From contig JAQTUP010000002.1 of NCBI GenBank assembly GCA_028707275.1, forward strand, positions 59,198 through 123,197: DNA of 64,000 bases, written 5' to 3'. The translations under genes were made by a program, and so were the position numbers. Below the pieces are notes generated by a model, which saw nothing but the letters and a program-made list of their open reading frames with translations, made no database searches and was not told where the DNA came from. The stretch comes from Gallionella sp. GTDB lineage: Bacteria > Pseudomonadota > Gammaproteobacteria > Burkholderiales > Gallionellaceae. Shown here in pieces: positions 1 through 64,000 of this stretch; position 1 is the stretch's first letter, and each line of letters starts with the position of its first letter.

Positions 1-1233
1 AACTGCGGTGATTTTCTGCTGGCATTGGAAGCCCGCGAACGGGCACGCACCGGGATCAGCACGCTCAAGGTTGAATATAACCGCGTACACGGTTTTTACA
101 TCGAAGTCAGCGCCGCACAAAGCGTCAACGTACCCGAGGATTACCGTCGGCGCCAGACCCTGAAGAACGCCGAGCGTTACATCACGCCGGAACTCAAGAC
201 CTTCGAGGACAAGGCGCTGTCCGCCAACGAGCGCGCACTGGCTCGCGAGAAATATCTCTATGACCAGTTGCTGGACCAGTTAGCGCCCTATATTTCGCAA
301 CTGCAACGCATCAGCACGGCCATTGCCGAGCTGGACGTGTTAGCCACCTTTGCCGAACGCGCCGCCACGCTGAACTTCAGCGCGCCGCAATTCACGGACG
401 ACGAACAAATCATCATCAAGGAAGGTCGACATCCGGTCGTACAAGCCCAGGTGGACAGGTTCACGCCAAACGATACCGAGTTGTCCTGCGCGCGCCGCAT
501 GCTGCTGATTACAGGCCCCAACATGGGAGGTAAATCCACCTACATGCGTCAGGTGGCGATCATTGTTCTGCTGGCCCATGTCGGCTGTTTCGTTCCGGCG
601 CAGCAGGCGATAATAGGCGAAACAGACCAGATTTTCACCCGTATCGGCGCATCCGACGATCTGGCCAGCGGACGCTCCACCTTCATGGTCGAGATGACAG
701 AAGCGGCCAATATCCTGCACAACGCGACTGACAAAAGCCTGGTGCTGGTCGATGAAATCGGGCGCGGCACCTCCACCTTCGACGGGCTGGCCTTGGCCCA
801 CGCCATCGCCTGCCACCTGCTGGAAAAAAACAGAAGTTACACCCTGTTTGCCACGCACTATTTCGAGCTCACGCGCCTGAATGAGGAATTCGCCCAGCTC
901 GCCAACGTGCATCTGGCGGCGATCGAACATCAGCACAGCATCGTGTTTTTGCATTCGGTCAACGAAGGGGCGGCCAGCCAGAGCTACGGGCTGCAAGTCG
1001 CAGCCCTGGCCGGTGTTCCGGCGCAAGTCATCAAGGCGGCCAAAAAACAACTGCGCGCACTGGAACAAAACAGCGCCGCACAAAACCCACAGGGCGATTT
1101 ATTTGCCGCAGTACCTGACGAACCCGAGGAACACCCCGTGCTTGGCGCGTTACGGGAACTACAGCCGGATGAAATGAGCCCCAGGGATGCACTTGAAAAG
1201 CTGTATCAATTAAAAGCATTAACGCTCGCTTGA
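1..1233 (+). CDS. mutS: DNA mismatch repair protein MutS, C-terminal ~410 aa; the 5' end lies outside the window
   Basis: The translation contains the MutS ATPase Walker A (GPNMGGKST), the [12 protein letters not shown] motif and the C-terminal dimerisation region. The reading frame is open from window position 1. Confidence 0.9.
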
Positions 1234-2147
1234 CCATCATGCACATTTCACTCGATAGTTTTGTAGCTCACCCCTTATTCGTCAAAGGGGTGGAAGCGGC
1301 TTTAGCCACCGTGCTGATCTTTATCGTGGTGCGTTTTGTCCAGACGGCCGCATCGAAGAAGATCGAGGACAAAGAGCTGCGCTACAAGATGCGCAAAACC
1401 GTCGGCCTGTCAGGTTACTTGCTCGCTCTCACCGTCGTGCTGACCATTTTCAGCGCGCAGATGACCAATCTTACGGTGATTATCGGCGCGCTCAGCGTGG
1501 GGATCGGCTTTGCCTTGCGCGAAGTCATACAAAGCCTGATCGGCTGGATCGCCCTGTCATTCTGGGGGCTGTACAAACCCGGCGAGCGGATTCAAATCGC
1601 CGGCATCATGGGGGACGTGATCGACATCGGCCTGCTGACCACCACCGTAATGGAGTGCGGCGGGTGGATCAAGGGGGATTTATACAATGGTCGCCTGGTT
1701 CGTTTATCGAACAGTCTGGTGTTCAGAGAACACATCATCAATTACACCTCGGACTTCCCCTTTTTGTGGGACGAGATTGTCATCCCGGTGAGAACCACGT
1801 CCGACCATCGCTTAGCCCGCACCCTTATCGAACAGGCCGCCATTTCTGCATTGCCCGACATCAGCGACCAATTGAAAGAGGCATGGCGCAACTTTGCGCA
1901 CCACTACCGCGTCGATGACGCCCGGCTGGAGCCTTCGGTGACGATGAATTTCGATGCCAACTGGATTGAGTTCACCTTGCGTTACGTCGTCGATTACCGC
2001 GCGAGGCGGTCGACCAAAGACCTGTTGTTTACGCGGATTCTGACCGCCATCGGCAAAACCGACGGCCAGGTACAAGTCGCATCAGCCACCCTTAAGATTA
2101 CGGAAATCGCGCCACCATCACCTCTGGCGCCGACCAACGGGATTTAA
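1230..2147 (+). CDS. Mechanosensitive ion channel family protein (MscS-like)
   Basis: A 305-aa ORF with N-terminal transmembrane helices and a conserved MscS pore/beta-domain-like region ([18 protein letters not shown]...[21 protein letters not shown]). Confidence 0.7.
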
Positions 2148-2157
2148 TCTCGCAATT

Positions 2158-2550
2158 TCAACGCAGAAGCGTATCTTCTATCTCATGCAGTAACAAAGGC
2201 AGTTCATTTTGGCAGTGTTTGAGGCAACCTGCCCGTTCACCGCCACAGCGCAACCCTATCGAGACACCTGTTTGCAACTTTTCCCACGCCTCGGGTGCGA
2301 TGTGTTTTCCGGCCTGCTGCCGGTTGCGCAGATAACGCGCATAGCGCGCCATGCTGCGAAAATAATGTTCCAGCCGGGGCAAGTGCACAGCACGCGCGCC
2401 GCCGAACAAGGTGTCAAATTCCTGGTGCAACTGATCCAGTTGCACGCGATCCAGCGGTACGCCGGATCGAACAATGGCGGCAGCCCGTTGCATGCGCTCA
2501 CAACAATCCTCACAAAAGGCCTGTGACAGAGCCTCAAAAATCTTATCCAT
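2158..2550 (-). CDS. Hypothetical Cys-rich 130-aa protein, translationally coupled to cheB
   Basis: The ORF overlaps the cheB start by 8 nt on the same strand. It has six Cys residues in CxxCC and CxxxxxxCxxxC spacing. No recognisable family. Confidence 0.5.
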   Translation of the reverse strand: MDKIFEALSQAFCEDCCERMQRAAAIVRSGVPLDRVQLDQLHQEFDTLFGGARAVHLPRLEHYFRSMARYARYLRNRQQAGKHIAPEAWEKLQTGVSIGLRCGGERAGCLKHCQNELPLLLHEIEDTLLR

Positions 2551-3619
2551 CCAAAAGCGCCTGTTCGCGCACCAGGCGACTCAAATAGGCGGGCAGATGA
2601 TCCAGCGCCACCACCTTGTCCACCGCATCCAGTGCAATGGCCGTGCCCGGCATGCCGTAGACGACGGCGCTCATCTCGTCCTGCACCACCGTGTGACTGC
2701 CGGCACTACGCATAGCCAACAAGCCATCCGCGCCATCCTCCCCCATGCCGGTCAGCAATACGCCGATGGCACGATGCTGACAGATCTGCGCCACCGAATT
2801 GAACATGGGGCTGACTGACGGACGAAAGCCATTGCACGGCGACGCCTGACTCAGGCACACCATCAGTCCGGATGAACCGCGACTGAGCAAAAGGTGCTGG
2901 TCGTCGGGCGCAAAATAAATTGTGCCCGCCTTGAGCGTTTCGTCCTGTTCTGCCAGCTTGACGTTGAGCTGGGTATTATCAGACAGCCAGGCTGCCAGGC
3001 CACCGACAAATCCCTTTGAGATATGTTGCGTGACAAGGATGGGCACAGGAAAATGGCCGGGCAACAGCGAAAAAATTTGCTGTAGCGCCTGCGGACCACC
3101 GGTCGAGCAGCCCATTGCCACCAGCTCATATATCTGACCGGGCTGAGGGAGGGGCGCGTCATAGATTTCAGCCTCAATCGTACGCTCGATTTTTTTCCGA
3201 CTGAACAATTTCACCTGTGACATGGCACGCACGGTATCCACCAGATCGCGGCGTATGGACTCGAAATCAGGATGGGCGAAGCCGCGCGGTTTTTCCATGA
3301 CGGCCAGCGCGCCTTCTTCTATGGCTCGAAAAGTGATGCGCAACTCTTCATCATCCACACTGGAACTGACCACCACGATAGGCACCGGATTGTCAGCCAG
3401 AATCAAACGGGTCGCCTCGAAGCCATCCATCACCGGCATGCGGATGTCCATGGTAATCACATCAGGCGTCAGATCATGTGCCATCTGCACGCCTTCCAGG
3501 CCGTTTTTGGCGTGCCCCACCACCTGCATGTCCGCCTGCTGCTCAAAGATCGCCCGAAGCAGGAGCGCTACGACCGATGAATCTTCCACGATGAGAATAC
3601 GTAACATAATTCCTTTCAA
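2543..3619 (-). CDS. cheB: Chemotaxis response regulator protein-glutamate methylesterase CheB (REC plus methylesterase)
   Basis: It has an N-terminal receiver domain (ILIVEDSSVVALLL...MDIRMPVMDG) and a C-terminal CheB methylesterase domain (IAMGCSTGGPQAL...LLTGMGEDGA). Confidence 0.9.
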   Translation of the reverse strand: MKGIMLRILIVEDSSVVALLLRAIFEQQADMQVVGHAKNGLEGVQMAHDLTPDVITMDIRMPVMDGFEATRLILADNPVPIVVVSSSVDDEELRITFRAIEEGALAVMEKPRGFAHPDFESIRRDLVDTVRAMSQVKLFSRKKIERTIEAEIYDAPLPQPGQIYELVAMGCSTGGPQALQQIFSLLPGHFPVPILVTQHISKGFVGGLAAWLSDNTQLNVKLAEQDETLKAGTIYFAPDDQHLLLSRGSSGLMVCLSQASPCNGFRPSVSPMFNSVAQICQHRAIGVLLTGMGEDGADGLLAMRSAGSHTVVQDEMSAVVYGMPGTAIALDAVDKVVALDHLPAYLSRLVREQALLDG

Positions 3620-3641
3620 TTGCGCGCAAAACCAGTTGAGT

Positions 3642-5951
3642 TCAAATCAGCTGTTCCACGACGTCCAGCAATACCTTGGTTTCAAATTGACCCTTGACAA
3701 TATAGGCCTCGGCGCCAACTTCAATGCCGCGCAGCCGGTCTTCCTCGCGGGCGAGCGAGGTCACGATGATGACCGGCACCGCTTTGAGCCGCTCGCTCTG
3801 TTTAATCAGTGCGGTCAGTTCAAACCCGTTCATTTCCGGCATTTCAATATCCGTCACAACCAGATCAAATGTTTGTTCTTGCAGCATGAGCCATCCCTGA
3901 CGTCCGTTAACCGCCACACTGACCTTGTAGCCTGCATGCTCCAGGATACTTTTCTCCAGAGTACGGGTCGTAATGGAATCATCCACCACCAGCACAGACG
4001 GCACCGGAGCACTCTCGGCGCCGTCATCGCGCGGTGTGGCAAGACTTGCGCTCAACGCCGAGTCCACCAGATCCGACGGGTTGAGCACCATGATCACCTC
4101 ACCGCTGCCGGTCAGCGTGCCACCGTTGACATTACGCACTGACAGCAGGGGCGGGCGAAACGGCTTGACGACGATTTCACGCTCACCGATCACTTCATCG
4201 ACCAGAAAAGCCACACTATCCCAGCCTTTGGCCACCACGACCACAGGCATGGATTTTTTATGGCTGACTTCAGATTCGGCCAGGCTCAGGATCGCGGCCA
4301 GATCGCGCAACGGAATACTGTGCCCGCGATGCAAGATGGCATGACTGGCTTCGATTTTGATAATCTGGCAAGACTCGATCTCCATCACCTTGTCCACGGC
4401 TGATACCGGAATGGCAAACACCACCCCGCCTGCGCGTACCAGCACGCCATGCTCGGTGGCCAGCGTGATAGGCAGTCTGAGAATAAAGCGCGTACCATGC
4501 CCCTCTTCGGTTTCCAGCTGCACAGAGCCTTTGAGCTTGCGCAGATTTGCAACGACCACGTCCAGCCCCACGCCGCGTCCGGACATGCTGGTGATGATGT
4601 CACGGCTGGAAAAACCGGGACGAAAGATCAGGTTCATGATTTCCTCGCGCCCCATGGAGGCGAGCTCTGCATCGACGACCAGCTTCTTTTTGCGTGCGCA
4701 GTCCGCAATCTTTTCAGCCGAGATGCCAGCGCCATCGTCCTCTACGGTCAATACGACCTGACTGCCTTCGCTGAGAACCGAAATATGCAGACGACCCTCG
4801 GCGGGTTTACCATCCTCCAGCCTTTGTTGCGGCAATTCAATGCCGTGATCGAGCGCATTGCGCAGCAGGTGAATCAACGGGTCGCGGATACCTTCGAGCA
4901 CCATGCGATCAATTTCAATCTCGTCACCGCTGATTTCAAAATTGATTTTCTTACCCAGCTCACGCGCGATGTCCCGCACCTGGCGCGACAGCGGGCGCAG
5001 TAAACTCGCCACGGGAACCTGCCGCATCATGCGTACATTCTGCTGCAAGGATTCCACCAGCAATCCCAGACGACTGCAACTCGAACGCATTTCCCGGTGT
5101 GTCCGGGCACTGGAAGAATCAAGCTCCGCAATCGCATCTGCACTGCGCTTTTGCGCGGCAGCATCAGGGGGCGACGCCCTGTGGGGCACGACCAGCGCCT
5201 GTACACTGTTGCGCAACTGCTGCAAGGAAGCTAAATGATCGTCCATTTCAATTTTTGTGACCTGCAGCGCTTCCATCATCGCGGCCAGATTTTCGAGCTT
5301 CTCCCGGCTGATCCTCACCACCTCCGCTGACGGCCTGGCACGGGCTGACTCCGAAGTATTAACTGATTCGGCGTCTTCATCAGCGCCCGTCGGCGCGATG
5401 CGTTCGACGGGAGGTACGGCGGGCGCCATCGAAGAAGAGGCGGTTTTCTGCGTCGCATGAACGGGTAACGCATTAATGACAGCTGAATCAGCCGGTCCGG
5501 CGCCCTCCTCTGCCACTGACGTCACGGGCATCGCGGACGGCTGTTCGACGAGTGAGGCGACCTTTTCCAGTCGCAGGATCAGCCCCTCCTTGTCGAAGGA
5601 TCGCCCGGCATCAAAGGCTGCCATCGCCTGACGAATCGCGTCCATGGCTTCGAGCACAATATCGGTCACCTCCCCGTCCGGATTGCGCGACTCCCGTTTT
5701 AACACGGCAAAAATACTCTCCAGATGGTGTGCGATGTCGGATACATCATTCACTTCGACCCCGCGCGCAGCACCCTTGATATTATGCGCGGCACGAAATA
5801 CGCCTTCGAGCACCTGACGCTGCTCGTCGCCCGCCGCCCCCTTCTCCAACACCAGCAAACCATCGGTAATCACCTGGAGTTGCTCCTCCAGTTCGATGGC
5901 AAAGGTGTCCATCAGCATGCGCATCAATTCCTGATCAAATCCTAATGGCAT
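3642..5951 (-). CDS. cheA: CheA-CheY hybrid histidine kinase (Hpt, dimerisation, HATPase, CheW-like, C-terminal REC; WspE-like)
   Basis: The Hpt motif (HNIKGAARGVEV), the HATPase_c G-boxes (GRGVGLDVV), a CheW-like domain and a C-terminal receiver (VLVVDDSITTR...DIEMPEMNG) are all present. Confidence 0.9.
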   Translation of the reverse strand: MPLGFDQELMRMLMDTFAIELEEQLQVITDGLLVLEKGAAGDEQRQVLEGVFRAAHNIKGAARGVEVNDVSDIAHHLESIFAVLKRESRNPDGEVTDIVLEAMDAIRQAMAAFDAGRSFDKEGLILRLEKVASLVEQPSAMPVTSVAEEGAGPADSAVINALPVHATQKTASSSMAPAVPPVERIAPTGADEDAESVNTSESARARPSAEVVRISREKLENLAAMMEALQVTKIEMDDHLASLQQLRNSVQALVVPHRASPPDAAAQKRSADAIAELDSSSARTHREMRSSCSRLGLLVESLQQNVRMMRQVPVASLLRPLSRQVRDIARELGKKINFEISGDEIEIDRMVLEGIRDPLIHLLRNALDHGIELPQQRLEDGKPAEGRLHISVLSEGSQVVLTVEDDGAGISAEKIADCARKKKLVVDAELASMGREEIMNLIFRPGFSSRDIITSMSGRGVGLDVVVANLRKLKGSVQLETEEGHGTRFILRLPITLATEHGVLVRAGGVVFAIPVSAVDKVMEIESCQIIKIEASHAILHRGHSIPLRDLAAILSLAESEVSHKKSMPVVVVAKGWDSVAFLVDEVIGEREIVVKPFRPPLLSVRNVNGGTLTGSGEVIMVLNPSDLVDSALSASLATPRDDGAESAPVPSVLVVDDSITTRTLEKSILEHAGYKVSVAVNGRQGWLMLQEQTFDLVVTDIEMPEMNGFELTALIKQSERLKAVPVIIVTSLAREEDRLRGIEVGAEAYIVKGQFETKVLLDVVEQLI

Positions 5952-5982
5952 GATTGCTCGTTTCAGTTATGGGTTAAGCTGC

Positions 5983-7518
5983 CTACAGTTTGTAAGTGCT
6001 GACGCTGTCGCGCAGCCGCTCGGCCACACGGCGCAGGTCTGCCGACGACTGCTTGCTTTGTTGCGCGGTGGTGACAAATTGCGCCGTCACTTTATTGATT
6101 TCTTTCATCGCCAGGGTCACCTGTTCGATGCCGATAAATTTTTGCCGCACTACAGCCGAAATTTGCTGGCTTGCGATGGCCGTTTCACGCACGACTTCAC
6201 CCAACTTGCGCACCACCTCCCCGCTTTTTTGCACCGACAGCATCCCGGCATCCACCCCTTTGCTGCCCTCTTCGGTGGCCATCACTGCGCGATCCGTTGC
6301 ATGCCGTATATCCTGGAGTATCTTTTGCACCTGAGCGGTCGATTGCTGCGATTGCTCCGCCAGCTCACGCACTTCGGCCGCGACGACGGCAAATCCCTTA
6401 CCTGCTTCGCCGGCTTTGGCAGCCTCAATGGAGGCATTGAGCGCCAGCATCTTGGATTGCTGGGCAAGGTTGGTCACGACAGCCGTAATTTCACCGATTT
6501 GCTGTGTCTGCTCGCTGAGCGCCAGTATGGTTTGCGCGATACCTTCGACGCGCTCGCGGATCGCTATCATACCCAAAATAGCCTGTTCTACCGCAACACT
6601 GCCTTGTTCGCTTTCGCGTCTGGCGCGTTCGGCCGACTCCCCTAACACCTGCATTTTCTCCATGGTCTGAGCCGACATGGCCTTGATTTCATCAAGCGAA
6701 GAAGTGGTTTCGTTGACCGCTGCCGCCTGTTCGGAAGCACCGGCCGACTGGCCGTTGATCGACTGCTGCAATTGCTCCAGCGTGCTGTAAATGGTATTGA
6801 TCGCCTCTGTCGTATCCGAGGCCACATGCGCCAGACTTTCTGTCATGCCATTGAGATTACTGCCCAGCTTTGCCAGATCGTCGCTGCCCACCACATCAAG
6901 CCTATGGCTCAAATCGCCCTCGGCCACGCTTGCAATGAAAGTCTGATAGGTCGCCAGTCTGGCCTCAATCTCATCTTTTGACATGCTGACCCCGTTCAGG
7001 TCAGTCATCAAACCATGTATATAGGTATCCATGGACAACTGGGAATCGATGGAGATGATCTTATGCAAGGCTTGCAAAGCCGCCTCCCGCGCACGGGCAT
7101 TCCACCGGTACTGGCGCTGGATCAACTTGACGATCTGGCAACTGTACACACTGTAACTGCCCAAATACCAGCGCGGAGTAAGACCAATTTTGTTGTGGAT
7201 CACACCGATTTTCAACCGCCGTTCAAAATAGGCGTCGCCATAATCTCCATCGAACATTTCCAGCAGATAGCGTTTCTGGGTCGTCTTGAGCCTGTCAATG
7301 TTTGAACCGGCCTCCCCGATGACATTCATCAGTTCGGTATATCGCTCGATATTGGCGTAAAAAGCATCGACAATGACGTCCGAATGCTGCTGGATAAAGG
7401 GACGCAAGGCTTTTAACGCTTGTATGTCCTGATCGCCAAAATCGACAAACTTCTTGCGCGAGGCCTGTTCGTTCGCATCAATACCCATCAACTGGGTCAG
7501 GGACTGGCTAAATTTCAT
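5983..7518 (-). CDS. Soluble globin-coupled methyl-accepting chemotaxis protein (HemAT-like heme-based sensor)
   Basis: It has no TM segments. The N-terminus is a sensor-globin fold (FYANIERYTEL..., LTPRWYLGSY). The C-terminus carries the highly conserved MCP signalling motif (LALNASIEAAKAGEAGKGFAVVAAEVRELAEQS). Confidence 0.85.
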   Translation of the reverse strand: MKFSQSLTQLMGIDANEQASRKKFVDFGDQDIQALKALRPFIQQHSDVIVDAFYANIERYTELMNVIGEAGSNIDRLKTTQKRYLLEMFDGDYGDAYFERRLKIGVIHNKIGLTPRWYLGSYSVYSCQIVKLIQRQYRWNARAREAALQALHKIISIDSQLSMDTYIHGLMTDLNGVSMSKDEIEARLATYQTFIASVAEGDLSHRLDVVGSDDLAKLGSNLNGMTESLAHVASDTTEAINTIYSTLEQLQQSINGQSAGASEQAAAVNETTSSLDEIKAMSAQTMEKMQVLGESAERARRESEQGSVAVEQAILGMIAIRERVEGIAQTILALSEQTQQIGEITAVVTNLAQQSKMLALNASIEAAKAGEAGKGFAVVAAEVRELAEQSQQSTAQVQKILQDIRHATDRAVMATEEGSKGVDAGMLSVQKSGEVVRKLGEVVRETAIASQQISAVVRQKFIGIEQVTLAMKEINKVTAQFVTTAQQSKQSSADLRRVAERLRDSVSTYKL

Positions 7519-7546
7519 GCAACTCTCCGGTTAATTTTCAGAAATT

Positions 7547-8206
7547 TCAAAGAACCTGACGCTGCACGCGCAACGCCGGATCATCCATCAATGCTGCCAG
7601 ATTTAACAGCGTGACGCAGGCGTTGTGAATACCGAGTACATATTCCATATTCGTCACCCCGTTCGACATGAGAGGCGCGGACACATCAGCCTCATGATAT
7701 TTTTCGTTACCATCCACAGCATCCACCAGCAGGCCTGCGCGCATCTGGCCGTGCTTGACCACGATAATGCGCGCATCAACCCCCGACGGAACCGCTGGCA
7801 TACGAAAAAATTGTTTCAGATCCAGTATCGTCAGCAATTCGCCACGATGATTGATCACCCCGGCCACAAATGCAGGCGTGCACGGCACACGGGCAAGATG
7901 CCCCACATAGAGTAACTCTTCCAAATAAGGATAGGGGATACCATAGCGTTCCGCCCCCAGGCGAAAACGCAGGTACTGGCCCCAGGCTTCGTGCTGTGGC
8001 CCGCTCACGGGCCTGGCAATCAACTCGGCACGCGCGGCCAGCATCTTCTGAGAGGCAGCATCCTGCGGCATCAGTGCCGCTGCAAATTGAACAGGAGCCA
8101 AAACAGAAGGGCCGGGCAGCGGCATATCCCCCGCAGGCGGCGGTTCTGAATCCGGCCTGATATCCCTGGCGCCATGCGGCGGATGTTTTTTTCTGATTTT
8201 CGCCAT
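7547..8206 (-). CDS. cheW: CheW-like coupling protein with a Pro-rich N-terminal extension
   Basis: The CheW domain is in the C-terminal 150 aa (GVINHRGELLTILDL...LLVDAV). The N-terminal ~60 aa are low-complexity and Pro-rich. Confidence 0.8.
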   Translation of the reverse strand: MAKIRKKHPPHGARDIRPDSEPPPAGDMPLPGPSVLAPVQFAAALMPQDAASQKMLAARAELIARPVSGPQHEAWGQYLRFRLGAERYGIPYPYLEELLYVGHLARVPCTPAFVAGVINHRGELLTILDLKQFFRMPAVPSGVDARIIVVKHGQMRAGLLVDAVDGNEKYHEADVSAPLMSNGVTNMEYVLGIHNACVTLLNLAALMDDPALRVQRQVL

Positions 8207-8230
8207 ATTTCCTGCCCGTGTTTCGAAAAA

Positions 8231-9739
8231 TTAACGTGAAGCTCCCCGCCTGCCACTGCGGGCACTGCGGGCACTGCGGGCACTGCCGAGCATGCTGATT
8301 TCATTTTGCAAAACCTGTGCGAAACGGCTATAAGTCATTCCGCCCGCGTTGTGCAGCTTGCGTTCCGGTTCTCCTGATTGTGCAAGCTTCAGCGCCGTCC
8401 CCAGGCTTTTGATGCCCTCTGTTAAATTGCCACTTCGCACTTTTAACATGCCGATTTCATAGTGCGCTTCGAGAAATGAGCGATCCAGATACAACGCGCG
8501 GCGCAGAGCATCCTCTGCCTCCTCGATATGATCGAGCTCTGAGAGAATCAGACTCTGAATCAGGTAAGCATGTTTGTTGCCAGGATCCAGTTGCAAGCTT
8601 CGAACACAAGCTCTTTGAGCCTCGTCCAGACGCCCGAGATTCGCCAGCGCGCGGGCGCTCATTTGCCATAGCTTGCTGTTTTCATCCCCTCTCTTGCAGG
8701 CGGCTTCGACCTGCACCAGCACCGCCGACCAGTCCGCGCGATCGAATAACTCGATCAGCTCATCCATCTGTTCATCGGATTGAACAGCGGCGCTATTTTC
8801 CACGGCCATCGTCGGCGCCGGATCCGGCTCTGAATCTGACGACAGCGCCGCATCCGGACACACTCTGGCCTGGTTCGCGGACGGCGCCCCCGGTGCAGAA
8901 GCTTTGTAAAAATAACCCGCAAAGTTCGTTTGCCGCAATTCAAGTGGCGTATGCATGTATTCGACTGGGTCTGACGCGCCCAGCATCAGCACGCCACCTT
9001 CGACAAGACACGATGCATATTGCGCCATACTGCGCCTGACGGCCTCGCGATCCAGATAGATAAACACGTTGCGGCACAGGATCAGATCCATCGCATTGGT
9101 CTGCCCCAGTATCGACGGATAAACATCTGCACTCAGATTAAGGTAAGCAAAATGCGCCATCTGCCTGATCTGGCTGTGAATTTCATATTTATTCCCCGCC
9201 GGAGTAAACCAGCGCTCGCGCACCGCCTGCGGTGTCGCGCGAAAGGACCAGTCCGAATAGCGCCCGCACATCGCGCGAGCCACGACTTCACTGTTGATGT
9301 CGGTTCCCAGCAAATGGATGCGCCACTGCACAATATCCGGAATAAGCTCCAGCAACAACAAGGCCATCGTGTAGAGCTCCTGCCCCTCCGAGCATCCGGC
9401 ACTCCAGACGCGCAATGACAAATTCCCACTTGCACGCTTTGCGTCTATCATCCGGGGCAGCAACGTCTCTCGCAGCAATTCGATCTGGCAGCTGTCGCGA
9501 AAAAAATAACTCTCGCCTACTGTCACCCCTGAAATCAAATATTGAAGAGGCTCGCTCCAATCAGCAGCGCGTTGAAGCTCATCCAGATAGTGCGCCGCGT
9601 TGCGATAAAAAAAATGTGCACATCCCTTGCGCAGCGTATCGCGCAGATTGGACAACTGATGATCTTGCAGGACGATACCGGTACGCCGCGCAATCAGCCG
9701 ACAAAATGCATCTTCAAGTTCGGCGGCAAGACTATCCAT
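8231..9739 (-). CDS. cheR: CheR-type MCP methyltransferase with a C-terminal TPR domain (WspC-like)
   Basis: CheR SAM-binding motifs (ESYFFRD, RVWSAGCSEGQE, LCRNVFIYL) are followed by TPR repeats. The C-terminal tail contains a 9-mer tandem repeat encoding ARSARSARS. Confidence 0.9.
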   Translation of the reverse strand: MDSLAAELEDAFCRLIARRTGIVLQDHQLSNLRDTLRKGCAHFFYRNAAHYLDELQRAADWSEPLQYLISGVTVGESYFFRDSCQIELLRETLLPRMIDAKRASGNLSLRVWSAGCSEGQELYTMALLLLELIPDIVQWRIHLLGTDINSEVVARAMCGRYSDWSFRATPQAVRERWFTPAGNKYEIHSQIRQMAHFAYLNLSADVYPSILGQTNAMDLILCRNVFIYLDREAVRRSMAQYASCLVEGGVLMLGASDPVEYMHTPLELRQTNFAGYFYKASAPGAPSANQARVCPDAALSSDSEPDPAPTMAVENSAAVQSDEQMDELIELFDRADWSAVLVQVEAACKRGDENSKLWQMSARALANLGRLDEAQRACVRSLQLDPGNKHAYLIQSLILSELDHIEEAEDALRRALYLDRSFLEAHYEIGMLKVRSGNLTEGIKSLGTALKLAQSGEPERKLHNAGGMTYSRFAQVLQNEISMLGSARSARSARSGRRGASR

Positions 9740-9763
9740 GCAGATACAGATATGTGTCGCCCA

Positions 9764-10231
9764 TCATTGCTCGGCGCCCTGATACAGCCCGGAATTGATC
9801 AGCCAGGCCGCATCGAGCAGGAATGCCAGCCCCGTATCCGTATGCGCACAGGCACGAAACGCCGCATCATGGCGTCCCAGTTCGCCGGTAAGCTGCAAGT
9901 CCGACTCTTGCAGCATCTGAATTCCTTTAATGTCCTGAACGATGACCCCCATGCGTTTTAGCCCGTGCATGCACACCACAATAGGCGTATCCAGCGTATA
10001 AGGTAATGACGGCAGACCCAGACGAATCGCAAGATCAATCACGGGCACACTGCTGCCCGCATAATTCATGATACCCGCCACATGCGGTGCACTGCCCGGC
10101 ATGACATGCAGCGCCACAAGCGAAATAGTGCGTTCCACATACCCCAGCTCAATGCAGGCCAGCATCCCCCCCATCTTCAACACCAACACCTGGCAGTTTC
10201 CCGACAAAACCTCGTCAATATCGGCTCTCAT
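9764..10231 (-). CDS. cheW: CheW coupling protein
   Basis: A 155-aa single-domain CheW (VAGIMNYAGSSVPVIDL...IVQDI). Confidence 0.85.
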   Translation of the reverse strand: MRADIDEVLSGNCQVLVLKMGGMLACIELGYVERTISLVALHVMPGSAPHVAGIMNYAGSSVPVIDLAIRLGLPSLPYTLDTPIVVCMHGLKRMGVIVQDIKGIQMLQESDLQLTGELGRHDAAFRACAHTDTGLAFLLDAAWLINSGLYQGAEQ

Positions 10232-10234
10232 GGC

Positions 10235-11311
10235 TTAGTCCTTCGCATACCATTCCATGACCCCGCAGCCCTGAATTTCTTCCAGAACATCGACACTGCG
10301 ATCCTGACTGACTCTCTCTGGCCGCAGCAAGGCTTCGGGACGCTCGCGTACAATAGACAGAAATATTGCCATCAAAGTTGGGTCCCAAAATCCGCTGGCC
10401 GTTTCCTGCTCCATGATCTGTATGACTTTATCTCGCGGGAACGCGGGTTTATAGGGGCGTTCACTGGACAGAGCGTCAAAAATATCGACAATCTGGAACA
10501 CGCGGGCGATCAGGGGGATTTCCTCGCCTGCCAGTCCTGCCGGATAGCCCGTGCCATTCCATTTTTCATGGTGGCATCGCACGATATCGGCCGTGCGTTG
10601 CATGGTACGCAACGGGCTGCACAGCGCCGCGCCTATCACCGTATGCTGCTTCATGATCTGCCATTCCGCAGCATCCAGCGCCCCCTTCTTGAGCAGGATA
10701 TTATCCGGAATACCCAGTTTCCCGATGTCGTGCAGAACCCCGCCGCGCCGCAAGGCATCGAGTTCTTCGGCACCCATCCCCAGCGCCCGGCCAAAGACTA
10801 CCCCGGTGTGAGCCAGGCGATCGCAATGGTCTCCGGTATTGGCATCGCGCGCCTCGACCATGCGCGCCAGCGCGAACAACACCGATTTGGCGTCGTCCAG
10901 CTGGTCGGTCAAACGCTTGCGCTCGATGGCGGCCCTGACTCTTGCTGTGAGCTCGATCGAATTGAATGGCTTGGTGACATAATCGTCCGCCCCCACATCC
11001 ATCCCCCTGACCACATCGTCGGGCGACCCCAAAGACGTCACCATGATGATGGGCAACAATTTCAGGCCGAGTTCCTCGCGGATACGGCGACAGGTTTCAA
11101 AGCCGTCAAGACCTGGCATGATGACATCGAGCAACACCAGATCAAAGGCTTCGTGGCGCAACATTTCCAACGCCTGCATCCCGTCGCAGGCCTCGACGAG
11201 ATGGTATTCCGGAGGTCTCAACACATAACCCAATAGCTTGCGGTTAGTCGCCATATCATCGACGGTGAGCACTTTAGAGCCAGTCAAGGCTGATTCCGAC
11301 ACCAAACTCAT
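10235..11311 (-). CDS. Response regulator with an HD-GYP domain (c-di-GMP phosphodiesterase)
   Basis: It has an N-terminal REC (VLTVDDMATNR...LDVIMPGLDG) and a C-terminal HD-GYP domain (HDIGK, HHEKWNGTGYP). Only 3 nt separate it from the downstream cheW. Confidence 0.85.
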   Translation of the reverse strand: MSLVSESALTGSKVLTVDDMATNRKLLGYVLRPPEYHLVEACDGMQALEMLRHEAFDLVLLDVIMPGLDGFETCRRIREELGLKLLPIIMVTSLGSPDDVVRGMDVGADDYVTKPFNSIELTARVRAAIERKRLTDQLDDAKSVLFALARMVEARDANTGDHCDRLAHTGVVFGRALGMGAEELDALRRGGVLHDIGKLGIPDNILLKKGALDAAEWQIMKQHTVIGAALCSPLRTMQRTADIVRCHHEKWNGTGYPAGLAGEEIPLIARVFQIVDIFDALSSERPYKPAFPRDKVIQIMEQETASGFWDPTLMAIFLSIVRERPEALLRPERVSQDRSVDVLEEIQGCGVMEWYAKD

Positions 11312-11331
11312 ACGACCCCTATCTTCCTTAA

Positions 11332-11452
11332 CCGATGTGACTGCGTCACATCAGTTATGTATTCAAATCAACTTCGCCGGGGGCAGCCCGGCTGCTGGCG
11401 ACTTTCTTTTGTGTCGCCAAAAGAAAGTCGCTAAAGAAAAGGCGCCCCCGGT
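11332..11452. repeat. Truncated copy (5' ~120 bp) of a ~380-bp MITE-like repeat family
   Basis: It shares the terminal palindrome (gatgtgactgcgtcacatcag), the core caaatcaacttcgccgggggcagcc and the hairpin cgactttcttttg-N6-caaaagaaagtcg with the copies at 40900, 52846 and 58093. Confidence 0.6.
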
Positions 11453-11544
11453 AAAAACCTTTTTTCATCCGCCCCGATCTCCGGCCGATGAACCAGTATG
11501 CGCCGACAGGCGGCCAAAACATCTGCCGCGCAGCTGAGCTCACT

Positions 11545-13209
11545 TTATGCAGGATAGCTGGCATCGGCGAGCACCACCTGATTGCGCCCTGCATGTTTGG
11601 CTTTATACAGCGCCATATCTGCCGCATCCGTCAATCTGGATGCATTGTCAAAATTTTTCATCTCGGCCAGGCCACAGCTGAAGCTGGCTGAAAATTCCTG
11701 GTCTTTTGCCAGGTGGCGCAGTTGTGAAAAGTCATGACGAATGGCGTCCATGACTTTCATCGCGGCAGCCCCATCGGCATCGATAAGAACCACGGCAAAT
11801 TCCTCCCCCCCGTAACGCCCGACCAAATCGTTCTCGCGCAGGCGCTGTTTTAGCAGCCTGGACAGGCTCTTTATCACGCGATCGCCCACCGGATGTCCGT
11901 AGCTGTCGTTGACCTTCTTGAAGTGATCGATATCCAGCATCGCGAAGGTGATGCTCCTGGCATGCCTTTTGGCCTGGGCGATTTGACCGACCAGCTGATC
12001 CTTGATGGCGATATGGTTGAGCAACCCGGTCAGACCGTCGCGCACCATGAAAGAACGCAGCAACAAGGAGCGTTTGATCCGGCTGTTAATGGACGAGACG
12101 AGCTGATGAGCCTCGATCGACTTGGTCAGGAAGTCGTCCGCCCCCAGAACGAGCGCTGCAAGCTGCTTGTCCAGATTGGTTTCGGAGGACAAAAATACGA
12201 TGGGGATGCTGACGAAGGCGTCAATTTGCCGGATGACTTTGGCCAACTCAAGCCCGCTGCATCCGGGCATATAAATATCCACCAGAATCAGGTCAGGAGA
12301 AAAATCCTGCAATGGTCGCATCACGTCAAGCGGGTCGTTCACCACCTTGACGGACATACCGGCATGTTCGAGCACGCGGGCGTGATAATTCGACAGATTC
12401 ACATCATCATCCACGATCAAAACTCTGGGAGCCGGTGCGACTGAAGCTGAGGTCAGTTCGTCGAGCTTGTCGACCAGAACACCCAGATTCACGGGTTTCA
12501 TCAGGTAGGCCACGCCGCCTGCCCTTACCGCTTCGAGCCTTACTTCCAGCTCGCTGTGCGACGAAAGGAAAATGACCTGCAGCGGCGTCTGCCGGTTGCG
12601 TTGCAATTCCGGCATGACATGCACCCCACCCAGAGGATCCTCGGGAAAGTTGATGTCCATCAACACCACGCCCCTGGAATCCTGTCGTATGGCACGGCGA
12701 AAATCCTCCAGCGTGTAAAACAGCTTCACGTCATATTCGAAATACTTCAGCTGCGTTTTGAGTTCCCAGGCGAGCTCGCGATCATGCTCCACGACGAAAA
12801 TGCGGCGAGTGTTGCGCGCTTTCGCACGAACAGCCTTGACCGGGATTAAATTAACCTGCGCAGAACCGGGCTTGTCAGGCTGATTTGCCGCCAGGCTCAC
12901 CCCTGCGAGCAGAAGGCTCACCTTGTCGCGCTGCACCGCATTCAACTCCGTTTTTGCCTGTCCCAGAAAATAAAGATAGTTTTCCAGTTCGCGCGCCGAA
13001 TCGCTGAGCGCAGAAAAGCCAAACGTCTTGCCAGACCCCGTCAGGCCGTGCACCAGACGGTGCAAATTCAAAAACTCATCCTGATCCCAGCCTATAATTG
13101 GAAACTGGCGCCAGGACTGTTCTATCTGTTTGATTTTTTCAGGCAACTGCCCGGCATATGCCTGGCTTAACAGCTTTAGCATGAGCTGAAGTTCATTGAC
13201 CTCAGACAT
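11545..13209 (-). CDS. Hpt-REC-REC-GGDEF diguanylate cyclase response regulator
   Basis: An N-terminal Hpt-like motif (LHRLVHGLTGSGKTFG) is followed by two receiver domains and a GGDEF domain (RYGGEEFAVVL). Confidence 0.8.
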   Translation of the reverse strand: MSEVNELQLMLKLLSQAYAGQLPEKIKQIEQSWRQFPIIGWDQDEFLNLHRLVHGLTGSGKTFGFSALSDSARELENYLYFLGQAKTELNAVQRDKVSLLLAGVSLAANQPDKPGSAQVNLIPVKAVRAKARNTRRIFVVEHDRELAWELKTQLKYFEYDVKLFYTLEDFRRAIRQDSRGVVLMDINFPEDPLGGVHVMPELQRNRQTPLQVIFLSSHSELEVRLEAVRAGGVAYLMKPVNLGVLVDKLDELTSASVAPAPRVLIVDDDVNLSNYHARVLEHAGMSVKVVNDPLDVMRPLQDFSPDLILVDIYMPGCSGLELAKVIRQIDAFVSIPIVFLSSETNLDKQLAALVLGADDFLTKSIEAHQLVSSINSRIKRSLLLRSFMVRDGLTGLLNHIAIKDQLVGQIAQAKRHARSITFAMLDIDHFKKVNDSYGHPVGDRVIKSLSRLLKQRLRENDLVGRYGGEEFAVVLIDADGAAAMKVMDAIRHDFSQLRHLAKDQEFSASFSCGLAEMKNFDNASRLTDAADMALYKAKHAGRNQVVLADASYPA

Positions 13210-13621
13210 GACGTCTTTCCCAGATGGTCTGAACCTGGCCGGACAAAGTCATCGGGTCGAATGGTTTCGGGATAACGTCCAGCGCACCCAGCGCCTTATA
13301 GCCTGCGACCTCGCCCGGCTGCACCTTGGCTGTCATGAAGATCACAGGGGTCGTCGCAAATTCCGGGATTTCGCGCAGGTGAGCCAGGGTCGTCGGGCCA
13401 TCCATGCCGGGCATCATCACATCCATCAATATGAGCTGGGGTTTGAATTCGGGCGCGCGTATCAGGGCATCCTTCCCGGAACTGCATATTTCCAGCGTGT
13501 ATCCACCGACCATTTCCAGCGCCAATCTTGCCACCACCTGGATATCCGGCTCATCCTCCACATACAGCACCCGCACCAATTTTTCCGTCATACCCCTCCC
13601 TTTTCGAAATTCCCGATGCAC
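13202..13621 (-). CDS. Single-domain response regulator (CheY-like receiver)
   Basis: A 139-aa REC domain (VLYVEDEPDIQ...MDVMMPGMDG...FMTAK). Its stop overlaps the start of the downstream GGDEF gene. Confidence 0.8.
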   Translation of the reverse strand: MHREFRKGRGMTEKLVRVLYVEDEPDIQVVARLALEMVGGYTLEICSSGKDALIRAPEFKPQLILMDVMMPGMDGPTTLAHLREIPEFATTPVIFMTAKVQPGEVAGYKALGALDVIPKPFDPMTLSGQVQTIWERRHV

Positions 13622-13692
13622 GCGGCATCATATGTGAAAACAGCCCGAAACTCCACGCACCCCTTATCGCCCGAAGCAGCACCCGCATTTTC

Positions 13693-15288
13693 TCATGCTT
13701 CGTCGGCACCGGCAGGGATAGGCTGTCGCCAGAGCGGAAACTCGACATAAAAAACAGTGAGCACATCGGGCTTGGAATCAAAGCCTATCTTCCCGCCCAT
13801 TTGTTCGACGATGGCGCGGGAGATGACCAGCCCAAGCCCCGTTCCGCCCTTCTTGCGCGTATCTGATGAATCAGCCTGAGAAAATTTTTGAAAAATCTGA
13901 CCGCGAAATTGCCCCGGTATGCCGCAGCCTTGATCAGATACAGAGATACGCACACGAGAGTCATCGGCGTTCACCGCCACGAGCACTTTCGCGCCTGCCG
14001 GGGAAAACTTGGCCGCATTGGAGAGCAGATTGGCCATCACCTGCAAAAACCGGTTGATATCCAAAAACAGCGTTACGTCAGATAAATCGCCTGCCAGCTC
14101 GTACGTGACCCCGAACTGTTGTGCATAGGCCATGTTGCCCTCCAGCGCCTGTTTCAACAAGGGAATCAAGCGGATGGTCTGCGGATGAAAATCCATCTTC
14201 CCCGCCTCTATCTTTTCCATATCGAGAATATCATTCACCAGCAAGATCAGGCGCTCGCAATTCTTGTAAGCGACATCGACCAGCGATTTTGCCTGAGGCG
14301 GCAACTCACCGGCGACCCCTCCTGCCATCAGGCCTAAGGATCCTCGTATCGAGGTCAAAGGAGTGCGCAATTCATGACTGACCGTCGAGATAAACTCGGC
14401 TTTCATACGCTCTATTTTGACGCGCCCGGTAATATCGCGAACGATCCTGGATGTGCCTGTAATCTTTCCATCTTCATCCAGAATAGGCGAAATACTGACC
14501 GAGACATCGACCAACTGCCCGCCTTTACTCAGGCGAACCGTTTCAAAATGTTCGATGCGTTCGCCGCGAAGAATGCGCGCAAGAATCCCTGATTCCTCAT
14601 TTTCACGACCTGGCGGGATGAGCATAGCCATCCGCTGGCCGACCGCTTCCTGTTTCGTGTATCCGAACAGAGCGACAGCGGCAGGATTCCAGGTGGTAAT
14701 GACGCCATCCAGCGTCTTGCTGATGATCGCATCCTCGGACGATGCGATGATTGAAACATAACGCGCCTGGAACAGGGCGTGTTCCGAGGCGCGCGCAAGC
14801 TGCCGCCCCCATTCGAGCTCTTCGCTCACGCATTGCGCCAGATCACGCAGCATGTTCAATTGTTCGGCGCTCACCTCGCGCGGCTGGTAATCTATCACGC
14901 ACAGCGTTCCTGCCCGCTGTCCTGTGCGCAGCGTCAGCGGATACCCGGCATAGAAGCGTATATGAGGCACACCACTCACCAGCGGATTGTCGGCAAAACG
15001 CGGATCGAGGGCGGCGTCAGGAATGAGAAAAACCCGGTCATCGAGTATGGCGTGACCACAAAAAGAGATATTGCGAGGGGTTTCAGACACTTCCAGCCCC
15101 TGACTGGATTTAAACCATTGCCGCTGACTGTCGATCAGCGAGACCAGCGCGACGGGTACGCCAAACAGATGCTGAGCCAGCCGGGTCAGGCGATCGAAAC
15201 GCTCTTCAGGTGGCGTATCGAGTATAGCCAGCGCGCGCAGCGCTGCGATACGATCTGCTTCATCAAATGGGTCGGGTGGCTCTAACAA
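13693..15288 (-). CDS. Cytoplasmic GAF-PAS sensor histidine kinase
   Basis: It has GAF and PAS domains, a HisKA H-box (STVSHELRTPLTSI) and HATPase_c (GTGLGLVISRAIVEQMGG). No TM segments. Confidence 0.85.
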   Translation of the reverse strand: MLEPPDPFDEADRIAALRALAILDTPPEERFDRLTRLAQHLFGVPVALVSLIDSQRQWFKSSQGLEVSETPRNISFCGHAILDDRVFLIPDAALDPRFADNPLVSGVPHIRFYAGYPLTLRTGQRAGTLCVIDYQPREVSAEQLNMLRDLAQCVSEELEWGRQLARASEHALFQARYVSIIASSEDAIISKTLDGVITTWNPAAVALFGYTKQEAVGQRMAMLIPPGRENEESGILARILRGERIEHFETVRLSKGGQLVDVSVSISPILDEDGKITGTSRIVRDITGRVKIERMKAEFISTVSHELRTPLTSIRGSLGLMAGGVAGELPPQAKSLVDVAYKNCERLILLVNDILDMEKIEAGKMDFHPQTIRLIPLLKQALEGNMAYAQQFGVTYELAGDLSDVTLFLDINRFLQVMANLLSNAAKFSPAGAKVLVAVNADDSRVRISVSDQGCGIPGQFRGQIFQKFSQADSSDTRKKGGTGLGLVISRAIVEQMGGKIGFDSKPDVLTVFYVEFPLWRQPIPAGADEA

Positions 15289-15346
15289 TATAGCTCTCCT
15301 ACTTTGTCTGTTTCAGGGCTTTCATCTGCGGTGCAATCGGTTCACC

Positions 15347-17278
15347 TCAATATTTCACCTCGTCCTTCCACATCTTTGCTTCAAAACGCACCACGCGGTT
15401 TCTCCCTGCCTCCTTGGCGTGATACATGGCAACATCGGCATATTTTACAGCCTGCCAGAAAGTATCACTGTCCAGCGGAAACTCTGAAATTCCAATGGAG
15501 ATAGTTTTTTGCAGCACTTCGCCGGGCAGCTGCACCTTCATTTTTTCAACGTCGGCGCGTATTTTTTCGGCCACTTTGTCGGTGGCCTCCCCTGTCGAGT
15601 CCTGCATAATCACGAGAAACTCCTCTCCACCATAACGTATCACAAGGTCAGCCGCGCGCACCGATGCCTGTATGGTTCTGGCCAGCGCCTTGAGAACCAG
15701 ATCCCCCGCGTCATGACCGTAGGTATCATTCACCATCTTGAAGTAATCAAGGTCGAGCATCAGCACCGAGAGCTGGCTCTTGCGACGCTGATTGGAAGCT
15801 ACCAGAGTTTCGGCGAATTCTTCCAGAAAACGGCGGTTGTGCAGACCTGTCATGGCATCGGTCAGATTGGAGGCGCGCAACGTATCCATCAGCCGCTTGG
15901 CCTCAATGACGGGTGCGGCTTCGCGCAAATAAACATTCAGATAGGGTAGAAATTCATGGATGCGTTCACCATCGTCCCGATGTGAGACCAGTTGCAGCAC
16001 GCTACCCACCATGCCCGACTGAATAATCGGAATACACACATGCACACGATCAGCCCCATCACGGTCAGATTGAAAGGCGTAACAGATTCCGGGCACGTTG
16101 ATCGAATCGATGATGTGCCCGGTGCGCCGGGCGCGACAACTTTCAGCATGAAGCAGAATTTGTGGGTCGCACCAGCGACAGGGGGCATCGATCTCGCCAT
16201 CTACCACCAGGGGCGCCATTCGACTGGTGCCCGTCACCATTTCATAGATCGAAAAATCATGGATAGCGAAGCGTTCCTGCAAAACCGATGACAGTCGCCG
16301 GTATATTTCCGGCTTGGTTTCATCCTCTTCGATCGCCTGCTTGAAATGCGCGGCCTCAATCAGTCCGGCGACGCGACTGATCGTGGAATTGAGCAAATTC
16401 TCATGCTCGTGTGTCGGCGTTTGCTGCAAAAGTTGTGCGACATCCTGGCTGATGGTTGTCAGTCCATTTTGAATGAATTTCAGCAGACTGTTCAAGTCCG
16501 CCGCAACCTGCCCTATTTCATCATCGGTACGTCGCTCGATATTGGCATGAAAATCCCCCTGAATGGCGCGTTCAACGGTCTCCTGCACATCGCGCGCGGT
16601 GACGATCACAGGTTTGACCAGCCGCCGGAAAAACCACAGCATCACCAGCATAAACGAAACGATTGCCAGCACCATGACAGACGAAGTCATGTAGGCACTG
16701 CGCATCATCTCGCTCATGGACATCGTAATCGTAATCACGCCCAGCACTGTCCCTTCCGCTACATTGTGGCATTGCAGGCAGTTGATATGTCCGGCACGAG
16801 TGGCAATATAGGGCAGCGTGCCGCGAAAGGCCAGTCCGTCGTTTTCGTCGATCAGTTTATAGTAAGCCTGTCCGTCCTGCATGACCTGCGCCTCAATTTT
16901 GTCCCTGATTTGAACTCGTTTCGAGTCCTTGCCAAACTGTGCGGCAACGCTGTCAGAGCGGATCACCCTGACTGTACGCATTCCTTCCACAGAGGCCAGA
17001 TGACCCAGAAAATCATCCCGATTTTCTGCAGAATTGTGCAGCATGGATTCACTAAGACTGATGCCGACAATATCGGCAATTGAACGGATATGCTCACGCT
17101 CGGTTGTAATGGTGAATTGGCGAAATGACAGAAAACTCACCACCACGACGACCACGATCATGGACAGGGTTATTACAATGGAAAAGGTCGTAACTTTGGT
17201 ATCGAGTTTCATTCTGGCAACCCTAAAAAGTCTTTTTGAATTAACTCTGACGTATTGTGACATAACAGATGGCTGCAT
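15347..17278 (-). CDS. Membrane sensor diguanylate cyclase with a periplasmic CxxCH (heme c) motif, HAMP, a Cys-rich cytoplasmic domain and GGDEF
   Basis: Two TM helices bracket a ~140-aa periplasmic domain containing CLQCH. The cytoplasmic part has HAMP and a GGDEF domain (RYGGEEFLVIM). The start codon is uncertain, and an internal Met at 17212 is possible. Confidence 0.8.
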   Translation of the reverse strand: MQPSVMSQYVRVNSKRLFRVARMKLDTKVTTFSIVITLSMIVVVVVVSFLSFRQFTITTEREHIRSIADIVGISLSESMLHNSAENRDDFLGHLASVEGMRTVRVIRSDSVAAQFGKDSKRVQIRDKIEAQVMQDGQAYYKLIDENDGLAFRGTLPYIATRAGHINCLQCHNVAEGTVLGVITITMSMSEMMRSAYMTSSVMVLAIVSFMLVMLWFFRRLVKPVIVTARDVQETVERAIQGDFHANIERRTDDEIGQVAADLNSLLKFIQNGLTTISQDVAQLLQQTPTHEHENLLNSTISRVAGLIEAAHFKQAIEEDETKPEIYRRLSSVLQERFAIHDFSIYEMVTGTSRMAPLVVDGEIDAPCRWCDPQILLHAESCRARRTGHIIDSINVPGICYAFQSDRDGADRVHVCIPIIQSGMVGSVLQLVSHRDDGERIHEFLPYLNVYLREAAPVIEAKRLMDTLRASNLTDAMTGLHNRRFLEEFAETLVASNQRRKSQLSVLMLDLDYFKMVNDTYGHDAGDLVLKALARTIQASVRAADLVIRYGGEEFLVIMQDSTGEATDKVAEKIRADVEKMKVQLPGEVLQKTISIGISEFPLDSDTFWQAVKYADVAMYHAKEAGRNRVVRFEAKMWKDEVKY

Positions 17279-17375
17279 TTTATGCCAATTTCAAAGATAG
17301 CTGAGAATAATTGACTCCATATAAAATCACAGCCAAAGACCGATTAACACACGCGACGAATACCAACTATTTCAG

Positions 17376-18375
17376 TAAGCGGCCAATGCTCCCACATTGA
17401 ATTCGTTGGCGAAAGCTAAGAGCAGTCCACCAATTTTTAAGTGGACACTTTCATGGAATCATCTCATCCCATTCGCCGTCGTCGGCAACATGCGCCAAAA
17501 TTAACATCCGCTGGCCAGTCACTCAGGCTCACGCTTTTGGACAATGCCTGGCTGTGTGGCTCAAATGATTTGGCCGGAACAGGTATTTCTGTACATGGCG
17601 CCGGTGGACATGCGCTGGGGCATGGATCGCTTGTCGTTGCTGATTCAGCAGAGGATGGCCGTTCTCCCTGCGACGGCACGGCCCACGGCTTTACCAACCG
17701 CAACAACTCGCGCTTAAAACTGCTGATCTGGGATGGCACAGGTCTATGGTTGTGTCATCGCCGTCTGCATAAAGTGCGCTTTCGCTGGCCGATTCCCGGC
17801 GAAACTCTGTTCCGCATGAGCGCTGAACAATGGCGCTGGCTGATTGCCGGGGTGGACTGGCAGCGGCTGTGCGCGACGCCTATCTGCGCCGTATGCGCTA
17901 CGGAGTCAAGAGCGAAACGCTGAGTCCGGAGCAACGACAGCTGTTCGAAGACGATGTCATTCAGAATATCGCCGCCGTGGAAGCCGAGCTGCCCGCGACA
18001 CCGGCCAAGCCGAGAGCCCGCAGGCCGCCAGACTTTGCCCGAGTATCTGGAACGGGTTGAAGTGCGCCACGAACCGGATTGCTCAACCTGTCAGTCCGAT
18101 CTGGTCAAGATCGGCGAAGATGTCAGCGAACAGCTGGATATCGAACCGGCCAGATTCTTTGTGATTCGCCACATCCGCCCGCAATATGCCTGCCGCCAGT
18201 ACGAAACCGTGACGGCCGCGCCGGTGGCGCCCGCCACTCAAAGCCTGTTTGCCACCTCAAAACTCAACGGCATCGAGCCCGCCGCCTGGCTCAAAGATAC
18301 ACTGGAAAAACTCCCCGTTTGGACCATGCGGCGCATCGACGAGTCGCTGCCTCTCAAACCCGCCGCATAAACTGG
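17376..18375 (+). mobile_element. Degraded IS66-family element (left IR, TnpB fragment with frameshifts, internally deleted TnpC)
   Basis: A GTAAGCG-type terminal repeat lies at about 17376. There is a TnpB-like peptide (LLIWDGTGLWLCHRRLHKVRFRWP...AEQWRWLIAGVDWQRL). TnpC pieces (zinc-finger CxxC...RHIRPQYACRQYE and the C-terminal LFATSKLNGIEPAAWLKDTL) are fused by a deletion. Confidence 0.65.
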
Positions 18376-18414
18376 CACATCTGAACAGGTGGTATGGCCG
18401 GACACATACATCGC

Positions 18415-18510
18415 CACTTCCTTTCTAAATCCTTCATTCCAAAACGACATGACTTTGTCGGGCTACGCCGACTGCAAGCAAAGGTATTTTGTCCATGCCG
18501 ACAATCATTC
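18415..18510. repeat. Copy 1 of a ~95-nt intergenic repeat (second copy at 27625-27725)
   Basis: About 80% identity to 27625-27725 (ccttcattccaaa...gtcgggctacgcc.acgacaagg.aaaggtattttg...gcaatcat), including a conserved palindrome gtcgggctacgccgac. Confidence 0.4.
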
Positions 18511-19026
18511 TGTCGGAGATATTGGCGAGACTTGCCCCAGCTTCTTCTGCCAGAACATCGCCTTGCCCATCTTGGGATCAAGTTCGTATCCGGCAAAGCC
18601 GCTGGCCTTGTATGCCGCTTGCGCCAGAGTATTGCCCTCCAGCACTTCCAGCGTGAGCTTGCAGCAGCCAAGGCGTAGCGCGATTTCTTCTGCCTTGGCA
18701 AGCAAGCGCTTGGAAATGCCGCGCCCCCGGTATCGGCTCGCCACAATGATGTCGTGAATGTTCAGCAGCGGTTTGCACGCGAAGGTTGAAAATCCTTCAA
18801 AGCAAACCGCCATGCCAGCGGGCGATCCATCCACGAAGGCGAGTACGAGATGCACGCCTTGCCGTTTGCGCAATTCGGTAACGAGATTGTCTTTCACGAA
18901 TTCCGGCAATTCCGCCCCGCCGCCCATGTCGTCTTTGGCATACTCATTCAGCAGATAAACGATGGCCGATGCGTGGGTTGGCAACGACAGGTCAGCGCTG
19001 ATTATTTCTTCTGCGCCAATCAGCAT
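18505..19026 (-). CDS. GNAT family N-acetyltransferase
   Basis: A 173-aa protein with acetyl-CoA binding motif A (IVASRYRGRGISKRLL). Confidence 0.75.
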   Translation of the reverse strand: MLIGAEEIISADLSLPTHASAIVYLLNEYAKDDMGGGAELPEFVKDNLVTELRKRQGVHLVLAFVDGSPAGMAVCFEGFSTFACKPLLNIHDIIVASRYRGRGISKRLLAKAEEIALRLGCCKLTLEVLEGNTLAQAAYKASGFAGYELDPKMGKAMFWQKKLGQVSPISPTE

Positions 19027-19721
19027 GTCACGCCACCATCAACCACGATCACGCTGCCGGTCGAATACGCATTGCCGAACAAATACAGATAGGCTGCGGC
19101 AATTTCTTTAGTGGCGCCCAGGCGGTTCAACGGCAAGCTGGGGGCAAGTTTTTTCACATAATCGACACGTCCGGGAATCGGCGTATCGGCATCCACGAAG
19201 CCGGGACAAACGGTGTTTACGCGAAGGGGTGCTAGCTCAATGGCAATCGCGCTGACGAGCGCCTCGGTCGCGGCATTCATGGCGCTCACCGCCGAATAGC
19301 CCGGGTAACTGCGCCGTGCGGCAACGCCCGACGTGAGCACGATGGAACCGTGCGGGCGGATGTGGCGGACCGCATGTTTTGCCAGGCGATACTGTCCCCA
19401 GAATTTCGCATCAAACGCCGCGCCGACTACGGCCAGATCGTTTTCAAGAAATTTACCGGAGGGTAAATGCGGCTTGATGGTTGCAGCCAAATGGTCGAAT
19501 GGGCCGACGCGCGCAAAAAAATCGATCACCGCTTGCTCGTCCGAAACATCGACTTGCTCCACGGTAACGCTGCCACCGAACTGTTTGGCTGCGGCTTGCA
19601 GTTTGTCCAGCGAGCGCGAGGCAATTACAACCTCCGCACCGGCGTTGAGCGCTTGCTGCGCTACGGCAAAGCCGATGCCGGAACTGCCTCCGACGACGAG
19701 TATTTTTGAATTGCTGAGCAT
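19020..19721 (-). CDS. SDR family NAD(P)-dependent oxidoreductase
   Basis: It has the TGxxxGxG-like N-terminus (VVGGSSGIGFAVA), the YxxxK active site and an NAG-like motif. Confidence 0.85.
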   Translation of the reverse strand: MLSNSKILVVGGSSGIGFAVAQQALNAGAEVVIASRSLDKLQAAAKQFGGSVTVEQVDVSDEQAVIDFFARVGPFDHLAATIKPHLPSGKFLENDLAVVGAAFDAKFWGQYRLAKHAVRHIRPHGSIVLTSGVAARRSYPGYSAVSAMNAATEALVSAIAIELAPLRVNTVCPGFVDADTPIPGRVDYVKKLAPSLPLNRLGATKEIAAAYLYLFGNAYSTGSVIVVDGGVTC

Positions 19722-19865
19722 AACGATTCCCCGAAATGGTTATGCTGAATAGTAACGGACTGTTAGCGAGAATTGGGGAGTATCAAAAGTTATTTTGTTC
19801 CTGCTGCTCCAAAATACCTGCCTGGAAAACATTGATTAAGTCCGTTCGCACTGAGATTATCAAAG

Positions 19866-20000
19866 GGTGTTTCATTTACCCGGCCAGATGAACTCCACCC
19901 GAATGCCGCTCGGCTCAAGACACATCATGTGTTTCGCAGGTCCCGCCCCAGTAGTTCCATCCCCTTTTCAAACGCATTGCCGCTCCTGAAGGCGCGCTCC
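19866..20000 (-). pseudogene. Frameshifted 3' remnant of a VOC/glyoxalase-family gene (paralog of 25433-25834)
   Basis: The reverse strand translates to ...ELLGRDL / KHMMCLEPSGIRVEFIWPGK*, which matches the C-terminus of the intact VOC gene (KHMMCYEPSGIRVEFTWPGN*). Roughly 75% nucleotide identity over about 70 nt. Confidence 0.5.
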
Positions 20001-20042
20001 CCTGCCATCGGGACAGCGCACGGCTCCTGGCAGAGTTTTTAA

Positions 20043-20160
20043 CTGATGTTACGCAGTAACATCCGTCGTGCAATCAACTTCGCCGATGGCAGACCGGCGG
20101 CTGGTTACTGGCACCGCCAAAGTAACTGCCTGCCTGCGGCGGGCAGGCCGATCTGCGCCC
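20043..20160. repeat. Truncated copy (5' ~110 bp) of the MITE-like repeat family
   Basis: It begins with the palindrome ctgatgttacgcagtaacatc, followed by caatcaacttcgccg and a ggctggttactg...caaagtaac hairpin homologous to the copy at 52846. Confidence 0.5.
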
Positions 20161-20163
20161 TGC

Positions 20164-21018
20164 CTATGCGGCAAACCGCCTTGCCCCGAGTACGCATAGC
20201 GCGACCGCCAGCGCGGAGGCGACCATCATCGCGCTGACGTGTTCGCCCAGCAGCAGCGCTGCCAGACCCAGCCCGAAAAACGGTTGCAGCAATTGCAACT
20301 GGCTGATAGCCGCAATACCGCCGAGTGCCAGACCGCGATACCAGAAGAAAAATCCGATCAACATGCTGAACAGCGAGACGTAACCCAAGCCCAGCCAGGC
20401 GGACAAGGGAGCTTGTTGAAGATTGCCCGGCAGCGTCCACAGGCACAGCGGCAACATCAACGGCAACGCTAGTACCAGCGCCCAGCAGATGACCTGCCAT
20501 CCGCCCATGCGGCGCGCCAGACGCGCGCCCTCGGCATAACCCAGGCCGCACACGATCACCGCGACCAACATCAGCAGATCGTCGAACAAGGAAACGCCGA
20601 TACTCTGCCCCATCGCAAAACCTGCCACGACCAGACTTCCCGACAAGGAAAACAGCCAGAACAAACCGCGCGGGTTTTTATCGCCGTGCAACACACCGAA
20701 CATCACCGTCGCCACCGGCAACAACCCGACGAACACCGTGGCATGCGCCGCACTCACATGACGCAACGCCAGCGCGAGCAACAGCGGGAAACCCACCACC
20801 ACGCCAAGCGCCACCACCAGCAACGCGCGGCTGTCGCGGCGAGCTGGCTTTGGCTGGCGCAGAGCCAGCAGGATCAACGCGGCGAGCACCCCGGCAATCG
20901 CCGCCCGCGCCAACGTAAAAAAGATCGGATCGAACGTGGCGACCGCCACACGGGTAGCGGGCAACGTGCCGCTGAAAATCAGCACGCCCAGCAGTCCGCA
21001 GCTCCATCCCCTGAGTCC
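20164..21018 (-). CDS. EamA/DMT family transporter; the start codon is uncertain, possibly GTG
   Basis: Ten predicted TM helices with EamA-like repeats. The annotated long ORF runs upstream through GC-rich palindromic repeats (translated LALPLQGGG x2), which are probably non-coding. Confidence 0.65.
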   Translation of the reverse strand, partial: GLRGWSCGLLGVLIFSGTLPATRVAVATFDPIFFTLARAAIAGVLAALILLALRQPKPARRDSRALLVVALGVVVGFPLLLALALRHVSAAHATVFVGLLPVATVMFGVLHGDKNPRGLFWLFSLSGSLVVAGFAMGQSIGVSLFDDLLMLVAVIVCGLGYAEGARLARRMGGWQVICWALVLALPLMLPLCLWTLPGNLQQAPLSAWLGLGYVSLFSMLIGFFFWYRGLALGGIAAISQLQLLQPFFGLGLAALLLGEHVSAMMVASALAVALCVLGARRFAA

Positions 21019-21019
21019 G

Positions 21020-21260
21020 TTAGCCACCACATCCCCTCCCCCTTGCGGGGGGAGGGCTAGGGAGGTGAAGTCGCACTTGGACGCGCGAATAATATCATCC
21101 CCTCCCCCTTGCAGGGGGAGGGCCAGGGAGGGGGTAGAAACGCTGGCGTTCCACGACGCCACCCCCATCCGAGCGTGTGTTGCTGGGGCGCATGCCCCGT
21201 ACAACCACGGTCTACCCCTTGCGGGTGCAACCTTCCCCCTGCAAGGGGGAAGGAACTGGT
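21020..21260. repeat. Three GC-rich palindromic hairpin repeats (cccctcccccttgc-ggggggaggg type) in the divergent promoter region
   Basis: The copies lie at about 21030, 21097 and 21228. Each is a perfect or near-perfect stem-loop. Confidence 0.5.
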
Positions 21261-21416
21261 TCGGCTCTAATGAGCAATCCGGTTTAAATCCTTTGTCCAT
21301 GTTCACACCCGCCGTTTCATCTAAAGAATACCCGCATCTTCCCCTGAAAATTATCAGAGCAACAGTGACAGTCGGGTACAATTCAAAGATACTGTCCGCA
21401 AAACTTAGGGGTACAA

Positions 21417-22829
21417 ATGACAAAAACACCCAACCCGAAAGAGAGCACCCGTGTAGCAGCGGTGATGCAAACCCTGCGCGCGCAACTGGCCGCCCGCGTG
21501 CTGGTGCCGGGCGAACGGCTGCCCTCCATCCGACAGATGGCCGAACGTTTAAGCGTCGCGAAAAACACCATCGTCGAAGCCTATGATCGTCTGGCTGCCG
21601 ACGGCGTGATCACCGCGAAACGCGGCTCGGGCTTTTATGTGTGCGGGCACCTGCCGCCATTGTCGCTGGCCGAGGTAGGGGCATCGCGGGATCGCAGTAT
21701 CGATCCGCTGTGGATCATCCGCCAGTCGCTCGAAGCCAACGGCGACATGCTCAAGCCCGGTTGTGGTTGGCTGCCACCCTCGTGGTTGCCGGAAGCGGAA
21801 ATCCGCAGCACCCTGCGCCGACTGGCCAGAGACCCGCAAGCCGGGTTACTGGAATACGGGCATCCGTATGGGCACTTAGCCTTGCGCGAACAACTCGCTC
21901 GCCGCATGGGCGAGCGCGGCGTCGCAGCCACTGCGCGCCAGATCATTCTGACCGATTCCGGCACCCAGGCCATCGACCTGATTTGCCGTTATCTCGTAGA
22001 GCCGGGCGACACCGTGCTGATCGACGATCCGGGTTACTTCAACTTTCAGGCGCTGCTGCGCGCGCATCGCGTGCGACTGGTCGCCGTGCCATATACCGAA
22101 CAAGGGCCGGATGTGCAGGCGATGGCCGAGTTGCTGGTACAGCACAAGCCGCGCCTGTACATCACCAATACGGTTTTTCACAATCCGACCGGCGCCGTGT
22201 TATCACCCATCGTCGCGCACCGCGTGCTCAAACTGGCCGAGGATCACAACCTGCTGATCATCGAAGACGACATCTATGCCGAATTCGCCCAAAACACCTC
22301 GCCGCTGCTGGCCTCATTCGACGGCCTGAACCGGGTCATCCACATCGGCAGCTTTTCCAAGGTGTTAACGGCTTCGGCGCGCTGCGGCTACATCGCGGTG
22401 CGACAAGACTGGACGGAGAATATCGTCGATCTGAAACTGGCCACCACGCTCAGCAGCAACGGTTTGGGCGCGGAACTGGTGTATTCCCTGCTGCGTCAGG
22501 GCGCCTATCGCCACCACGTCGAAGCGCTGCGCAGCCGTCTGGCCGACACCATGGGACGCACGCTGCACCGGCTGGAAAAACTGGGCATCACCCCCTGGAT
22601 GAAACCACAGGGCGGCATGTTCCTGTGGATGCGCCTGCCGCACGGACTGGACTCCGCCCGCGTATCGCAAGAAGCCCTGCATGAAGGCGTCGTGCTCGCC
22701 CCCGGCAACGTGTTCAGCCTGAGCCAAACGGCGACGCCGTTCATGCGTTTCAACGTCGCGCAGTGTCAGTCAACAAAGGTTTTTGAAGTGCTGGAAAAGG
22801 CGATGGAACGGAGTGAAAAAGCAATGTGA
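21417..22829 (+). CDS. MocR/GabR-family transcriptional regulator (GntR HTH fused to a PLP-dependent aminotransferase-like domain)
   Basis: It has an N-terminal GntR wHTH (LPSIRQMAERLSVAKNTIVEAYDRL) and a C-terminal class I aminotransferase fold with the PLP lysine region (GSFSKVL). It is divergent from the DMT transporter, the canonical pairing. Confidence 0.85.
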   Translation: MTKTPNPKESTRVAAVMQTLRAQLAARVLVPGERLPSIRQMAERLSVAKNTIVEAYDRLAADGVITAKRGSGFYVCGHLPPLSLAEVGASRDRSIDPLWIIRQSLEANGDMLKPGCGWLPPSWLPEAEIRSTLRRLARDPQAGLLEYGHPYGHLALREQLARRMGERGVAATARQIILTDSGTQAIDLICRYLVEPGDTVLIDDPGYFNFQALLRAHRVRLVAVPYTEQGPDVQAMAELLVQHKPRLYITNTVFHNPTGAVLSPIVAHRVLKLAEDHNLLIIEDDIYAEFAQNTSPLLASFDGLNRVIHIGSFSKVLTASARCGYIAVRQDWTENIVDLKLATTLSSNGLGAELVYSLLRQGAYRHHVEALRSRLADTMGRTLHRLEKLGITPWMKPQGGMFLWMRLPHGLDSARVSQEALHEGVVLAPGNVFSLSQTATPFMRFNVAQCQSTKVFEVLEKAMERSEKAM

Positions 22830-23094
22830 TGCTAATTCGTTATCGATTCAGAAGGGCAGCTAATCGGCCCGAGTGGACTTCGTAGATTTACTGAAAAGAT
22901 TGTCTACGCAGGTCGGAGTGATGTCTGCTCCCAAAATAGAATTGGTCGTTGCTTGGCAACGTTTTGATGTCCATGGAATGTCGCCTGCAAACCCGCAAGC
23001 GGTGCATGCGTCTATCTAAATTCGTTGCCCGATTGACGCTCTACAAACGTCAACGAACTGGCCATAGGGTTTCATGAAAGCTTTCAGCGTTAAG

Positions 23095-25170
23095 CTAAGT
23101 ATCTAGCTCAGCTGTTAACAAGCCAGTCAAAGTGTCCAATAAGTCTTTTGGCAACAATTTAGAATAATCAGCCAAGACCGTCTCGGCAACGTGTCGCATC
23201 AGATCGCCTGCGTGTTTGTTTTTTGGTTTTAAGAAACCGAACGCAGTGATAATGCTTCCCTCAAGTTCATGATCATCTTTATGCAAGTATTCTTTTGCTA
23301 CTTGCATAGTCATGCCATTGAGGTACTCCACCTCAATGGTTTCCCGAGGCAACTGCGCGGGGCCCAATATTAAATTCTGCAAAGCATCAATGGCCCGTTG
23401 CCATCGTTCATGATCCCAGTTAGATATTGACATGTAACTATCCTCTTGATCGAGAATACCTTTGTCTTTTGCAAAGGCCGCATTTTCCCCTGCAATCGTT
23501 ACGACTAGTAATACAGGATCAAATAGTAACGACTCAAGGCCATCTCGAACTCCCGGTGATAAAACGTGCATTCGGCCTTTTGTTGCGCGCTCTCCATCCC
23601 AGTCAACTAGACCGAGAACACTTTGATTTCCTCCGGTAGATAGACCATCAACTAGTCTCATGACTTGTGCGCATCCAGCGTTCTTTTCGCCGCCAGATTC
23701 ATCTGTATTACCCACTTCCACGAAAACCAGCGAACGTTCTGAATTCAAGTGCGCCTTATAGCGCTGAAAAAGCAAGTCGTAGAGATTTGCATCTGTACGA
23801 CTTTCCACAAATATTTGACGTCTTCCATCAAAAGCAATAGAAAGAGTCGGCACGCCAACAGTAAGAAGTGAAAGCGCTAAGCTCTTGCTAACTTTGTCAA
23901 TTCGTGGACCGACAGGGTTCATCGAATAAATTGCTTCCTCAGGTGCGAGCGCTACGGTTGAAGGGCTATGGGTCGTAAGAATGACTGAAACGTTCTTGTC
24001 GCGAACGAGAACATTTTGAATGGTATTTAGCAAAGAAGCCGTCATGGATGGATGCAAGGGCGCATCTACTTCATCAAGTAGCAACAGTTTTGGAAACTCC
24101 TTTGCCTGACGACTGTCCTGTGAGTTGTAAAGACACAAAGCAAACGACATGAGAACTTTTTCACCAGAAGAAAGATCTTGAAATCGCATCTCTACAGTTG
24201 TGGAAAGCTTGTAGAGTTTAGGCTCATACGAGGCGATTTCGTGAAGTGGTGGGTAATCGACTCTAAAATCAAGGCGACATTCTTCTAAGATCTGATTTAC
24301 GAAATCCCAAGGCGGGGAGCCATACTCGGAAACAAACTCTTCTTGAGATAAATATCGCCTTGTAGGTTCCTCCGGTGGGGGATATTTTTGTAATCTGTCA
24401 TTATCGTGGATCAACTCACGATACCTAGTGAAAACGCGGCCAAAAGCTTGTTGAAATGGATCAACACCGCCCCAAAGCAAATTTTTATCTTGAAAAAAAG
24501 TGGACTGTGAAGAAACCAGAAAGGTCTCAGGCGAATACTGTTGAATTTTAGGCACTGCTTTACGCCAATGTTCATCGCCAATTTGATTAAAGGAGTTGCT
24601 ACCTACATTTGAGCCAGCCTGCTTAATATTCTGCTTGATGGAAGCTTCCACTTGCTCCGCTTTTGCGGGATCTGCCAAGACTCCACGCAATACCTCTACA
24701 GTTAGTGAATTAATTTTCTGGATATTAGAACAGTATTCGGCAGGAACTCCTTGATTAAGAGCATGCTGTTTGATGCCCGGCAACTGCTGTTCACGGTGAG
24801 TTTGCATAGTTGTAAACCATTGTGATCGCCTCGATTGATCTTTAGCGGGATCAAAGATGCCGGTATCTGTAGGAATGATTGACGCTGAGTCGAAAAGGCG
24901 AACATCAACGTTTAAATTGTTTGCAAGCGACGACCTTACCTGCCCCCCTTTTATCGCCGTTAGTAAGTGAGTTTTGCCAGATCCATTTCGCCCCGTCAGT
25001 ACTACAAACTTGGGCAAAGTGATCTCCTCCAGTTGCGTTATTGATTTATGAACCGATGCAAAAGTAAGTGTGTTTGACATAGTCTTAAGTTGTGCAAATC
25101 TTTCGTCTTGGAGTTTCAATATACCGGAAGGTATGGAGTAGTGCAGACCTCTGGCATGACAGTTTCCCAA
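23095..25170 (-). CDS. OLD-family ATP-dependent endonuclease (ABC-type ATPase plus C-terminal Toprim), class 1 stand-alone
   Basis: It has Walker A (LTGRNGSGKTHLL), an ABC signature-like LSSGEKVLMSFAL, Walker B (LLLLDEVDAPLH), and C-terminal Toprim-like E (IFVESRTD) and DxD (LVDWDGE) motifs. GC is about 45%, against ~60% in the flanks. An alternative start lies at 25080. Confidence 0.7.
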   Translation of the reverse strand: MGNCHARGLHYSIPSGILKLQDERFAQLKTMSNTLTFASVHKSITQLEEITLPKFVVLTGRNGSGKTHLLTAIKGGQVRSSLANNLNVDVRLFDSASIIPTDTGIFDPAKDQSRRSQWFTTMQTHREQQLPGIKQHALNQGVPAEYCSNIQKINSLTVEVLRGVLADPAKAEQVEASIKQNIKQAGSNVGSNSFNQIGDEHWRKAVPKIQQYSPETFLVSSQSTFFQDKNLLWGGVDPFQQAFGRVFTRYRELIHDNDRLQKYPPPEEPTRRYLSQEEFVSEYGSPPWDFVNQILEECRLDFRVDYPPLHEIASYEPKLYKLSTTVEMRFQDLSSGEKVLMSFALCLYNSQDSRQAKEFPKLLLLDEVDAPLHPSMTASLLNTIQNVLVRDKNVSVILTTHSPSTVALAPEEAIYSMNPVGPRIDKVSKSLALSLLTVGVPTLSIAFDGRRQIFVESRTDANLYDLLFQRYKAHLNSERSLVFVEVGNTDESGGEKNAGCAQVMRLVDGLSTGGNQSVLGLVDWDGERATKGRMHVLSPGVRDGLESLLFDPVLLVVTIAGENAAFAKDKGILDQEDSYMSISNWDHERWQRAIDALQNLILGPAQLPRETIEVEYLNGMTMQVAKEYLHKDDHELEGSIITAFGFLKPKNKHAGDLMRHVAETVLADYSKLLPKDLLDTLTGLLTAELDT

Positions 25171-25432
25171 CTTTCAATTACCAAATTACTCTCCGCAAGA
25201 GCCCACTCGTGCGAACCCGCTTGTGGCTGTTCAGAGCCAATAAGATAATTCTACTGTAAAGGCGGCTTCGGGGTGTGGTGCAGACATTCAAAACAATCTC
25301 GCCAACAGTTATTTTGTAAAACTACGATAGTCCGCTATGGCCGATAACCGGCCCGCCTCCTCATTGCGCAAACTCGTGTCGCCATGCGTACAAGCAGTAT
25401 GGCGAATTTGCACCACATAAGATTCCGTAGGC

Positions 25433-25834
25433 TCAATTCCCCGGCCAAGTGAACTCGACACGGATCCCGCTCGGTTCATAACACATCATGTGTTTCGTCG
25501 GCCCCTTGCCCAGCAGTTCAGGTGCAAACTCGATGGGCGTGCCGTTGTTCAGCAGCGTGGCATGGATGCGATTCAGATCTGCTTCGCTTTCGACCTGGAA
25601 GGCGACATGGTGCAGGCCTGTATTCCTGTCTTTGTCGAACGATGAGCCGGGTTCTTTTCTGATCGCCCAGAGCGTGACCATGGTCTTGCCGTCGCTGACA
25701 TAGATGGCAGGGTATTCAGGGTTCCTGCGCACTTCTTTCCAGCCCAGCAGGGTGATGAAGAAGTGCGCGCTTTCTTCCAGTTTGCTCACGGTAAGACCGA
25801 GGTGGTGTATGCCTTTGGTGACCGGGGTGTTCAT
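25433..25834 (-). CDS. VOC family protein (glyoxalase/bleomycin resistance/dioxygenase fold)
   Basis: A ~134-aa protein (GIHHLGLTVSKLEESAHFF...GLHHVAFQVES). Its start overlaps the isochorismatase-family stop by 4 nt. Confidence 0.75.
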   Translation of the reverse strand: MNTPVTKGIHHLGLTVSKLEESAHFFITLLGWKEVRRNPEYPAIYVSDGKTMVTLWAIRKEPGSSFDKDRNTGLHHVAFQVESEADLNRIHATLLNNGTPIEFAPELLGKGPTKHMMCYEPSGIRVEFTWPGN

Positions 25835-26463
25835 GCGGGCACCGCCAATCCGCGTGCGCGACGGTTGGAGAGGTAGATGGAATCCCGCTCCGGTTTTGTT
25901 CCTGCTGCCTGCATCGCGATCCATTCCCCGGTAGACATGACGGCGGCGAAGCGCGATTGCAGCACGACGCACATCACGCTGTGGATCTCTTCGGCGCTCG
26001 CGCGGCCAGCCCGGTTCTCATAGGGGACGGAACCCGAGGCATCGCTGATGTACTCCACTGCGTAGCCGTCGTGGAAGGCGTGCAGCATGGTCGAGAGGTT
26101 GCAGTTGTGGCTCATGTAGCCGGTCACGGTGAGCGTGTCGATGTCATGCGCGCACAGCCATTTATCCAGATCGGTATTCGCGAATGCACTCGGCATCATT
26201 TTGATCACAAGATGGTCGTGCGGACGCGCGGCAATTGTTTCGTGCAGCGCGCAACCGCTGCTGCCTTCCGCCATGATGGGGGACTGCTTGGGCAGGATGT
26301 TCTGCACGACAACGACCGGGATACCGGCACTGCTGGCCGCATCCATCATCTTGCCAATATTGGCGAGCGACTGTTGCGGGTCGGGGTGTTCGATAGGCAG
26401 TGCGTCCCCGAAGTAATCGTTCTGTACGTCGATGACGATCAAAGCGCGTTTGGGTTGAGGCAT
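25831..26463 (-). CDS. Isochorismatase-family cysteine hydrolase
   Basis: The conserved D-K-C triad context is present (ALIVIDVQNDY...TVTGYMSHNCNLSTM). Confidence 0.8.
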   Translation of the reverse strand: MPQPKRALIVIDVQNDYFGDALPIEHPDPQQSLANIGKMMDAASSAGIPVVVVQNILPKQSPIMAEGSSGCALHETIAARPHDHLVIKMMPSAFANTDLDKWLCAHDIDTLTVTGYMSHNCNLSTMLHAFHDGYAVEYISDASGSVPYENRAGRASAEEIHSVMCVVLQSRFAAVMSTGEWIAMQAAGTKPERDSIYLSNRRARGLAVPA

Positions 26464-26568
26464 GGTGGTCTCCTTGTGGGTGATGGAATGTAAGGTGACG
26501 CATCATCGCCTTGGGCGCGCATTTCAATCAGTGGCCCGAATGACTTTTTTAGATACAATCAGGCCATC

Positions 26569-27540
26569 ATGAAAAAACCAGCCCGCAACGCGGATAGTTA
26601 CGCGGTCGTCGTCTACGACGGCATCAGCCCATTCCATTTGTCGGTGCCGTGCATCCTTTTCAAAAAGGGCGGTAAGGACAACAGGGTGCCGGACTTCAAG
26701 GTGAAGCTGTGCGCAGTCGAGCCGTCTGTCATACAAACCAATGCCGGATACGCTATCCAGGTCACACAAGGCCTTGCCGCACTCAAAGGCGTCGGGACGA
26801 TCATCGTGCCCAGCTGGAACGACACCTCGGTGCCGCCGCCGAAGAGCCTGCTGGATGCCTTGCGCAAGGCGCATCAGCACGGCGCGCGTATCGTCAGTTT
26901 TTGTCTGGGCTCGTTCGTGCTGGCTGCGGCCGGGTTGCTGGCGGGACGGCGGGCGACGACGCACTGGGAATGGGCGGCCGAGTTGGCCGAACGCTATCCG
27001 GATATCGACGTGGAGCCGGATGTTTTGTACGTGGATGAAGGCGACATCGTCACCTCCGCCGGATGTGCGTCCGCCATCGATTGCTGCCTGCATCTGATAC
27101 GCAAGCAGCACGGCGCAGAGGTTGCCAATTCCATCGCGCGACGCATGGTCGTATCGCCATTCCGGCAGGGCGGACAAGCGCAATTCATCGAGCAGCCGGT
27201 ATTCGATTCCGCCGCACCGGACAGGCTGTCGCAGGTGATGGACTGGATGACGCAGCATCTGGATGTCGCGCATACGCTGGATGATCTGGCGGAACGTGCC
27301 TTGATGAGCCGCCGGACTTTTACTCGCCGGTTTCGCCAGGTGACCGGAACGACCGTTGGGACATGGTTGCTGAATCAACGTCTGGCATTGGCGCAACGCA
27401 TACTGGAAATGACCGACAAACCGATTGAGCTGGTGGCGGAAACGGCGGGATTTGCCTCGCCCGCCCTATTCCGCCGCAGTTTTGGACAGGCGTTCGGCGT
27501 AAAACCTTCAGTCTATCGCAGGGAGTTTCGCGGCGAGTAA
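26569..27540 (+). CDS. GlxA-family transcriptional regulator (DJ-1/PfpI domain plus AraC HTH)
   Basis: The N-terminal DJ-1/PfpI-like domain has a Cys (SFCLGSFVLA). The C-terminal AraC-type HTH is present (RRTFTRRFRQVTGTTVGTWLLNQRLALAQRIL). Confidence 0.8.
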   Translation: MKKPARNADSYAVVVYDGISPFHLSVPCILFKKGGKDNRVPDFKVKLCAVEPSVIQTNAGYAIQVTQGLAALKGVGTIIVPSWNDTSVPPPKSLLDALRKAHQHGARIVSFCLGSFVLAAAGLLAGRRATTHWEWAAELAERYPDIDVEPDVLYVDEGDIVTSAGCASAIDCCLHLIRKQHGAEVANSIARRMVVSPFRQGGQAQFIEQPVFDSAAPDRLSQVMDWMTQHLDVAHTLDDLAERALMSRRTFTRRFRQVTGTTVGTWLLNQRLALAQRILEMTDKPIELVAETAGFASPALFRRSFGQAFGVKPSVYRREFRGE

Positions 27541-27624
27541 ATCAGGCCGTCGATGAAATGAGCGTCCGCTACCGGGAAAATTTTTGAATGGGCAAAACTA
27601 AATAAGCCAGATCCGCCGCCGAGC

Positions 27625-27725
27625 CCTCCCTCTTACTTTTTCAATCCTTCATTCCAAACTGGCATTACTTTATCGGGCTACGCCAACGACAAGGAAAGGT
27701 ATTTTGACCAGGTCTGCAATCATCC
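27625..27725. repeat. Copy 2 of the ~95-nt intergenic repeat (see 18415-18510)
   Basis: Alignment to 18415-18510 at about 80% identity. Confidence 0.4.
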
Positions 27726-27879
27726 TGAGTTCAAAAAGCAAGCCACGTAATTACACTGATTATCACGGATAATCAAAAAATTAACTCGAACTCACCATCA
27801 CCTTTTTGATGATGGAACGAAAACTTATAACTTGATGTTTTATCTGATTTTATCCGCGCCCATATGTGGCGCAGAGTTT

Positions 27880-29475
27880 TTAAGGTTTATCGCTCACCGA
27901 GTGAAAATCCAGATCAAAGCGCTGCAAGTATTGTTTGAGTCGATGCGAGTCGTTGGCGCTGGTTTTTTGCATGCGGCTCCGGTTGAACAGGGTGCGCCCG
28001 GCCTCAGCCAGATTCCGGCTGTTTCGGCAAACCTGTATGACTTTTGCAAGCTGTAACTGATCGAACAAGTCGAGTTCGTCCAGAGCCTGTGGCGACAGCA
28101 CTTCGCGCAGTATGTCGGTGGACGCCGCATCACTCTTCGCGAAACTCGACCAGCCTTTTTGCAAGCGCAATATTTCTTCTGCGACAACCTCTTCCGTGAT
28201 GCGACCACCGGTCGCCAGTGTCGCCATACGCGTGATGCTGGAGTTGAGATCGCGAAAGTTGGCGCGCCACAACGCGGCTACAGAATTCGCAAAAGCCAGA
28301 TAGACTGCCCGGGCTGCCTTGTTGAAGCTGACCTTGTGACCGGCCTTGACGGTGAACTGGTGCAACTCGTGCTCAATGTTGGGTTCAAGGTCTTCAAGCC
28401 GATTTTTCAGCGAGGGCAATTCGTATGTCCACAAGTTGATGCGCGCGAGCAAATCTTCGCGAAATCTTCCCTGCAGGACCTGCTCATACAAATCGCGATT
28501 GGTTCCGGCAATCAACTGAAAGCTGCTGCTGACTTCATGATCTGAGCCGAAAGGCATGAAGGATTTCTCTTCTATCGCCCTGAGCAACATCGCCTGTTCG
28601 TCTGTACCCAATTCGCCCACCTCATCCAGGAACAGCAGTCCTCTGTCTGCTTCGCGCAGCAGCCCTGCGCGCGGACTCTGTGCGCCGGTAAAGGCGCCTT
28701 TGACATGGCCGAACAGTGCCGACATTGCGTTGTCGCCGCGCAGCGTGGCGCAGTTGACTTCAACCAGACGGCCGGTCAATTGCCCGCGTTGCTTCTTGAG
28801 TTCATAGATGCGTTTAGCGAGGCGCGATTTGTCGGCGCCAGTAGGTCCGGTCAGCAGAATCGGCGACGATGACTTGATAGACACGCGCTCCAGTTGCGAG
28901 ATCAGACTATTGAAGGCGGCGTTGCGGGTTTCGATGCCGCTTTTGAGATAGGTGATGCCATCCATCGCCTCGCGCTCGAAACGCTGAGCGATTTGATCGT
29001 AGCGCGACAGATCCAGGTCGATGACCTGATAACTGCCCCTCGGGTCATTATCTGCGGGCGAGGTTTGCAGCAGTTTGCCCGGGATGTAGCGCGCCTCGGT
29101 TAACAAATAAAGGCAGATTTGCGCAACATGTGTGCCCGTGGTGATGTGCACGTAATAGGAATTTTGCTCGGGATCGAAGCTATAGCTGCGGGTGAAATCC
29201 AGAAGCTGGCTGTACACCTCTTCAAAATCCCACGGGTTCTGGTAGTTCACAATGTAAGGCGTGATCCGCGTTTGTGGCGAGAGCGCCTGCATGTCGCGCA
29301 CCGTGAGGGCAGCCAGTTCAGCCTCATCCGGGTGGTGGATCAGGACAAATTCCGCGACGGGCAGCTCGGCTTGCATCAGTAACGAAACACTGGGTCGCCA
29401 GCGCTGGGAGCGGCAGCGTCCCAACCCGCCGTGATCCAGCCTCGAACCCAGAATGCCGATAACCACATTATTCAT
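27880..29475 (-). CDS. rtcR: Sigma-54-dependent transcriptional regulator RtcR (N-terminal CARF domain, AAA+ sigma-54 activator, C-terminal HTH)
   Basis: Colinear similarity to E. coli RtcR across the CARF region (NPWDFEEVY...HITTGTHVAQICL...IDLDLSRY), the AAA+ core (ILLTGPTGADKS, the GAFTGA motif) and the C-terminus. Confidence 0.9.
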   Translation of the reverse strand: MNNVVIGILGSRLDHGGLGRCRSQRWRPSVSLLMQAELPVAEFVLIHHPDEAELAALTVRDMQALSPQTRITPYIVNYQNPWDFEEVYSQLLDFTRSYSFDPEQNSYYVHITTGTHVAQICLYLLTEARYIPGKLLQTSPADNDPRGSYQVIDLDLSRYDQIAQRFEREAMDGITYLKSGIETRNAAFNSLISQLERVSIKSSSPILLTGPTGADKSRLAKRIYELKKQRGQLTGRLVEVNCATLRGDNAMSALFGHVKGAFTGAQSPRAGLLREADRGLLFLDEVGELGTDEQAMLLRAIEEKSFMPFGSDHEVSSSFQLIAGTNRDLYEQVLQGRFREDLLARINLWTYELPSLKNRLEDLEPNIEHELHQFTVKAGHKVSFNKAARAVYLAFANSVAALWRANFRDLNSSITRMATLATGGRITEEVVAEEILRLQKGWSSFAKSDAASTDILREVLSPQALDELDLFDQLQLAKVIQVCRNSRNLAEAGRTLFNRSRMQKTSANDSHRLKQYLQRFDLDFHSVSDKP

Positions 29476-29611
29476 ATCGATAGAGCGCTATCCGAAAAGA
29501 TATCTAATTCTACTGCGAAACCATGCCAGACATATACCACGAAAATTATCATCCAGAAAATAACCATAATTATCAATTAGATGTAAAATTTATGGATTGC
29601 ATCAGCTTTGC

Positions 29612-29627
29612 TGGCACAGCGATTGCA
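29612..29627 (+). promoter_or_regulatory. Sigma-54 (RpoN) -24/-12 promoter for rtcB
   Basis: TGGCAC-N5-TTGCA matches the consensus exactly, about 55 nt upstream of the rtcB ATG and divergent from rtcR. Confidence 0.7.
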
Positions 29628-29682
29628 ATGTAACCGGTACGCAGCAGAGATACCGAATAACAAAAATACCAGAGGTTGAACA

Positions 29683-30909
29683 ATGAATACACCATACGAA
29701 GTTATACACGATGCAGGGTCGCACCTTATCAAATCCTGGACGCGCGGCGTTCCGTTCGACGACAACTCCAGGCAGCAATTGCGCAATATCGCGCGGATGC
29801 CGTTTATTCACAAATGGGTAGCTGCGATGCCGGACGTACATTTGGGTAAAGGCGCCACGATAGGCAGCGTGATCCCGACCCTGGGTGCGGTAATCCCGGC
29901 AGCGGTAGGCGTGGATTTGGGATGCGGGATGATGGCGGTAAAAACCTCGTTGACGGCAGCGCAATTGCCGGATTCGCTGGGTGCGATGCGTAGCCAGATC
30001 GAGAAACGTGTGCCGCACGGGCGCTCGGCAGATTTGCGCGGTGGGCGCGATACCGGAAGCTGGGGGCGCGCGCCGGACGAAGTAATGACGGCGTGGGAGC
30101 CGCTGCGCGCAGGGTTTGAACGCCTGTGCGAAAAGCACCCGTTCCTGAAGAACACCAACAACCTCTGCCACCTTGGAACTTTGGGTACGGGCAACCATTT
30201 TGTGGAAATTTGCCTGGACGAATCCGATGCGGTTTGGGTGATGTTGCACAGCGGTTCGCGCGGCGTGGGGAATCGCATCGGCACACACTTTATCGAGGCC
30301 GCAAAGAAGGACATGGAGCGCTGGTTTATCAGCCTGCCGGACAAGGATTTGGCATATATCCCGGAGGGTAGCGAAAACTTCAGTGCTTATATCAGGGCTG
30401 TTTCCTGGGCGCAGGATTTTGCCCGCGTGAACCGCGAGCTGATGATGGCGAATACCTTGAGCGCGATGCGCGAAGTGATGAAAGTAAATTTTATCGTCGA
30501 CGTGGAGGCCGTGAATTGCCACCACAACTACATCAGCCAGGAGCACCATTATGGCAAAGACGTCTGGGTCACGCGCAAGGGCGCGGTGAGCGCGCGTCTG
30601 GGCGAGATGGGCATCATCCCGGGAAGCATGGGGGCGAAATCCTTCATCGTGCGCGGGCTGGGCAACGAGGAAAGTTTTTGTAGTTGCAGCCACGGTGCCG
30701 GCCGCGTGATGTCGCGTACCGAAGCCAAGCGTCGTGTGACGCTAGCCGAACATATCAAAGCCACGGAAGGCGTGGAATGCCGCAAAGATGCTGACGTAAT
30801 TGATGAAACGCCATCCGCTTACAAACCCATCGATCAGGTGATGGCGGCGCAAGCGGATCTGGTAGAAATCGTGCATACCTTGAAGCAGGTGGTCTGCGTC
30901 AAGGGATGA
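29683..30909 (+). CDS. rtcB: RNA-splicing ligase RtcB (3'-phosphate/5'-OH RNA ligase)
   Basis: A 408-aa protein with the conserved RtcB metal and GTP-binding histidines and the Cys-containing N-terminal motif. It is the canonical divergent partner of rtcR. Confidence 0.95.
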   Translation: MNTPYEVIHDAGSHLIKSWTRGVPFDDNSRQQLRNIARMPFIHKWVAAMPDVHLGKGATIGSVIPTLGAVIPAAVGVDLGCGMMAVKTSLTAAQLPDSLGAMRSQIEKRVPHGRSADLRGGRDTGSWGRAPDEVMTAWEPLRAGFERLCEKHPFLKNTNNLCHLGTLGTGNHFVEICLDESDAVWVMLHSGSRGVGNRIGTHFIEAAKKDMERWFISLPDKDLAYIPEGSENFSAYIRAVSWAQDFARVNRELMMANTLSAMREVMKVNFIVDVEAVNCHHNYISQEHHYGKDVWVTRKGAVSARLGEMGIIPGSMGAKSFIVRGLGNEESFCSCSHGAGRVMSRTEAKRRVTLAEHIKATEGVECRKDADVIDETPSAYKPIDQVMAAQADLVEIVHTLKQVVCVKG

Positions 30910-31015
30910 CAAGAGTTTGGTGCAAGGCTATGGCCTGCGGTGCAGATTCAACAGTCTGCCTGACGCCGCCGCCTCTGGCGACCTGCGTATCGGTGATAGC
31001 CCGACACTAAATAAT

Positions 31016-31088
31016 GCCGCCATAGCTCAGTCTGGTAGAGCACCGGGTAAAACCGGGCGTCGCGGGTTCGAATCCCGCTGGCGGCGCC
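31016..31088 (+). ncRNA. tRNA-like element with canonical acceptor, D and T arms but a shortened anticodon arm (4-bp stem, 6-nt loop GUAAAA); tRNA mimic or tRNA pseudogene
   Basis: GCCGCCA/TGGCGGC acceptor, GCTC-AGTCTGGTA-GAGC D-arm, GCGGG-TTCGAAT-CCCGC T-arm. The anticodon arm is 14 nt (CCGG-GTAAAA-CCGG) rather than 17. There is no encoded CCA. It abuts the next element with no spacer. Confidence 0.45.
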
Positions 31089-31162
31089 TTCGCTATAGCT
31101 CAGCCGGGTAGAGCGCTGAACTCATACTTCAGTTGTCGCCGGTTCGATTCCGGCTAGTGAAA
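31089..31162 (+). tRNA. tRNA-Met/Ile2-like (anticodon CAU) with an unusual U1-A72 first pair and a G4-U69 wobble
   Basis: A full cloverleaf: acceptor TTCGCTA/TAGTGAA, D-arm GCTC-AGCCGGGTA-GAGC, anticodon arm CTGAA-CTCATAC-TTCAG (CAU, A37), T-arm GCCGG-TTCGATT-CCGGC. Confidence 0.5.
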
Positions 31163-31414
31163 CTACCCTGTCACGGTAGTTGTAGAAAAGCATGACACCG
31201 GCAAGTCTCCCGGTGAAAGGTGTAATAAAACCGGGGCGTAACAGCAACACCCAAACCTCGATTTCTGCACACCCGACATCAGCCCGGAGGTTGCCTTGTA
31301 GCAAGGTTAGACGTGCGCGCGATTGGCTTCAGGCAGCTTGCCCGCACGCCACGACGTTATAAGCCGACAAACGGGCGGAGGCTTGCCACTTTAATTATGC
31401 AGAAGGGACGCATC

Positions 31415-32587
31415 ATGAAGTTGTTTGACATCGAATACAAAGAAATCATCATTTCCGAATCGCAACGCGGGTTGCTGTTCAAGGACAAGCAGTTCGCCAG
31501 GGTATTGATGCCCGGCGTACACAAGATGCTCGATTACATGAACCGCTACCAGGTGCAGGTGTTCGAGGTACTGAAAACTTTGCAGGAGGGCGTATCCAAA
31601 GAGGTCATTTACCTGGCAGAGCTGCACACCGGGGCTTTTGCAGCGCACTTGCAGGCATGGGAAACCGCCGAGAACGAAATCGGGCTGGTGTACCAGAACA
31701 ACGTACTCAAAGACATCAAGGCACCTGCGCTGCGCGGCGCATACTGGAAAACGCAGCATGAAATCCGTGTCGAAAAAATCGACATCGGCGAGGATTTTGC
31801 CGTCGACAAAAAACTGGCGGCCTTGCTATCCAATTGCAAGGATGATCTGCTGAAACTGGCCGCAGCCAATGCTATCGCGAGTGCCACCGTACCCGAGCGC
31901 CATGTCGGTTTTATGGAGGTGGACGGTGTAGCGGTTGCAACGCTGGCTACAGGAGCGCATGTTTGGTGGAAGTTCAACCGCAAAATCGCGGTGACACTGC
32001 TGGATTGCCGTTTGCAGAACATGGAAGTCAACGGGCAGGAAATCCTGACCAGAGATCGCGTGAGCCTGCGTGTCAATTTGTCCGCTACCTGGCAGATCAA
32101 GCAGGCCGAGGTGGTAAAGGCCGAGTTGGCCGATGCCCGGGACTTTTTGTACCGCGAACTACAGCTGGCTTTGCGCGCTGTTGTCAGTACGCAGACGCTG
32201 GATGAACTTCTGGTCGACAAAAACTCGTTGAACCAGCAAGTGCAGGCCATCGTAGCGAACAAAGCGGCAGAATATGGGATCGAGGTCAAATCCGTCGGTG
32301 CGCGCGACATCGTGTTGCCCGGAGAAATGAAAGCCATCCTGACGCAGGTCGTCGAGGCGCAAAAAGTGGCCGAAGCCAACCTGATCAGGCGTCACGAAGA
32401 AACCCAGGCCACGCGCTCGCTGCACAACACGGCCAAGGTGATGGAGGGCAACCCCGTATTGCTGCGTTTGAAGGAGCTTGAGATTCTGGAGAAGATTTCA
32501 GGTCGCATCAGCACGCTGAATGTTTATGGCGGACTGGACGGTGTCATGAACGATATGGTCAGATTGACTGACCGTAGCGCAAAGTAG
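31415..32587 (+). CDS. Soluble SPFH/band-7 domain protein with a ~180-aa inserted domain
   Basis: An SPFH N-terminal strand (IISESQRGLLFKDKQFARVLMPGVHKM) and a C-terminal SPFH core plus coiled coil (DRVSLRVNLSATWQI ... IVLPGEMKAILTQVVEAQKVAEANLIRRHEE) are present. No TM segment. The longer annotated ORF start at 31313 is unlikely. Confidence 0.7.
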   Translation: MKLFDIEYKEIIISESQRGLLFKDKQFARVLMPGVHKMLDYMNRYQVQVFEVLKTLQEGVSKEVIYLAELHTGAFAAHLQAWETAENEIGLVYQNNVLKDIKAPALRGAYWKTQHEIRVEKIDIGEDFAVDKKLAALLSNCKDDLLKLAAANAIASATVPERHVGFMEVDGVAVATLATGAHVWWKFNRKIAVTLLDCRLQNMEVNGQEILTRDRVSLRVNLSATWQIKQAEVVKAELADARDFLYRELQLALRAVVSTQTLDELLVDKNSLNQQVQAIVANKAAEYGIEVKSVGARDIVLPGEMKAILTQVVEAQKVAEANLIRRHEETQATRSLHNTAKVMEGNPVLLRLKELEILEKISGRISTLNVYGGLDGVMNDMVRLTDRSAK

Positions 32588-32753
32588 CGCCCGGTGTCAG
32601 ACTGGTCGCCCCGAAAGTCTGAATTAAAATTCAAGCAACGATGACATAGCCTTTGGGTTTGAAATCCGGGCACCGGATGAGCCGCGCAAGGGGAGCGCAG
32701 CAGGGAATACCGGCGATAAAAAAGGAGCCAGGCGATTGACCTGACTCCTTGTT

Positions 32754-32798
32754 TGGCAGGAACGAGCAGACTCGAACTGCGGACCCCTTGGATGTCGA
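32754..32798. repeat. 45-nt direct repeat of the tRNA-Val 3' end (distal attachment-site-like boundary of a genomic island)
   Basis: The sequence tggcaggaacgagcagactcgaactgcggaccccttggatgtcga matches 37937-37981, the 3' part of the intact tRNA-Val, at 43 of 45 positions. Confidence 0.7.
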
Positions 32799-32938
32799 AA
32801 TAGCATTCAGCCTGTAACACATTGATTTAATTTATAATGCGCCATGGTCTTCCGTTACAACCATGCACTACAACGCACAACGATGCATAACCAAAACCGT
32901 CAAAAGTCCGGCAGACTAACATAACTCATTCACAGCAC

Positions 32939-33469
32939 TCATTCCCATTCAGTCTTAGCCCGTGCAATCACTTCACTGAGCAGACTGGGACGGATGTGCA
33001 AAGTTGTTTGTTGCGGGATGGCAGCTAAAAGCGCTAAAATTTCAAAGGAAGTACGTAGCTTTTGGCGAACCGCACGGAGCAACAGCCCCAAAGTGCCATG
33101 CGCACTGATATTCAAACTTTTAGCAGCTAATCGTGCAGCAGTATCATCGGTGAGCAACATTCCGACTGAGTGATCCAAACATAGCGTCAGCGCTTCCCGC
33201 TCGCCGTTATGCAAAGTATAAATCGCCGCCATGGCATTAATTCTGGCTGAAGGTGTCGGCGGTAACTGACGAATCAAATTGACGTTTGCATGTTGCAATG
33301 CCTGCGGGCGATGATGCTGTACCTCAAGCCAAACCGCATTGGGTACAAATACAGCTGCGTAATCACTCAACACGTCCAAGGCATTCAACTCATCCAAATG
33401 TATCAATGGACCAGCATCAGCAACAACCACAGAGTGCCTAGTTACTGCCATGCAATCCCCACTCAACAT
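32939..33469 (-). CDS. PIN-like toxin (DUF3368 family) of a type II toxin-antitoxin pair
   Basis: PIN-like acidic residues (VVADAGPLIHLDEL...LLTDD). It overlaps the upstream small antitoxin gene, the typical UPF0175/DUF3368 pairing. Confidence 0.6.
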   Translation of the reverse strand: MLSGDCMAVTRHSVVVADAGPLIHLDELNALDVLSDYAAVFVPNAVWLEVQHHRPQALQHANVNLIRQLPPTPSARINAMAAIYTLHNGEREALTLCLDHSVGMLLTDDTAARLAAKSLNISAHGTLGLLLRAVRQKLRTSFEILALLAAIPQQTTLHIRPSLLSEVIARAKTEWE

Positions 33470-33635
33470 CTTCCTGAATAAAAGACTCAGTTAGTACATC
33501 TTGATGCGATTCCAAATAGCGGCGAAGTGACTCATTGACCACTTCTTCCATGTTACTTGCCCAACCTTGTCTCACTAGGGTTTGCGCCTGCTGCCAAAGT
33601 TGATCGGGTATTTCAGCGTGAATAGCGCTACTCAT
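33438..33635 (-). CDS. UPF0175-family antitoxin
   Basis: A 65-aa protein (IPDQLWQQAQTLVRQG...EEVVNESLRRYLESH) lying immediately upstream of the PIN toxin and overlapping it. Confidence 0.55.
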   Translation of the reverse strand: MSSAIHAEIPDQLWQQAQTLVRQGWASNMEEVVNESLRRYLESHQDVLTESFIQEDVEWGLHGSN

Positions 33636-33767
33636 GACTAGCCTCCTAATTAACTCTACAAATACACACTGTGACTATATCGTTAATCCACACTTTGCGC
33701 AGTAGATTGTCGATTATTAAAATAAGATCACCGTGGCGGTAACTTTCTACGGCCTTTTTTGAGAAAC

Positions 33768-34322
33768 TTAAACCCCCTCAGGAAGAGGTTTAAACCTATC
33801 TCCTTCTTGCGGCCAGCGCTTTGCTCGGCTTTGGAATGCCCGTAGTTCATCAATATCCAAAGTGGCGGCAATAACGAAATCATTATCCCCACCCCGCACA
33901 CGTGCAATATCTCGCATAAATGGCTCTTTAGCTGGCGATCTGACGCGACTATCGCCGTACTTCCGATTATTTACCAGAATGGTATATGCATGCACATCGA
34001 GTGCGGCAGATTCAATCAGGGCGGAAAAAGTATCTAAATCCTGATTCCAGCTTAACACCATCAAAGCGTCAACTTTACCTTGGAACTTCACTCGCTCTTT
34101 ACTGTTCTGCAACTCAGAACAAGCCATGACACCAAAGTATGCATCATTGTGAATATATACAGGCTTAGTGCGCTTGTATTTTATCTTTGAAAAGGCCCAA
34201 GTCTTACCAAATCTAGAGGTGAGCTGTTTATCCTCACCGACAGCAGGTTCCAGTTTTGGCTGCCAAATCTTTACAGTAGAGGGAAAACCAAGCCGGTTGT
34301 CTAATGTGGACCCTGTAGTCAA
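33768..34322 (-). CDS. Hypothetical protein (184 aa) on the island, with an IS3 insertion 14 bp upstream of its start
   Basis: An ORF with no recognisable family. GC is about 45%. The annotated start may not be the original one, because IS3 abuts it. Confidence 0.45.
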   Translation of the reverse strand: MTTGSTLDNRLGFPSTVKIWQPKLEPAVGEDKQLTSRFGKTWAFSKIKYKRTKPVYIHNDAYFGVMACSELQNSKERVKFQGKVDALMVLSWNQDLDTFSALIESAALDVHAYTILVNNRKYGDSRVRSPAKEPFMRDIARVRGGDNDFVIAATLDIDELRAFQSRAKRWPQEGDRFKPLPEGV

Positions 34323-34340
34323 GACAGTTATGTGCTGAGT

Positions 34341-35363
34341 TTAAGCTATGTACTCGACTTCACTTACAGCTGGACGGCGCTGCCCCGGTTTTGCCTTTGC
34401 TTTTTCTTCTGCTTTTACCTTGCTTATTGGTGCTTTCCCCGTCTCTGATTCAGATTCTGTTTCTGATTTTTCTTTTTTTCCGGCGCGAGGATATTTGTCC
34501 AGAATCATTGCGCCTCCGCCGATTGCGGTTCGATACACGACGTCAGGCGTCACGTTTTTCAACGACTGGTGCGGACGTCTGACGTTGTAAAAGTCAAAGT
34601 ACTCCGTCAGCCCGATCATCAGTTCGACCATCGTGGAATAGCCCTTCAGATAGACATCCTCATGCTTGACGCTGCGCCAGAGCCGCTCAACGCAGAGCCG
34701 CTCAACGAAGATGTTGTCGAAGGCTCGCCCCTGGCCATCCATGCTAATGACGATCCCCTCCCTTTGCAAAACACCTGTAAAGGCCTCGCTGGTGAACTGC
34801 GAGCCCTGGTCGCTGTTGAAGATCTCCGGCTTGCCATGGGCGCGAATAGCCTCTTCAAGGCAATCGACGCAAAACGTCGCATCCATGCTGTTGCTGATTC
34901 GCCAGCCGAGCACGCGCCGAGAGTACCAGTCGATAATCGCCACCAGGTACACGAAGCCTCGCGGCAACCGGAGATAGGTGATATCCGTACTCCAGACCTG
35001 GTTCGGCCTGACCACCGCAACCCCGCGCAGCAGATAGGGATAGACCTTGTGCTCAGGGTGCGCGCGACTGGTGTTCGGCCCCGGCGCAATAGCCGCCAAA
35101 CCCATTGCCTGCATCAAGCGTTGTACCCGTTTTCGATTGACGATGTGTCCTGCGGTCTTGAGAAAAATCACCATCTTGCGGCTGCCGTAAAACGGATGGA
35201 GGGTATATTCTTCGTCAATCAGGCGGCTGTGCAACAGGTCAAGCTCGTCCAGCGGCTTCGGCTTTTGATGCGCATAGATGGTGGCTCGCGATACCGCCGA
35301 CAGCCGACATTGCTGCGCTACGCTCATCGTGTCCGCATGCGTAACCCATGCTTGCCGCATCAT
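34341..35363 (-). CDS. IS3-family transposase OrfB (DDE integrase core)
   Basis: The rve domain is present (WSTDITYL...DWYSRRVLGW...HGKPEIFNSDQGSQFTS). Confidence 0.85.
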   Translation of the reverse strand: MMRQAWVTHADTMSVAQQCRLSAVSRATIYAHQKPKPLDELDLLHSRLIDEEYTLHPFYGSRKMVIFLKTAGHIVNRKRVQRLMQAMGLAAIAPGPNTSRAHPEHKVYPYLLRGVAVVRPNQVWSTDITYLRLPRGFVYLVAIIDWYSRRVLGWRISNSMDATFCVDCLEEAIRAHGKPEIFNSDQGSQFTSEAFTGVLQREGIVISMDGQGRAFDNIFVERLCVERLWRSVKHEDVYLKGYSTMVELMIGLTEYFDFYNVRRPHQSLKNVTPDVVYRTAIGGGAMILDKYPRAGKKEKSETESESETGKAPISKVKAEEKAKAKPGQRRPAVSEVEYIA

Positions 35364-35659
35364 GACAGGCTGATCCCAGACTTTTTTTTGAGCCAGTCCA
35401 GTTCCACCTTCAGTTTGCCAATCTCGCTGTACAGCAATTCTGGTTCCTTATACGCGGCCACCGGTTTGGGGCCGCGCTTGCCTTCAAACAGCGTCTTGGC
35501 CTGATCCTGGATCTCCTTCTTCCACAAACCTACTTGCGCCGGATGAACGCCGTACTCCAGACCAATCTGATTGACCGTCTTCGTTCCTCGAATTGCTTCA
35601 AGACCCACCTTCGCCTTAAGTTCCGGCGTGTGGAACTGCCGCTGCTTTGATTCGCTCAT
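35360..35659 (-). CDS. IS3-family transposase OrfA (HTH)
   Basis: A 99-aa protein with an HTH and a leucine-zipper tail (KLKVELDWLKKK). Its end is at the frameshift site. Confidence 0.8.
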   Translation of the reverse strand: MSESKQRQFHTPELKAKVGLEAIRGTKTVNQIGLEYGVHPAQVGLWKKEIQDQAKTLFEGKRGPKPVAAYKEPELLYSEIGKLKVELDWLKKKSGISLS

Positions 35660-35752
35660 TTTGCTTATTCCCTATGAACAGCGCACAGCTTAAACCATTG
35701 TCTTAAAAACTGGGGCCACTATAGGCTCATGCGATCCCCAAGGTCAGCAACA

Positions 35753-37600
35753 TTAAGCCGCCCAAATTAAGCGACATAGTTCGAAAAGCAATTTTTGCCT
35801 GTCTTCCAACTCTTCTTTCCCAAATTTATCCATTGCCCGAAAAGTAAGCCCATGAGCATCGGAAAAACCAGCAAAATCTAATTTACTTTTATAACTATCC
35901 TCACGAAGTGTCTCATTCCAATACAGAGTATTGGAATAGGATTTTAGTTTTGCCGAATATATCTCGTTATTGCTGGATTGATTGTCCCGGCCCTTTAACA
36001 GTAATACACCACCAAGACGATTACGCTCTTGCTCGAAACGCTCCTCATCTCCATCAAACAGAGCTAAATTTTCAGCATTACGCGAAAGGATATGTTCGAC
36101 ATGAAAACCGTTTTTCGCACCGCGTAAAGTTACCAAATCCTTTAACTCATGCTTCATTTTCAACTTCATTCCATCGGCGAGGAGACGTTCTACTCTTCCA
36201 AATAGATATCGAACGAAACGGGTATTCAAACGGTCAATCGACATTTGACGGAATAGCGGATAACCGAACGCATTGCCAATAGGAATTGCTCTTCGCTCTG
36301 CCAGCTCCGCAATCAGGTGTGTCTCAATAATTGCAGAAATATCTGCGGCGGGTTTTTCCCTAATCTCAATACTAATGTCGTACAGACGAGATGCAAATTC
36401 ATTTGAATCGTATCCGCCTTGTATCTGCAAAAGCGAGAACATCCTGTCAAGCCCTGCCGAAACGGCATGGATTTTTTCAACCTCCTCTGGGTCATTAACG
36501 GCACATGCCGAAATGATGAGCATAAACTGGGTGTCCAACTCGTTGAGGTTGTTGAAATAGACTGCTGGGTATGCCGAATTCACCTGCGTTGTGGCACTCC
36601 ACAAACGAGCATACAAACTGGTGAAATATTTAAACGCACCATTCAGGAACAACTTAACTTCACCCGTGTTGTGATCAAGCTTCAATGACGCGTTTATATC
36701 GGATTTGAACATCTCACGGTGGTAATCACCATCGAAACGCTGTCCAGATTTTTTGTTGCTAGCAAACTTTGCTTTCAGCCAGTAACGAAAGAAGCTATCG
36801 ATTTCATCTCCCCTGAATGAATTGACTGCTTGTAGCTGATTTTCCCAGAGTTCGTTGAACTTACCGCTATCAAGTTCAATCTTATCAATCTGCCCAAGCA
36901 ATTTTCCTTTCAGAATTTCATAAGGTTTGAGTCGAACACCTCTGTCATTGATAACCTCAAATACCATTGGCACATGATTGGTTTCTACGGACAGGTTTAT
37001 CAAAACCAAGCGGAATAAAAAATAATGAACAAATGTATCAAATTGATGCAACGAGCCCAACCGTTTATCTAATTCCAAACTTATTAATTGATAATTTTTA
37101 ACCATATTGGCAGCAGTAATGCCCGTACTAATGTTTATCCCCGATGGATCACTGCCCGCCATCAAAGCTTCAAGTACAAGCCTATGCTTCACATGGTTCA
37201 TCCAGAACTCATGCTCAGTGCCTGAGTACCCTGAAATTTTTCGCTCTATCCAACCTGCTGTTTTTGAGCCCAGCAATTTTGCTTTGGTTAACAGACTAAA
37301 CAGAATCAGCGTCAAGGTTGTTAACCTTTGTTGACCATCAACCACAAATACCCGACCGCCTACTGTGTTAGTCACATAAGTATTGAGGTAGTACCACGGG
37401 TAGCGAGAATTAATATTCTCCTTGTTCGGCTCCAAGGAAGAGAATTTCTTGTAAGCATCATCAAATTGATAAAATACATCATCAAGAAGCCGTTTGACTG
37501 GCTCCTCAGTCCATTTGTAATCTCGTTGATAAAAATCTATGAAATAGACTGTTGTTGAAAAGGTTTGATCTAAATTCTGTTTGTCTGGCTGAATTTCCAC
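35753..37600 (-). CDS. GmrSD-like type IV (modification-dependent) restriction endonuclease: DUF262 (ParB-like NTPase, DGQQR) plus DUF1524 (HNH-like)
   Basis: The N-terminal FVVDGQQRLTTL motif and the C-terminal HNH-like FHVEHILSRN...N...N motif are present. GC is very low, about 36%. Confidence 0.75.
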   Translation of the reverse strand: MEIQPDKQNLDQTFSTTVYFIDFYQRDYKWTEEPVKRLLDDVFYQFDDAYKKFSSLEPNKENINSRYPWYYLNTYVTNTVGGRVFVVDGQQRLTTLTLILFSLLTKAKLLGSKTAGWIERKISGYSGTEHEFWMNHVKHRLVLEALMAGSDPSGINISTGITAANMVKNYQLISLELDKRLGSLHQFDTFVHYFLFRLVLINLSVETNHVPMVFEVINDRGVRLKPYEILKGKLLGQIDKIELDSGKFNELWENQLQAVNSFRGDEIDSFFRYWLKAKFASNKKSGQRFDGDYHREMFKSDINASLKLDHNTGEVKLFLNGAFKYFTSLYARLWSATTQVNSAYPAVYFNNLNELDTQFMLIISACAVNDPEEVEKIHAVSAGLDRMFSLLQIQGGYDSNEFASRLYDISIEIREKPAADISAIIETHLIAELAERRAIPIGNAFGYPLFRQMSIDRLNTRFVRYLFGRVERLLADGMKLKMKHELKDLVTLRGAKNGFHVEHILSRNAENLALFDGDEERFEQERNRLGGVLLLKGRDNQSSNNEIYSAKLKSYSNTLYWNETLREDSYKSKLDFAGFSDAHGLTFRAMDKFGKEELEDRQKLLFELCRLIWAA

Positions 37601-37936
37601 GATTTAATTCCTGATTATTGTTGTTCTATGAGGATGCAGTGCCTGTCGCAACCAAACCCCTTAGCTTTGGCAGAAACTTTGATGAAAGTAATTTAGGCTA
37701 TTCTTTTAGTGTTGCTGGGGCGGGTAAGCTAGTGCGAAGTAATGGAAGCAACTTATCAAAAAACTCAGATGGAACAGCTACAGTTCCTATATTACGATTT
37801 AAAGCGAAAAAAGAGGAGAAAAAAAAGTGGGGGGGGCAAATTTTTTGTATGTTCCTTTGTATGTTCAAAAACAACCACAAATCAAAAAAGGACTTGCGGA
37901 GATTATCCGTAAGTCCTTAATTTTAAACATAAATTC

Positions 37937-38013
37937 TGGTAGGAACGAGCAGACTCGAACTGCTGACCCCTTGGATGTCGACCAAGTGCTCTAACCAACT
38001 GAGCTACGCTCCT
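37937..38013 (-). tRNA. tRNA-Val (anticodon GAC), CCA encoded
   Basis: The reverse complement, AGGAGCGTAGCTCAGTTGGTTAGAGCACTTGGTCGACATCCAAGGGGTCAGCAGTTCGAGTCTGCTCGTTCCTACCA, folds as a canonical cloverleaf with GAC in the anticodon loop. Confidence 0.9.
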
Positions 38014-38064
38014 TTTGAAGAGCGCGAATTATATCCACATCCCTCGCACTTGGCAACCTCAATA

Positions 38065-39462
38065 TTATTCGGACGAATCTCTGAAGCCGCCGGACGCCAG
38101 ATTGTCGAAGCGGGTGAACTCACCGCGAAAGGCCAGCGCCACCGTACCGATAGGGCCGTTACGCTGCTTGCCGATGATAATTTCGGCAATCCCCCGCTCG
38201 TCCGTGTCCTTGTTGTAGACTTCGTCGCGGTAAATAAACAAAATCAGATCGGCATCCTGCTCGATCGCACCCGATTCGCGCAAATCCGACATCACCGGGC
38301 GCTTGTTCGGACGCTGCTCCAGACTACGGTTGAGCTGCGAGAGCGCCACTACCGGACATTGCAACTCCTTCGCCAGGCTCTTCAAACCGCGCGAGATTTC
38401 GGAAATTTCCGTCGCGCGGTTCTCGCTGGCCTTGCCCGCGTTGGAGCTCATCAGTTGCAAATAATCGACCACAATCAGCCCCAGCTGACCGTGCTGGCGG
38501 TGCAGGCGGCGCGCGCGCGCGCGTAAATCCAGAGAAGACAAGGCGGCTGATTCGTCGATAAACAGCGGCGCATCGTTGAGCTTGCCCAGCGCGTGGGTCA
38601 GCCTCCCCCAGTCGTCATCTTGCAGCTTGCCTGAACGCAAATCATGCTGGTTGAGCTTACCTACCGAGCCCAACATACGCATCGCCAGCTGTGCCGCGCC
38701 CATTTCCATACTGAAAATAGCCACCGGCAGCTTGCTGTCCAGCGCAATGTTTTCGGCAATATTGATCGAGAAAGCCGTCTTACCCATACTGGGCCGACCC
38801 GCCACGATCACCAGATCGCCCGGCTGCAAGCCTGAAGTCATTTTATCCAGATCGGTAAATCCGGTGGGCGTACCCGTGACATCGCTGGTGTTCTCGCGCC
38901 CGTACAGCGTCTCGATGCGCTCGACCACCTGGGTCAGCAGGGGCGGCATGGACATGAAGCCCTGCTTGCCTTTTGATCCGGCCTCGGCAATCTCGAAAAC
39001 ACGACCCTCGGCCTCATCCAGCAACTGCGCGGCATCTCGCCCCGTCGGATTGTAGGCGCTGGCAGCAATCTCAGTCCCCACTTCCACCAGTTTGCGCATG
39101 ATGGAACGCTCGCGCACGATTTCGCCATAGCGGCGAATGTTGGCCGCCGAGGGCACGTTCTGCACCAGACTACCCAGATAAGCCAGGCCACCGGCCTTGC
39201 CCAGCTCGTCGCTGTTTTCCAGGGCTTCTGCCACGGTAATCACGTCCACAGGCTTGGCCTGTTCGCTCATGCGCACGATATGCCGGTAGATCAGCCTGTG
39301 CTCGCGACGATAAAAATCGTCCTCGGTAATCAGGTCAGCGATTTTATCCATAGAACTGGATTCGAGCATCAGCCCGCCCAGCACCGATTGCTCGGCCTCT
39401 ACCGAATGTGGCGGCAGTTTAATCTGATCGACTTGCGCGTCTGAATTGGAAAAATTTTGCAT
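38065..39462 (-). CDS. dnaB: Replicative DNA helicase DnaB
   Basis: The N-terminal DnaB domain and the RecA-like C-terminus are present (GRPSMGKTAF, ...VVALSQLNR..., IIIGKQRNGPIG). The likely start is MQNFSN, and the longer ORF extension is unlikely. Confidence 0.9.
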   Translation of the reverse strand: MQNFSNSDAQVDQIKLPPHSVEAEQSVLGGLMLESSSMDKIADLITEDDFYRREHRLIYRHIVRMSEQAKPVDVITVAEALENSDELGKAGGLAYLGSLVQNVPSAANIRRYGEIVRERSIMRKLVEVGTEIAASAYNPTGRDAAQLLDEAEGRVFEIAEAGSKGKQGFMSMPPLLTQVVERIETLYGRENTSDVTGTPTGFTDLDKMTSGLQPGDLVIVAGRPSMGKTAFSINIAENIALDSKLPVAIFSMEMGAAQLAMRMLGSVGKLNQHDLRSGKLQDDDWGRLTHALGKLNDAPLFIDESAALSSLDLRARARRLHRQHGQLGLIVVDYLQLMSSNAGKASENRATEISEISRGLKSLAKELQCPVVALSQLNRSLEQRPNKRPVMSDLRESGAIEQDADLILFIYRDEVYNKDTDERGIAEIIIGKQRNGPIGTVALAFRGEFTRFDNLASGGFRDSSE

Positions 39463-39599
39463 AACGATGAACGGCGAATTAACGAGCGCTATTTTACCTT
39501 GCCGCACGATAAAACAACGGAAATAAAAAAAGGACTGTTTCCAGTCCTTTTTTTGCAAGCTACGCCTGTCCACGAGGCGGGGTTGAACCCGCCTTGTTT

Positions 39600-40049
39600 T
39601 TAGTGTTCGCCGAGTACCGAAACCGTGATGTCCACAATAACGTCTGTGTGCAACGCAACGCTGACTTGATGATCGCCCACATTCTTCAGGTGACCTTCAG
39701 CCATACGCACTTGCGCCTTATCGACTGCGAAACCAGCAGCTGCCAGCGCTTCAGCGATGTCAGCATTGGTGACGGAACCGAACAGACGACCGTCCACACC
39801 CGCTTTTTGCGAGACTTGTACGGTCAAACCAGCCAGCTTTTCGCCGCGTGCCTGAGCATCAGCCAACTTGGCTTTATCGGCGGCTTCAATTTCAGCGCGA
39901 CGCACTTCGAATTCAGCCATATTGGCTGTCGTAGCGCGCTTTGCCTTGCCTTGAGGGATCAAGAAGTTACGTGCATAACCATTCTTGACATTGACAACAT
40001 CACCCAATTGACCCAGGTTGATGACTTTTTCCATCAAAATTATTTGCAT
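39600..40049 (-). CDS. rplI: 50S ribosomal protein L9
   Basis: [36 protein letters not shown] is the hallmark L9 N-terminus. Confidence 0.9.
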
Positions 40050-40060
40050 GTCCGATACTC

Positions 40061-40336
40061 CTAGTGCAAATCAGTATAGGGCAGCAAAGCCAGGAAACGC
40101 GCGCGCTTCACGGCAGTGCTCAATTGACGCTGGAAGCGTGTCTTGGTGCCGGTGATGCGAGCCGGAATCAGCTTGCCATTTTCAGATACGAATTCCTTGA
40201 GGATATTCACATCCTTGTAATCTACTTCTGCGATCTTCTCTACTGTGAAGCGGCAGAATTTGCGACGCTTGAACAGATTGTTACGAGAAAAACGCTTCTT
40301 CTTGTCATCGTTACTTTTGCCTGATGGACGAGCCAT
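40061..40336 (-). CDS. rpsR: 30S ribosomal protein S18
   Basis: The S18 motif is present (RRKFCRFT...[25 protein letters not shown]). Confidence 0.9.
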
Positions 40337-40413
40337 GATGTTCCCTTTTACCAAATGTTGATAAGCTAAACCGGTGCGCGAAAAACCGCGTAACCCCGGT
40401 CAGGCGACTAGAT

Positions 40414-40794
40414 TTAAGCTTCTACGCTTTCTTCTTTAGCCGGAACAACCTCTTCACTCAGCACTGAACGGGATTTTTCTTCCTTCATCATTGCCGATGG
40501 GATCGTAACAGCTGTCTTGGTCTTGACTGTCAGATGACGCAATACTGCATCATTGAAGCGGAACGCGTGTTCCAGCTCATCCAATGTTTCCTGATTGCAT
40601 TCGATATTCATCAGGACATAGTGTGCCTTGTGAATTTTCTGAATAGCGTAAGCCAATTGGCGGCGGCCCCAATCTTCCAGACGGTGAATTTGACCGCCCT
40701 TGGATGTGACCAGTGTGCGATAGCGCTCGATCATTGCAGGCACTTGCTCGCTTTGATCTGGATGCACGATAAACACGATTTCGTAATGTCGCAT
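40414..40794 (-). CDS. rpsF: 30S ribosomal protein S6
   Basis: [25 protein letters not shown] is the hallmark S6 N-terminus. Confidence 0.9.
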
Positions 40795-40899
40795 TACATC
40801 TCCTTGTGGTTATGAAAGCCCCCTGCCATGCGAGACAGTGGAGCAAGGCTGTTTTGGCCGACTATCGGCCCAACAGGGGCGCGGATTATATATGAATGA

Positions 40900-41278
40900 C
40901 AGATATTACGCCATCAGTTATTCAGATAAATCAACTTCGCCGGGGGCAGCCCTGTCTGCCGACAGGCAGGCCGACGGCTGGTCACTTTCTTTTGTGTCGC
41001 CAAAAGAAAGTAATCCAAGAAAAGGCGACCCCGGTTTGCCGCGCCGCCAGGCTGCCAGCAGTCAGGCGGTGTACCCTCGGTAGTCGCAAACAAGCGGAGC
41101 TGCGCAACTCGCACGAACCGCACAGCGGCCACGCGCTCAAACAGTGCTCGCCTAACCCCACCGCTTGTTTGCGGCTATCTTCGGCGGCGCACAGGGGCTG
41201 TGAGTGACGCGCAACCCGCCTTAAAACAGATCTGATGACTCATCAAGCCTGATTTTTAGAGCGTGTGCGTAACATCAG
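40900..41278. repeat. Full-length (~380 bp) copy of the MITE-like repeat family
   Basis: It contains the caaatcaacttcgccgggggcagcc core, the cgactttcttttg/caaaagaaagt hairpin, the long cagcaaacaa...ttgtttgc inverted repeat and the terminal gcgtaacatcag. It is colinear with the copies at 52846-53202 and 58093-58500. Confidence 0.7.
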
Positions 41279-41490
41279 TGAATAACAAAAAATCAATCAC
41301 CAATTGCAGGCAGACAATGGTAAGCGCCAGACAGCCTCATGCAAACCCGCACAACCTCACAGGAACAGGCAACTGATTTCAAGGGGGAGAAGTAAAGAGA
41401 AGGCCTGACAGGTCAGGCAGGTCAGATATGCAGAACGCGCGAACTGAACAATGCTAAAGAAGCAATCTGCACGCGAAACATCAATTTGAC

Positions 41491-41579
41491 TGGTGCCCAG
41501 AACCGGAATCGAACCGGTACGGAGATCGCTCCCCGACGGATTTTAAGTCCGTTGTGTCTACCAATTTCACCACCCGGGC
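41491..41579 (-). tRNA. tRNA-Leu (anticodon UAA), long variable arm
   Basis: The reverse complement folds with an ACGGA-CTTAAAA-TCCGT anticodon arm and a long extra arm. 89 nt including CCA. Confidence 0.85.
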
Positions 41580-41586
41580 GGATGTT

Positions 41587-41660
41587 TGGAGGTGCGTCCC
41601 AGAGTCGAACTGGGCTAACTGGATTTGCAATCCAGGGCATAACCGATTTGCTAACGCACC
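41587..41660 (-). tRNA. tRNA-Cys (anticodon GCA)
   Basis: The reverse complement is GGTGCGTTAGCAAATCGGTTATGCCCTGGATTGCAAATCCAG...CTCCA, which is close to E. coli tRNA-Cys. Confidence 0.9.
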
Positions 41661-41707
41661 GTACTTCTGAAGAACAAAAGGGAAAGCGTGATGCTTTCCC
41701 TTGAATA

Positions 41708-41783
41708 TGGAGCGGGAGAAGAGGCTCGAACTCTCGACCTATACCTTGGCAAGGTATCGCTCTACCAACTGAGCTACTCCCGC
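41708..41783 (-). tRNA. tRNA-Gly (anticodon GCC)
   Basis: The reverse complement is GCGGGAGTAGCTCAGTTGGTAGAGCGATACCTTGCCAAGGTATAGGTCGAGAGTTCGAGCCTCTTCTCCCGCTCCA. Confidence 0.9.
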
Positions 41784-41825
41784 AGTGGAGCATCGCAAAA
41801 CGTAAAAACTAAACTCCGGTGCAAC

Positions 41826-41901
41826 TGGAGCGGGAGAAGAGGCTCGAACTCTCGACCTATACCTTGGCAAGGTATCGCTCTACCAACTGAGCTACTCCCG
41901 C
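41826..41901 (-). tRNA. tRNA-Gly (anticodon GCC), second identical copy
   Basis: Identical in sequence to 41708-41783. Confidence 0.9.
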
Positions 41902-41961
41902 TTTGCGAGGCGCGAATTATAAGGGTTTACAGAACCGTGTCAACTACTTTTTTAAAAAATT

Positions 41962-42738
41962 TCACAATTTAAATAAACGGGAGAAGTTTTCGCAGGTAGC
42001 CTGCCCTACTTCTGCCACACTGACACCACGCAGCAGCGCGATTTCTTCGGCCACATGTTTGACGTAGGCCGGCTGATTGAGCTTGCCGCGAAAAGGCACT
42101 GGCGCCAGATAAGGCGAGTCGGTTTCGATCAGGATACGCTCCAGCGGCACGCGCTGTGCGACCTCCTTGATCTGCACGGCGTTCTTAAACGTCACAATCC
42201 CCGAGAATGAAATATAAAATCCCATGTCGAGCGCGGCCTGAGCCACCTCCCAGTTTTCAGTAAAGCAGTGCATCACCCCGCCCGCTTCTGCAGCATTTTC
42301 TTCCTTCATGATGCGCAAGGTATCCTCTGCCGCCGAACGGGTATGCACAATCAGCGGCTTGCCACATTCGCGGGCGGCGCGGATGTGGTTGCGAAAACGC
42401 TCGCGCTGCCACTCAAGGTCTCCGGTCAGACGAAAGTAATCGAGTCCCGTCTCACCGATGGCGATAATTTTCGGATGTTGCGCCAGTTCGACCAGACGCG
42501 CGACTGTCGGTTCTTCAACCGCTTCGTAGTCAGGATGCACGCCCACCGAAGCGTAAATATTGGGATACCGGGAGGCTAACGCCAGCACTTGCGGAAAATC
42601 GGCCAGATTGACCGAGACACAAAGGGCGCTTTGAACGTCGTTCTGCTGCATTTTCGCCAGCACGTCGTCGATATTCTCCGACAGCTCGTGAAAATTGATG
42701 TGGCAATGGGAATCTATGAAGGGCATGTGAGCTGACAA
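41962..42738 (-). CDS. tatD: TatD-family metal-dependent hydrolase/DNase
   Basis: The [12 protein letters not shown] start and the TIM-barrel His motifs are present. It is adjacent to holB, as in E. coli ycfH. Confidence 0.85.
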   Translation of the reverse strand: MSAHMPFIDSHCHINFHELSENIDDVLAKMQQNDVQSALCVSVNLADFPQVLALASRYPNIYASVGVHPDYEAVEEPTVARLVELAQHPKIIAIGETGLDYFRLTGDLEWQRERFRNHIRAARECGKPLIVHTRSAAEDTLRIMKEENAAEAGGVMHCFTENWEVAQAALDMGFYISFSGIVTFKNAVQIKEVAQRVPLERILIETDSPYLAPVPFRGKLNQPAYVKHVAEEIALLRGVSVAEVGQATCENFSRLFKL

Positions 42739-43706
42739 TAAGTAAACAGGAGTGATTCCATGAAAAGTTTGGGGTTCAACGTGTGCTGCGCCTCACGTTT
42801 GGCCGTTTGCAAACAGCCTTGCAACCGCGCCAGATTCAGCGGGTCCAGCGTTGCGACCAGCTGGATGATAGCGGCCTGTTCAGCAGGATGATAGCGCAGT
42901 CTGCCGGTCAGTTTTTGCGAGGAAAGATCGTAACACCATTGCTGCAACCATTGTACCACCTGCACCTGCTCGGTCTTTTGCAGAGCGTCCGCCAGCGCAA
43001 ACACGTCCATCTTTGCAGGCAGCCTCAAGGCGCGCAGCAATTTGGCGCGAGCATCCTGACTGACGTCCGCCGCGCTTTGCATTGCCTGCAAAGGCGAGAA
43101 GCCGGAAATCGCCAGTACGTCAGCCGGATTTTTCACCCCCTGAGCGCCCAGCCAGCGCGCAGCGGTCGCCGCATCCGGTGTCGCAAGACCAAAGGACAAA
43201 CAGCGACTGAGCAAAGTCGGCAACAAGGACTGCGGTTTGTGCGTCACCAGAATGAACAGCAATCCTGCCGGGGGTTCTTCGAGATTTTTCAGCAAGGCAT
43301 TCGCCGCGTTGGTATTCATCGCTTCGGCCGGATGAATGATCACCACCCGCCGCCCTCCCTGATGCGCCGTCATCCCCAGAAAGTCATTCAGGCCGCGAAT
43401 CTGATCCACGGATATCTGGCGACTGGGTTTCTTGCCGACCTCGGCCTCTTCGGTCAGGGATTCAGGCTGCAAGGAACGAAAATCAGGATGCGTGCCTTGC
43501 TCGAACCAGTGACACGCCGGACACTTGCCGCAGGCAAAGCCGTTGCCCTGCGGGTGTTCACACAACAAGGCGCGCGCATAATTCATCGCAAGATCGAACT
43601 TGCCTATGCCTTTTTGCCCCTGAAACAGCAAGCCTTGCGAGGCGCGACCGCGCAGGGACTGCAAACGCGCCCAGTCATCCGTCTGCCAGGGATAGAGTTC
43701 GCTCAT
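42714..43706 (-). CDS. holB: DNA polymerase III subunit delta'
   Basis: An AAA+ clamp-loader fold with a Zn-finger-like region ([10 protein letters not shown]). Conserved position between tmk and tatD. Confidence 0.8.
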
Positions 43707-44302
43707 TCAATGGCCTCAATAATTACAGCCAGCTGCTGCTGCACCGACGCCAGCGATTGCGCCGCATCGATCACGACATAACGCGCTGGATTTTCCGCCA
43801 CACGCCGGTGATAGCCTGCGCGCACCCGCTCGAAGAACTCGCCCTGCTCTTGTTCGAAGCGATCCAAAGAGACATTGTTTGCCAGACGCTGCCGCGCGAC
43901 TTCGATGGGCACATCGAAAAACAGCGTCAGGTCAGGCTGCAATGGCACCCACTGTTCGAGTTGGGCCAGCTTCTCCCAGCTCATACCGCGTCCCGCGCCC
44001 TGATAAGCAAAGCTCGCGTCACTGAAGCGATCCGAGATCACCCGTTTGCCCGCACGCAAAGCGGGCTGAATGACTTGCTCCACATGCTCCAGACGGGAGG
44101 CAAACATCAACATCGCCTCCGTGCCCATGCTCATCGGCTGATTGAGCACGATTTCGCGCAGTTGCTCGCCCAGCGGCGTGCCGCCCGGCTCGCGCGTGAC
44201 GATCACATCCATACCACGCTCGCGCAGCGCATCGGCAAACCAGGCCAGATGCGTGCTCTTGCCCGCCCCGTCCACACCTTCAAAAGTAATAAATTTGGTC
44301 AT
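43703..44302 (-). CDS. tmk: Thymidylate kinase
   Basis: P-loop [14 protein letters not shown], the DRF motif, and the lid region are present. Confidence 0.9.
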
Positions 44303-44385
44303 TGGAAACAGTTGATAGTTGATAGTTGTCAGCTGGTAGCTGGATTTACTGCTCGGTTGTGTTCATGCTCCCGACATGAAGCATA

Positions 44386-44796
44386 CTATTCAAAGGGATT
44401 CTTGATTTCCACACCGGTTCCGCGAAAATCATCCACATTTCGCGTCACCACGGCCAGATCGTGAATCAGCGCAATCGCGGCAATCTGTTTATCTATCGGA
44501 TGTTCAGGGTGAGGTGACATCAATCGCCCCCACACTTGAGCGCACTCTTCATCAAAGGTCAAAATTTTATCGGCATAATCAGACACCAGCAAATCCAGCC
44601 ATTTTTCAAGCTTCCTGGTTTGTGGCAGATCACCACGATGACGAAGGTTTTCTAATCCCCGCCGAATTTCACCTATCGTTTGCGCAGAGAGATAGAGATC
44701 CTCGGGAGCTGTGGTTTGGAAAAATTTCTGAACGCCTGAGTTTGCCTTGATGCCTTTGCGAGCCTCGCTGATGACATTGGTATCGACCAGGTACAT
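44386..44796 (-). CDS. vapC: Type II toxin VapC (PIN-domain ribonuclease)
   Basis: MYLVDTNVISE...PIN acidic residues, with a small upstream partner gene. Confidence 0.8.
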   Translation of the reverse strand: MYLVDTNVISEARKGIKANSGVQKFFQTTAPEDLYLSAQTIGEIRRGLENLRHRGDLPQTRKLEKWLDLLVSDYADKILTFDEECAQVWGRLMSPHPEHPIDKQIAAIALIHDLAVVTRNVDDFRGTGVEIKNPFE

Positions 44797-44799
44797 GGA

Positions 44800-45012
44800 T
44801 TATGAGTTCCGAAAATTAAAGTCGGCATCTTCACCCACATTGGGCATGCTGGACAACACCTCGGCAACCGTGCGACGTTTTGGACGCTGCAAAACCATAC
44901 GCAAAATTTCTCGATGCTCCGCTTCCGCGCTTCTTCCGTGGGAAGCTGCCAGTTGCTTCAGCGCAAGGGCTACATCTTCCTCAACATTGCGAACAACTAA
45001 GTTGGTAGCCAC
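44800..45012 (-). CDS. vapB: Antitoxin (VapB/FitA-like, ribbon-helix-helix)
   Basis: A 70-aa protein (MATNLVVRNVEEDVALALKQLAASHGRSAEAEHREIL) lying 3 nt upstream of vapC. Confidence 0.6.
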   Translation of the reverse strand: MATNLVVRNVEEDVALALKQLAASHGRSAEAEHREILRMVLQRPKRRTVAEVLSSMPNVGEDADFNFRNS

Positions 45013-45109
45013 TTCAATCCCTCATCATGTAATCAATGATTACAGACTACCGGATAAATGATTGCATTGCAATCACCCCTCCAACGGTATAACAGTTACC
45101 GGCTACTGG

Positions 45110-46090
45110 CTATTTTTGGTATTGATTCACCGCCCGGTTATGTTCATCCAGATTACCGGAGAACTTTGAGCTGCCATCGCCGCGCGCGACGAAATACAGG
45201 GCATCCGTTACCGCCGGATGAAGCGCGGCATCGAGCGAGGCTCGCCCCGGCATGGCAATCGGCGTGGGCGGCAACCCGCTGCGGGTGTAGGTGTTATAAG
45301 ACGTGTCGGCGATCAAATCGCGCCGCCTGAGATTCCCGTCAAAACTCAATCCCAGCCCGTAAATCACAGTCGGATCTGTTTGCAGCAACATATGCGTGCG
45401 CAGGCGATTGAGAAACACGGCGGCAATCATGGGACGATCGCCCGGGGTGCCGGTTTCCTTCTCCACGATGGAGGCCAGAATCAGCGCCTGATAAGGCGTG
45501 GCAAGAGGCAGGTCCGGATTTCGCGCCTGCCATGCTTCATCGAGTCGTTTTTGCATCAGGCGGTAGGCAGACTTCAACAATGCCAGATCGCTGCTGCCTG
45601 CTGCGACAAAATAGGTTTCCGGAAAGAAAAGCCCTTCGGGGTGCATTTCTGATGCACCGATGCGCTGCATAATTTCGCTGTCAGACAAATTAAGCGTGTC
45701 ATGCCGGAGGTTGGGACTGGCGTCGAGCGTACTGCGCAACTGCCTGAAATTCCAACCCTCGATGATCTTGACCTGACTCTTGCTGGCGCTGCCCTGGACA
45801 ATCAACTCCAGCAGCTCCTTTTTAGAGACCGCATGATCAAGCAGATAGACACCCGCCTTTATTTGTCCGGCATGCCCCAACAGGCGGGCAAAAAGGACAA
45901 ACAACCTGGGGTGCTCCAGCAATCCTGCCTGTTCCAGTTTTCGTGCGACCGCAGTCAGGCTGCTGCCCTGATTCAGCGAAAATTCCAGAGGCAAGCTGGG
46001 GGGCGTCACCGGAGTATAAACATAGTAAAGCACACCGCCCGCAAGGAGCACCAATACCAGCAATAACGCCTTGAATTTACCCATTCTCAC
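45110..46090 (-). CDS. mltG: Endolytic murein transglycosylase MltG (YceG)
   Basis: An N-terminal TM helix and the YceG domain are present. It sits downstream of pabC, as in E. coli. Confidence 0.85.
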   Translation of the reverse strand: MRMGKFKALLLVLVLLAGGVLYYVYTPVTPPSLPLEFSLNQGSSLTAVARKLEQAGLLEHPRLFVLFARLLGHAGQIKAGVYLLDHAVSKKELLELIVQGSASKSQVKIIEGWNFRQLRSTLDASPNLRHDTLNLSDSEIMQRIGASEMHPEGLFFPETYFVAAGSSDLALLKSAYRLMQKRLDEAWQARNPDLPLATPYQALILASIVEKETGTPGDRPMIAAVFLNRLRTHMLLQTDPTVIYGLGLSFDGNLRRRDLIADTSYNTYTRSGLPPTPIAMPGRASLDAALHPAVTDALYFVARGDGSSKFSGNLDEHNRAVNQYQK

Positions 46091-46890
46091 TCCACGTCAA
46101 GCGCTGTGCGCAGCTTCGCCACACCGTCAAAACTGCCCCAGCATTTTTGCTCAAAACGGGCGACCGGCCACAAACCGAATACGCTGTTGGTCAAAAACAC
46201 TTCGTCGGCCGCAGACAATTCATCAAGCGCTACCTCCCGCACCTCGACCGGCATGCCAGTTTTCCCGGCAGCTGCCATCACGCGATCGCGCGCCACGCCC
46301 GCCACACCACAGCGCGACAAATCAGGCGTAATCAGGCGATTGTTGCTGATTAAAAATATGTTGCTGCGCGTGCCTTCGATCACCCTGCCGCGATCATCCA
46401 GCAGCAGGCCTTCGGCGGCATCAGAGCCTGCGAACTCTGCGGCCGCCAGCACGTTTTCCAGACGATTCAGATGTTTGATTCCGGCAAGCCTTGGCTGGTG
46501 CCCCAGGCTCAAGGCACAAAGGTGCAGCGCAACGCCGTACACCGCCCAATGTTCAGGATATACCGGCACAGGCGCAACATCCCAAAGATGGGTAGGCGCG
46601 ACACATGAATCGGGCGCGTAGCCTCTGGCACCCGAACCGCGCGTGACTATCAGCTTGAAAACAGCATCGGGATGATGCTGCAACAAACCGTCCAACTCGG
46701 CTGACAGGCAGGAGAAATCCGGGCATGCAATACCCAGAGCGGCGCAATCGCGCAGAAGTTTTTGGTAATGCAACGGCCAGTGCAGCGGCGCCCCATTTGC
46801 GACGCGCAGGGTGCGAAACACCCCGTCGCCATAGAGCAGGCCGCGATCACGGATGCTGATCAGATTGCCTGGTGAACCGTTGACCAGCAT
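46087..46890 (-). CDS. pabC: Aminodeoxychorismate lyase (class IV aminotransferase fold)
   Basis: A 267-aa fold-type IV PLP enzyme in the conserved fabF-pabC-mltG context. Confidence 0.75.
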   Translation of the reverse strand: MLVNGSPGNLISIRDRGLLYGDGVFRTLRVANGAPLHWPLHYQKLLRDCAALGIACPDFSCLSAELDGLLQHHPDAVFKLIVTRGSGARGYAPDSCVAPTHLWDVAPVPVYPEHWAVYGVALHLCALSLGHQPRLAGIKHLNRLENVLAAAEFAGSDAAEGLLLDDRGRVIEGTRSNIFLISNNRLITPDLSRCGVAGVARDRVMAAAGKTGMPVEVREVALDELSAADEVFLTNSVFGLWPVARFEQKCWGSFDGVAKLRTALDVE

Positions 46891-46907
46891 GGCAATTTAA
46901 CGGTTCA

Positions 46908-48152
46908 TCAGACCTTGCTGAACACCAGCGTACCGTTAGTTCCGCCAAAACCGAAGTTATTGTTCATCGACACGTCGATCTTCATGTCGCGGGCTTCATT
47001 GGCACAGTAGTCCAGATCGCACGCCGGATCCTGCTCGAAGATATTGATGGTAGGCGGAGAAATTTGATGGTGGATGGCCAGTACCGAGAAAATCGACTCG
47101 ATACCCCCGGCGCCTCCCAGCAAATGTCCCGTCATTGACTTGGTCGAGTTAACGACCAGACGGCTTGCGTGAGCGCCAAAGGCCAGCTTGATCGCCTCTG
47201 TTTCGTTCTTGTCGCCCAGCGGGGTGGACGTGCCATGCGCGTTAACGTACTGCACCTCGTCAGGATTCAGCCCTGCATTCTTCAGCGCGTTCAGCATGCT
47301 GCGCTTCGGGCCGTCGCTGTTGGGAGACGTGATGTGATACGCATCGCCGCTCATGCCATAGCCTGTGACTTCGGCATAAATTCTGGCGCCGCGCGCCTTG
47401 GCGTGCTCATACTCCTCCAGCACCAGCGCGCCTGCTCCCTCACCGATCACGAAGCCATCCCTGTCCTTATCCCACGGACGGCAGGCTGTCGCCGGATCGT
47501 CGTTGCGCGTACTAAGCGCGCGCGCAGAAGAGAAGCCGCCCACAGCCAAAGGACCGATAGTCGCTTCCGAACCGCCCGCGATCATCACGTCCGCATCGCC
47601 GTATTCGATCATGCGAGCCGACTCGCCGATACAATGCGTGCCGGTCGTACAGGCAGACACCATCGCCAGATTCGGCCCCTTCAATCCGTACATCACAGAC
47701 AAATTGCCGGAAATCATATTGATGATCGTCCCGGGAATGAAGAAGGGGGAAATTTTGCGCGGACCCGACGCCAGATAATCGTTATGTGTATCTTCGATCA
47801 TGGGCAAGCCGCCTATCCCCGAACCGATGTTCACCCCTATGCGCTCCGCGTTCTGTTCTGTCACTTCCAGACCAGAATCCGCAAACGCCTCCATACCGGC
47901 TACCAGCCCGAAATGGATAAAACGCCCCATACGACGGGCATCCTTGGCCGGCAGGTATTGTGTCACGTCAAAATCACGCACTTCACCCGCAATCTGGCTG
48001 GCAAACTGACTCGCATCGAAATGCGAAATTTTAACGATCCCCGACTTGCCAGCGACAATGTTCTGCCAGGCAAGCGGAATACCGATACCGACAGGGGAGA
48101 CTATCCCCAGGCCGGTCACAACAACTCTACGTTTAGACAAATTATCCGCCAA
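46908..48152 (-). CDS. fabF: 3-oxoacyl-ACP synthase II
   Basis: The KAS II active-site Cys (SACTTGTH) and the His-His motifs are present. It lies downstream of acpP. Confidence 0.95.
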   Translation of the reverse strand: MADNLSKRRVVVTGLGIVSPVGIGIPLAWQNIVAGKSGIVKISHFDASQFASQIAGEVRDFDVTQYLPAKDARRMGRFIHFGLVAGMEAFADSGLEVTEQNAERIGVNIGSGIGGLPMIEDTHNDYLASGPRKISPFFIPGTIINMISGNLSVMYGLKGPNLAMVSACTTGTHCIGESARMIEYGDADVMIAGGSEATIGPLAVGGFSSARALSTRNDDPATACRPWDKDRDGFVIGEGAGALVLEEYEHAKARGARIYAEVTGYGMSGDAYHITSPNSDGPKRSMLNALKNAGLNPDEVQYVNAHGTSTPLGDKNETEAIKLAFGAHASRLVVNSTKSMTGHLLGGAGGIESIFSVLAIHHQISPPTINIFEQDPACDLDYCANEARDMKIDVSMNNNFGFGGTNGTLVFSKV

Positions 48153-48169
48153 CTCAAAAAATGAAACGG

Positions 48170-48415
48170 TTACTTTTGATGTGCCAATACGTAATCAATC
48201 GCTTGCTGCACAGTGGTAATTGTTTCTGCATCTTCGTCAGGGATTTCGCATTCGAACTCTTCTTCCAGCGCCATGACCAGTTCAACGGTGTCGAGGGAAT
48301 CAGCACCCAGATCATTCACAAAAGAAGAATCGTTCTTAACTTCAGATTCGTTCACGCCAAGTTGCTCGGATACGATCTTTTTTACGCGTTGTTCAATAGA
48401 CATTTGAGACTCCAC
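48170..48415 (-). CDS. acpP: Acyl carrier protein
   Basis: The [20 protein letters not shown] phosphopantetheine attachment motif is present. Confidence 0.95.
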
Positions 48416-48514
48416 CCTGTTGTAAGTTTATAAAGCGGATGGAATTGTATCAAAGTTGCTGCAAATTCCCAACAACATCCGCAAATTGAAAAATAAATCT
48501 GTCAAATCAGCTCA

Positions 48515-51073
48515 TTATTCACCACGTAAAATGCGCATGGGCGAGATTTCAGCCAGCCTTCGGGTATTTAACCATCCTGCGAGCATCACCAGCGCCAGGC
48601 CGCCTGCGACGCCGAGCAGCCAGACCAGGCCGTTTGACCGGTAGGGAATTTCAAGAACATGACGCGCCAGCACCCAACCCAGCAAGGAGGCGCTCGCTGC
48701 CGAAAACAGTCCGCTAATCGCTCCCAGCACCGCAAATTCCGCCAGATACAAGCGGCGCAGATAAGCGCCCTCTGCACCCAGGGTGCGCAAAATCGCCGCC
48801 TCCTGCATGCGCTCGTCCCTGGTCGCCAGCAGCGCCGCATACAGCACTACCACACCGCACAACAAGGTATACAGAAACACCGCGCTGACTGCCTGAGTAA
48901 TTTGTCCGATAATGGCGCGAACCTGCGCAATCACAGCCCCGGTATCGATGAGCAGCAAATTGGGAAAATTCAGCGCCAGCTCATCGCCCGAGCGCAGCTT
49001 GTCGGGCGGCAGGTAAAAACTGGCGAGGTAGCTTGCCGGAAAATCCTGCAACAGGTGCGGTGTGCCTATCACAAAAAAATTCACCCGCATCGAATCCCAA
49101 TGCACTTTTCGCAAGCTGGTGATACGCGCCGAAAAGCGACTGCCTGCCACGTCATAGCTAAGTGTATCGCCCAGATGAATCCCCAGCGTCCTGGCAATAC
49201 CTTCTTCGACAGAGAGCTGGCCGCTGTTTGCTGAATCCTGATTCCTGAATCCTGAATCCTGTTTTCCGCCCCACCATTTACCCTGCACCAGCTCGTTCCA
49301 CACCGGCATCTTGTCCGCATAGGACAGGTTGAATTCGCGCTCGACCAGCGCCCGCGCACGAGGCTCAGGATAATGTTCGCCGCTGACAGGGCGGCCATTG
49401 ATTGCCACCAGCCGCCCTTTTATCATCGGCAACAGTTCGGGCGCCGGGACAGACTGGTGCTTGAAAAAATCCAGCACCGCTACCCGTTGATCGGGCTGGA
49501 TATTCACCACGAAGCGGTTCGGCGCATCGGCCGGCAACTTTCCCTGCCAGCTGTCGAGCAGGTCGCCGCGCACCAGCGTCAACACCAGCAAGGCCATGCC
49601 GCCCAGACTGAGCGCTACCACCTGGACGGCCACACTGCGCCCGTGCCGCACCATGTTATTGAGCGCATGTCGCCAATGCGAAGTAAAAAAAGACGCGTGA
49701 CGCGCCAGCAGCTTCAGCAGCAGCCAGGCCAGCGCGCCGAACACCGGCAACCCCACAAGCAATCCTGCCAGCACAAACAATCCCAGCTTCAGGGAACCTG
49801 CCTGCCACAAAAACAGACCCGAAATCACCAACCCTGCCAGGCCGTAGATCAGCCACACGGATGCCTCGGGCGCACCCAATTCGCGGCGCAACACCCTGAG
49901 CGGCGACACCCGGCGCAATTGCAGCAGGGGCAGGTAGGCGAAACCTGCCAGCAGCGCAAAACCGCTGACGGCCGCCTTTACCATCGGCCAGATTGAAGGT
50001 TGCGGCAGCGTCGAGTCGGGCATGATAAGGGAGACCAACATCGCCTGCGTGACATAACCTGACAACAGCCCCGCCAGGACGGACAGACCTCCTGCGAGCA
50101 AAAACTGGTACAAAAACAGGCGCAATACTTGTCCTTGCTGCGCCCCCAGACAACGCATCACCGCACATCCGTCCAGATGGCGCGCGACATAACGCCTGGC
50201 CGCGAGCAAAATAGCCACTCCGGCAAGAATGGCCGTGGTCAGCGCGGCAAGACCTAAAAAGTGCTCGGCGCGTTCCAGAGCCGTGCGTATCTCGGGTCGC
50301 GCGTCCGTCACATCCTCCAGTTTTTCATTGCCGGTCATCACAGGCTCCAGCGCGGCGCGCAAAGCCACGACCGCCCCGGCATCTCCTGCGAACATCAGGC
50401 GATACGACATCCGGCTGCCTTCCTGAAGCAGCCCTGTGGCGGCAAGGTCGAGCTCATTCATCAACACGCGCGGCGCGAAGCTGGCAAAACCCACCGACTG
50501 ATCTATGTCGCGGACGATACGCGCGGCCACACGCAAGCGTCGCGCACCGACCCCCAGCTCATCACCAGGATGCAACCCCAGCCTGCGCATCAAACGATCA
50601 TCCACCCACACCGTGCCGGGCAGAGGACTCAACGATTGATCTTCATGATCGCCTCCTCGCCCCTTTAAGGGAGAGGGTAAAAGCCTTTTGCTCTCCGCCC
50701 CCCCCAGCCCATCGTCAGCCACTATCTTGCCGCGCAGCGGATACCCCGCCTCCACGGCCAGAATGTCGGCCAGCAGCACCTGTTCGCGGTGCGACACCAT
50801 GCTGGGAAACTCCCGGCTCTGCACCACGCGCACGCCCTTTGCGCGCGCTGTCTCACGATAGCTCGGCGAAAACGGGCGCGTGGACGTGATGCGCAGATCC
50901 GCACCCAGCAGGCTCGTGGCCTGTTGCACCAGCCCCTCGCGCACCCGGTCGGCGAACAGTCCCACCGTTGAAAGACTGCCGACGGCCAGCACCAGCGCCA
51001 GCAACAACACGCGCCATTCGCCTGACTGCCAGTCGCGACGCATTAAATTGAGAGACAGACGGAGCAGTTTCAT
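48515..51073 (-). CDS. FtsX-like ABC transporter permease (YbbP-like, two FtsX domains)
   Basis: An 852-aa protein with ten TM helices and duplicated FtsX architecture. It carries an in-frame GC-rich palindromic insertion around 50650-50700 (SPLKGRGGDHEDQSLSPLPG). Confidence 0.8.
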   Translation of the reverse strand: MKLLRLSLNLMRRDWQSGEWRVLLLALVLAVGSLSTVGLFADRVREGLVQQATSLLGADLRITSTRPFSPSYRETARAKGVRVVQSREFPSMVSHREQVLLADILAVEAGYPLRGKIVADDGLGGAESKRLLPSPLKGRGGDHEDQSLSPLPGTVWVDDRLMRRLGLHPGDELGVGARRLRVAARIVRDIDQSVGFASFAPRVLMNELDLAATGLLQEGSRMSYRLMFAGDAGAVVALRAALEPVMTGNEKLEDVTDARPEIRTALERAEHFLGLAALTTAILAGVAILLAARRYVARHLDGCAVMRCLGAQQGQVLRLFLYQFLLAGGLSVLAGLLSGYVTQAMLVSLIMPDSTLPQPSIWPMVKAAVSGFALLAGFAYLPLLQLRRVSPLRVLRRELGAPEASVWLIYGLAGLVISGLFLWQAGSLKLGLFVLAGLLVGLPVFGALAWLLLKLLARHASFFTSHWRHALNNMVRHGRSVAVQVVALSLGGMALLVLTLVRGDLLDSWQGKLPADAPNRFVVNIQPDQRVAVLDFFKHQSVPAPELLPMIKGRLVAINGRPVSGEHYPEPRARALVEREFNLSYADKMPVWNELVQGKWWGGKQDSGFRNQDSANSGQLSVEEGIARTLGIHLGDTLSYDVAGSRFSARITSLRKVHWDSMRVNFFVIGTPHLLQDFPASYLASFYLPPDKLRSGDELALNFPNLLLIDTGAVIAQVRAIIGQITQAVSAVFLYTLLCGVVVLYAALLATRDERMQEAAILRTLGAEGAYLRRLYLAEFAVLGAISGLFSAASASLLGWVLARHVLEIPYRSNGLVWLLGVAGGLALVMLAGWLNTRRLAEISPMRILRGE

Positions 51074-51453
51074 ACCCCCTCCCCTCGCCCGTTTACGGGA
51101 GAGGGGACTAAGGAGAGGGTATTTTGGATAAGCGCAAGCCGTATCTGCTCCAGCACTCTCTCCATTTCACCCAGCACCTCGTTATCCCAGAAACGCAGGA
51201 CGGTGTAACCTTCGCCTCTCAACCACGAATCGCGTTGTTGATCATAATCGACACTCTCAGCATGTTGTCCGCCATCCAATTCAATGATTAATTTTTCTTC
51301 CGAGCAGATAAAGTCCACAATAAATCGACCTGCGGGCTTTTGCCGTTTGAATTTTATTCCCATAAATCGATGAGCACGAAGGTGATACCAAAGTCTTCGC
51401 TCCGCATCAGTTTGATTGCGACGTAATATTTTTGCATTGTCCAGCAAGCTCAT
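51070..51453 (-). CDS. DUF559 (Vsr-like endonuclease-fold) domain protein
   Basis: A 128-aa core (LRRNQTDAERRLWYHLR...FKRQKPAGRFIVDFICSEEKLIIELDGGQHAE). The gene is bracketed by palindromic hairpins and wedged between ybbA and ybbP. Confidence 0.7.
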   Translation of the reverse strand: MSLLDNAKILRRNQTDAERRLWYHLRAHRFMGIKFKRQKPAGRFIVDFICSEEKLIIELDGGQHAESVDYDQQRDSWLRGEGYTVLRFWDNEVLGEMERVLEQIRLALIQNTLSLVPSPVNGRGEGV

Positions 51454-51499
51454 ACCCCCTCTCCCCCCACCCTCTCCCGTAAACGGGCGAGGGTGCAAC

Positions 51500-52204
51500 T
51501 CACACCACGCGCCCTGCAAAAAGGCGCAGCTGTCTGGCGCAGCGCCCGGCCAATGACTCGTCATGCGTCACCAGAATCAGGGTAGTGCCCTGCGAGCGAT
51601 TTAACTCGAACATCAAATCGACGATCTGCGCGCCGGTGGCCGCGTCCAGATTGCCGGTCGGCTCGTCGGCAAACAGAATTTTGGGGCGGACGACGAAGGC
51701 GCGCGCCAGGGCCACCCGCTGCTGCTCGCCTCCTGAGAGATGTTTGGGCAGATGGTGGGCGCGGCTCGACAGCCCGACCTGGCTTAGCGACTCGGTGGCG
51801 CGCGCCCGCGCATCCGCTACACCCTGCAATTCCAGCGGCAACATGACGTTTTCCAGCGCGCTGAGCGCCGGCAGAAGCTGAAACGACTGAAACACGAAGC
51901 CCGAGAGCGCCCCCCGCAGGCGGGCACGCCCGTCTTCATTCAGGACAAACAGATCCTCCCCCCGGAGCCGGACCGTGCCACTGCTGGGTTCATCGAGCCC
52001 CGCCAGCAAGCCGAGCAGGGTGGATTTTCCCGAACCCGACGCGCCCAAAATGGCGAGACTCTCGCCCGCCAACACCGTAAAACTGACTTCGTGCAAAATA
52101 GTCAGGGGCAGCTCACCACTTAACACTTGCTTACTTAGGCTCACCGCCTGCACAATTGCTGTCATGAAAAATATTGTTCTCTCGAAAAGTTCAGGTTTGG
52201 TCAT
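51500..52204 (-). CDS. ABC transporter ATP-binding protein (YbbA/LolD-like)
   Basis: Walker A (GASGSGKSTLL), LSGGEQQRVALARA and Walker B are present. Confidence 0.85.
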   Translation of the reverse strand: MTKPELFERTIFFMTAIVQAVSLSKQVLSGELPLTILHEVSFTVLAGESLAILGASGSGKSTLLGLLAGLDEPSSGTVRLRGEDLFVLNEDGRARLRGALSGFVFQSFQLLPALSALENVMLPLELQGVADARARATESLSQVGLSSRAHHLPKHLSGGEQQRVALARAFVVRPKILFADEPTGNLDAATGAQIVDLMFELNRSQGTTLILVTHDESLAGRCARQLRLFAGRVV

Positions 52205-52211
52205 TCACGGA

Positions 52212-52832
52212 ATGACCGCATTCATTTTCATCCTGCTGTGGGTCACGGGCACAGCACAGGCGGCACCAGCCGCTAAAACGGTGCAAACCGCAAAAAACAT
52301 TCTGATATTCGGGGACAGCCTGTCAGCAGGATATGGCATAGACTCCACGCAAAGCTGGCCTGGCCTGTTACAGCAGGAACTCGACAAAAACCGTATCGGA
52401 TTTAAAGTGCTCAATGCCAGCATCAGCGGCGAGACCTCCCTGGGAGGCAGGCTGCGCATTACAAAATTACTGGAGCAATACCAGCCTAGCATCGTTGTCG
52501 TGGAACTCGGCGCCAACGATGGCCTGCGCGGATTCAGCACGGCAGACATCGAAGACAATCTGAATGAGATTCTGGTACAAATCAACCAGCTGGGCGCTAA
52601 AAGGTTGTTGATCGGCATGAAACTTCCGCCCAATTACGGTGAACCCTACATCACTCAGTTTCAAAGCGTCTTTCCCCGCCTCGCGGCTAAGCACAGGATC
52701 AGCCTGCTGCCCTACCTTTTGGAAGGCGTGACAGCCGACCAATTTCAGGCCGACAACCTGCACCCCACCGCCGCCTCACAACCGCAAATCATGCGCAACG
52801 TGCTGCAAGCCTTAAAACCGCTGCTGCGATGA
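52212..52832 (+). CDS. tesA: GDSL-family thioesterase/arylesterase (TesA-like), secreted
   Basis: A signal peptide is followed by GDSLSAGYG and the C-terminal DxxH catalytic pair (DNLHPT). It is divergent from ybbA, as in E. coli. The exact start is uncertain, and 52164 is also possible. Confidence 0.8.
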   Translation: MTAFIFILLWVTGTAQAAPAAKTVQTAKNILIFGDSLSAGYGIDSTQSWPGLLQQELDKNRIGFKVLNASISGETSLGGRLRITKLLEQYQPSIVVVELGANDGLRGFSTADIEDNLNEILVQINQLGAKRLLIGMKLPPNYGEPYITQFQSVFPRLAAKHRISLLPYLLEGVTADQFQADNLHPTAASQPQIMRNVLQALKPLLR

Positions 52833-52845
52833 CCTGAAACAGGAT

Positions 52846-53202
52846 CTGATGTGACGCAGTCACAATCAGTCCTGTGTTCAAATCAACTTCGCCGGGGGCA
52901 GCCCGGCTGCTGGTTACTTTTTCTTGTATCGCCAAGAAAAAGTAACCCAAAAGAAGGCGACCCCGGTTTGCCGCGCCGCCAAGCTGCCAGGCGGCGTTCC
53001 CTTGATACTCAGCAAACAACGGGGCTGCGGAACTCGCACGATCCGCACAGCGCCCACGTGCTCAAACAGTCCTCGCCCAAAAGCGCCGTTGTCTGCTGAC
53101 TATCTTCGGCAGCGCACAGGGGTTGTAGGTGGAGCGCCAGGGTTACTTCTCAAAATAACTCATCAACCCTGATTTTTAGAGCTTGTGCGTAATATCAATC
53201 AG
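52846..53202. repeat. Full-length copy of the MITE-like repeat family
   Basis: It begins with the palindrome ctgatgtgacgcagtcaca and is colinear with 40900-41278 at roughly 85% identity. Confidence 0.7.
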
Positions 53203-53234
53203 GACTCAGGAAACTGAAAACTGAAAACCGGCAC

Positions 53235-54176
53235 TTATCGCAGCGTGATTTTGCTCTGGGTTGAAAAACCGGTCGCACTCATGACACCCGCGCCGAAGCG
53301 TTTTGCCAGCCGGTCAGCAAAACCTTCCTTCACGGTGAAGTCCACCACTTCTTCGGCCTTGATCACATCGCGCGCCACCGATTCCACACTGCCATAGCCG
53401 TCTGCCAGCCCCATCATTACACCCGCCTGACCATTCCAGACCAGACCGCTGAAGGTATCCGGCGTTTCCTTAAGACGCTTGCCGCGCCCGGTTCTCACCA
53501 CATCGATGAACTGCTGGTGTATCTGGGCCAGCATTTGTTTGGCATATTCCTGCTGGTCGGGACGCATCGTCGAGAAGGGATCCATGAACCCCTTGTTGGC
53601 ACCCGCAGTCACCAGGCGGCGTTCCACGCCCAGTTTTTCCATCGTTCCGGTAAAGCCGAAGCCATCCATCAACACGCCGATGGAACCGATCAGACTGGCC
53701 TTGTCCACAAAAATCTTGTCGGCGGCGACCGCCACATAATAACCGCCGGACGCGCAGACATCGTCAACCACCACATACAGGGGAATCGCCGGATACTTGA
53801 CGCGCAAACGACGAATCTCGTCGTTGATTTGCCCGGCCTGCACAGGACTGCCGCCCGGACTGTTGATACGCAGGATCACCCCTTGCGTTCCCTTATCCTT
53901 GAAGGCTTCTTGCAAACTCGGAATCAGATTGTCGGCGCTGGCCGCACTATCGGATGAAATCACGCCCTGCATATCCACCAGGGCTGTGTGTCGGCCGGTG
54001 CTCAAAGGAGTTTCGCTCTTGCCTGTCCACCCCATGACGACAAACAGGATGATAAAAAGGTAGCCGAAGGTCAGCACCTTGAAGAAAATACCCCAGTGCC
54101 GCGCACGACGCTGCTCCTGAATCGCCGACATCGCCAACTTCTCCAGCACATCGCGTTCCCAATTTTGCTCTGCCAT
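53235..54176 (-). CDS. sppA: Signal peptide peptidase SppA (S49, 36K type)
   Basis: An N-terminal TM helix and the S49 catalytic Ser/Lys region are present (INSPGGSPVQAG...GSIG). Confidence 0.85.
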   Translation of the reverse strand: MAEQNWERDVLEKLAMSAIQEQRRARHWGIFFKVLTFGYLFIILFVVMGWTGKSETPLSTGRHTALVDMQGVISSDSAASADNLIPSLQEAFKDKGTQGVILRINSPGGSPVQAGQINDEIRRLRVKYPAIPLYVVVDDVCASGGYYVAVAADKIFVDKASLIGSIGVLMDGFGFTGTMEKLGVERRLVTAGANKGFMDPFSTMRPDQQEYAKQMLAQIHQQFIDVVRTGRGKRLKETPDTFSGLVWNGQAGVMMGLADGYGSVESVARDVIKAEEVVDFTVKEGFADRLAKRFGAGVMSATGFSTQSKITLR

Positions 54177-54202
54177 TTTACTTCCTTAAAAAATCAGTGA
54201 AT

Positions 54203-54868
54203 TTAAGCGCAGGCTTTAAACCAGGCTCGTAATTGTGCAAAATCATTCATTAACGCCAGCGGTTCCAGTTCCAGCAACTGTTCCGCAGGATGCGCGCCGA
54301 AAGCGACCGCGACCACATCGACACCTGCATTTTGCGCCAACAACACATCGTGCGTGGTGTCCCCCACCATCAGGGTGCGCTCAGCACTGACAGCCAATTC
54401 CTCCATCAGTTCAATCAACATGGCAGGATTCGGCTTGGAAAAAGTCTGCTCGGCCGTGCGCGTGGCGTGAAAATAGGACTTCATCCCGGATGATTCAAGC
54501 GCCCTTTGCAAGCCGGCCGTGTTCTTGCCTGTGGCCACGCCCAGCGCATAACCTGCCTCGTGCAGCTCAATAATCGTCTCGCGCGCGCCCTCGAACAGGG
54601 GAATCATCTGATCCTGCGACAAAAAATGGTGGCGATAACGCGCAACCAAAGGTTCATACATCGCCTCCGGCGCGTCCGGCACGGCATGGCGCAGCGCCTG
54701 CATCAACCCCAGACCGATCACATGGCGCGCAGTTTCATCGGAAGGGATGGTCAGGCCAAGATCGCGGCAGGCCGACTGAATCGAACCTGCGATAATCGCC
54801 GTAGAATCCATCACCGTACCGTCCCAGTCGAACACAATTAAATCGTAGCGTTTACTCATTACTGTCAA
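54203..54868 (-). CDS. HAD-IA family hydrolase (phosphoglycolate phosphatase-like)
   Basis: DLIVFDWDGTV motif I, with motifs II and III also present. Confidence 0.8.
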   Translation of the reverse strand: MTVMSKRYDLIVFDWDGTVMDSTAIIAGSIQSACRDLGLTIPSDETARHVIGLGLMQALRHAVPDAPEAMYEPLVARYRHHFLSQDQMIPLFEGARETIIELHEAGYALGVATGKNTAGLQRALESSGMKSYFHATRTAEQTFSKPNPAMLIELMEELAVSAERTLMVGDTTHDVLLAQNAGVDVVAVAFGAHPAEQLLELEPLALMNDFAQLRAWFKACA

Positions 54869-54932
54869 CTATGCAAAGCGAGGATAATACCACCTTCGAA
54901 CATCCCTCCCAAACCTGTGCCACAATACGCGC

Positions 54933-56387
54933 ATGAAAAAGACACCACACACAAAATCAAACGGAGTTTCAGCTAAGACAGGTGAACCCCGTCGCACTGA
55001 TACATCACCTCGCACAAGCCGTCCGGCAAAACCCGGGCTCACCGGGGCCAAACCGGCTCAACCGACAAAACCCGGGAGTGGGAGTGCAAAACACGATACG
55101 GCAAAGCCGCGTCGCGCCGAAACCAAAACAGCACCCGGCAGATCGTCGACTCAGGCCAATGCCGCGCGTCGCCCGACAAAACCGGCTCCCGCAAAACTGC
55201 CCGCTCAGGCCGAAGGCGCAAAGCCGCGTCGCGTCGGCACCAAACTCACCCGGCTACTCAGCCTGAATGTCGCCGCGCCCAAAGCTGCAACCCCGGCGGC
55301 TGCCCGGCATCAGACCGAGACAATTTCTCATGCAAACTGGCTGCTGTATTGTCGCCCAGGCTTCGAACAGGATTGCGCGCAGGAGGCGGTCGCTCAGGCA
55401 AGATCACAGCGCCCGGTGCTGGCCGAACAGCCCGAGATCACGGCTAACAGCGGCTATGCGGTGGTCACACTCAACGAGCAGGCATTAAGCTATCGCGAAC
55501 TGATTTTCGCACGCCAGTTAATCCGCCTGCATCACACCATAGATCAGCTGCCCGAACGCGACCGGCTCACCCCGATACTCGCCGCCATCCTCGCCCTGCC
55601 CGGCAACTTTAGTGCGCTGTGGCTGGAAGTGCCTGACACCAACGACGGCAAAACCCTCTCGGCCTTTATCCGGCGTTTTCAGCCGCTGCTCGAAGACGCT
55701 TTGCGCGAACGAGGACGATTGACGGCAGACGCAGGGAGCGAAAAGTTGCCCCGCTTGCATATTTTCTTCACCGACAAGTCCTCAGCGCTGATAGGCACGA
55801 GCGATCCTTACAACAGCGCCGCCGCCATCATGGGGATCGTGCGCCAGTCCATGCCGGGCGAAGCGCCCAGCCGCTCGACGCTGAAACTGGCCGAGGCGAT
55901 CGAGGTATTTCTGGACAAGAGCGAGCAGACTCGATTGCTCAGAGCCGGGATGACAGCGGTGGATCTTGGCGCAGCGCCAGGCGGCTGGACATGGCAGATG
56001 GTCAGGCGCGGTATCCGCGTGACAGCCGTGGACAATGGCGATATGAAAGGCGCGATGGCGAAAAACCCGCTGGTCGAGCATCTCAAGCAGGACGGCTTCA
56101 AGTACGCACCCCGAAAAACCGTGGACTGGCTGATCTGCGACATGGTGGAAAAACCTGCAAAAGTTGCCGAACTGATCGGCACCTGGTTCACTTCCGGGTG
56201 GTGCCGCAATGCTATTTTTAACTTGAAACTGCCGATGAAACAGCGCGTACAAGCGCTCGATGGCGCTCTGGGCGGCATCAAAAGCCGCCTCGACATGGAG
56301 GGGATCAGCTACAAGATGACCGCCAAACAGCTCTACCACGACAGGGAGGAAGTCACAGTCTTCCTCTCCAGGACCAAAAACAGGTAA
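54933..56387 (+). CDS. rlmM: 23S rRNA (cytidine2498-2'-O)-methyltransferase RlmM with a ~130-aa Lys/Pro/Ala-rich N-terminal extension
   Basis: The core is colinear with E. coli RlmM (LYCRPGFEQDCAQE, PSRSTLKLAEA, AVDLGAAPGGWT, LICDMVEKPAKVAELI, FNLKLPMKQR, QLYHDREEVTVFL). The upstream in-frame region is a basic low-complexity sequence. Confidence 0.85.
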   Translation: MKKTPHTKSNGVSAKTGEPRRTDTSPRTSRPAKPGLTGAKPAQPTKPGSGSAKHDTAKPRRAETKTAPGRSSTQANAARRPTKPAPAKLPAQAEGAKPRRVGTKLTRLLSLNVAAPKAATPAAARHQTETISHANWLLYCRPGFEQDCAQEAVAQARSQRPVLAEQPEITANSGYAVVTLNEQALSYRELIFARQLIRLHHTIDQLPERDRLTPILAAILALPGNFSALWLEVPDTNDGKTLSAFIRRFQPLLEDALRERGRLTADAGSEKLPRLHIFFTDKSSALIGTSDPYNSAAAIMGIVRQSMPGEAPSRSTLKLAEAIEVFLDKSEQTRLLRAGMTAVDLGAAPGGWTWQMVRRGIRVTAVDNGDMKGAMAKNPLVEHLKQDGFKYAPRKTVDWLICDMVEKPAKVAELIGTWFTSGWCRNAIFNLKLPMKQRVQALDGALGGIKSRLDMEGISYKMTAKQLYHDREEVTVFLSRTKNR

Positions 56388-56477
56388 TCTGCGTGGCGAT
56401 ATTTTTGAGCGTCACTGATATGTCTGGATCACATCAGTTATCATTAAACCTGTCGCCATACAATTGAGAGTCTGACC

Positions 56478-57674
56478 ATGAACGAACTGGTATACCCGCG
56501 CGAACGCACACTCGGCACCATCACCCTGGTGCTGGGTCTTCTGGCCTGGCTGGCTCTTATCCTTGGCACCTTCGGTGGTGCACTGATAGGACTCGCGCTG
56601 GGGTTCCTCTTCTACCTGTTCGCTCAATCTGCGCTGATAGCTCATCTGAAGGGAAATGGCGTCGAACTGTCCGAATCCCAGTTCCCCGACCTGTACGCGC
56701 AATTTACAGCCTGTTGCGATCAACTACAAATAAAGACTCGCCCACAGGCATACATCCTCAACGGCAACGGCGGACTCAACGCGTTCGCCACCCGGTTTCT
56801 CGGCACGCAATACGTGGTATTGATGTCGGACGTCATCGATGCGATGGATCAACATACCGATGGCGTACGCTTCTACATCGGACACGAACTGGGTCACCTG
56901 CGCATGAAACATCTGAGCGGACACCTGTTACGCTGGCCTGTGCTCTGGCTGCCCCTCCTGGGGGCGGCCTACTCCCGCGCACGCGAGAGCACCTGCGACC
57001 GCCACGGACGGGCCTGCTGCGCATCACCCGAAGGCGCGCTCAGAGCGCTCGCGGCGCTCTCAGCTGGCACTGAGCGCTGGAAACAACTCGATATCTCAGC
57101 CTATCTTGACCAGATCAGATACTCATCAGGCTTTTGGATGTCATTTCACGAACTGACCGCAGGCTACCCCTGGATCACCAAACGCGCAGCCCGAGTGATG
57201 GACACGGGCGCACCGATGCCCCGGCGGAATGTATTCGCCTGGCTGCTGGCAGCGATCACGCCCTATGCGGGACGACTGGGCGGAGGATACGGCCTGCTGA
57301 TCATGATCTATATCGCAGGCGTTCTGGCCGCCATTGCGATTCCAGCGTATCACGACTACACGACCAAGGCCAGGCTCAGCACCGCTGTCACCGCTACAGA
57401 AAACGCCCGCACAGTGCTTGCCAACTATTACCGGGCCAATCAAAAGACACCGGAATCGCTGGAAACAGCAGGTATCCGCTCGCCGATGACCGATGGCACA
57501 CGGCTTGCACTCGACGCGGAAAAAATGATACTGACCGTTGGCACCGACCGTGGAGATCTGGTCTTCACCCCGGTTGTTGACGCCGAAGGGCTAATTAGCT
57601 GGGATTGTACGAACGGCGAAGGTCTGGAGCCTGCACAGCTGCCCGCCTCATGCCGCAGCAGCCAAAATGACTAG
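56478..57674 (+). CDS. M48-family zinc metallopeptidase fused to a C-terminal type IV pilin-like domain
   Basis: N-terminal TM helices and a HEXXH motif (FYIGHELGHLRMKH) are present. The C-terminal ~140 aa have a pilin alpha1-like hydrophobic helix (LLIMIYIAGVLAAIAIPAYHDYTTKA) and a C-terminal disulfide-loop pattern (WDCTNGEGLEPAQLPASC). Confidence 0.7.
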   Translation: MNELVYPRERTLGTITLVLGLLAWLALILGTFGGALIGLALGFLFYLFAQSALIAHLKGNGVELSESQFPDLYAQFTACCDQLQIKTRPQAYILNGNGGLNAFATRFLGTQYVVLMSDVIDAMDQHTDGVRFYIGHELGHLRMKHLSGHLLRWPVLWLPLLGAAYSRARESTCDRHGRACCASPEGALRALAALSAGTERWKQLDISAYLDQIRYSSGFWMSFHELTAGYPWITKRAARVMDTGAPMPRRNVFAWLLAAITPYAGRLGGGYGLLIMIYIAGVLAAIAIPAYHDYTTKARLSTAVTATENARTVLANYYRANQKTPESLETAGIRSPMTDGTRLALDAEKMILTVGTDRGDLVFTPVVDAEGLISWDCTNGEGLEPAQLPASCRSSQND

Positions 57675-57891
57675 CGGGCTGCTGCAAAACTATTGCGCTT
57701 GTCGATACTGCGTCAAAAGTGACTCAAAATGCTCATTTACTACATGTAAACTCCGCTTTTTCGTCGCTTTTTTCCTTGCCTCGGCTTCGCTCGTAACGTT
57801 TTTCAGCAGCCTGCCAGCTGGGCCGTGGGGCTGTAAAATGCTGTTGTCCGCAGATTAACGCGCCACGTTCAACCCATAGAAACAGAAATTT

Positions 57892-58089
57892 ATGCACATA
57901 AACGAAGCGCAGGATAAAAGAAGAAGCGAAACCATAGGCGAGTTATCCGCATTGCTTTTGCTCGCACAAGAAACAGGGAGCCGTCTGGCCTGCGAAACAC
58001 ACGAAGACACCTACGATCTGGTGCAGGAACTCAACCAGCTCCTGCACCAATCCCGCGTAAAACTGGAACTGATACGAAAATTAAAATAA
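57892..58089 (+). CDS. Small hypothetical protein (65 aa)
   Basis: An isolated ORF in an AT-richer intergenic region. No family recognised. Weak support. Confidence 0.3.
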   Translation: MHINEAQDKRRSETIGELSALLLLAQETGSRLACETHEDTYDLVQELNQLLHQSRVKLELIRKLK

Positions 58090-58092
58090 CCT

Positions 58093-58500
58093 CACTGATG
58101 TTACGCACAAGCTTCAAAAATCAGAGGGGTGATAAGTTTTTTGAAAGATAACCTTGGCGCTTCACCTCAAGCCCCTGCGAGCCGCCGAGGATAGCCAGCA
58201 AACAACGGTGCTTTTGGGCGAGGACTGTTTGAGCACGTGGACGCATAGCGGATCGTGCGAGTTCCGCCGCCCCGTTGTTTGCTGACTGTCGAGGGCACCC
58301 CCGCCTGCATGCCCTGTCTGCCGACAGGCAGGCGCAGGTAGGGTCGGCGGGAGCGGCAAGCCGGGGTCGCTTTTTCTTTAGCGACTTTCTTTTGGCGACT
58401 CAAAAGAAAGTCGCCAGCAGCCGGCCTGCCTGTCGGCAGACAGGGCTGCCCCCGGCGAAGTTGATTTTGATACACGACTGATGTGACTCGGTAACATCAG
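58093..58500. repeat. Full-length copy of the MITE-like repeat family, inverted orientation
   Basis: Its reverse complement is colinear with 52846-53202 and 40900-41278. The terminal palindromes are cactgatgttacgca and gactcggtaacatcag. Confidence 0.7.
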
Positions 58501-58518
58501 TCGCCTCAATTTTGCCCC

Positions 58519-59478
58519 TTACGCAGGCGTTTCGTCCAATCTCGCAATAAAACTCGCCAGCTCCGGCGGCAGCGGGGCGCTGATATGCATCGCCTCCCCG
58601 GTTAACGGATGGGTGAACGCGATACTTTGGGCATGCAAAAACATGCGTTTTAGCCCCCGCTTCATCAGCTCACGGTTGCGTGCAAAATCGCCATACTTGT
58701 CGTCCCCGGCAATCGGGAAGCCCAGATGCGACAGATGAACCCGTATCTGATGGGTGCGACCGGTTTTTAACTGCGCCTCCAGCAGGCTGAATGCGGGCAG
58801 AGCGGTTGCGGGCCAGTTCTTTTGCAGCGTGAAAATGGTGTGCGAGGCCTGACCGCCTTCGCGGACGGTCACGCGCTTCTCGCCCTCAGGGGTATCGAAT
58901 TTATGCAGCGGCAATTTGACATGCTGCTTGACGTTCAGCCATTTTCCCAACACCAGCGCGAGATAACGCTTGTCGCTGTTGCCCTCCCTCATGATCTCGT
59001 GCATCGCCGTGAGCGCTGAACGCTTTTTCGCCAGCAGCAACACGCCTGAGGTCTCCCTATCCAGCCTGTGCACCAGTTCCAGAAATTTGGCCTGCGGTCG
59101 CGCCCGGCGCATTTGTTCGATCACGCCAAAGCTCACCCCGCTGCCGCCGTGCACGGCCAGACCAGATGGTTTGTTAATTACCAGCAGCGCGTCATCTTCA
59201 TAGATGATGGGCAATTCCAGCGCAGGAATGTAGACCTCGCTCACTTCCTGTTTTTGTGCGACGCGCACAGGCGGGATGCGCAACAAATCGCCCAGTTTGA
59301 GGCGATAGGTCTGATCGACACGTTTCTTGTTGACCCGCACTTCTCCTCGCAAAATGCGGTAAATATGGCTCTTGGGCACGCCTTTCAAGTGGCGAAACAG
59401 GAAGTTGTCGATACGCTGTTCTTCCCCACTTTCGTCGATTGTCAGGAAAGTCACAGATTCTTTGCTTAAACTATTCAT
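58519..59478 (-). CDS. rluC: 23S rRNA pseudouridine synthase RluC (RluA family, S4 domain)
   Basis: The S4 N-terminus and the catalytic HRLDRETSG motif are present. It is divergent from rne, as in E. coli. Confidence 0.9.
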   Translation of the reverse strand: MNSLSKESVTFLTIDESGEEQRIDNFLFRHLKGVPKSHIYRILRGEVRVNKKRVDQTYRLKLGDLLRIPPVRVAQKQEVSEVYIPALELPIIYEDDALLVINKPSGLAVHGGSGVSFGVIEQMRRARPQAKFLELVHRLDRETSGVLLLAKKRSALTAMHEIMREGNSDKRYLALVLGKWLNVKQHVKLPLHKFDTPEGEKRVTVREGGQASHTIFTLQKNWPATALPAFSLLEAQLKTGRTHQIRVHLSHLGFPIAGDDKYGDFARNRELMKRGLKRMFLHAQSIAFTHPLTGEAMHISAPLPPELASFIARLDETPA

Positions 59479-60065
59479 TATGCTTATACTTCGCCGTTCG
59501 CGCGTTTTGGATTGGGTAAGTTTGGGATATATTCCCGCCGAATATTATCTGAATCAGTCCTATGAATTGGTTCAGACAGCTGGCAAAGGCGCGATGCGCC
59601 GCCCCCACCAACCGCAGCCCGGTTAATATCGCTCACCGGAACCAGCAGTGATAGTAATTGATTTACGCGCTCAAAGCACCTGTGGATTTTTGTGACAGGG
59701 CAGACGAGTTGCAGCACCTTGCTGATTGAGCCAGATATATACAGGAGCCGCCTCCTGGCCGCCCTGTAAAAATCCAGGAATTCTCCTGTGTTGCAACGAA
59801 TGCCGCATCACCCGAAACATTTTTGACCAGACTACTTAAAGAGAACCGATTTGACAAACCATTAACGTAAATCTCGCGTAGCGATTCGTTTGCCTCCTCG
59901 CCCACTTGTGGGAGAGAATTGGGGCTAAGGAAACGGGTACGGCGAGCTTTATCATCAGGTATACACCATACCCGTTAGTGTGCGCTGTCAGCAGTGCCTC
60001 TCACACGCCCAACCCGCGTGTAGCTTGAGTCTTGCCCGTGTCAGAGCGCGGGAGAAAAATATAAA
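59479..60065 (+). promoter_or_regulatory. Long rne leader region (promoter and structured 5'UTR, probable autoregulatory element)
   Basis: A 587-nt non-coding gap lies upstream of rne. The family is known for long autoregulated leaders. No ORF of note. Confidence 0.45.
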
Positions 60066-62645
60066 ATGAAACGCATGCTATTCAATGCGACACAACCGGA
60101 AGAACTCCGTGTCGCCATCGTAGACGGTCAGAAACTCATTGACCTCGACATTGAAATCGCCGGTAAAGAACAACGCAAAAGCAACATCTACCAGGCCGTC
60201 ATCACCCGCATCGAGCCCAGCCTGGAAGCCTGCTTCGTCGAATACGGCGGAAACCGCCACGGCTTCTTGCCCTTCAAGGAAGTAGCCCCCCAGTTTCACC
60301 AGCCCGGCTGCGGCCCTCGCCCTTCCATCAAGGAAGCCCTGCGCGAAGGCCAGGAGTTGCTGGTCCAGATTGAAAAGGACGAGCGCGGCAACAAGGGAGC
60401 GGCCTTAACCACTTACATCAGTCTGGCAGGTCGTTACATCGTGCTCATGCCGAACAACCCGAACGGCGGAGGTGTTTCACGCCGCATCGAGGGCGATGAA
60501 CGCGCCGAATTACGAGAAGTGCTCTCCCATCTTGAAGTACCGGCAGGCATGAGCATCATCGCACGCACCGCAGGTATCGGGCGCAACGAAGAAGAACTGC
60601 AATGGGATCTTAACTACCTGAACCAGCTCTGGACGGCCATTGCCGATGCGGCAAAGACAGAGAAGGCGCCTTCCCTGATTTATCTGGAAAGTTCTCTGGT
60701 GGTGCGCGCGATCCGCGATTATTTCAACCCGGAAATCGGCGAAATCCTGATCGACACAGACGAGGTCTACCAGCAGGCGCACGCGTTCATGAGCACGGTG
60801 ATGCCGGACAATGTCAATCGCATCAAGCGCTATGTGGATGACGTGCCGCTGTTCTCCCGCTTCCAGATCGAACACCAGATCGAATCGGCTCACGCGCGCG
60901 AAGTACGCCTGCCCTCCGGCGGTGCCATCGTCATCGACCATACCGAAGCATTGACTGCGATCGACATCAACTCGGCGCGCGCCACCAAAGGCTCCGACAT
61001 CGAAGCGACCGCGTTCAACACCAACCTGGAAGCGGCAGAAGAAATTGCGCGTCAAATGCGCCTGCGCGACCTGGGCGGCCTGATCGTGATCGACTTTATC
61101 GACATGGAAAACAGCAAGAACCAGCGCGATGTGGAAAACCGTCTGCGCGACTCGCTGCGTTTTGACCGCGCCCGCGTGCAAACAGCCAAGATCTCGCGTT
61201 TCGGCCTGCTCGAATTGTCCCGCCAGCGTTTGCAGCCCTCCCTGGGCGAGAGCAACTACATCACCTGCCCGCGTTGCAGCGGAATCGGTCACATCCGTGG
61301 CACCGAATCGTCCGCCTTGCACATCCTGCGCATTATTCAGGAAGAAGCGATGAAGGACAGCAGCGCGGCGATACACGCTCAGGTACCGGTCGATGTTGCA
61401 ACCTTTTTGCTCAACGAGAAGAGAGGCGATCTGCACCGCATCGAATCGCGTCTGGGTGTGCCCATCACGCTGATCCCGAACCCGCACCTGGAAACGCCCA
61501 ACTACAGCATCAACCGCCTGCGCCAGGATGAGTTGAGCGGGGATACGCATCTGCCCAGTTACAGCATGGTAGAAAAACCTGAAGAAGGCAAGGCTGCACA
61601 GGAACCGCAAAAAGGCGTTCGCGCGCAAGCCGCCGTCAAGGGTATTACACCTGTCGCACCGGCTCCGATGAAAGTCGAACCGGTAGCCACACCTGCCGCA
61701 CCTACGATCTTCGGTCAGATTACCGGATGGTTTAAATCCCTGGTGGCAGCGGAACCTGCTCAGCCGACAGTCGCGCCCCCTCGCCCTCAGCGTGAACGCA
61801 CGACCGAACGCGGCGAACGCAGCGAAGGCGGCCAGCGCAAGCGACGCGAACGCGGCGACAAGCCGGAGCGCAGCGCTGCACAGGCGTTTGCCAAACAGGC
61901 AGAGAAAGCCATGGAGAAGCAGGCTGCGCCTGAAAAACCGGTAGAAAAAGCGATCGAGAAGTCAGCGCCGACAGAAGCCAGACAGCAAAAACCCCGTCCG
62001 CCCAGGAAGCCTGCCGAGCCTCGCATTGTGGAGGAAAAGGCCGTCATCGAAGCACCGGTTGTTGCAAGCGATGTCGAAACCGAAGCGGAAAAAATGGAGA
62101 AGAGCAGCGCTCGTCGCCGTGGTCGCCGTGGCGGTCGTCGCGAACGTGAAAAGCGCGATGTCATTCCCGGTACAGAAATGAACGCGGAAGAGACCTCTGA
62201 AAACGCGACGAATGCCAGCGTTGCCGCACCTCAGCGGGCAAAGCCGACAGAATATGTCGCGATGCCCAGGGTTAAAACTGTGGCAGCGGCACCCGTTGCG
62301 GCAGTTACACCTGTTGAAACAGCGGTAGTTGAAACGGCTGAAATGGCAGAAGCGGTTGCCGCACCTGCTGTTGAAGTTGCAGCGGCTGTCGAAGTTGCCG
62401 CAGTTGAAGCCGTTGCCGAAGCCGTTTCCGTGCCTGTTGTCGAAGTTGCAACAGTTGCCGCCGTTGCAGCAGCTCCGGCAAAAACAGAATCGCTGGTTCA
62501 GATCGAAACAGTATCTGCAAGACCTGCGGTTGATACGCCGACCAACCGCTCGCAACCTGTCAACCGTCGCCGCACACGCAAACTTGAAGTGTATGTAGAA
62601 AATGAACCGCTGGTTCAGATCGAAACACAACACCCCAAGGGTTAA
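60066..62645 (+). CDS. rne: Ribonuclease E
   Basis: The N-terminal catalytic domain is colinear with RNase E ([18 protein letters not shown]1, DNase I-like, Zn-link [12 protein letters not shown]). The C-terminal half is an Arg- and Ala-Val-Glu-rich scaffold. Confidence 0.9.
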
Positions 62646-62660
62646 GTTTCACCTGTAAAT

Positions 62661-62692
62661 AAAAAAGCCTCACAGTTGTGAGGCTTTTTTAT
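62661..62692. terminator. Bidirectional rho-independent terminator between convergent rne and the LMW-PTP gene
   Basis: An aaaaaagcctcac-agtt-gtgaggctttttt hairpin with A-run and T-run on both sides. Confidence 0.7.
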
Positions 62693-62699
62693 TGGGCGC

Positions 62700-63203
62700 T
62701 TACAAAAATCTATCCGGTTCGTGCTGCCGAATGTGTTGCAACAGGCCTTGCGCCGCATCTTCCACCATATCCAGCACTGTTTCAAAGCCTTGCGCGCCCC
62801 CGTAATACGGATCGGGCACTTCACGCTCTCGGTAGTGACGGGAAAAATCGAGAAATAAACCCGGTGTCTTCTTGCATCCGCGCGGCGCCAGGCGTTGCAA
62901 AATGGCAAGATTAGCCTGATCCATCGCCAGCACATAATCAAAACGCTCGAAATCCGAACTTTCCACCTGCCGGGCGCGCAAGCCGCTCATGTCATAACCG
63001 CGCTGCCCCGCCGCCTGCTGTGAGCGCGAATCCGGTGCATGACCGATGTGATAATCATGCGTGCCCGCCGAATCGATCAAGATTGAATCCGACAAACCGG
63101 CACGCTCCACGTAATGGCGAAACACCGCCTCCGCCGTGGGAGAGCGGCAGATGTTGCCCATACAAACCAGTAAAACGGAAATCTTGTTATTCATCTCACT
63201 CAT
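62700..63203 (-). CDS. Low-molecular-weight protein-tyrosine phosphatase
   Basis: The P-loop VCMGNICRSP and a DP motif are present. Confidence 0.85.
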   Translation of the reverse strand: MSEMNNKISVLLVCMGNICRSPTAEAVFRHYVERAGLSDSILIDSAGTHDYHIGHAPDSRSQQAAGQRGYDMSGLRARQVESSDFERFDYVLAMDQANLAILQRLAPRGCKKTPGLFLDFSRHYREREVPDPYYGGAQGFETVLDMVEDAAQGLLQHIRQHEPDRFL

Positions 63204-63223
63204 ACCAGACCCGAACTCGAAAA

Positions 63224-63250
63224 ACCGAAAAACCGGCCTGCAGCCGGTTT
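63224..63250. terminator. Putative rho-independent terminator downstream of the PFK gene
   Basis: An aaaaaccggcc-tgcag-ccggttttt hairpin. Confidence 0.45.
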
Positions 63251-63272
63251 TTCAGAGGAGGTTAGTCGTAAA

Positions 63273-64000
63273 TTACAGGCGTCCGATCACCGGCAACTCG
63301 CCGACCAGGGGCGCTGCATAATCTATCCACGCCTGTGTCACGTCGTTGCCTGCCGCGTTGATGTATTCATCCTTCATGTGAGTCGCTTCCCGGGCGACGG
63401 ACGAGAGCGGCGTGATGAAGCATTCGCTGGCATAAGGCGTGCTCGACAGGCGCCGGATAGCCACGGAACCGGGTTGGCCGGTAGTCGCGGCGTGATTCAC
63501 GGCATACTCGCCCACCTCTCGCGCCTCCCTCGCATCCACCGCAGAGATGACCGTCGGGAAAGAGCGCTGCAAATAGCCGAAGGTATCGGCGCGCACGCGC
63601 ATTTTCTGCCCCGGGAATGCAGCCTTGACCAATGCTGCCAGTGTATCGCCCAACGCGCCGCTGCCGGACAACTGGATATTGCCGTGCGAATCGCGCTCGC
63701 CGCTGGTGGAAATCGGATTGCCCTCCTTGTCGGTAATTCCTTCGGAAACGGCGATCACGCAGCGACCGTACTGAGCCATGGTGTCGCGCACATCCTGCTG
63801 GAAGGACTCGACATTGAAGACGCGCTCCGGCAGATAGATCAGATGCGGGCCGTCCCCGTCAGCCTGACGCGCAAGCGCTGAGGCTGCGGTCAAAAATCCT
63901 GCGCTGCGCCCCATCACCACGTTGACCTTGATGCCCTGCAAGGCGTTATTGTCGCGATCATCGCCCATGAATGCCAGCGCCACGAAGCGCGCAGCGGAAG
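63273..64000 (-). CDS. pfk: 6-phosphofructokinase (likely PPi-dependent), C-terminal part; the N-terminus is beyond the window end
   Basis: PFK-A family motifs are present (MGR, GGDGS-context loss, GYxxR; ...SFDTVISAVDAREA...). The ORF stays open to the window edge. Confidence 0.8.
   Translation of the reverse strand, partial: SAARFVALAFMGDDRDNNALQGIKVNVVMGRSAGFLTAASALARQADGDGPHLIYLPERVFNVESFQQDVRDTMAQYGRCVIAVSEGITDKEGNPISTSGERDSHGNIQLSGSGALGDTLAALVKAAFPGQKMRVRADTFGYLQRSFPTVISAVDAREAREVGEYAVNHAATTGQPGSVAIRRLSSTPYASECFITPLSSVAREATHMKDEYINAAGNDVTQAWIDYAAPLVGELPVIGRL

Follow-up and report, generated by a model that had tools for sequence, protein, structure and literature searches.

A gene on the minus strand of this Gallionella sp. 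DNA encodes what we take, at a probability of roughly 70%, to be a dimeric membrane diguanylate cyclase with two sensory inputs: a periplasmic Cache domain carrying heme c and a cytoplasmic GAF domain with four conserved cysteines. The stretch analyzed, here called the window, is 64,000 nucleotides long, and its coordinates are used throughout. The heme-c sensor is of a known type, and the four-Cys GAF module is the new part of the architecture. As a heme-c Cache sensor cyclase, the protein probably responds to redox state or NO. By computation we show its topology and folds, its homology, the conservation of its motifs, and catalytic and I-sites that are intact.

RESULTS

Gene start, topology and catalytic domain

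The minus strand carries an ORF of 643 aa at 15347-17278. The first-pass annotation had called this ORF a membrane diguanylate cyclase, a description that we retain with the strand now given as minus and the start corrected. A 621-aa protein of a Gallionella sp. MAG (P0001) is 100% identical to the ORF product, and all 30 aligned homologs have MKL or MNL as their N terminus; the likely start is therefore Met23 of the ORF. Judged from these alignments, translation probably begins at window position 17212 and gives a product of 621 aa, with the 22 ORF codons before it probably untranslated. Unless noted otherwise, residue numbers below are those of the full ORF.

15347..17212, minus strand: diguanylate cyclase CDS, 621 aa, from Met23 of the ORF to the stop (the full ORF reaches 17278)

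The order of elements in the protein is TM1, a periplasmic domain, TM2, a HAMP-like segment, a Cys-rich module and the GGDEF domain.

17123..17194, minus strand: TM1 (VTTFSIVITLSMIVVVVVVSFLSF), Kyte-Doolittle windows up to 2.9
16700..17122, minus strand: periplasmic single-Cache domain, 141 aa, heme c predicted
16628..16696, minus strand: TM2 (AYMTSSVMVLAIVSFMLVMLWFF), followed by RR..K on the cytoplasmic side (hydropathy, translation)
16463..16627, minus strand: HAMP-like linker (weak Pfam HAMP match)
15863..16429, minus strand: Cys-rich GAF-fold module with flanking helices, 189 aa (AF2 model, Foldseek)
15395..15862, minus strand: GGDEF diguanylate cyclase domain (Pfam PF00990, TIGR00254)

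Hydropathy analysis gave exactly two strong TM segments, at residues ~29-52 and ~195-217, the first of which is an uncleaved signal-anchor helix. The loop between them must be periplasmic because the GGDEF domain requires cytoplasmic GTP. A periplasmic domain of ~140 aa between two TM helices had been proposed in the first-pass annotation, and by hydropathy the domain measures 141 residues. Topology had been set beforehand as the possible refutation of that proposal; hydropathy and the side on which GGDEF lies place the CxxCH segment outside the cytoplasm. Directly after TM2, the Pfam HAMP model matches residues 235-266 with 17.8 bits, below its cut-off of 25. PF00672 is recorded for many homologs of the cyclase and for 35/73 members of the wider family described below.

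The GGDEF domain spans residues 473-628 and was recognized by both PF00990 (E 1.3e-47) and TIGR00254 (E 6e-54).

15617..15631, minus strand: GGEEF active-site motif, invariant in 30 homologs
15647..15658, minus strand: RAAD, the RxxD I-site (ORF 541-544), five residues upstream of GGEEF

Both the R and the D of RAAD are invariant in the 30 homologs, as are the DxLD/N/D/K/R positions in the GGDEF domain of the homologs. These intact motifs predict a catalytically competent domain with an inhibitory site.

A periplasmic Cache domain predicted to carry heme c

The first-pass annotation had drawn attention to a single CLQCH in the periplasmic loop. Indeed, this is the only CxxCH in the protein, where 0.002 would be expected by chance from the protein's own composition.

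16766..16780, minus strand: CLQCH heme-c attachment motif (ORF 167-171; Cys167, Cys170 and proximal His171, predicted)

Lack of conservation in orthologs had been named beforehand as the second possible refutation, and it was not seen. The motif is kept in 30/30 aligned orthologs, in 79/80 genome loci (a contig end truncates the one exception) and in 139 of 147 distant representatives, where seven of the eight exceptions are fragments. In those 79 loci, GGEEF follows CxxCH at a constant distance of 381-386 residues. In the structure model, the third strand (99-109, model numbering) comes before CLQCH and the fourth (129-138) after it, and a short helix occupies 118-120; the CxxCH of sCache_heme proteins is likewise placed between the third and fourth strands (PMC12889525).

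As modeled, the periplasmic domain has a single-Cache fold. Its best PDB match in Foldseek is the heme-c sensor GSU0935 (3B42, E 1.4e-5), with TM-scores that are modest (0.45-0.54), a probable consequence of the helix-swapped dimer seen in the crystal. The sequence comparisons point the same way. Against the PDB, a broad family profile that includes the cyclase sequence (A5) matched 3B42 (E 7e-6) and 3B47 (GSU0582, E 1e-3) over the full domain, and it placed the family CxxCH on the CxxCH of both. This broader profile was needed for detection: searched against the PDB, A2 and A3, which cover the close family, yielded nothing beyond noise and local CxxCH matches to cytochromes c3, and a single-sequence phmmer search of the PDB with residues 24-463 returned nothing significant. 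When the profile built from diguanylate cyclases only (A2) was compared with the GSU0935 sequence by hhalign, the match had an E of 2.4e-4 over 113 columns and a probability of just 43%. Both A5 and A2 align CLQCH to the CQSCH of GSU0935. Identity between the cyclase periplasmic domain and the Geobacter sensors is only ~16-21%.

Pfam and NCBIfam scans of the cyclase gave GGDEF and the weak HAMP match alone, covering neither sensory module, and in the Pfam scan PF21563 and PF11845 had no match to the cyclase sequence at E<=1. Relatives retrieved by A2 at E ~1e-24 reach PF21563 (Mcp40H-20_sensor; P0301, 29 bits, cut-off 27), and PF11845 matches in MCP relatives are weak and sub-threshold (E 0.012-0.077). 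A relationship to sCache_heme is supported transitively by these comparisons, with the cyclase itself scoring below formal membership in PF21563 or PF11845. The likeness to Geobacter heme-"PAS" chemoreceptors had been put forward earlier as an analogy; the top Foldseek match, the A5 and A2 profiles and the alignment to Met60 of GSU0935 (see below) support homology beyond analogy.

The diversity of the periplasmic domain family was taken from an exhaustive HMM search, which gave ~870 clusters (869 representatives) at 50% identity; word-indexed profile searches with A2 and A3 added no new architecture, only fragments from within the family. Among 73 family members the outputs are MCP (35/73), GGDEF (28/73) and HD-GYP (8/73), a modularity typical of a sensor domain.

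It could be argued that the CxxCH binds no heme and that the Cache domain instead holds a small molecule, a metal ion (e.g., Fe(II) or Cu via Cys/His) or a redox-active disulfide. We regard this as very improbable. CxxCH is the strictly conserved core of the ~870-cluster family and aligns residue for residue with the attachment site of two crystallized heme-c sensors. Moreover, the candidate distal Met is co-conserved, and the local sequence context resembles class III cytochrome heme sites. Cytochrome-c maturation genes were sought within the 64-kb window and none was found; Gallionellaceae mature many c-type cytochromes.

A candidate distal ligand and the nature of the signal

17042..17044, minus strand: Met79 (Met57 in 621-aa numbering), helix alpha1, candidate distal axial heme ligand

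In the broad family, at least 90% of members conserve the Met79 position, with Met in 129-131 of 133 representatives, and in the A5 and A2 profiles it aligns with Met60 of GSU0935. In GSU0935, Met60 is the distal heme ligand, and in the Geobacter heme-c sensors spin state and heme ligand change with redox state (PMC8396549). Such a redox-linked switch speaks against the domain being a dedicated NO sensor rather than a redox-state sensor, one in which NO made by denitrification or by the abiotic reaction of Fe(II) with nitrite binds the ferrous heme and switches the cyclase. The case for NO draws on the P. azotoformans protein, the only signaling-type sCache_heme characterized so far, which binds NO (koff ~6e-4 per second) without giving a stable O2 complex (PMC12889525), and whose downstream signaling is enhanced by NO (bioRxiv 10.64898/2026.05.25.727664). 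However, that protein has no protein-derived sixth ligand, whereas in the cyclase family the Met corresponding to GSU0935 Met60 is retained.

Genomic context likewise cuts both ways. A cyclase homolog in Noviherbaspirillum is adjoined by narGHJI, and a gene for a cd1-type nitrite reductase lies near another homolog, in a Gallionella, which would suit an NO sensor; yet denitrification neighbors were present in only 2/5 contexts examined. On balance we consider a dedicated NO sensor somewhat unlikely. The NO and redox readings are not exclusive, and by analogy with the P. azotoformans protein the signal of the cyclase may be NO instead of, or besides, redox potential.

A search for a conserved gene neighborhood found different neighbors in every genome examined, and the adjacent kinase gene is not conserved even among close Gallionella relatives. 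We therefore rejected gene neighborhood as functional evidence; because it is not conserved, it offers no consistent clue to the signal. A promoter and terminator scan around the cyclase gene stayed at background level and did not settle co-transcription with the kinase gene 58 bp downstream.

A cytoplasmic GAF-fold module with four conserved cysteines

The five cytoplasmic cysteines that the first-pass annotation had listed between HAMP and GGDEF are all present.

16034..16180, minus strand: Cys segment CRWC-x10-C-x17-C-x15-C, candidate metal or Fe-S site (C367, C370, C381, C399, C415; also H388, H413)

These five and both histidines are invariant in 30 homologs down to 53% identity. In relatives at 20-30% identity C370, C381, C399 and C415 are kept, and C367, H388 and H413 are not.

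The AF2 model of the module has a pLDDT of 74, falling below 50 in the Cys loop. GAF domains lead its Foldseek matches in the PDB and make up the majority of the top 50, among them 3OOV (E 5.6e-5), Lcd1, PDE6 and NifA. On the strength of this model, we assign the Cys-rich module a GAF fold. The Pfam models GAF, GAF_2 and GAF_3 gave no match to the cyclase sequence, a weak GAF_2 match (E 0.009) appeared in only 2/26 family members, and hhalign of the module against the GAF domain of the neighboring histidine kinase was not significant. Literature searches found no description of a four-Cys GAF module and no Fe-S GAF domain in a diguanylate cyclase.

The architecture of the cyclase family is almost invariant and occurs in at least 345 species-level genomes. 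Its hosts include the culturable Magnetospirillum, Dechloromonas, Azonexus and Azovibrio as well as the iron oxidizers Gallionella and Sideroxydans.

Possible cofactors of the module are an Fe-S cluster or Zn. Covalent heme in a cytoplasmic GAF domain, of the MsmS type, was also considered and set aside, nothing in the data pointing to such a heme. Four conserved cysteines are equally typical of Zn sites, which are usually built from paired CxxC knuckles. The module might then be no sensor at all: a structural Zn(Cys)4 site or disulfides would serve only to hold together a rigid coiled-coil/GAF linker between HAMP and GGDEF, leaving a single, periplasmic input. The long helices that flank the GAF fold, in line between HAMP and GGDEF, fit this idea, and the fixed CxxCH-GGEEF spacing of 381-386 residues would suit a mechanical transmission element. 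Against Zn, there is a single CxxC pair, whose first Cys is lost in distant relatives. As modeled, moreover, the cysteines sit in the segment that lines the ligand pocket of canonical GAF domains, one of them on the penultimate strand. MCP-output relatives, which are without the Cys-GAF module, have 0-1 cytoplasmic Cys, and GAF domains that hold iron or an Fe-S center are known (NorR; CSK/Hik2). A purely structural role is, in our estimate, the less probable one, and we prefer to read the module as a second sensory input.

A more specific version of the two-input reading is that the heme-c Cache, HAMP and four-Cys GAF cassette acts as a two-compartment redox integrator, in which heme c reads the periplasm and an Fe-S cluster held in the GAF pocket by C370, C381, C399 and C415 reads the cytoplasm. 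This we offer only tentatively.

DISCUSSION

Proposed mechanism

In the model that we propose, the gene product would be a diguanylate cyclase that forms dimers in the inner membrane and takes in two sensory inputs. The parts of this model that we infer are the attachment of heme, its ligation by Met, what the signal is (periplasmic redox poise and/or NO), the GAF cofactor and the sign of regulation. The first input would be the periplasmic single-Cache domain of the GSU0582/GSU0935 type. By homology, the cytochrome-c maturation system would join one heme c to Cys167 and Cys170, with His171 as proximal ligand and Met79, on the N-terminal helix, as a labile distal ligand. If the domain behaves like the Geobacter proteins, oxidation would release Met and leave a high-spin, water-bound heme, and reduction would let Met rebind and return the heme to low spin; NO could displace Met from oxidized and reduced heme alike, and CO could do so from reduced heme. 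Such an exchange of ligands would shift the helix running on from TM1 together with the strand that enters TM2, and the movement would pass through TM2 and HAMP to the second input and on to the catalytic domain. The second input would be the cytoplasmic GAF-fold domain, with its four conserved cysteines in the pocket region; it most likely holds a metal or Fe-S center and would let the enzyme respond to redox state, O2, NO or iron in the cytoplasm as well. The combined signal would set the alignment of the two GGDEF domains, and with it the rate of c-di-GMP synthesis, and the RxxD I-site would provide product inhibition.

Significance

To our knowledge, periplasmic heme-c Cache sensors have been recognized as a widespread class only recently, with studies confined to chemoreceptors and HAMP-only members; a literature search for an experimentally studied heme-c cyclase found none. 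The cyclase family ties a predicted heme-c Cache sensor directly to synthesis of the biofilm signal c-di-GMP, and whether cells at oxic-anoxic interfaces stay motile or become attached or stalked may hinge on such sensors. Because Pfam models cover neither sensory module, routine annotation says only "GGDEF domain protein."

A new cofactor-binding class of GAF domain has a well-defined candidate in the four-Cys module, and the idea is directly testable since cultured hosts exist. If the cassette did prove to be a two-compartment integrator, its GAF domain would represent a new Fe-S class and the enzyme would be the first known cyclase to pair heme c with an Fe-S center; the cassette would gate c-di-GMP synthesis in microaerophilic iron and sulfur oxidizers, denitrifiers and magnetotactic bacteria.

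Comparison with known systems

The closest known systems are GSU0935 and GSU0582 (3B42, 3B47; PF21563). Like the cyclase, they have the sensor between two TM helices with HAMP (a HAMP-like segment in the cyclase) after TM2, and a single-Cache ("PAS-like") fold with one CxxCH late in the domain. In contrast, their output is an MCP domain, whereas the cyclase leads to GGDEF via the extra Cys-GAF domain, stays below the PF21563 threshold and belongs to a large separate subfamily (869 clusters). The PF11845 proteins (sCache_heme/DUF3365/Tll0287-like; Tll0287 is 5B82) differ in the sixth heme ligand, which is Cys in Tll0287, none or water in P. azotoformans and, by prediction, Met here. The accessible portions of the Deshpande et al. 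2026 preprints on sCache_heme make no mention of the Cys-GAF module.

On the cytoplasmic side, NorR, CSK/Hik2 and DosS/DosT share with the cyclase a GAF fold upstream of a signaling output, the metal or cofactor role being predicted in our case. The NorR GAF domain is an NO sensor with a mononuclear non-heme Fe bound by Asp, Cys and Arg; that of CSK/Hik2 senses quinone-pool redox through a [3Fe-4S] cluster, CSK having a single identified Cys ligand; and that of DosS/DosT binds heme b. No sequence similarity to these iron-center GAF domains was detected in the cyclase, which has its own C-x10-C-x17-C-x15-C set.

DcrA of Desulfovibrio vulgaris is a membrane transducer with a periplasmic CxxCH c-type heme that reports redox state or O2. 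Its output is MCP, and the likeness to the cyclase drawn here, as in the first-pass annotation, is one of function. Heme ligand or redox state also controls GGDEF in DosC/DgcO, in BpeGReg and in the H-NOX- or NosP-associated cyclases. In all of these the heme is a non-covalent, cytoplasmic heme b, and H-NOX and NosP are usually separate proteins. The cyclase described here differs from these cytoplasmic heme cyclases in that its heme is predicted to be a covalent heme c, located in the periplasm and carried on the same polypeptide as GGDEF.

Gene, start and topology

The cyclase ORF (window 15347..17278, minus strand) encodes 643 aa; a 621-aa protein annotated "diguanylate cyclase" in a metagenome-assembled Gallionella sp. 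genome matches it at 100% identity. Because every aligned homologue begins at a Met matching ORF residue 23, the true start is most likely Met23, at window position 17212; residue numbers here are those of the ORF, and subtracting 22 gives the 621-aa numbering. Pfam identifies a GGDEF domain (residues 473-628, E 1.3e-47); HAMP (235-266) scores below threshold, residues 53-193 and ~284-472 have no match, and NCBIfam returned nothing beyond GGDEF-type models. Hydropathy marks just two segments as strongly hydrophobic, residues 29-52 and 195-217. Since HAMP and GGDEF must be cytoplasmic, the 141-residue segment between these TM helices lies in the periplasm. It contains the sole CxxCH of the protein, CLQCH (residues 167-171, window 16766-16780), a motif expected from composition alone 0.002 times per cyclase protein. 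The first-pass annotation had proposed a heme-c motif between two TM helices and five Cys in a cytoplasmic module. Indeed, hydropathy and the position of HAMP and GGDEF after TM2 place CLQCH outside the cytoplasm, and the only other Cys residues are the five listed, C367, C370, C381, C399 and C415. Of the two outcomes named in that annotation as refuting it, a cytoplasmic CxxCH and a motif not conserved in orthologues, neither was seen when checked, and the observation stands.

Conservation and catalytic domain

Residues 23-471 are matched by >1,000 clusters at 90% identity. Among the 120 matches listed, length is almost always ~620 aa, and the sources are Gallionellaceae, Sideroxyarcus, Noviherbaspirillum, Endothiovibrio and unnamed proteobacterial MAGs. 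In 30 homologues, down to 53% identity, no variation is seen in the CxxCH, the five cytoplasmic Cys, W369, H388, H413, GGEEF or the RxxD I-site. When one genome per GTDB species was scanned, 345 genomes encoded the Cys-rich module, with hosts including Gallionella, Sideroxydans, Sulfuricella, Azonexus, Dechloromonas, Azovibrio, Rhodoferax, Magnetospirillum and other Rhodospirillaceae. CxxCH lies in the same reading frame as the module, with GGEEF a fixed 381-386 residues after it, in 79 of the 80 best genome loci; the remaining one is truncated by a contig end. Also invariant in the GGDEF domain are conserved Asp, Asn, Lys and Arg positions, and the I-site is RAAD, five residues upstream of GGEEF. 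Judged by these residues, the cyclase should be active and under product inhibition.

The periplasmic domain as a probable heme-Cache sensor

From 26 family sequences, AlphaFold2 models the periplasmic domain (pLDDT 78) as four strands with two helices at the N-terminus and one at the C-terminus; CxxCH falls between the third and fourth strands, with a short helix alongside. The top Foldseek PDB match of this model is the heme-c sensor of the Geobacter chemoreceptor GSU0935 (3B42, E 1.4e-5), followed by the Cache domains of WalK and CitA. A broad-family profile (A5; 32 sequences including the window cyclase) finds 3B42 (E 7e-6) and the GSU0582 sensor 3B47 (E 1e-3), in alignments that span the whole domain and pair CxxCH with CxxCH; a profile of cyclase members only gives the same register against the GSU0935 sequence (hhalign E 2.4e-4, 113 columns, probability 43%). 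The domain and the heme sensors of the Geobacter chemoreceptors are homologues, a kinship that the first-pass annotation had drawn by analogy. The overall reading, a periplasmic heme-c Cache sensor with predicted heme attachment, coupled to a diguanylate cyclase, is supported.

An exhaustive HMM search with the periplasmic-domain profile returned 869 representative clusters at E<=1e-3. CxxCH is at the same position in 139 of the 147 top representatives, and seven of the other eight are fragments. The outputs fused to the domain are varied (n=73: MCP 35, GGDEF 28, HD-GYP 8, PAS-GGDEF-EAL 2), which makes it a modular sensor. At E<=0.01, PF11845 matched no member of the 73; two match it weakly. 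Several MCP-output members match PF21563 (Mcp40H-20_sensor) over its full length; one relative, P0301, scores 29 bits, above the gathering score of 27.

Two 2026 preprints define "sCache_heme" as DUF3365/Tll0287 plus GSU0582 and GSU0935 (PMC12889525; bioRxiv 10.64898/2026.05.25.727664), Cache domains in which a CxxCH segment of cytochrome origin is inserted between beta3 and beta4 (PMC12889525). They mention that the domain is fused to histidine kinases, MCPs and GGDEF/EAL enzymes, and they show a HAMP-linked P. azotoformans sCache_heme to be a sensor of NO, not O2 (PMC12889525; bioRxiv 10.64898/2026.05.25.727664). This kind of protein is therefore known. The literature searched yielded no heme-c diguanylate cyclase studied by experiment, and the present family is large, uniform and not annotated as a heme-c Cache cyclase.

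Predicted heme ligands and candidate signals

Across the broad family, only R, P, C, C, H, G and G are invariant. A Met in helix alpha1 (motif L-T/S-x-x-M; Met79 in the cyclase) is at least 90% conserved, the strict pattern matching 129/133 representatives and two more having it in a variant context. Both profile alignments pair this Met with GSU0935 chain residue 26, which is Met60 because the heme Cys at chain position 106 is the published Cys140 (offset 34). In GSU0935, Met60 is the axial ligand on the distal side of the heme; oxidised heme in the Geobacter domains is high-spin, reduced heme is low-spin because Met60 binds, and NO (either redox state) and CO (reduced form) each displace Met60 (PMC8396549). 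Because Met79 matches Met60, and given the known behaviour of GSU0935, the cyclase heme would by homology be ligated by His171/Met79 and follow the same ligand switch. Redox poise and/or NO are candidate readings of the physiological signal.

Genomic neighbourhood

The cyclase heads a run of minus-strand signalling genes; the cluster at window 2543-15288 lies directly downstream:

13693-15288, minus: GAF-PAS histidine kinase
13202-13621, minus: stand-alone receiver (REC), overlapping the next gene by 8 nt
11545-13209, minus: Hpt-REC-REC-GGDEF
10235-11311, minus: REC-HD-GYP
between REC-HD-GYP and protoglobin-MCP, minus: CheW, CheR-TPR and a second CheW (gene order)
5983-7518, minus: protoglobin-MCP
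3642-5951, minus: CheA-CheW-REC
2543-3619, minus: CheB

This cluster is similar to a Wsp-like chemosensory pathway in which the receptor is globin-coupled and the outputs act through c-di-GMP. The cyclase neighbourhood is not conserved in the other genomes examined, close Gallionella relatives included, and the cyclase is best regarded as a one-component system complete in itself. The 64-kb window contains no genes for cytochrome-c maturation. In Noviherbaspirillum sp. UKPF54 (locus 1-9863) the orthologue is ~450 bp downstream of narGHJI and a PpiC-type rotamase, and in a Gallionella MAG (locus 1-9869) a cd1-type nitrite reductase and a COX1-family gene lie ~5.5 kb upstream of it. Denitrification genes beside these two homologues are a hint, not proof, of NO or nitrogen oxides as signal and of a link to nitrogen-oxide respiration.

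IS66-family remnants occupy window 17441-18370 (plus strand), just upstream of the cyclase: a TnpB-like ORF (17441-17923, plus) and a 138-aa ORF joining the IS66 zinc finger to the IS66 C-terminal element with no DDE core, a truncated transposase. Elsewhere, an IS3-type integrase (34341-35363) adjoins a GmrSD-type restriction endonuclease (35753-37600) at a low-GC patch (36-38 kb, GC 0.41 vs ~0.55 elsewhere), and 34341-37600 is probably a small defence islet gained by horizontal transfer. A 691-aa AAA_21/AAA_15/SMC_N ATPase (OLD/AbiEii-like; 23095-25170, minus), in a region of lower GC (0.48-0.52), is a possible defence-related gene. Divergent genes for the sigma-54 activator RtcR (27880-29475, minus) and the RNA ligase RtcB (29683-30909, plus) form an RNA-repair module. 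A 398-aa ORF (56478-57674, plus) with the unusual pairing of an N-terminal Peptidase_M48 match (residues 67-147) and a C-terminal Pilin match (296-393) could be a genuine fusion, or else two genes read as one.

A four-Cys GAF module

The Cys-rich module of the cyclase has no Pfam match, and a weak GAF_2 match appears in 2 of 26 members. Its model (pLDDT 74) has helices and strands in a GAF arrangement, and GAF domains make up the leading Foldseek PDB matches and the majority of the top 50. In canonical GAF domains, the segment running from the second strand to the final two lines the ligand pocket. In the cyclase this segment is ~50 residues long, is modelled at low confidence (pLDDT <50) and carries C367, C370, C381 and C399; C415 is placed on the penultimate strand. 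GGDEF relatives at 20-30% identity keep C370, C381 (C-R-A-x-R-T), C399 and C415 (C-I/F/L-P) and lose C367, H388 and H413. The four retained Cys give C-x10-C-x17-C-x15-C as the conserved set.

The module is coupled to GGDEF and, once, to a SpoIIE/PP2C phosphatase: P0240 (724 aa) joins the heme-Cache, HAMP and Cys-GAF cassette to this phosphatase instead of GGDEF. Another relative, P0313 (625 aa), has a second CxxCH (CRVCH) where the cytoplasmic GAF module normally has the conserved CRARRTGH. MCP-output relatives are without the Cys-GAF module and have 0-1 cytoplasmic Cys.

An Fe-S cluster is a possible, if doubtful, cofactor, and no Fe-S GAF domain in a cyclase was found in the literature searched. 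A structural Zn or disulfide site would be an equally tentative assignment, and the remaining probability falls to a site of other or unassigned nature. Whichever applies, the four-Cys GAF domain is an extra, undescribed module. It differs from the GAF domains of NorR (mononuclear Fe), CSK/Hik2 ([3Fe-4S]) and DosS/DosT (heme b), which are all without the four-Cys motif of the cyclase.

Follow-up and report, generated by a model that had tools for sequence, protein, structure and literature searches.

Non-coding RNAs that resemble tRNAs have been described in RtcB operons. The Y RNA YrlA (RF02553), associated with Ro60/Rsr, is encoded in rsr-yrlBA-rtcBA operons (Chen et al. 2013, 2014; PMC4201824). 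[quoted passage not shown] In a full-text literature search, b7a-tRNA was mentioned only there, and Rfam 15 has no family for it.

We compared these systems with a locus from Gallionella sp. contained in a window of 64,000 nt, the whole stretch of DNA that was analyzed. An earlier note on this DNA had drawn attention to two tRNA-like elements downstream of rtcB, here called T1 and T2. It had suggested that the first might be a tRNA mimic or a Y-RNA-like module, and that the locus might encode an RNA substrate, decoy or signal for the Rtc system. The features of the locus are:

27880 to 29475, minus strand: rtcR, encoding a sigma-54 activator whose N-terminal domain is of RtcR/CARF type; divergent from rtcB
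29612 to 29627, plus strand: sigma-54 promoter consensus TGGCACAGCGATTGCA, 56 nt 5' of the rtcB start codon
29683 to 30909, plus strand: rtcB, RNA 3'-phosphate/5'-OH ligase (Pfam RtcB, 435 bits, full length)
31016 to 31088, plus strand: T1, tRNA mimic of the T1 class (ARAGORN, Rfam RF00005, covariation)
31089 to 31163, plus strand: T2, tRNA mimic of the T2 class, a full cloverleaf without CCA (ARAGORN, Rfam RF00005, covariation)
31163 to 31179, plus strand: hp1, hairpin CUACC-CUGUCAC-GGUAG, directly 3' of T2
31200 to 31386, plus strand: structured leader of ~187 nt (RNAalifold consensus, 13 loci)
31415 to 32587, plus strand: Band-7/SPFH ('slipin family') protein of 390 aa (Pfam Band_7, 94.9 bits)

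Band-7, RtcB and a tRNA-like RNA are all present at this locus, and both elements resemble authentic tRNAs, as judged by their Rfam scores (57.1 and 65.5 bits), by ARAGORN and by covariation. T1 and T2 belong to the class already named b7a-tRNA, as that class is described in the preprint (bioRxiv 10.1101/312249). In the accessible literature, in which the original b7a-tRNA paper is represented by its description, we found no report of two paralogous mimic classes corresponding to T1 and T2, of an NCC(A) encoded at the junction at the T1 3' end, of a covarying ~190-nt leader (31200-31386) before Band-7, or of a soluble Band-7 fold resembling the vault protein. In PADLOC neither Band-7 nor RtcB is covered by a model, and NCBIfam lacks a specific one for this Band-7.

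The operon and the conserved partner of the mimics

The rtcR product matched Pfam RtcR (243.9 bits) and Sigma54_activat (152.7 bits), and was assigned to the NCBIfam equivalog RNA_repair_RtcR with 773 bits (cutoff 650). A perfect TGGCAC-N5-TTGCW consensus occurs twice in the 64 kb; one of the two matches precedes rtcB (29612-29627), and the motif recurs at the equivalent position in many related loci. With rtcR divergent and a sigma-54 promoter before rtcB, the locus has both hallmarks of an Rtc operon under RtcR control. No rtcA gene is found at the Gallionella locus; it is present in more distant loci, in the order rtcB-rtcA-mimic-band7. Elsewhere in the window, a 45-nt repeat of a tRNA-Val 3' half flanks a 5.2-kb island.

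T1 starts ~106-107 nt past the rtcB stop (30909) and on the same strand, in agreement with the 107 nt given in the earlier note, and plus-strand terminator-like or promoter-like sites were looked for in the rtcB-T2 interval and none was predicted. The note had also proposed that the two elements could be part of the sigma-54-driven transcript. The perfect consensus before rtcB is consistent with this, as are three loci in which other genes intervene between rtcB and the module (L012, L013 and L027) and a second sigma-54 consensus lies 120-175 nt 5' of T1; co-transcription with rtcB is predicted.

We compared the locus with 80 relatives of its RtcB (66-82% identity); an exact look-up found no record of this RtcB protein itself. 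Among the resulting 81 rtcB loci, 50 have a homologue of this Band-7/SPFH gene, and every one of these (50/50) carries one or two tRNA mimics just 5' of Band-7 and on the Band-7 strand. Not one mimic was found in the evaluable rtcB loci of the same 81-locus set that have no Band-7. In two loci (L061 and L074) the mimic pair accompanies Band-7 on the strand opposite to rtcB. The obligate partner of the mimics is the downstream Band-7/SPFH gene, not rtcB itself. The proposed tie to the Rtc system is supported, with a refinement: the related loci that bear Band-7 retain the elements, and it is Band-7 that they strictly accompany. Homologous elements occupy the equivalent position in the 49 other loci, which represent many genera, their position and structure are kept across Beta- and Gammaproteobacteria, and both paralogues stand side by side in 26 loci.

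T1 and T2 as non-decoding tRNA mimics

For 31016-31088 ARAGORN returned 'tRNA-???', the 'anticodon' having 2 nt, and RF00005 aligned to T1 with 57.1 bits (E 1e-9; gathering score 29) and a 3-nt deletion in the anticodon loop. The acceptor, D and T arms are all perfect. The anticodon arm is vestigial, with a 4-bp stem (CCGG/CCGG) and a 6-nt loop (GUAAAA) in the ARAGORN bracket output, and so departs from the 5-bp stem and 7-nt loop of a decoding tRNA. Direct reading of the acceptor gave GCCGCCA/UGGCGGC followed by G73 and CC; the earlier statement that T1 encodes no CCA was correct for the terminal A and incorrect for the CC. T2 begins at the very next base. ARAGORN identified it as tRNA(CAU) at 31089-31163, and it matched RF00005 with 65.5 bits (E 5e-12; gathering score 29). 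Its acceptor, UUCGCUA/UAGUGAA, opens with U1-A72 and includes one G-U pair, position 73 is A, and the loop reads CUCAUAC. The note's descriptions of the T1 arms, of the zero spacer and of T2 as a CAU cloverleaf starting with U1-A72 were borne out by these programs and by the sequence itself.

Both families covary. In T1, 94.6% of cells were paired as compared with 74.2% in shuffled alignments, and in T2, 93.8% as compared with 72.8%; in neither family did any of 500 shuffles score as high. Covariation backs all the variable stems of T1 and T2, including compensatory changes at 5/5 pairs of the T2 anticodon stem, and the D and T arms are almost invariant; the T2 D arm, UAGCUCA...GGUAGAGC, is identical in 43/43 sequences and shows no covariation. 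The homologues in 49 other loci, together with covariation in both families, argue that T1 and T2 did not arise by chance. Of 26 loci, 19-21 have an NCC(A) tail where T1 ends and T2 begins. The T1 anticodon arm varies from 5 to 32 nt over the 26 loci, has the canonical 17 nt in just four, and is nearly gone in one (L028).

One reading of such elements is that they are functionless remnants of a tRNA duplication or of mobile-element integration beside rtcB. The window does hold one such remnant, the tRNA-Val repeat around the 5.2-kb island. T1 and T2, by contrast, are full-length. In Beta- and Gammaproteobacteria alike they retain their place and fold, with compensatory changes, and their bodies evolve 5-8 times more slowly than neutral sites. 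We consider this reading scarcely credible, and the conservation data already contradict it.

The anticodon loops behave differently from the bodies. The T2 loop has 7 nt in 37/49 loci, where 13 distinct triplets occur and position 34 has an entropy of 1.98 bits; CAU (11 loci) and GUU (7 loci) recur across distant lineages. The five closest loci, the Gallionella locus and four relatives, read CAU, CAU (with C37), UGG, AGU and AAU, so the anticodon is not conserved among T2 orthologues. In these four relatives, divergence was 0.04-0.13 in the T2 body, 0.29-0.71 in the T2 loop and 0.15-0.67 at rtcB four-fold sites, the means being ~0.5 for loops and ~0.45 for four-fold sites. Because they evolve at about the neutral rate, the anticodon loops appear to carry no sequence information. 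Diversifying selection on the loops, as expected of an arms race with anticodon nucleases, was considered and is unsupported, loop divergence being close to that of four-fold sites in a comparison of small numbers. Across the wide family, U33 (26/37), U36 and A37 (28/37) are enriched, which suggests that the T2 loop may retain some constraint.

These data bear on whether T2 is a genuine decoding tRNA, either an elongator tRNA-Met or, after lysidinylation, tRNA-Ile2, with T1 as its decayed tandem duplicate. The T2 of the window itself has a canonical 7-nt loop with U33, CAU and A37, the universal D- and T-loop residues and a score of 65.5 bits, and its A73 is compatible with MetRS. This explanation is nevertheless very improbable. 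The body is almost unchanged in the four closest orthologues while their triplets read CAU (with C37), UGG, AGU and AAU; the wider family uses 13 triplets, loop length departs from 7 nt in 12/49 T2 sequences, and U33 or R37 is lost in others; and the 1:72 pair is unpaired in 24/43 T2 sequences. Nor is T1 decaying, given the covariation of its stems and the conservation of the rest of its body. The earlier note had stated that its proposal would fall if both elements proved to be standard tRNAs and if the orthologous loci held an isolated tRNA gene unrelated to rtcB. Both expectations failed: T1 is non-canonical, and the related loci keep the elements while their 'anticodons' vary. Judged by comparative sequence evidence, T1 and T2 are real, conserved, non-decoding tRNA mimics, and not products of chance or decay or ordinary tRNAs.

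Another suggestion is that T1 and T2 are bait or sensor RNAs, sacrificial look-alikes cut by anticodon nucleases or other tRNA-targeting toxins. They would absorb the toxin, or their 2',3'-cyclic phosphate fragments would act on the CARF domain of RtcR and so keep induction going. Fragments of tRNA with a terminal cyclic phosphate activate RtcR, and it has been suggested that YrlA competitively inhibits an anticodon nuclease (PMC7790460). The 5-bp stem and 7-nt loop of T2 in 37/49 loci, the enrichment of U33 and A37, the recurrence of CAU and GUU loops in distant lineages and a defence-island context all agree with such a role. Loops that change at about the neutral rate, and not faster, signal neither maintained mimicry nor an arms race, however, and T1 has no usable anticodon loop, its arm being almost deleted in L028. 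The RNAs lie downstream of an inducible promoter and would therefore be scarce before induction, and the obligate linkage to Band-7 is left unexplained. We regard a bait function as doubtful.

Comparison with YrlA, the leader and the Band-7 protein

YrlA has tRNA-like D and T arms with a consensus almost equal to that of T1 and T2, it is encoded in an RtcB operon controlled by RtcR and sigma-54, its tRNA-like domain does not serve decoding, and its D and T stems, like those of T2, are near-invariant beyond the need of the fold. The architectures differ: YrlA is a single RNA whose permuted tRNA-like domain is closed by a Ro-binding stem, whereas T1 and T2 are two unpermuted cloverleaves with free acceptor ends. 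A closer relationship would follow if the T1/T2 junction itself formed a circularly permuted YrlA-type Y RNA serving Ro60/Rsr, built from the T1 T-arm, a hairpin between the T1 3' and T2 5' acceptor strands, and the T2 D-arm. The Rfam YrlA model does align across the junction, at 31054-31121, with 37.9 bits and a 6-bp cross-hairpin (UGGCGG/UCGCUA), and the YrlA consensus D arm likewise reads UAGCUCA...GGUAGAGC. This score does not reach the gathering threshold (69), and the match covers only model positions 23-88 of 114. Cross-pairing amounted to 4.1/7 within loci and 4.15/7 between loci (permutation p ~0.72), and the acceptor stem of each cloverleaf covaries on its own. The GNCGAAN0-1G Ro-binding motif was not found in 30910-31420, and no TROVE/Ro60 domain was detected in the 20 ORFs scanned with Pfam, which comprised all locus neighbours and most large ORFs of the window. 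With cross-strand pairing unconserved and neither motif nor gene found in these regions, we ruled out a permuted YrlA-like junction fold; the reading as a whole is highly improbable, and T1 and T2 do not belong to the YrlA family.

The conserved RNA continues beyond T2. The hp1 hairpin is 100% paired in alignment A4, covaries between groups (UACC/GGUA, CACC/GGUG, UGGU/ACCA, UCGA/UCGA), and diverges by 0-6% in close relatives, where neutral sites diverge by 15-67%. The leader that follows has a closing helix, GGCAAGUCUCC / GGAGGCUUGCC (31200-31210 / 31376-31386), around two branches (31212-31280 and 31282-31376), and stops 28 nt short of the Band-7 start codon. Its pairing was 89.4%; shuffles gave 74.5% and slid partners 35-41%. 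Compensatory changes affect 33/46 pairs. The minimum free energy fold of the single sequence has a matching architecture, and no family in Rfam 15 matched the leader. In the distant rtcA-containing group the closing helix was recognized by eye from the sequences, MAFFT having placed its strands in inconsistent register. The conservation of the leader allows a purely cis-regulatory reading for part of the RNA.

A further reading of this type, 'tRNA punctuation', concerns the mimics themselves: T1 and T2 would be only cis-acting processing signals, at which RNase P and RNase Z/E cut the polycistron. Cutting would uncouple the rtcB and band7 mRNAs in their stability or translation, and the RNAs released would be functionless. 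The inter-ORF site on a single predicted sigma-54 transcript, the zero spacing and NCC(A) junction that suit RNase P processing, the unconstrained anticodon loops and the structured band7 leader next to the mimics are all in keeping with this. RNase P requires just an acceptor/T-arm minihelix, yet the T2 D arm is invariant in 43/43 sequences, the T2 anticodon stem is preserved by compensatory changes at every pair, and two differing paralogues are kept together in 26 loci. The mimics also accompany band7 where it is a transcription unit separate from rtcB (L061, L074, L012, L013 and L027), and in these loci there is no upstream gene to split off. Punctuation as the sole function is thus unlikely.

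The Band-7 gene begins 252 nt after the T2 end. Its product has an N-terminal beta-rich region, an SPFH domain and long C-terminal helices, in that order, and has no hydrophobic segment (maximum Kyte-Doolittle 1.04). The best sequence match in the PDB was stomatin. The AlphaFold2 model (mean pLDDT 83.5) matched stomatin, HflK/C and prohibitin cages in Foldseek, and aligned near-full-length to the major vault protein. From this model and the lack of a hydrophobic segment, the protein is predicted to have a soluble, cage-forming SPFH/vault-like fold. Homologues of Band-7 are known at more than 6000 loci; a search for relatives in viral contigs found none.

The eukaryotic vault consists of the major vault protein, vault RNA and the TROVE-domain protein TEP1. 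The Band-7 model aligns to the major vault protein over 430-485 columns with probability 1.0, and the two would share an order of beta-rich repeats, SPFH 'shoulder' and long helix. Both cases combine an SPFH-type protein with a small, structured non-coding RNA, at the Gallionella locus by gene linkage. The TM scores are modest (0.36-0.41), a cage and RNA binding are putative for Band-7, vault RNAs are not cloverleaves, and the present setting is bacterial and one of RNA repair.

A further parallel is the E. coli island of a slipin and a nucleotidyltransferase beside yjbD, present in 1629/5426 complete genomes. Its Band-7 homologue is 39% identical, and its 5' region has a sigma-54-like TGGCAC-N5-TCGCA and a lone T-arm-like hairpin, UGGGUUCGAUUCCCA, similar to a T-arm element 3' of the tRNA mimic in rtcA-containing loci. 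ARAGORN found no full tRNA mimic in this island, and model R1 matched the T-arm only. The island also differs in its partners, a nucleotidyltransferase and a zeta toxin, and rtcB does not adjoin it.

A probable accessory module of RNA repair

We consider it probable that T1 and T2, hp1, the ~190-nt leader and a soluble stomatin/vault-like Band-7 protein together constitute an accessory module of an RtcB RNA-repair operon controlled by RtcR and sigma-54. RNA damage would activate RtcR, and sigma-54 polymerase would start at 29612-29627 to produce a single rtcB-T1-T2-leader-band7 transcript, from which tRNA-processing enzymes could excise both cloverleaves. The conserved NCC(A) junction suggests that an RNase P cut at the T2 5' end may leave T1 ending in G-CC, a substrate for the CCA-adding enzyme. 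Comparison of related loci indicates that both RNAs adopt the tRNA L-shape through their near-invariant D and T arms, and in this form they would act in trans as protein-binding ligands. Most likely, by analogy, they would partner an oligomer of Band-7 that assists or scaffolds RtcB on damaged tRNA-like substrates; we infer this trans-acting role from the strict gene linkage and from the literature, with the Y RNA that partners Ro60 in rsr-yrlBA-rtcBA operons as its model. Binding of T1 and T2 to Band-7 or RtcB is a putative interaction suggested by gene linkage.

A bolder and distinctly speculative version, built on the predicted fold, is that T1, T2, hp1 and the leader are the RNA part of a vault-like Band-7 cage, an RNA-damage-induced bacterial 'mini-vault' RNP. 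Such a particle might hold L-shaped tRNA look-alikes and, by way of these, bring broken tRNAs or RtcB together for repair. Band-7 might also autoregulate by binding the leader as a mimic of its RNA partner. If this were true, the two-class tandem mimic and leader would be an undescribed multi-domain RNA family, and not 'a tRNA-like gene'.

RtcB/RtcA/RtcR systems are widespread in bacteria, where they influence survival of toxin, antibiotic and DNA-damage stress. The Band-7/tRNA-mimic module would represent a second, independent recruitment of a tRNA look-alike to an RtcB operon. In genome annotations the mimics are likely to be entered under names such as tRNA-Met or tRNA-Asn, or else as pseudo-tRNAs, and tRNA complements would be distorted as a result. 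Cultivable carriers of the module include Methylomicrobium lacus (L010) and Methylomicrobium agile. The module offers several handles for experiment: two separable RNA classes with defined ends, freely mutable loops beside presumably immutable D and T arms, a sigma-54 promoter that goes with the module when it is displaced from rtcB, a conserved leader, and a protein predicted to be soluble and vault-like. Identifying what binds T1 and T2 would reveal the purpose of tRNA mimicry in RNA repair, and would put to the test whether bacterial SPFH cages can act as particles that bind RNA.

Two cloverleaves between rtcB and band7

Sequence reading places a pair of cloverleaves head-to-tail on the plus strand at 31016-31163, in the following setting.

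27880-29475, minus strand: rtcR, divergent from rtcB (Pfam RtcR; NCBIfam equivalog, 773 bits)
29683-30909, plus strand: rtcB (Pfam RtcB, 435 bits)
31016-31088, plus strand: T1, labelled 'tRNA-???' by ARAGORN (Rfam tRNA model, 57.1 bits)
31089-31163, plus strand: T2, labelled tRNA(CAU) by ARAGORN (Rfam tRNA model, 65.5 bits)
31163-31179: hp1, a hairpin directly 3' of T2
31200-31386: leader, a structured RNA before band7
31415-32587, plus strand: band7, the gene for a Band-7/SPFH protein

Both elements score far above the Rfam tRNA gathering score of 29; in the T1 match, 3 nt of the anticodon loop are deleted. In the ARAGORN bracket output the T1 anticodon arm has a 4-bp stem and a 6-nt loop, GUAAAA; the 3' end of T1 is G73-CC, and the very next base starts T2, which opens with a U1-A72 pair. 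An earlier note had described two abutting tRNA-like elements downstream of rtcB, with a truncated T1 anticodon arm, no spacer, the U1-A72 start and a CAU cloverleaf for T2, and all of this is borne out. Its description needs a single correction: it gave T1 no encoded CCA, which is right except for the CC, which is encoded.

We compared the window with 80 fetched loci carrying RtcB relatives of 66-82% identity, from sources that include Methylococcales, Cellvibrio, Thiothrix, Kangiellaceae and Methylophilaceae. The check on related genomes proposed in the note came out positive: in many loci ARAGORN finds one or two abutting tRNA-like genes 3' of rtcB on the same strand, with 'anticodons' that are odd (AAA, AUU, AAG, ACA etc.) or unassignable. 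The elements are real and conserved, and the note interpreted them correctly in outline. Searches by tblastn with the window Band-7 protein, encoded by the first ORF 3' of T2 (Pfam), showed that the elements follow the Band-7 gene and not rtcB. At all Band-7 loci but two, a tRNA-like element lies 220-500 nt 5' of the Band-7 homologue on the same strand; in L019 and L035 the distance is ~830-850 nt. Two Marinobacter loci (L061, L074) carry the pair on the strand opposite to rtcB, still upstream of Band-7. A covariance model of the T2 class found elements that ARAGORN missed (L022, L027, L028, L035, L042, L052, L057, L068), and by the two methods together 50/50 Band-7 loci have a tRNA-like element. 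No mimic was found in loci that lack Band-7 and extend 2 kb or more downstream; the sole matches in Band-7-less loci are a tRNA array in L049 and a truncated match at the extreme end of L036. More distant loci have the order rtcB-rtcA-mimic-band7, where the ~340-aa protein between rtcB and the mimic is one that we take to be RtcA from its E. coli RtcA-like start, read by eye.

The L049 array (1125-4864), in a groundwater gammaproteobacterial MAG, surrounds rtcB with 18 or more tRNA genes that look genuine, most with an encoded CCA, and is an rtcB-tRNA association of a different kind.

Two mimic classes and their anticodon loops

The tandem pair is present in 26 of 49 loci, the window among them, and the remaining loci have a single T2-type element. 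In the T2 class the D arm is invariant (UAGCUCA...GGUAGAGC) and the T arm nearly so, while the stems vary with compensation: pairing holds in 93.8% of cells, compared with 72.8% after shuffling (0/500 as high) and 28-38% in slid-partner controls, with two-sided changes at 5/5 anticodon-stem and 7/7 acceptor pairs. At the 26 tandem loci T2 has A72, and positions 1 and 72 do not pair in 24/43 sequences. Pairing supports the T1 class just as well (94.6% versus 74.2% shuffled; 0/500 as high); its anticodon arm is vestigial, with a total length of 5-32 nt, the canonical 17 nt in just 4/26, and near deletion in L028 (5 nt). With a 4-bp stem and a 6-nt loop, the window T1 is typical of this class and not a decayed gene. 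NCC follows T1 in most loci and the following base, T2's first, is often A, so that the T1/T2 junction spells out an NCC(A) end for T1.

T2 loops are 7 nt long in 37/49 loci and hold 13 kinds of triplet (CAU 11, GUU 7, UAU 3, and others), with position 34 almost random (1.98 bits). U33, U36 and A37 are somewhat enriched across the wide family, which may be an ancestral signal or a weak constraint. Four close relatives (L083, L084, L086, L087; Band-7 81-96% and RtcB 85-96% identical) all share the layout of rtcR, rtcB, ~505 nt and band7.

Table. Anticodon loops in the window and four close relatives.
Locus; T2 loop; T1 anticodon arm or loop
Window; CUCAUAC; arm CCGG-GUAAAA-CCGG
L083; CUCAUCA; loop GUUAAA
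L084; UUUGGAA; loop of 9 nt
L086; AUAGUCA; arm CCGA-UGCAAA-UCGG
L087; CUAAUAA; arm CCGA-UCACAA-UCGG

Table. Divergence of the four close relatives from the window.
T2 body; 0.04-0.13
T2 loop; 0.29-0.71
T1 body; 0.06-0.22
T1 loop; 0.17-0.78
rtcB four-fold degenerate sites; 0.15-0.67

Because loop divergence is close to the range of rtcB four-fold sites, the T1 and T2 loops evolve roughly neutrally, on bodies that evolve 5-8 times more slowly. Neutral loops on slow bodies exclude a conserved decoding function. The proposal that T1 and T2 are bait or sensors for tRNA-targeting nucleases is weakened, and divergence among the four relatives gave no positive evidence of an arms race in the loops. 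We regard it as very probable that T1 and T2 are non-decoding, Band-7-linked tRNA mimics.

The rtcB-T1 spacer at 30942-30988 is more conserved than neutral sites (0.15-0.33 versus 0.15-0.67) and contains hairpins, one of which (GCAGA...UCUGC, 30942-30959) shows a compensatory change in L084.

Transcription, leader RNA and the Band-7 protein

The window has two perfect matches to the sigma-54 consensus. One (TGGCACAGCGATTGCA, 29612-29627) stands 56 nt 5' of the rtcB start codon; the other (TGGCACACGGCTTGCA, 57494-57509, plus strand) is inside or at the end of ORF 56478-57674. No terminator-like or sigma-70-like site was found on the plus strand between rtcB and T2, and the sole plus-strand terminator-like match before band7 is weak and sits in the 3' strand of the leader closing helix (31374-31387). 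Three loci have other genes between rtcB and the module (L012, L013, L027); each carries a further sigma-54 consensus 120-175 nt 5' of T1, which in L012 is the same 16 nt as the site preceding rtcB. The module is thus kept under sigma-54 control, fused to rtcB or not, which favours its being read from the rtcB promoter in the window. T1 and T2 would be co-transcribed with rtcB and excised by RNase P and 3' processing enzymes, and the T1 end would be completed to CCA after excision. The alternative that they act purely in cis, for processing, is weakened; on the reading we favour, they would serve in trans as L-shaped RNAs bound by a Band-7 assembly that aids RtcB.

The 250-nt interval between T2 and band7 is conserved and structured. 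Hp1 covaries between groups and diverges by 0-6% in close relatives. The ~187-nt leader has a closing helix (GGCAAGUCUCC / GGAGGCUUGCC) and two internal branches; RNAalifold on 13 loci predicts 46 pairs, 33 with compensatory changes, and 89.4% of cells are paired versus 74.5% shuffled (0/500) and 35-41% with slid partners. The single-sequence MFE fold agrees in architecture, and neither RNA matches a family in Rfam 15. The leader could be cis-regulatory for band7 or a portion of a larger non-coding RNA. In rtcA-containing loci the closing helix differs in sequence, as read by eye (the MAFFT alignment was too poor for pair counts). These loci and Methylophilaceae have an extra element 3' of hp1, absent from the window, comprising GGUAAAG, a GNRA hairpin and a T-arm GGGGUUCGAnUCCCC (L037:5405-5445, L032, L045, L048, L057, L064, L067, L071 and others; also L033, L039, L040, L043), which resembles part of a third tRNA-like elbow.

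The Band-7 protein lacks any hydrophobic segment, and among solved structures the stomatins are nearest to it in sequence. It is 100% identical to a 'slipin family protein' from a Gallionella sp. MAG, so the window most probably stems from this MAG or a very close relative. Its AlphaFold2 model (mean pLDDT 83.5) has a beta-rich N-terminal region of ~190 residues, the SPFH domain and long C-terminal helices; Foldseek matched the cage-forming SPFH proteins stomatin, HflK/C, prohibitin, erlin and flotillin, and major vault protein in near-full-length alignments of 430-485 columns. Computation thus predicts a soluble protein with a vault-like SPFH fold. More than 6000 homologues were found at E <= 1e-20.

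A 39% identical homologue, the slipin gene of E. coli E2865 (L082, 5205-6332), belongs to a slipin, nucleotidyltransferase and zeta-toxin island adjoining yjbD in 1629/5426 complete E. coli genomes. Its 5' region has a sigma-54-like TGGCACGCTTCTCGCA at 4891-4906 and a lone T-arm-like hairpin UGGGUUCGAUUCCCA at ~5017-5031; no full tRNA mimic or adjacent rtcB was found in this island.

Just 3' of band7 is an island that has integrated at tRNA-Val: a 45-nt direct repeat of the 3' half of tRNA-Val(GAC) (96% identical; 32754-32798 and 37937-37981) flanks a 5.2-kb insert that encodes a PDC-S70/DUF3368 protein, an IS3-family transposase, a GmrSD type IV restriction enzyme and, as a C-terminal fragment, a DRT UG5-nitrilase reverse-transcriptase defence gene. 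The Rtc locus also has, upstream of it, the gene for a 691-aa ATPase (23095-25170, minus strand) whose top PADLOC match is ATPase-Toprim (OLD-family, AriA/PtuA/GajA-like). This match and the island give the Rtc module a defence-island neighbourhood.

Relation to YrlA and b7a-tRNA

Taken as a Y-RNA-like module, as the earlier note suggested, the pair does not belong to YrlA: the YrlA model (Rfam RF02553) gives 37.9 bits versus a threshold of 69. Its match (31054-31121) runs from the T1 T-arm to the T2 D-arm, through a hairpin in which the 3' acceptor strand of T1 pairs with the 5' acceptor strand of T2. These strands can form 6/7 pairs in the window, the top value of 26 loci, but YrlA-type cross-pairing is unconserved, being no better within than between loci. 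No Ro motif was found in the rtcB-band7 interval 30910-31420, and no TROVE protein among 20 scanned window ORFs. YrlA and the mimics do have the same conserved D-arm sequence and a very similar T arm (Rfam consensus), which fits common ancestry or a common protein partner; the permuted tRNA-like domains of the YrlA type could have originated from a tandem pair like T1-T2.

A 2016 abstract reportedly proposed that SPFH/Band-7 modules, together with 'a novel tRNA-like molecule', could be scaffolding cofactors. [quoted passage not shown] As far as the accessible text defines it, T1 and T2 have every testable defining feature; they are therefore members of this class and not categorically new.

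Computation establishes the structures and their covariation, strict Band-7 linkage, the sigma-54 context, loop drift, and the conserved junction and leader. The specific Band-7 ribonucleoprotein mechanism we put forward tentatively; mimic identification and mechanism, judged jointly, we consider moderately probable. The accessible literature yielded no mention of the two mimic classes, the NCC(A) encoded at the junction, the neutral anticodon loops, the sigma-54 promoter that accompanies the module, the large leader with its covariation or the predicted vault-like Band-7 fold, and these details make the system experimentally tractable.

Follow-up and report, generated by a model that had tools for sequence, protein, structure and literature searches.

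A small integrase-less islet in the tRNA-Val gene of a Gallionella-like bacterium, probably the eroded remnant of a genomic island

A segment of 5.2 kb that lies between a complete tRNA-Val(GAC) gene and a second copy of the 3' end of that gene is, very probably, the eroded remnant of a genomic island that had integrated site-specifically into the chromosome of a Gallionella-like bacterium. The islet is foreign and AT-rich, an ordinary decaying genomic island of a known kind, and its original cargo would have been directed against phages, comprising a nuclease of the GmrSD family, a module that couples a UG5 reverse transcriptase with a nitrilase, and a toxin-antitoxin pair whose toxin is PIN-like. 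On the best reading, the islet is now immobile unless helped in trans. We refer to the whole stretch of 64 kb that was analysed as the window, and all coordinates are positions in it (Table 1).

The tRNA-Val gene, its displaced 3' end and the two junctions

The ends of the islet are marked by a direct repeat, in the same orientation, that is identical at 43 of its 45 nt (two mismatches) with a start-to-start spacing of 5183 bp; 100 dinucleotide-preserving shuffles produced no match of this kind. Read from the sequence, the block of identity begins with the first base of the anticodon loop and continues as far as the CCA end, which places the site in the att class of Islander islands that runs from the anticodon loop to the 3' end. 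The distal copy, attR, lies on the 3' side of the minus-strand tRNA-Val gene, is on the same strand as the attL copy, and falls in the intergenic region between the SPFH and PIN genes, where the short ORFs that overlap it have no Pfam match when the adjoining island sequence is scanned in six frames. Its two substitutions are A73G at the discriminator position and A49C, which breaks the 49-65 pair of the T-stem; a related contig, L086, has the A73 form. An earlier note on this DNA had proposed an island in the 3' end of tRNA-Val bounded by attL and attR, an interpretation that our results bear out, and had raised the objection that the 45-nt match might belong to a second tRNA gene. We reject such a gene at attR, because ARAGORN makes no call there and Rfam finds no tRNA even at E<=1. 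Both junctions are present at 100% identity in independent Logan contigs from run SRR22315508, hence neither is an artefact of the assembly analysed here.

Table 1. Features of the islet and its borders
Feature	Position	Strand	Basis or remark
Native intrinsic terminator of tRNA-Val	32722..32750	-	12-pair stem and T-run; fold z = -4.3
attR, displaced 3' fragment of tRNA-Val	32754..32798	-	repeat D1, 43/45
PIN-like toxin, DUF3368 type	32939..33469	-	PADLOC PDC-S70; likely start 33451
Putative antitoxin, ribbon-helix-helix-like, 65 aa	33438..33635	-	sub-threshold matches; overlaps toxin ORF
UG5 RT-associated nitrilase pseudogene, 3' two-thirds	33728..34301	-	PADLOC, alignment
IS3-family IS, ISPpu29-like	34299..35729	-	ends uncertain by ~3-5 nt
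IS3 inverted repeats	34301-34326 and 35699-35724		
IS3 orfB	34341-35363	-	
IS3 orfA	35360-35659	-	
IS3 A-run slippery site	35377-35389		
GmrSD-family (DUF262 + DUF1524) nuclease gene, intact, 615 aa, alone	35753..37600	-	Pfam, PADLOC
AT-rich spacer, 336 bp, 36.9% GC	37601..37936	.	composition
Element-borne terminator-like hairpin and T-run	37884..37918	-	fold and scan
attL, tRNA-Val 3' 45 nt	37937-37981	-	presumably element-derived; repeat D1
tRNA-Val(GAC), presumably regenerated target gene	37937..38013	-	ARAGORN; Rfam tRNA 62.8 bits; repeat D1
Sigma-70-like promoter TTGCCA-17-TATAAT	38028..38056	-	consensus match only, 11/12
Logan contig L144	29860-33010		spans attR-side junction
Logan contig L001	35528-37994		spans attL-side junction

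Each copy of the repeat is followed by a terminator of its own. The native one adjoins the displaced fragment and is kept in L086, whose DNA is 94.6% identical to window positions 27891-32780, and the other, a hairpin with a T-run, comes directly after the 3' end of the complete tRNA, within a region (37870-37936) that folds at -17.4 kcal/mol with z = -3.3 and that overlaps a terminator-like site found by scanning. A consensus scan places the promoter-like site just upstream of tRNA-Val, in the spacer between dnaB and the tRNA gene. From this anatomy we infer both the mechanism of integration and the order of events: an element with its own copy of the last 45 nt of tRNA-Val(GAC), which stretch from the anticodon loop to CCA, would have recombined with the chromosomal gene, presumably through a tyrosine integrase, so that the copy borne by the element regenerated the tRNA gene, while the original 3' end and its terminator came to lie 5.2 kb away, at the position of attR.

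Comparison with related genomes agrees with a foreign origin of the island genes. A scan of genome contigs with DnaB gave 80 loci from related species (L002-L081), none of which has the island genes and none of which has tRNA-Val after dnaB, the synteny stopping at the dnaB stop codon. The earlier note had held that its reading would fail if relatives carried the same genes at native GC without the repeat, and the 80 loci show nothing of the kind. The island genes are likewise absent from related SPFH loci. L086, the closest of the related contigs, with an SPFH protein 96% identical in amino acids, shares the succession of SPFH gene, terminator and tRNA 3' end until it stops inside the tRNA, and the more distant L087 and L088 (SPFH 84% identical in amino acids) have no tRNA-Val after the SPFH gene. 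An exact-pattern scan of metagenome contigs for the terminator-tRNA junction gave no match, and exact-sequence look-up of DnaB and of IS3 OrfB returned no record. The empty site, with the SPFH gene, tRNA-Val and dnaB in succession, was not recovered, and the insertion is thus read from its anatomy and not from a before-and-after comparison.

That the empty site is not shown directly leaves some room for a reading in which there is no island at all, the 45-nt copy having arisen when part of the tRNA gene was duplicated locally, and the genes in between being native. We consider this extremely improbable. The enclosed 5.1 kb has a GC content of 45.8%, which falls to 42.7% once the IS is left out, compared with 54.8% in the window and 55.1% and 53.6% in the two flanks, a drop of about 12 points below the flanks that confirms the AT-richness reported earlier; the cargo is what mobile elements typically carry, with homologues scattered over unrelated contexts; and the displaced fragment has behind it a separate native terminator, which is also conserved in L086. 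Native low-GC genes were accordingly rejected, on the drop in GC relative to the flanks and on the absence of the island genes from the related dnaB and SPFH loci. Within the islet, the GC content is 45.7% for positions 32799-34298 and 41.2% for the GmrSD coding sequence, for which the earlier note had given about 36%, a value that only the short spacer on the tRNA side approaches. The IS, at 53.9%, is near the host value.

Gene content of the islet

All genes of the islet are on the minus strand. The longest encodes a protein that matches both GmrSD_N (PF03235; 80.2 bits, cut-off 33.2) and GmrSD_C (PF07510, a His-Me/HNH-type nuclease domain; 37.8 bits, cut-off 23), in keeping with the DUF262-DUF1524 family assignment made before, and among PADLOC models it fits HEC-06 and Orf5 best. 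Thirty homologues, 61-82% identical, can be aligned with the protein from end to end, and in the resulting 31 sequences the DGQQR motif at residue 88 (VDGQQRLTTLTL) is invariant, as are E502 and H503 (31/31), whose equivalents are required in HEC-06 and BrxU. With its N-terminal DUF262 domain containing DGQQR, its C-terminal DUF1524 domain with the E-H motif, its single chain of about 600 aa and its defence context, it resembles the members of the GmrSD family Eco94GmrSD, BrxU, SspE and HEC-06 (for HEC-06, Payne et al. 2024, bioRxiv 10.1101/2024.01.29.577857). It is, however, distant from the members whose structures have been solved or that have been tested, the best PDB match covering about 100 residues at E 9e-6 and the HEC-06 models scoring about 80 bits. 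By analogy with these enzymes, the nuclease would cut modified phage DNA by means of its DGQQR NTPase and E-H nuclease motif. Close homologues lie inside type I restriction-modification operons in 19 of 30 loci, and while this clade is usually embedded in the order hsdM-hsdS-X-hsdR, the islet copy stands alone. Metagenomes contain homologues that are 60-89% identical in 55 unrelated contexts, and the resemblance at the DNA level ends at the limits of the coding sequence.

The 184-aa ORF, previously regarded as an orphan, turns out to be the 3' remnant of a UG5-type nitrilase gene, matching the nitrilase part of the PADLOC RT_UG5-nitrilase model (E 5e-74) at positions 731-889 of 907. In five loci, homology to the nitrilase begins at precisely 34301, where the IS inverted repeat has its outer end, and alignment shows that residues 1-97, including the Glu of FPELS, are absent. 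Near the nitrilase stop codon, an additional G in the run at 33772-33776 causes a frameshift over the last 14 or so codons; the alternative frame (GFKFLKKGRRKLPPR, then a stop) and the G-run are visible directly in the sequence. The nitrilase domain, whose triad in the nitrilase superfamily is Glu-Lys-Cys, is incomplete, with the Glu region missing and the 3' end frameshifted. Two of the three relatives with an informative flank (L084 and L085) have a UG5-type reverse transcriptase of about 785 aa directly upstream of the nitrilase gene, whereas the islet gene is cut at 34301 and the islet has no reverse transcriptase. Such modules of UG5 reverse transcriptase and nitrilase are known defence systems (Mestre et al. 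2022, PMC9226505; DRT11, PMC13436386); unlike them, the islet retains only the C-terminal 175 or so nitrilase residues, the reverse transcriptase and the catalytic Glu region having been lost. Lacking both a reverse transcriptase and a complete nitrilase, the locus was rejected as an intact UG5 DRT, and as judged from its sequence the remnant is a pseudogene and not a system.

The truncation abuts an IS3-family element, as the earlier note had recognized (NCBIfam transpos_IS3, 259 bits; Pfam rve and HTH_21), to which copies of ISPpu29 are 69% identical in nucleotides, starting near 35729. Reading the sequence, we find no 3-bp target duplication for any plausible end of the IS, an argument weakened by the fact that the ends are fixed only to within about 3-5 nt. 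This host-type element would have arrived after the original cargo, and a deletion adjacent to it would have removed the reverse-transcriptase gene and the start of the nitrilase gene, about 97 codons, and probably also whatever separated the reverse-transcriptase/nitrilase module from the GmrSD gene.

The remaining two genes are a toxin and its putative antitoxin. The toxin matches PADLOC PDC-S70 over its full length (E 5e-26) and Pfam DUF3368 only in the C-terminal 46 residues of the model, at 23.7 bits, under the 27.3-bit cut-off; PIN_4 matches weakly, and inspection shows acidic residues (D18, E91 and D108/D109) of the kind expected in PIN domains. The antitoxin resembles RHH_8 (E 0.0024), a ParD-type model (E 0.0025) and VapB_antitoxin (E 0.017), all below threshold. 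Of the DUF3368-UPF0175 pair suggested earlier, the toxin may be of the DUF3368 type, and a UPF0175 antitoxin is rejected: UPF0175, the partner usually named for DUF3368 proteins, is absent here even at E<=10, and the antitoxin has only the weak matches just given. The arrangement, with a small upstream ORF overlapping a PIN-like ORF of about 170 aa, is like that of VapBC (PIN toxin and RHH antitoxin); it differs from the VapBC type in that the Pfam matches of both partners fall under the curated cut-offs. Since both the GmrSD-like gene and the toxin-antitoxin pair are full length with conserved motifs, they may well still be active. Together with the nitrilase remnant, and as the PADLOC run indicates, these genes uphold the view that the cargo is oriented towards defence.

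Absence of an integrase and the history of the islet

The DDE transposase encoded by the IS3 element is the only recombinase in the islet. Pfam detects no integrase among all main ORFs or among the large ORFs in the adjoining extra segments (19-27.5 kb), a six-frame Pfam search (E<=1) of the parts of the islet outside the GmrSD gene and the IS detects no remnant of one, and P4-type integrases used as tblastn queries have no match in the whole 64-kb window, in agreement with the absence noted earlier. A six-frame Pfam scan (E<=1) likewise finds no protein domain in the AT-rich spacer, which occupies the position usual for an integrase gene. With its integrase lost, the islet would be unable to excise by itself.

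This absence bears on whether the islet could still be mobile. Elements that keep attL and attR but have lost their genes for integration and transfer have been defined as CIMEs, cis-mobilizable elements (ICEberg 2.0, PMC6323972), and the islet fits this definition: it might be a passenger with usable att sites, moved by a cognate tRNA-Val integrase encoded elsewhere in the genome or by an incoming element. Both att copies are complete over their 45 nt, and the GmrSD gene and the toxin-antitoxin pair are intact. We regard continued mobility of this kind as improbable, because the queries used reveal no integrase in the window, attR has acquired two substitutions, the cargo is undergoing pseudogenization, and the searches gave no other copy of the islet. 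They also gave no related island that shares its set of genes. The islet differs from CIMEs in having no known helper element or tandem partner and in that one att copy is decaying. Viral contigs contained no match to the att core and no relatives of the PIN toxin or the nitrilase. A stronger version, to which we give slightly less credence still, holds that the islet is a minimal integrase-less defence cassette, mobile in this CIME-like way through a borrowed tRNA-Val-specific integrase, and that the IS3-driven loss of the abortive-infection module of reverse transcriptase and nitrilase was selected and not accidental.

A different history, possible and in our judgement rather unlikely, is that two tandem tRNA-Val elements, one with the GmrSD segment and the other with the DRT and toxin-antitoxin segment, became fused when an IS3-linked deletion took away an internal att site and the integrase or integrases. 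The IS sits exactly between the two segments, which differ in GC content, and has no target duplication; no related locus has both segments; and tandem arrays at tDNAs are known (PMC4383910). On the other hand, no third att-like site is left inside the islet (att 16-mers, up to 2 mismatches), the difference in GC is small, and a single mosaic island fits the data equally well. This alternative concerns only the history of the island and not its nature.

The eroded remnant of an integrated island is best compared with the tDNA-integrated islands collected in Islander (Hudson, Lau and Williams 2015, PMC4383910), which range over 2-200 kb. As in those islands, a complete, apparently regenerated tRNA gene and a displaced cognate 3' fragment mark the ends, the fragment being terminal at the 3' side, downstream, in the same orientation and outside other tRNA genes; the length falls within the range, and the cargo consists of foreign DNA with a low GC content. 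Unlike them, the islet has no tyrosine integrase gene and would fail the integrase filter, making it an inactive remnant and not a putatively active island. The truncated and frameshifted nitrilase gene and the substitutions in attR bear out the earlier suggestion that it is decaying.

What the islet offers is a clean, small example of a tRNA-integrated defence island in the course of erosion, with little importance beyond annotation, where the 184-aa ORF becomes a UG5-type nitrilase pseudogene instead of a hypothetical protein. If the reading of a selected loss in a CIME-like cassette were true, bare att-flanked defence genes would circulate among environmental iron-oxidising bacteria. As an eroding island, the islet has lost its integrase and, through an IS-linked deletion, most of its reverse-transcriptase defence module, and its tRNA fragment is mutating; what survives is a single-gene nuclease and a toxin-antitoxin pair, and a GmrSD-like clade that is usually nested in type I restriction-modification operons can, as seen here, persist alone.

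Junctions of the islet at tRNA-Val

The AT-rich DNA at 32799-37936 lies between two copies of the 3' end of tRNA-Val(GAC), one within the regenerated gene (37937-37981) and one displaced to 32754-32798. These copies form a 45-nt direct repeat, in the same orientation and with two mismatches, that was matched in 0 of 100 dinucleotide-preserving shuffles, which bears out the repeat described in an earlier note on this DNA. On the cloverleaf, the block runs from the first anticodon-loop base to the CCA end, which puts it among the anticodon-centred tDNA att sites (Williams 2002, cited in PMC4383910). We considered whether the displaced copy is part of a second tRNA gene, as the earlier note had allowed, and this is ruled out at 32754-32798 by ARAGORN (no call) and Rfam (no tRNA match at E ≤ 1). 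Both junctions are represented at 100% identity in two Logan contigs from run SRR22315508, L144 (window 29860-33010) and L001 (window 35528-37994). The islet may descend from two tandem elements; no third att-like site was found within it.

The strongest terminator-like site of the region, a 12-pair stem at 32750-32722 with a T-run (fold z = -4.3), directly follows the displaced fragment. L086, a contig from a relative, is 94.6% identical to window 27891-32780 and has the SPFH gene, the terminator and the start of the tRNA 3' end in common with it, after which the contig ends. Because L086 shows the same arrangement, the displaced fragment and its terminator represent the original end of tRNA-Val. 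After the regenerated end comes a different hairpin and T-run (37918-37884, fold z = -3.3), which we take to have been brought in by the element. Two positions distinguish the displaced copy from the functional one: the discriminator (A73G) and position 49 (A to C), where the change breaks the 49-65 pair of the T-stem. Since the A73 form is present in L086, at least A73G arose in the fragment after displacement, and integration was therefore not recent.

The integrase gene usually sits in the spacer beside the tRNA. The 336-bp spacer adjoining tRNA-Val shows no detectable coding remnant, Pfam detects no integrase in the main island ORFs, and scanning all six frames of 32799-34300 and 37595-37940 with Pfam reveals no integrase domain at E ≤ 1. 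P4-type integrases, which neighbor some GmrSD homologs, gave no tblastn match in the whole window; all of these searches agree with the absence of an integrase claimed previously. A helper integrase might still be able to move the islet. Homopolymer runs (A8, G7 and T6) also occur at 37815-37850 in the AT-rich spacer beside tRNA-Val, about 220-250 nt upstream of the start of the GmrSD-like gene.

The low GC content that had been reported holds for the islet (45.8%, or 42.7% without the IS, versus 54.8% for the whole window, 55.1% for the left flank and 53.6% for the right), but the earlier value of about 36% for the GmrSD gene was too low: its coding sequence has 41.2%, the spacer adjoining the tRNA 36.9% and the IS3 element 53.9%. 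The SPFH/slipin protein of the flank has a 100% identical counterpart annotated in a Gallionella sp. MAG at NCBI, and DnaB shares 93% identity with the DnaB of an uncultured betaproteobacterial MAG.

Genes carried by the islet

Every island gene lies on the minus strand.

Features of the tRNA-Val islet and its insertion site
Feature	Position	Strand	Evidence
PIN-like protein	32939-33469	minus	PADLOC PDC-S70, E 5e-26, full length
65-aa ORF, upstream of and overlapping the PIN-like ORF	33438-33635	minus	weak RHH_8, VapB and ParD-type matches
184-aa ORF	33768-34322	minus	PADLOC RT_UG5-nitrilase, E 5e-74
IS3-family element	about 34299-35729	minus	NCBIfam transpos_IS3, 259 bits
GmrSD-family gene, 615 aa	35753-37600	minus	both Pfam halves above cut-offs
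tRNA-Val(GAC)	37937-38013	minus	ARAGORN and Rfam
Near-consensus promoter upstream of tRNA-Val	38056-38028	minus	consensus match 11/12

The GmrSD-like protein scores best (about 80 bits) against the PADLOC models HEC-06 and a set named Orf5; its closest solved structure matches at E 9e-6 over only about 100 residues. Scanning metagenomes recovered 55 loci whose homologs, many of them incomplete, share 57-100% identity across the part that matches; two further, distant matches have about 21%. DNA similarity does not extend past the ends of the coding sequence. Among 31 full-length members, 194 of the 615 positions are invariant, including IDFYQRDYKW, VDGQQRLTTLTL and E502/H503; mutation of the residues equivalent to the latter two motifs abolishes defense by HEC-06 and BrxU, enzymes of the same family. 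Type I R-M genes lie directly alongside in 19 of 30 full-length homolog loci, in the order hsdM-hsdS-X-hsdR, in agreement with a published remark that genes like GmrSD frequently lie within Hma and type I R-M systems. The window shows no trace of hsd genes, and the island copy therefore stands alone. The nuclease named in the earlier note is retained on both Pfam halves, with the R-M-embedded ancestry of its clade as a correction.

In a branch at 61% identity (L117 5847-7169, L118 13642-15100 and L120), the gene is the last of an hsdR-ATPase-hsdM-hsdS-GmrSD block with a P4-type integrase immediately next to it; in L118 this integrase adjoins tRNA-Met. These loci are intact tRNA-integrated R-M/defense islands with the same nuclease family.

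Of the proposed DUF3368-UPF0175 toxin-antitoxin pair, the PIN-like partner is better matched by PDC-S70, its score against Pfam DUF3368 (23.7 bits) being below the cut-off, and the antitoxin family has to be abandoned, as the 65-aa ORF has no UPF0175 match. Both the GmrSD-like gene and the toxin-antitoxin pair seem intact and probably remain functional, with activity and substrate judged from family membership only. The IS3 element, correctly recognized before, is ISPpu29-like (69% nucleotide identity), with an orfA/orfB layout, an A-run slippery site, imperfect terminal inverted repeats and host-like GC; as read from the sequence, no 3-bp direct repeat surrounds it wherever its ends are plausibly placed.

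A nitrilase pseudogene and its UG5 relatives

The 184-aa ORF, previously called an orphan, is a UG5-nitrilase pseudogene. It aligns to positions 731-889 of the 907-position RT_UG5-nitrilase model, and its homologs are nitrilase proteins with called lengths of about 190-310 aa, several of them truncated where a contig stops. Translated nitrilase homology, from five loci, starts exactly at window 34301, where the inverted repeat of the IS has its outer edge; the remnant is without residues 1-97, including the FPELS glutamate region, and the TTG "start" of the ORF falls within the end of the IS. One extra G in the G-run at 33776-33772 shifts the frame, and the next frame encodes the conserved tail GF(K/R)L..R(K/R)LPP. 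Because its 5' part is gone at the IS edge and its frame is shifted, the ORF is doubly damaged.

Three relatives have an informative flank upstream of the nitrilase. In L084 (2616-5830) and L085 (7563-10801), a reverse transcriptase of about 785 aa, matching model positions 10-634 at E 1e-182 or better, directly precedes the nitrilase (266-286 aa) as a separate adjacent ORF, overlapping it in L084. The fused RT_UG5-nitrilase model scores far above RT_UG5_small or RTasNitrilase for these proteins, in which the fused architecture occurs in split form. UG5 systems are known with fused or separate nitrilase (PMC9226505), and DRT11, which is among them, has been shown to protect against phage (PMC13436386). 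The third locus (L083 7617-10909), inside a type I R-M island, has a Septu pair (PtuA, 507 aa; PtuB, 273 aa) and, directly after it, a UG5-type nitrilase that stands alone (P0017, 302 aa), with no reverse transcriptase nearby.

Related loci and history of the islet

The rpsF-to-dnaB block is common to 80 dnaB loci of related species, and these have neither tRNA-Val downstream of dnaB nor the island genes; at SPFH loci of 84% identity, different genes follow SPFH. L086, the sole close relative, breaks off within the tRNA-Val 3' part (L086 6191-6217 = window 32754-32780), exactly one base short of the position at which the two window copies differ (G/T). This end could be a branch in the assembly graph, produced if strains with and without the island occur together in run SRR22387761. 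Neither an exact-pattern scan of the metagenome collection nor a scan of viral contigs yielded a match.

Compared with L086, the window has two extra segments, in neither of which was an integrase found: 19957-25437, with an EamA transporter, a GntR-aminotransferase regulator and a 691-aa AAA_21/AAA_15 ATPase (23095-25170) that could be of a defense type, and 25835-27891, with isochorismatase and AraC/DJ-1 genes. Two back-to-back tRNA-like genes (31016-31163) directly follow rtcB (29683-30909; rtcR, 27880-29475) and recur at L086 4446-4593, L087 9608-9758 and L088 3327-3477. Their apparent anticodons vary (one without a call and Met in the window, Leu(taa) and Met in L086, Pro and Pro in L087 and L088), and a YrlA (Y RNA-like) Rfam match across their junction is sub-threshold (37.9 bits versus a gathering score of 69). 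The pair looks like an RtcB-linked tRNA-like RNA module rather than ordinary tRNA genes.

The most economical history of the islet has four steps: site-specific integration into tRNA-Val would have been followed by entry of a host IS3 element, then by an IS-adjacent deletion that would have taken the reverse transcriptase, the 5' part of the nitrilase and possibly more, with the pseudogene and the displaced fragment continuing to decay. In its anatomy (a full tRNA gene with a cognate fragment, the position, orientation and context of that fragment, and length), the islet agrees with Islander tDNA islands (PMC4383910) but would not pass their integrase filter, and it fits the definition of a CIME (PMC6323972), in which attL and attR are kept and the integration genes are lost. 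The overall interpretation of the earlier note is upheld, with four corrections: the identity of the pseudogene, the family of the antitoxin, the GC value and the ancestry of the nuclease clade, which is R-M-embedded. The tRNA-Val islet is a real, ordinary island, and a new example of a well-known kind.
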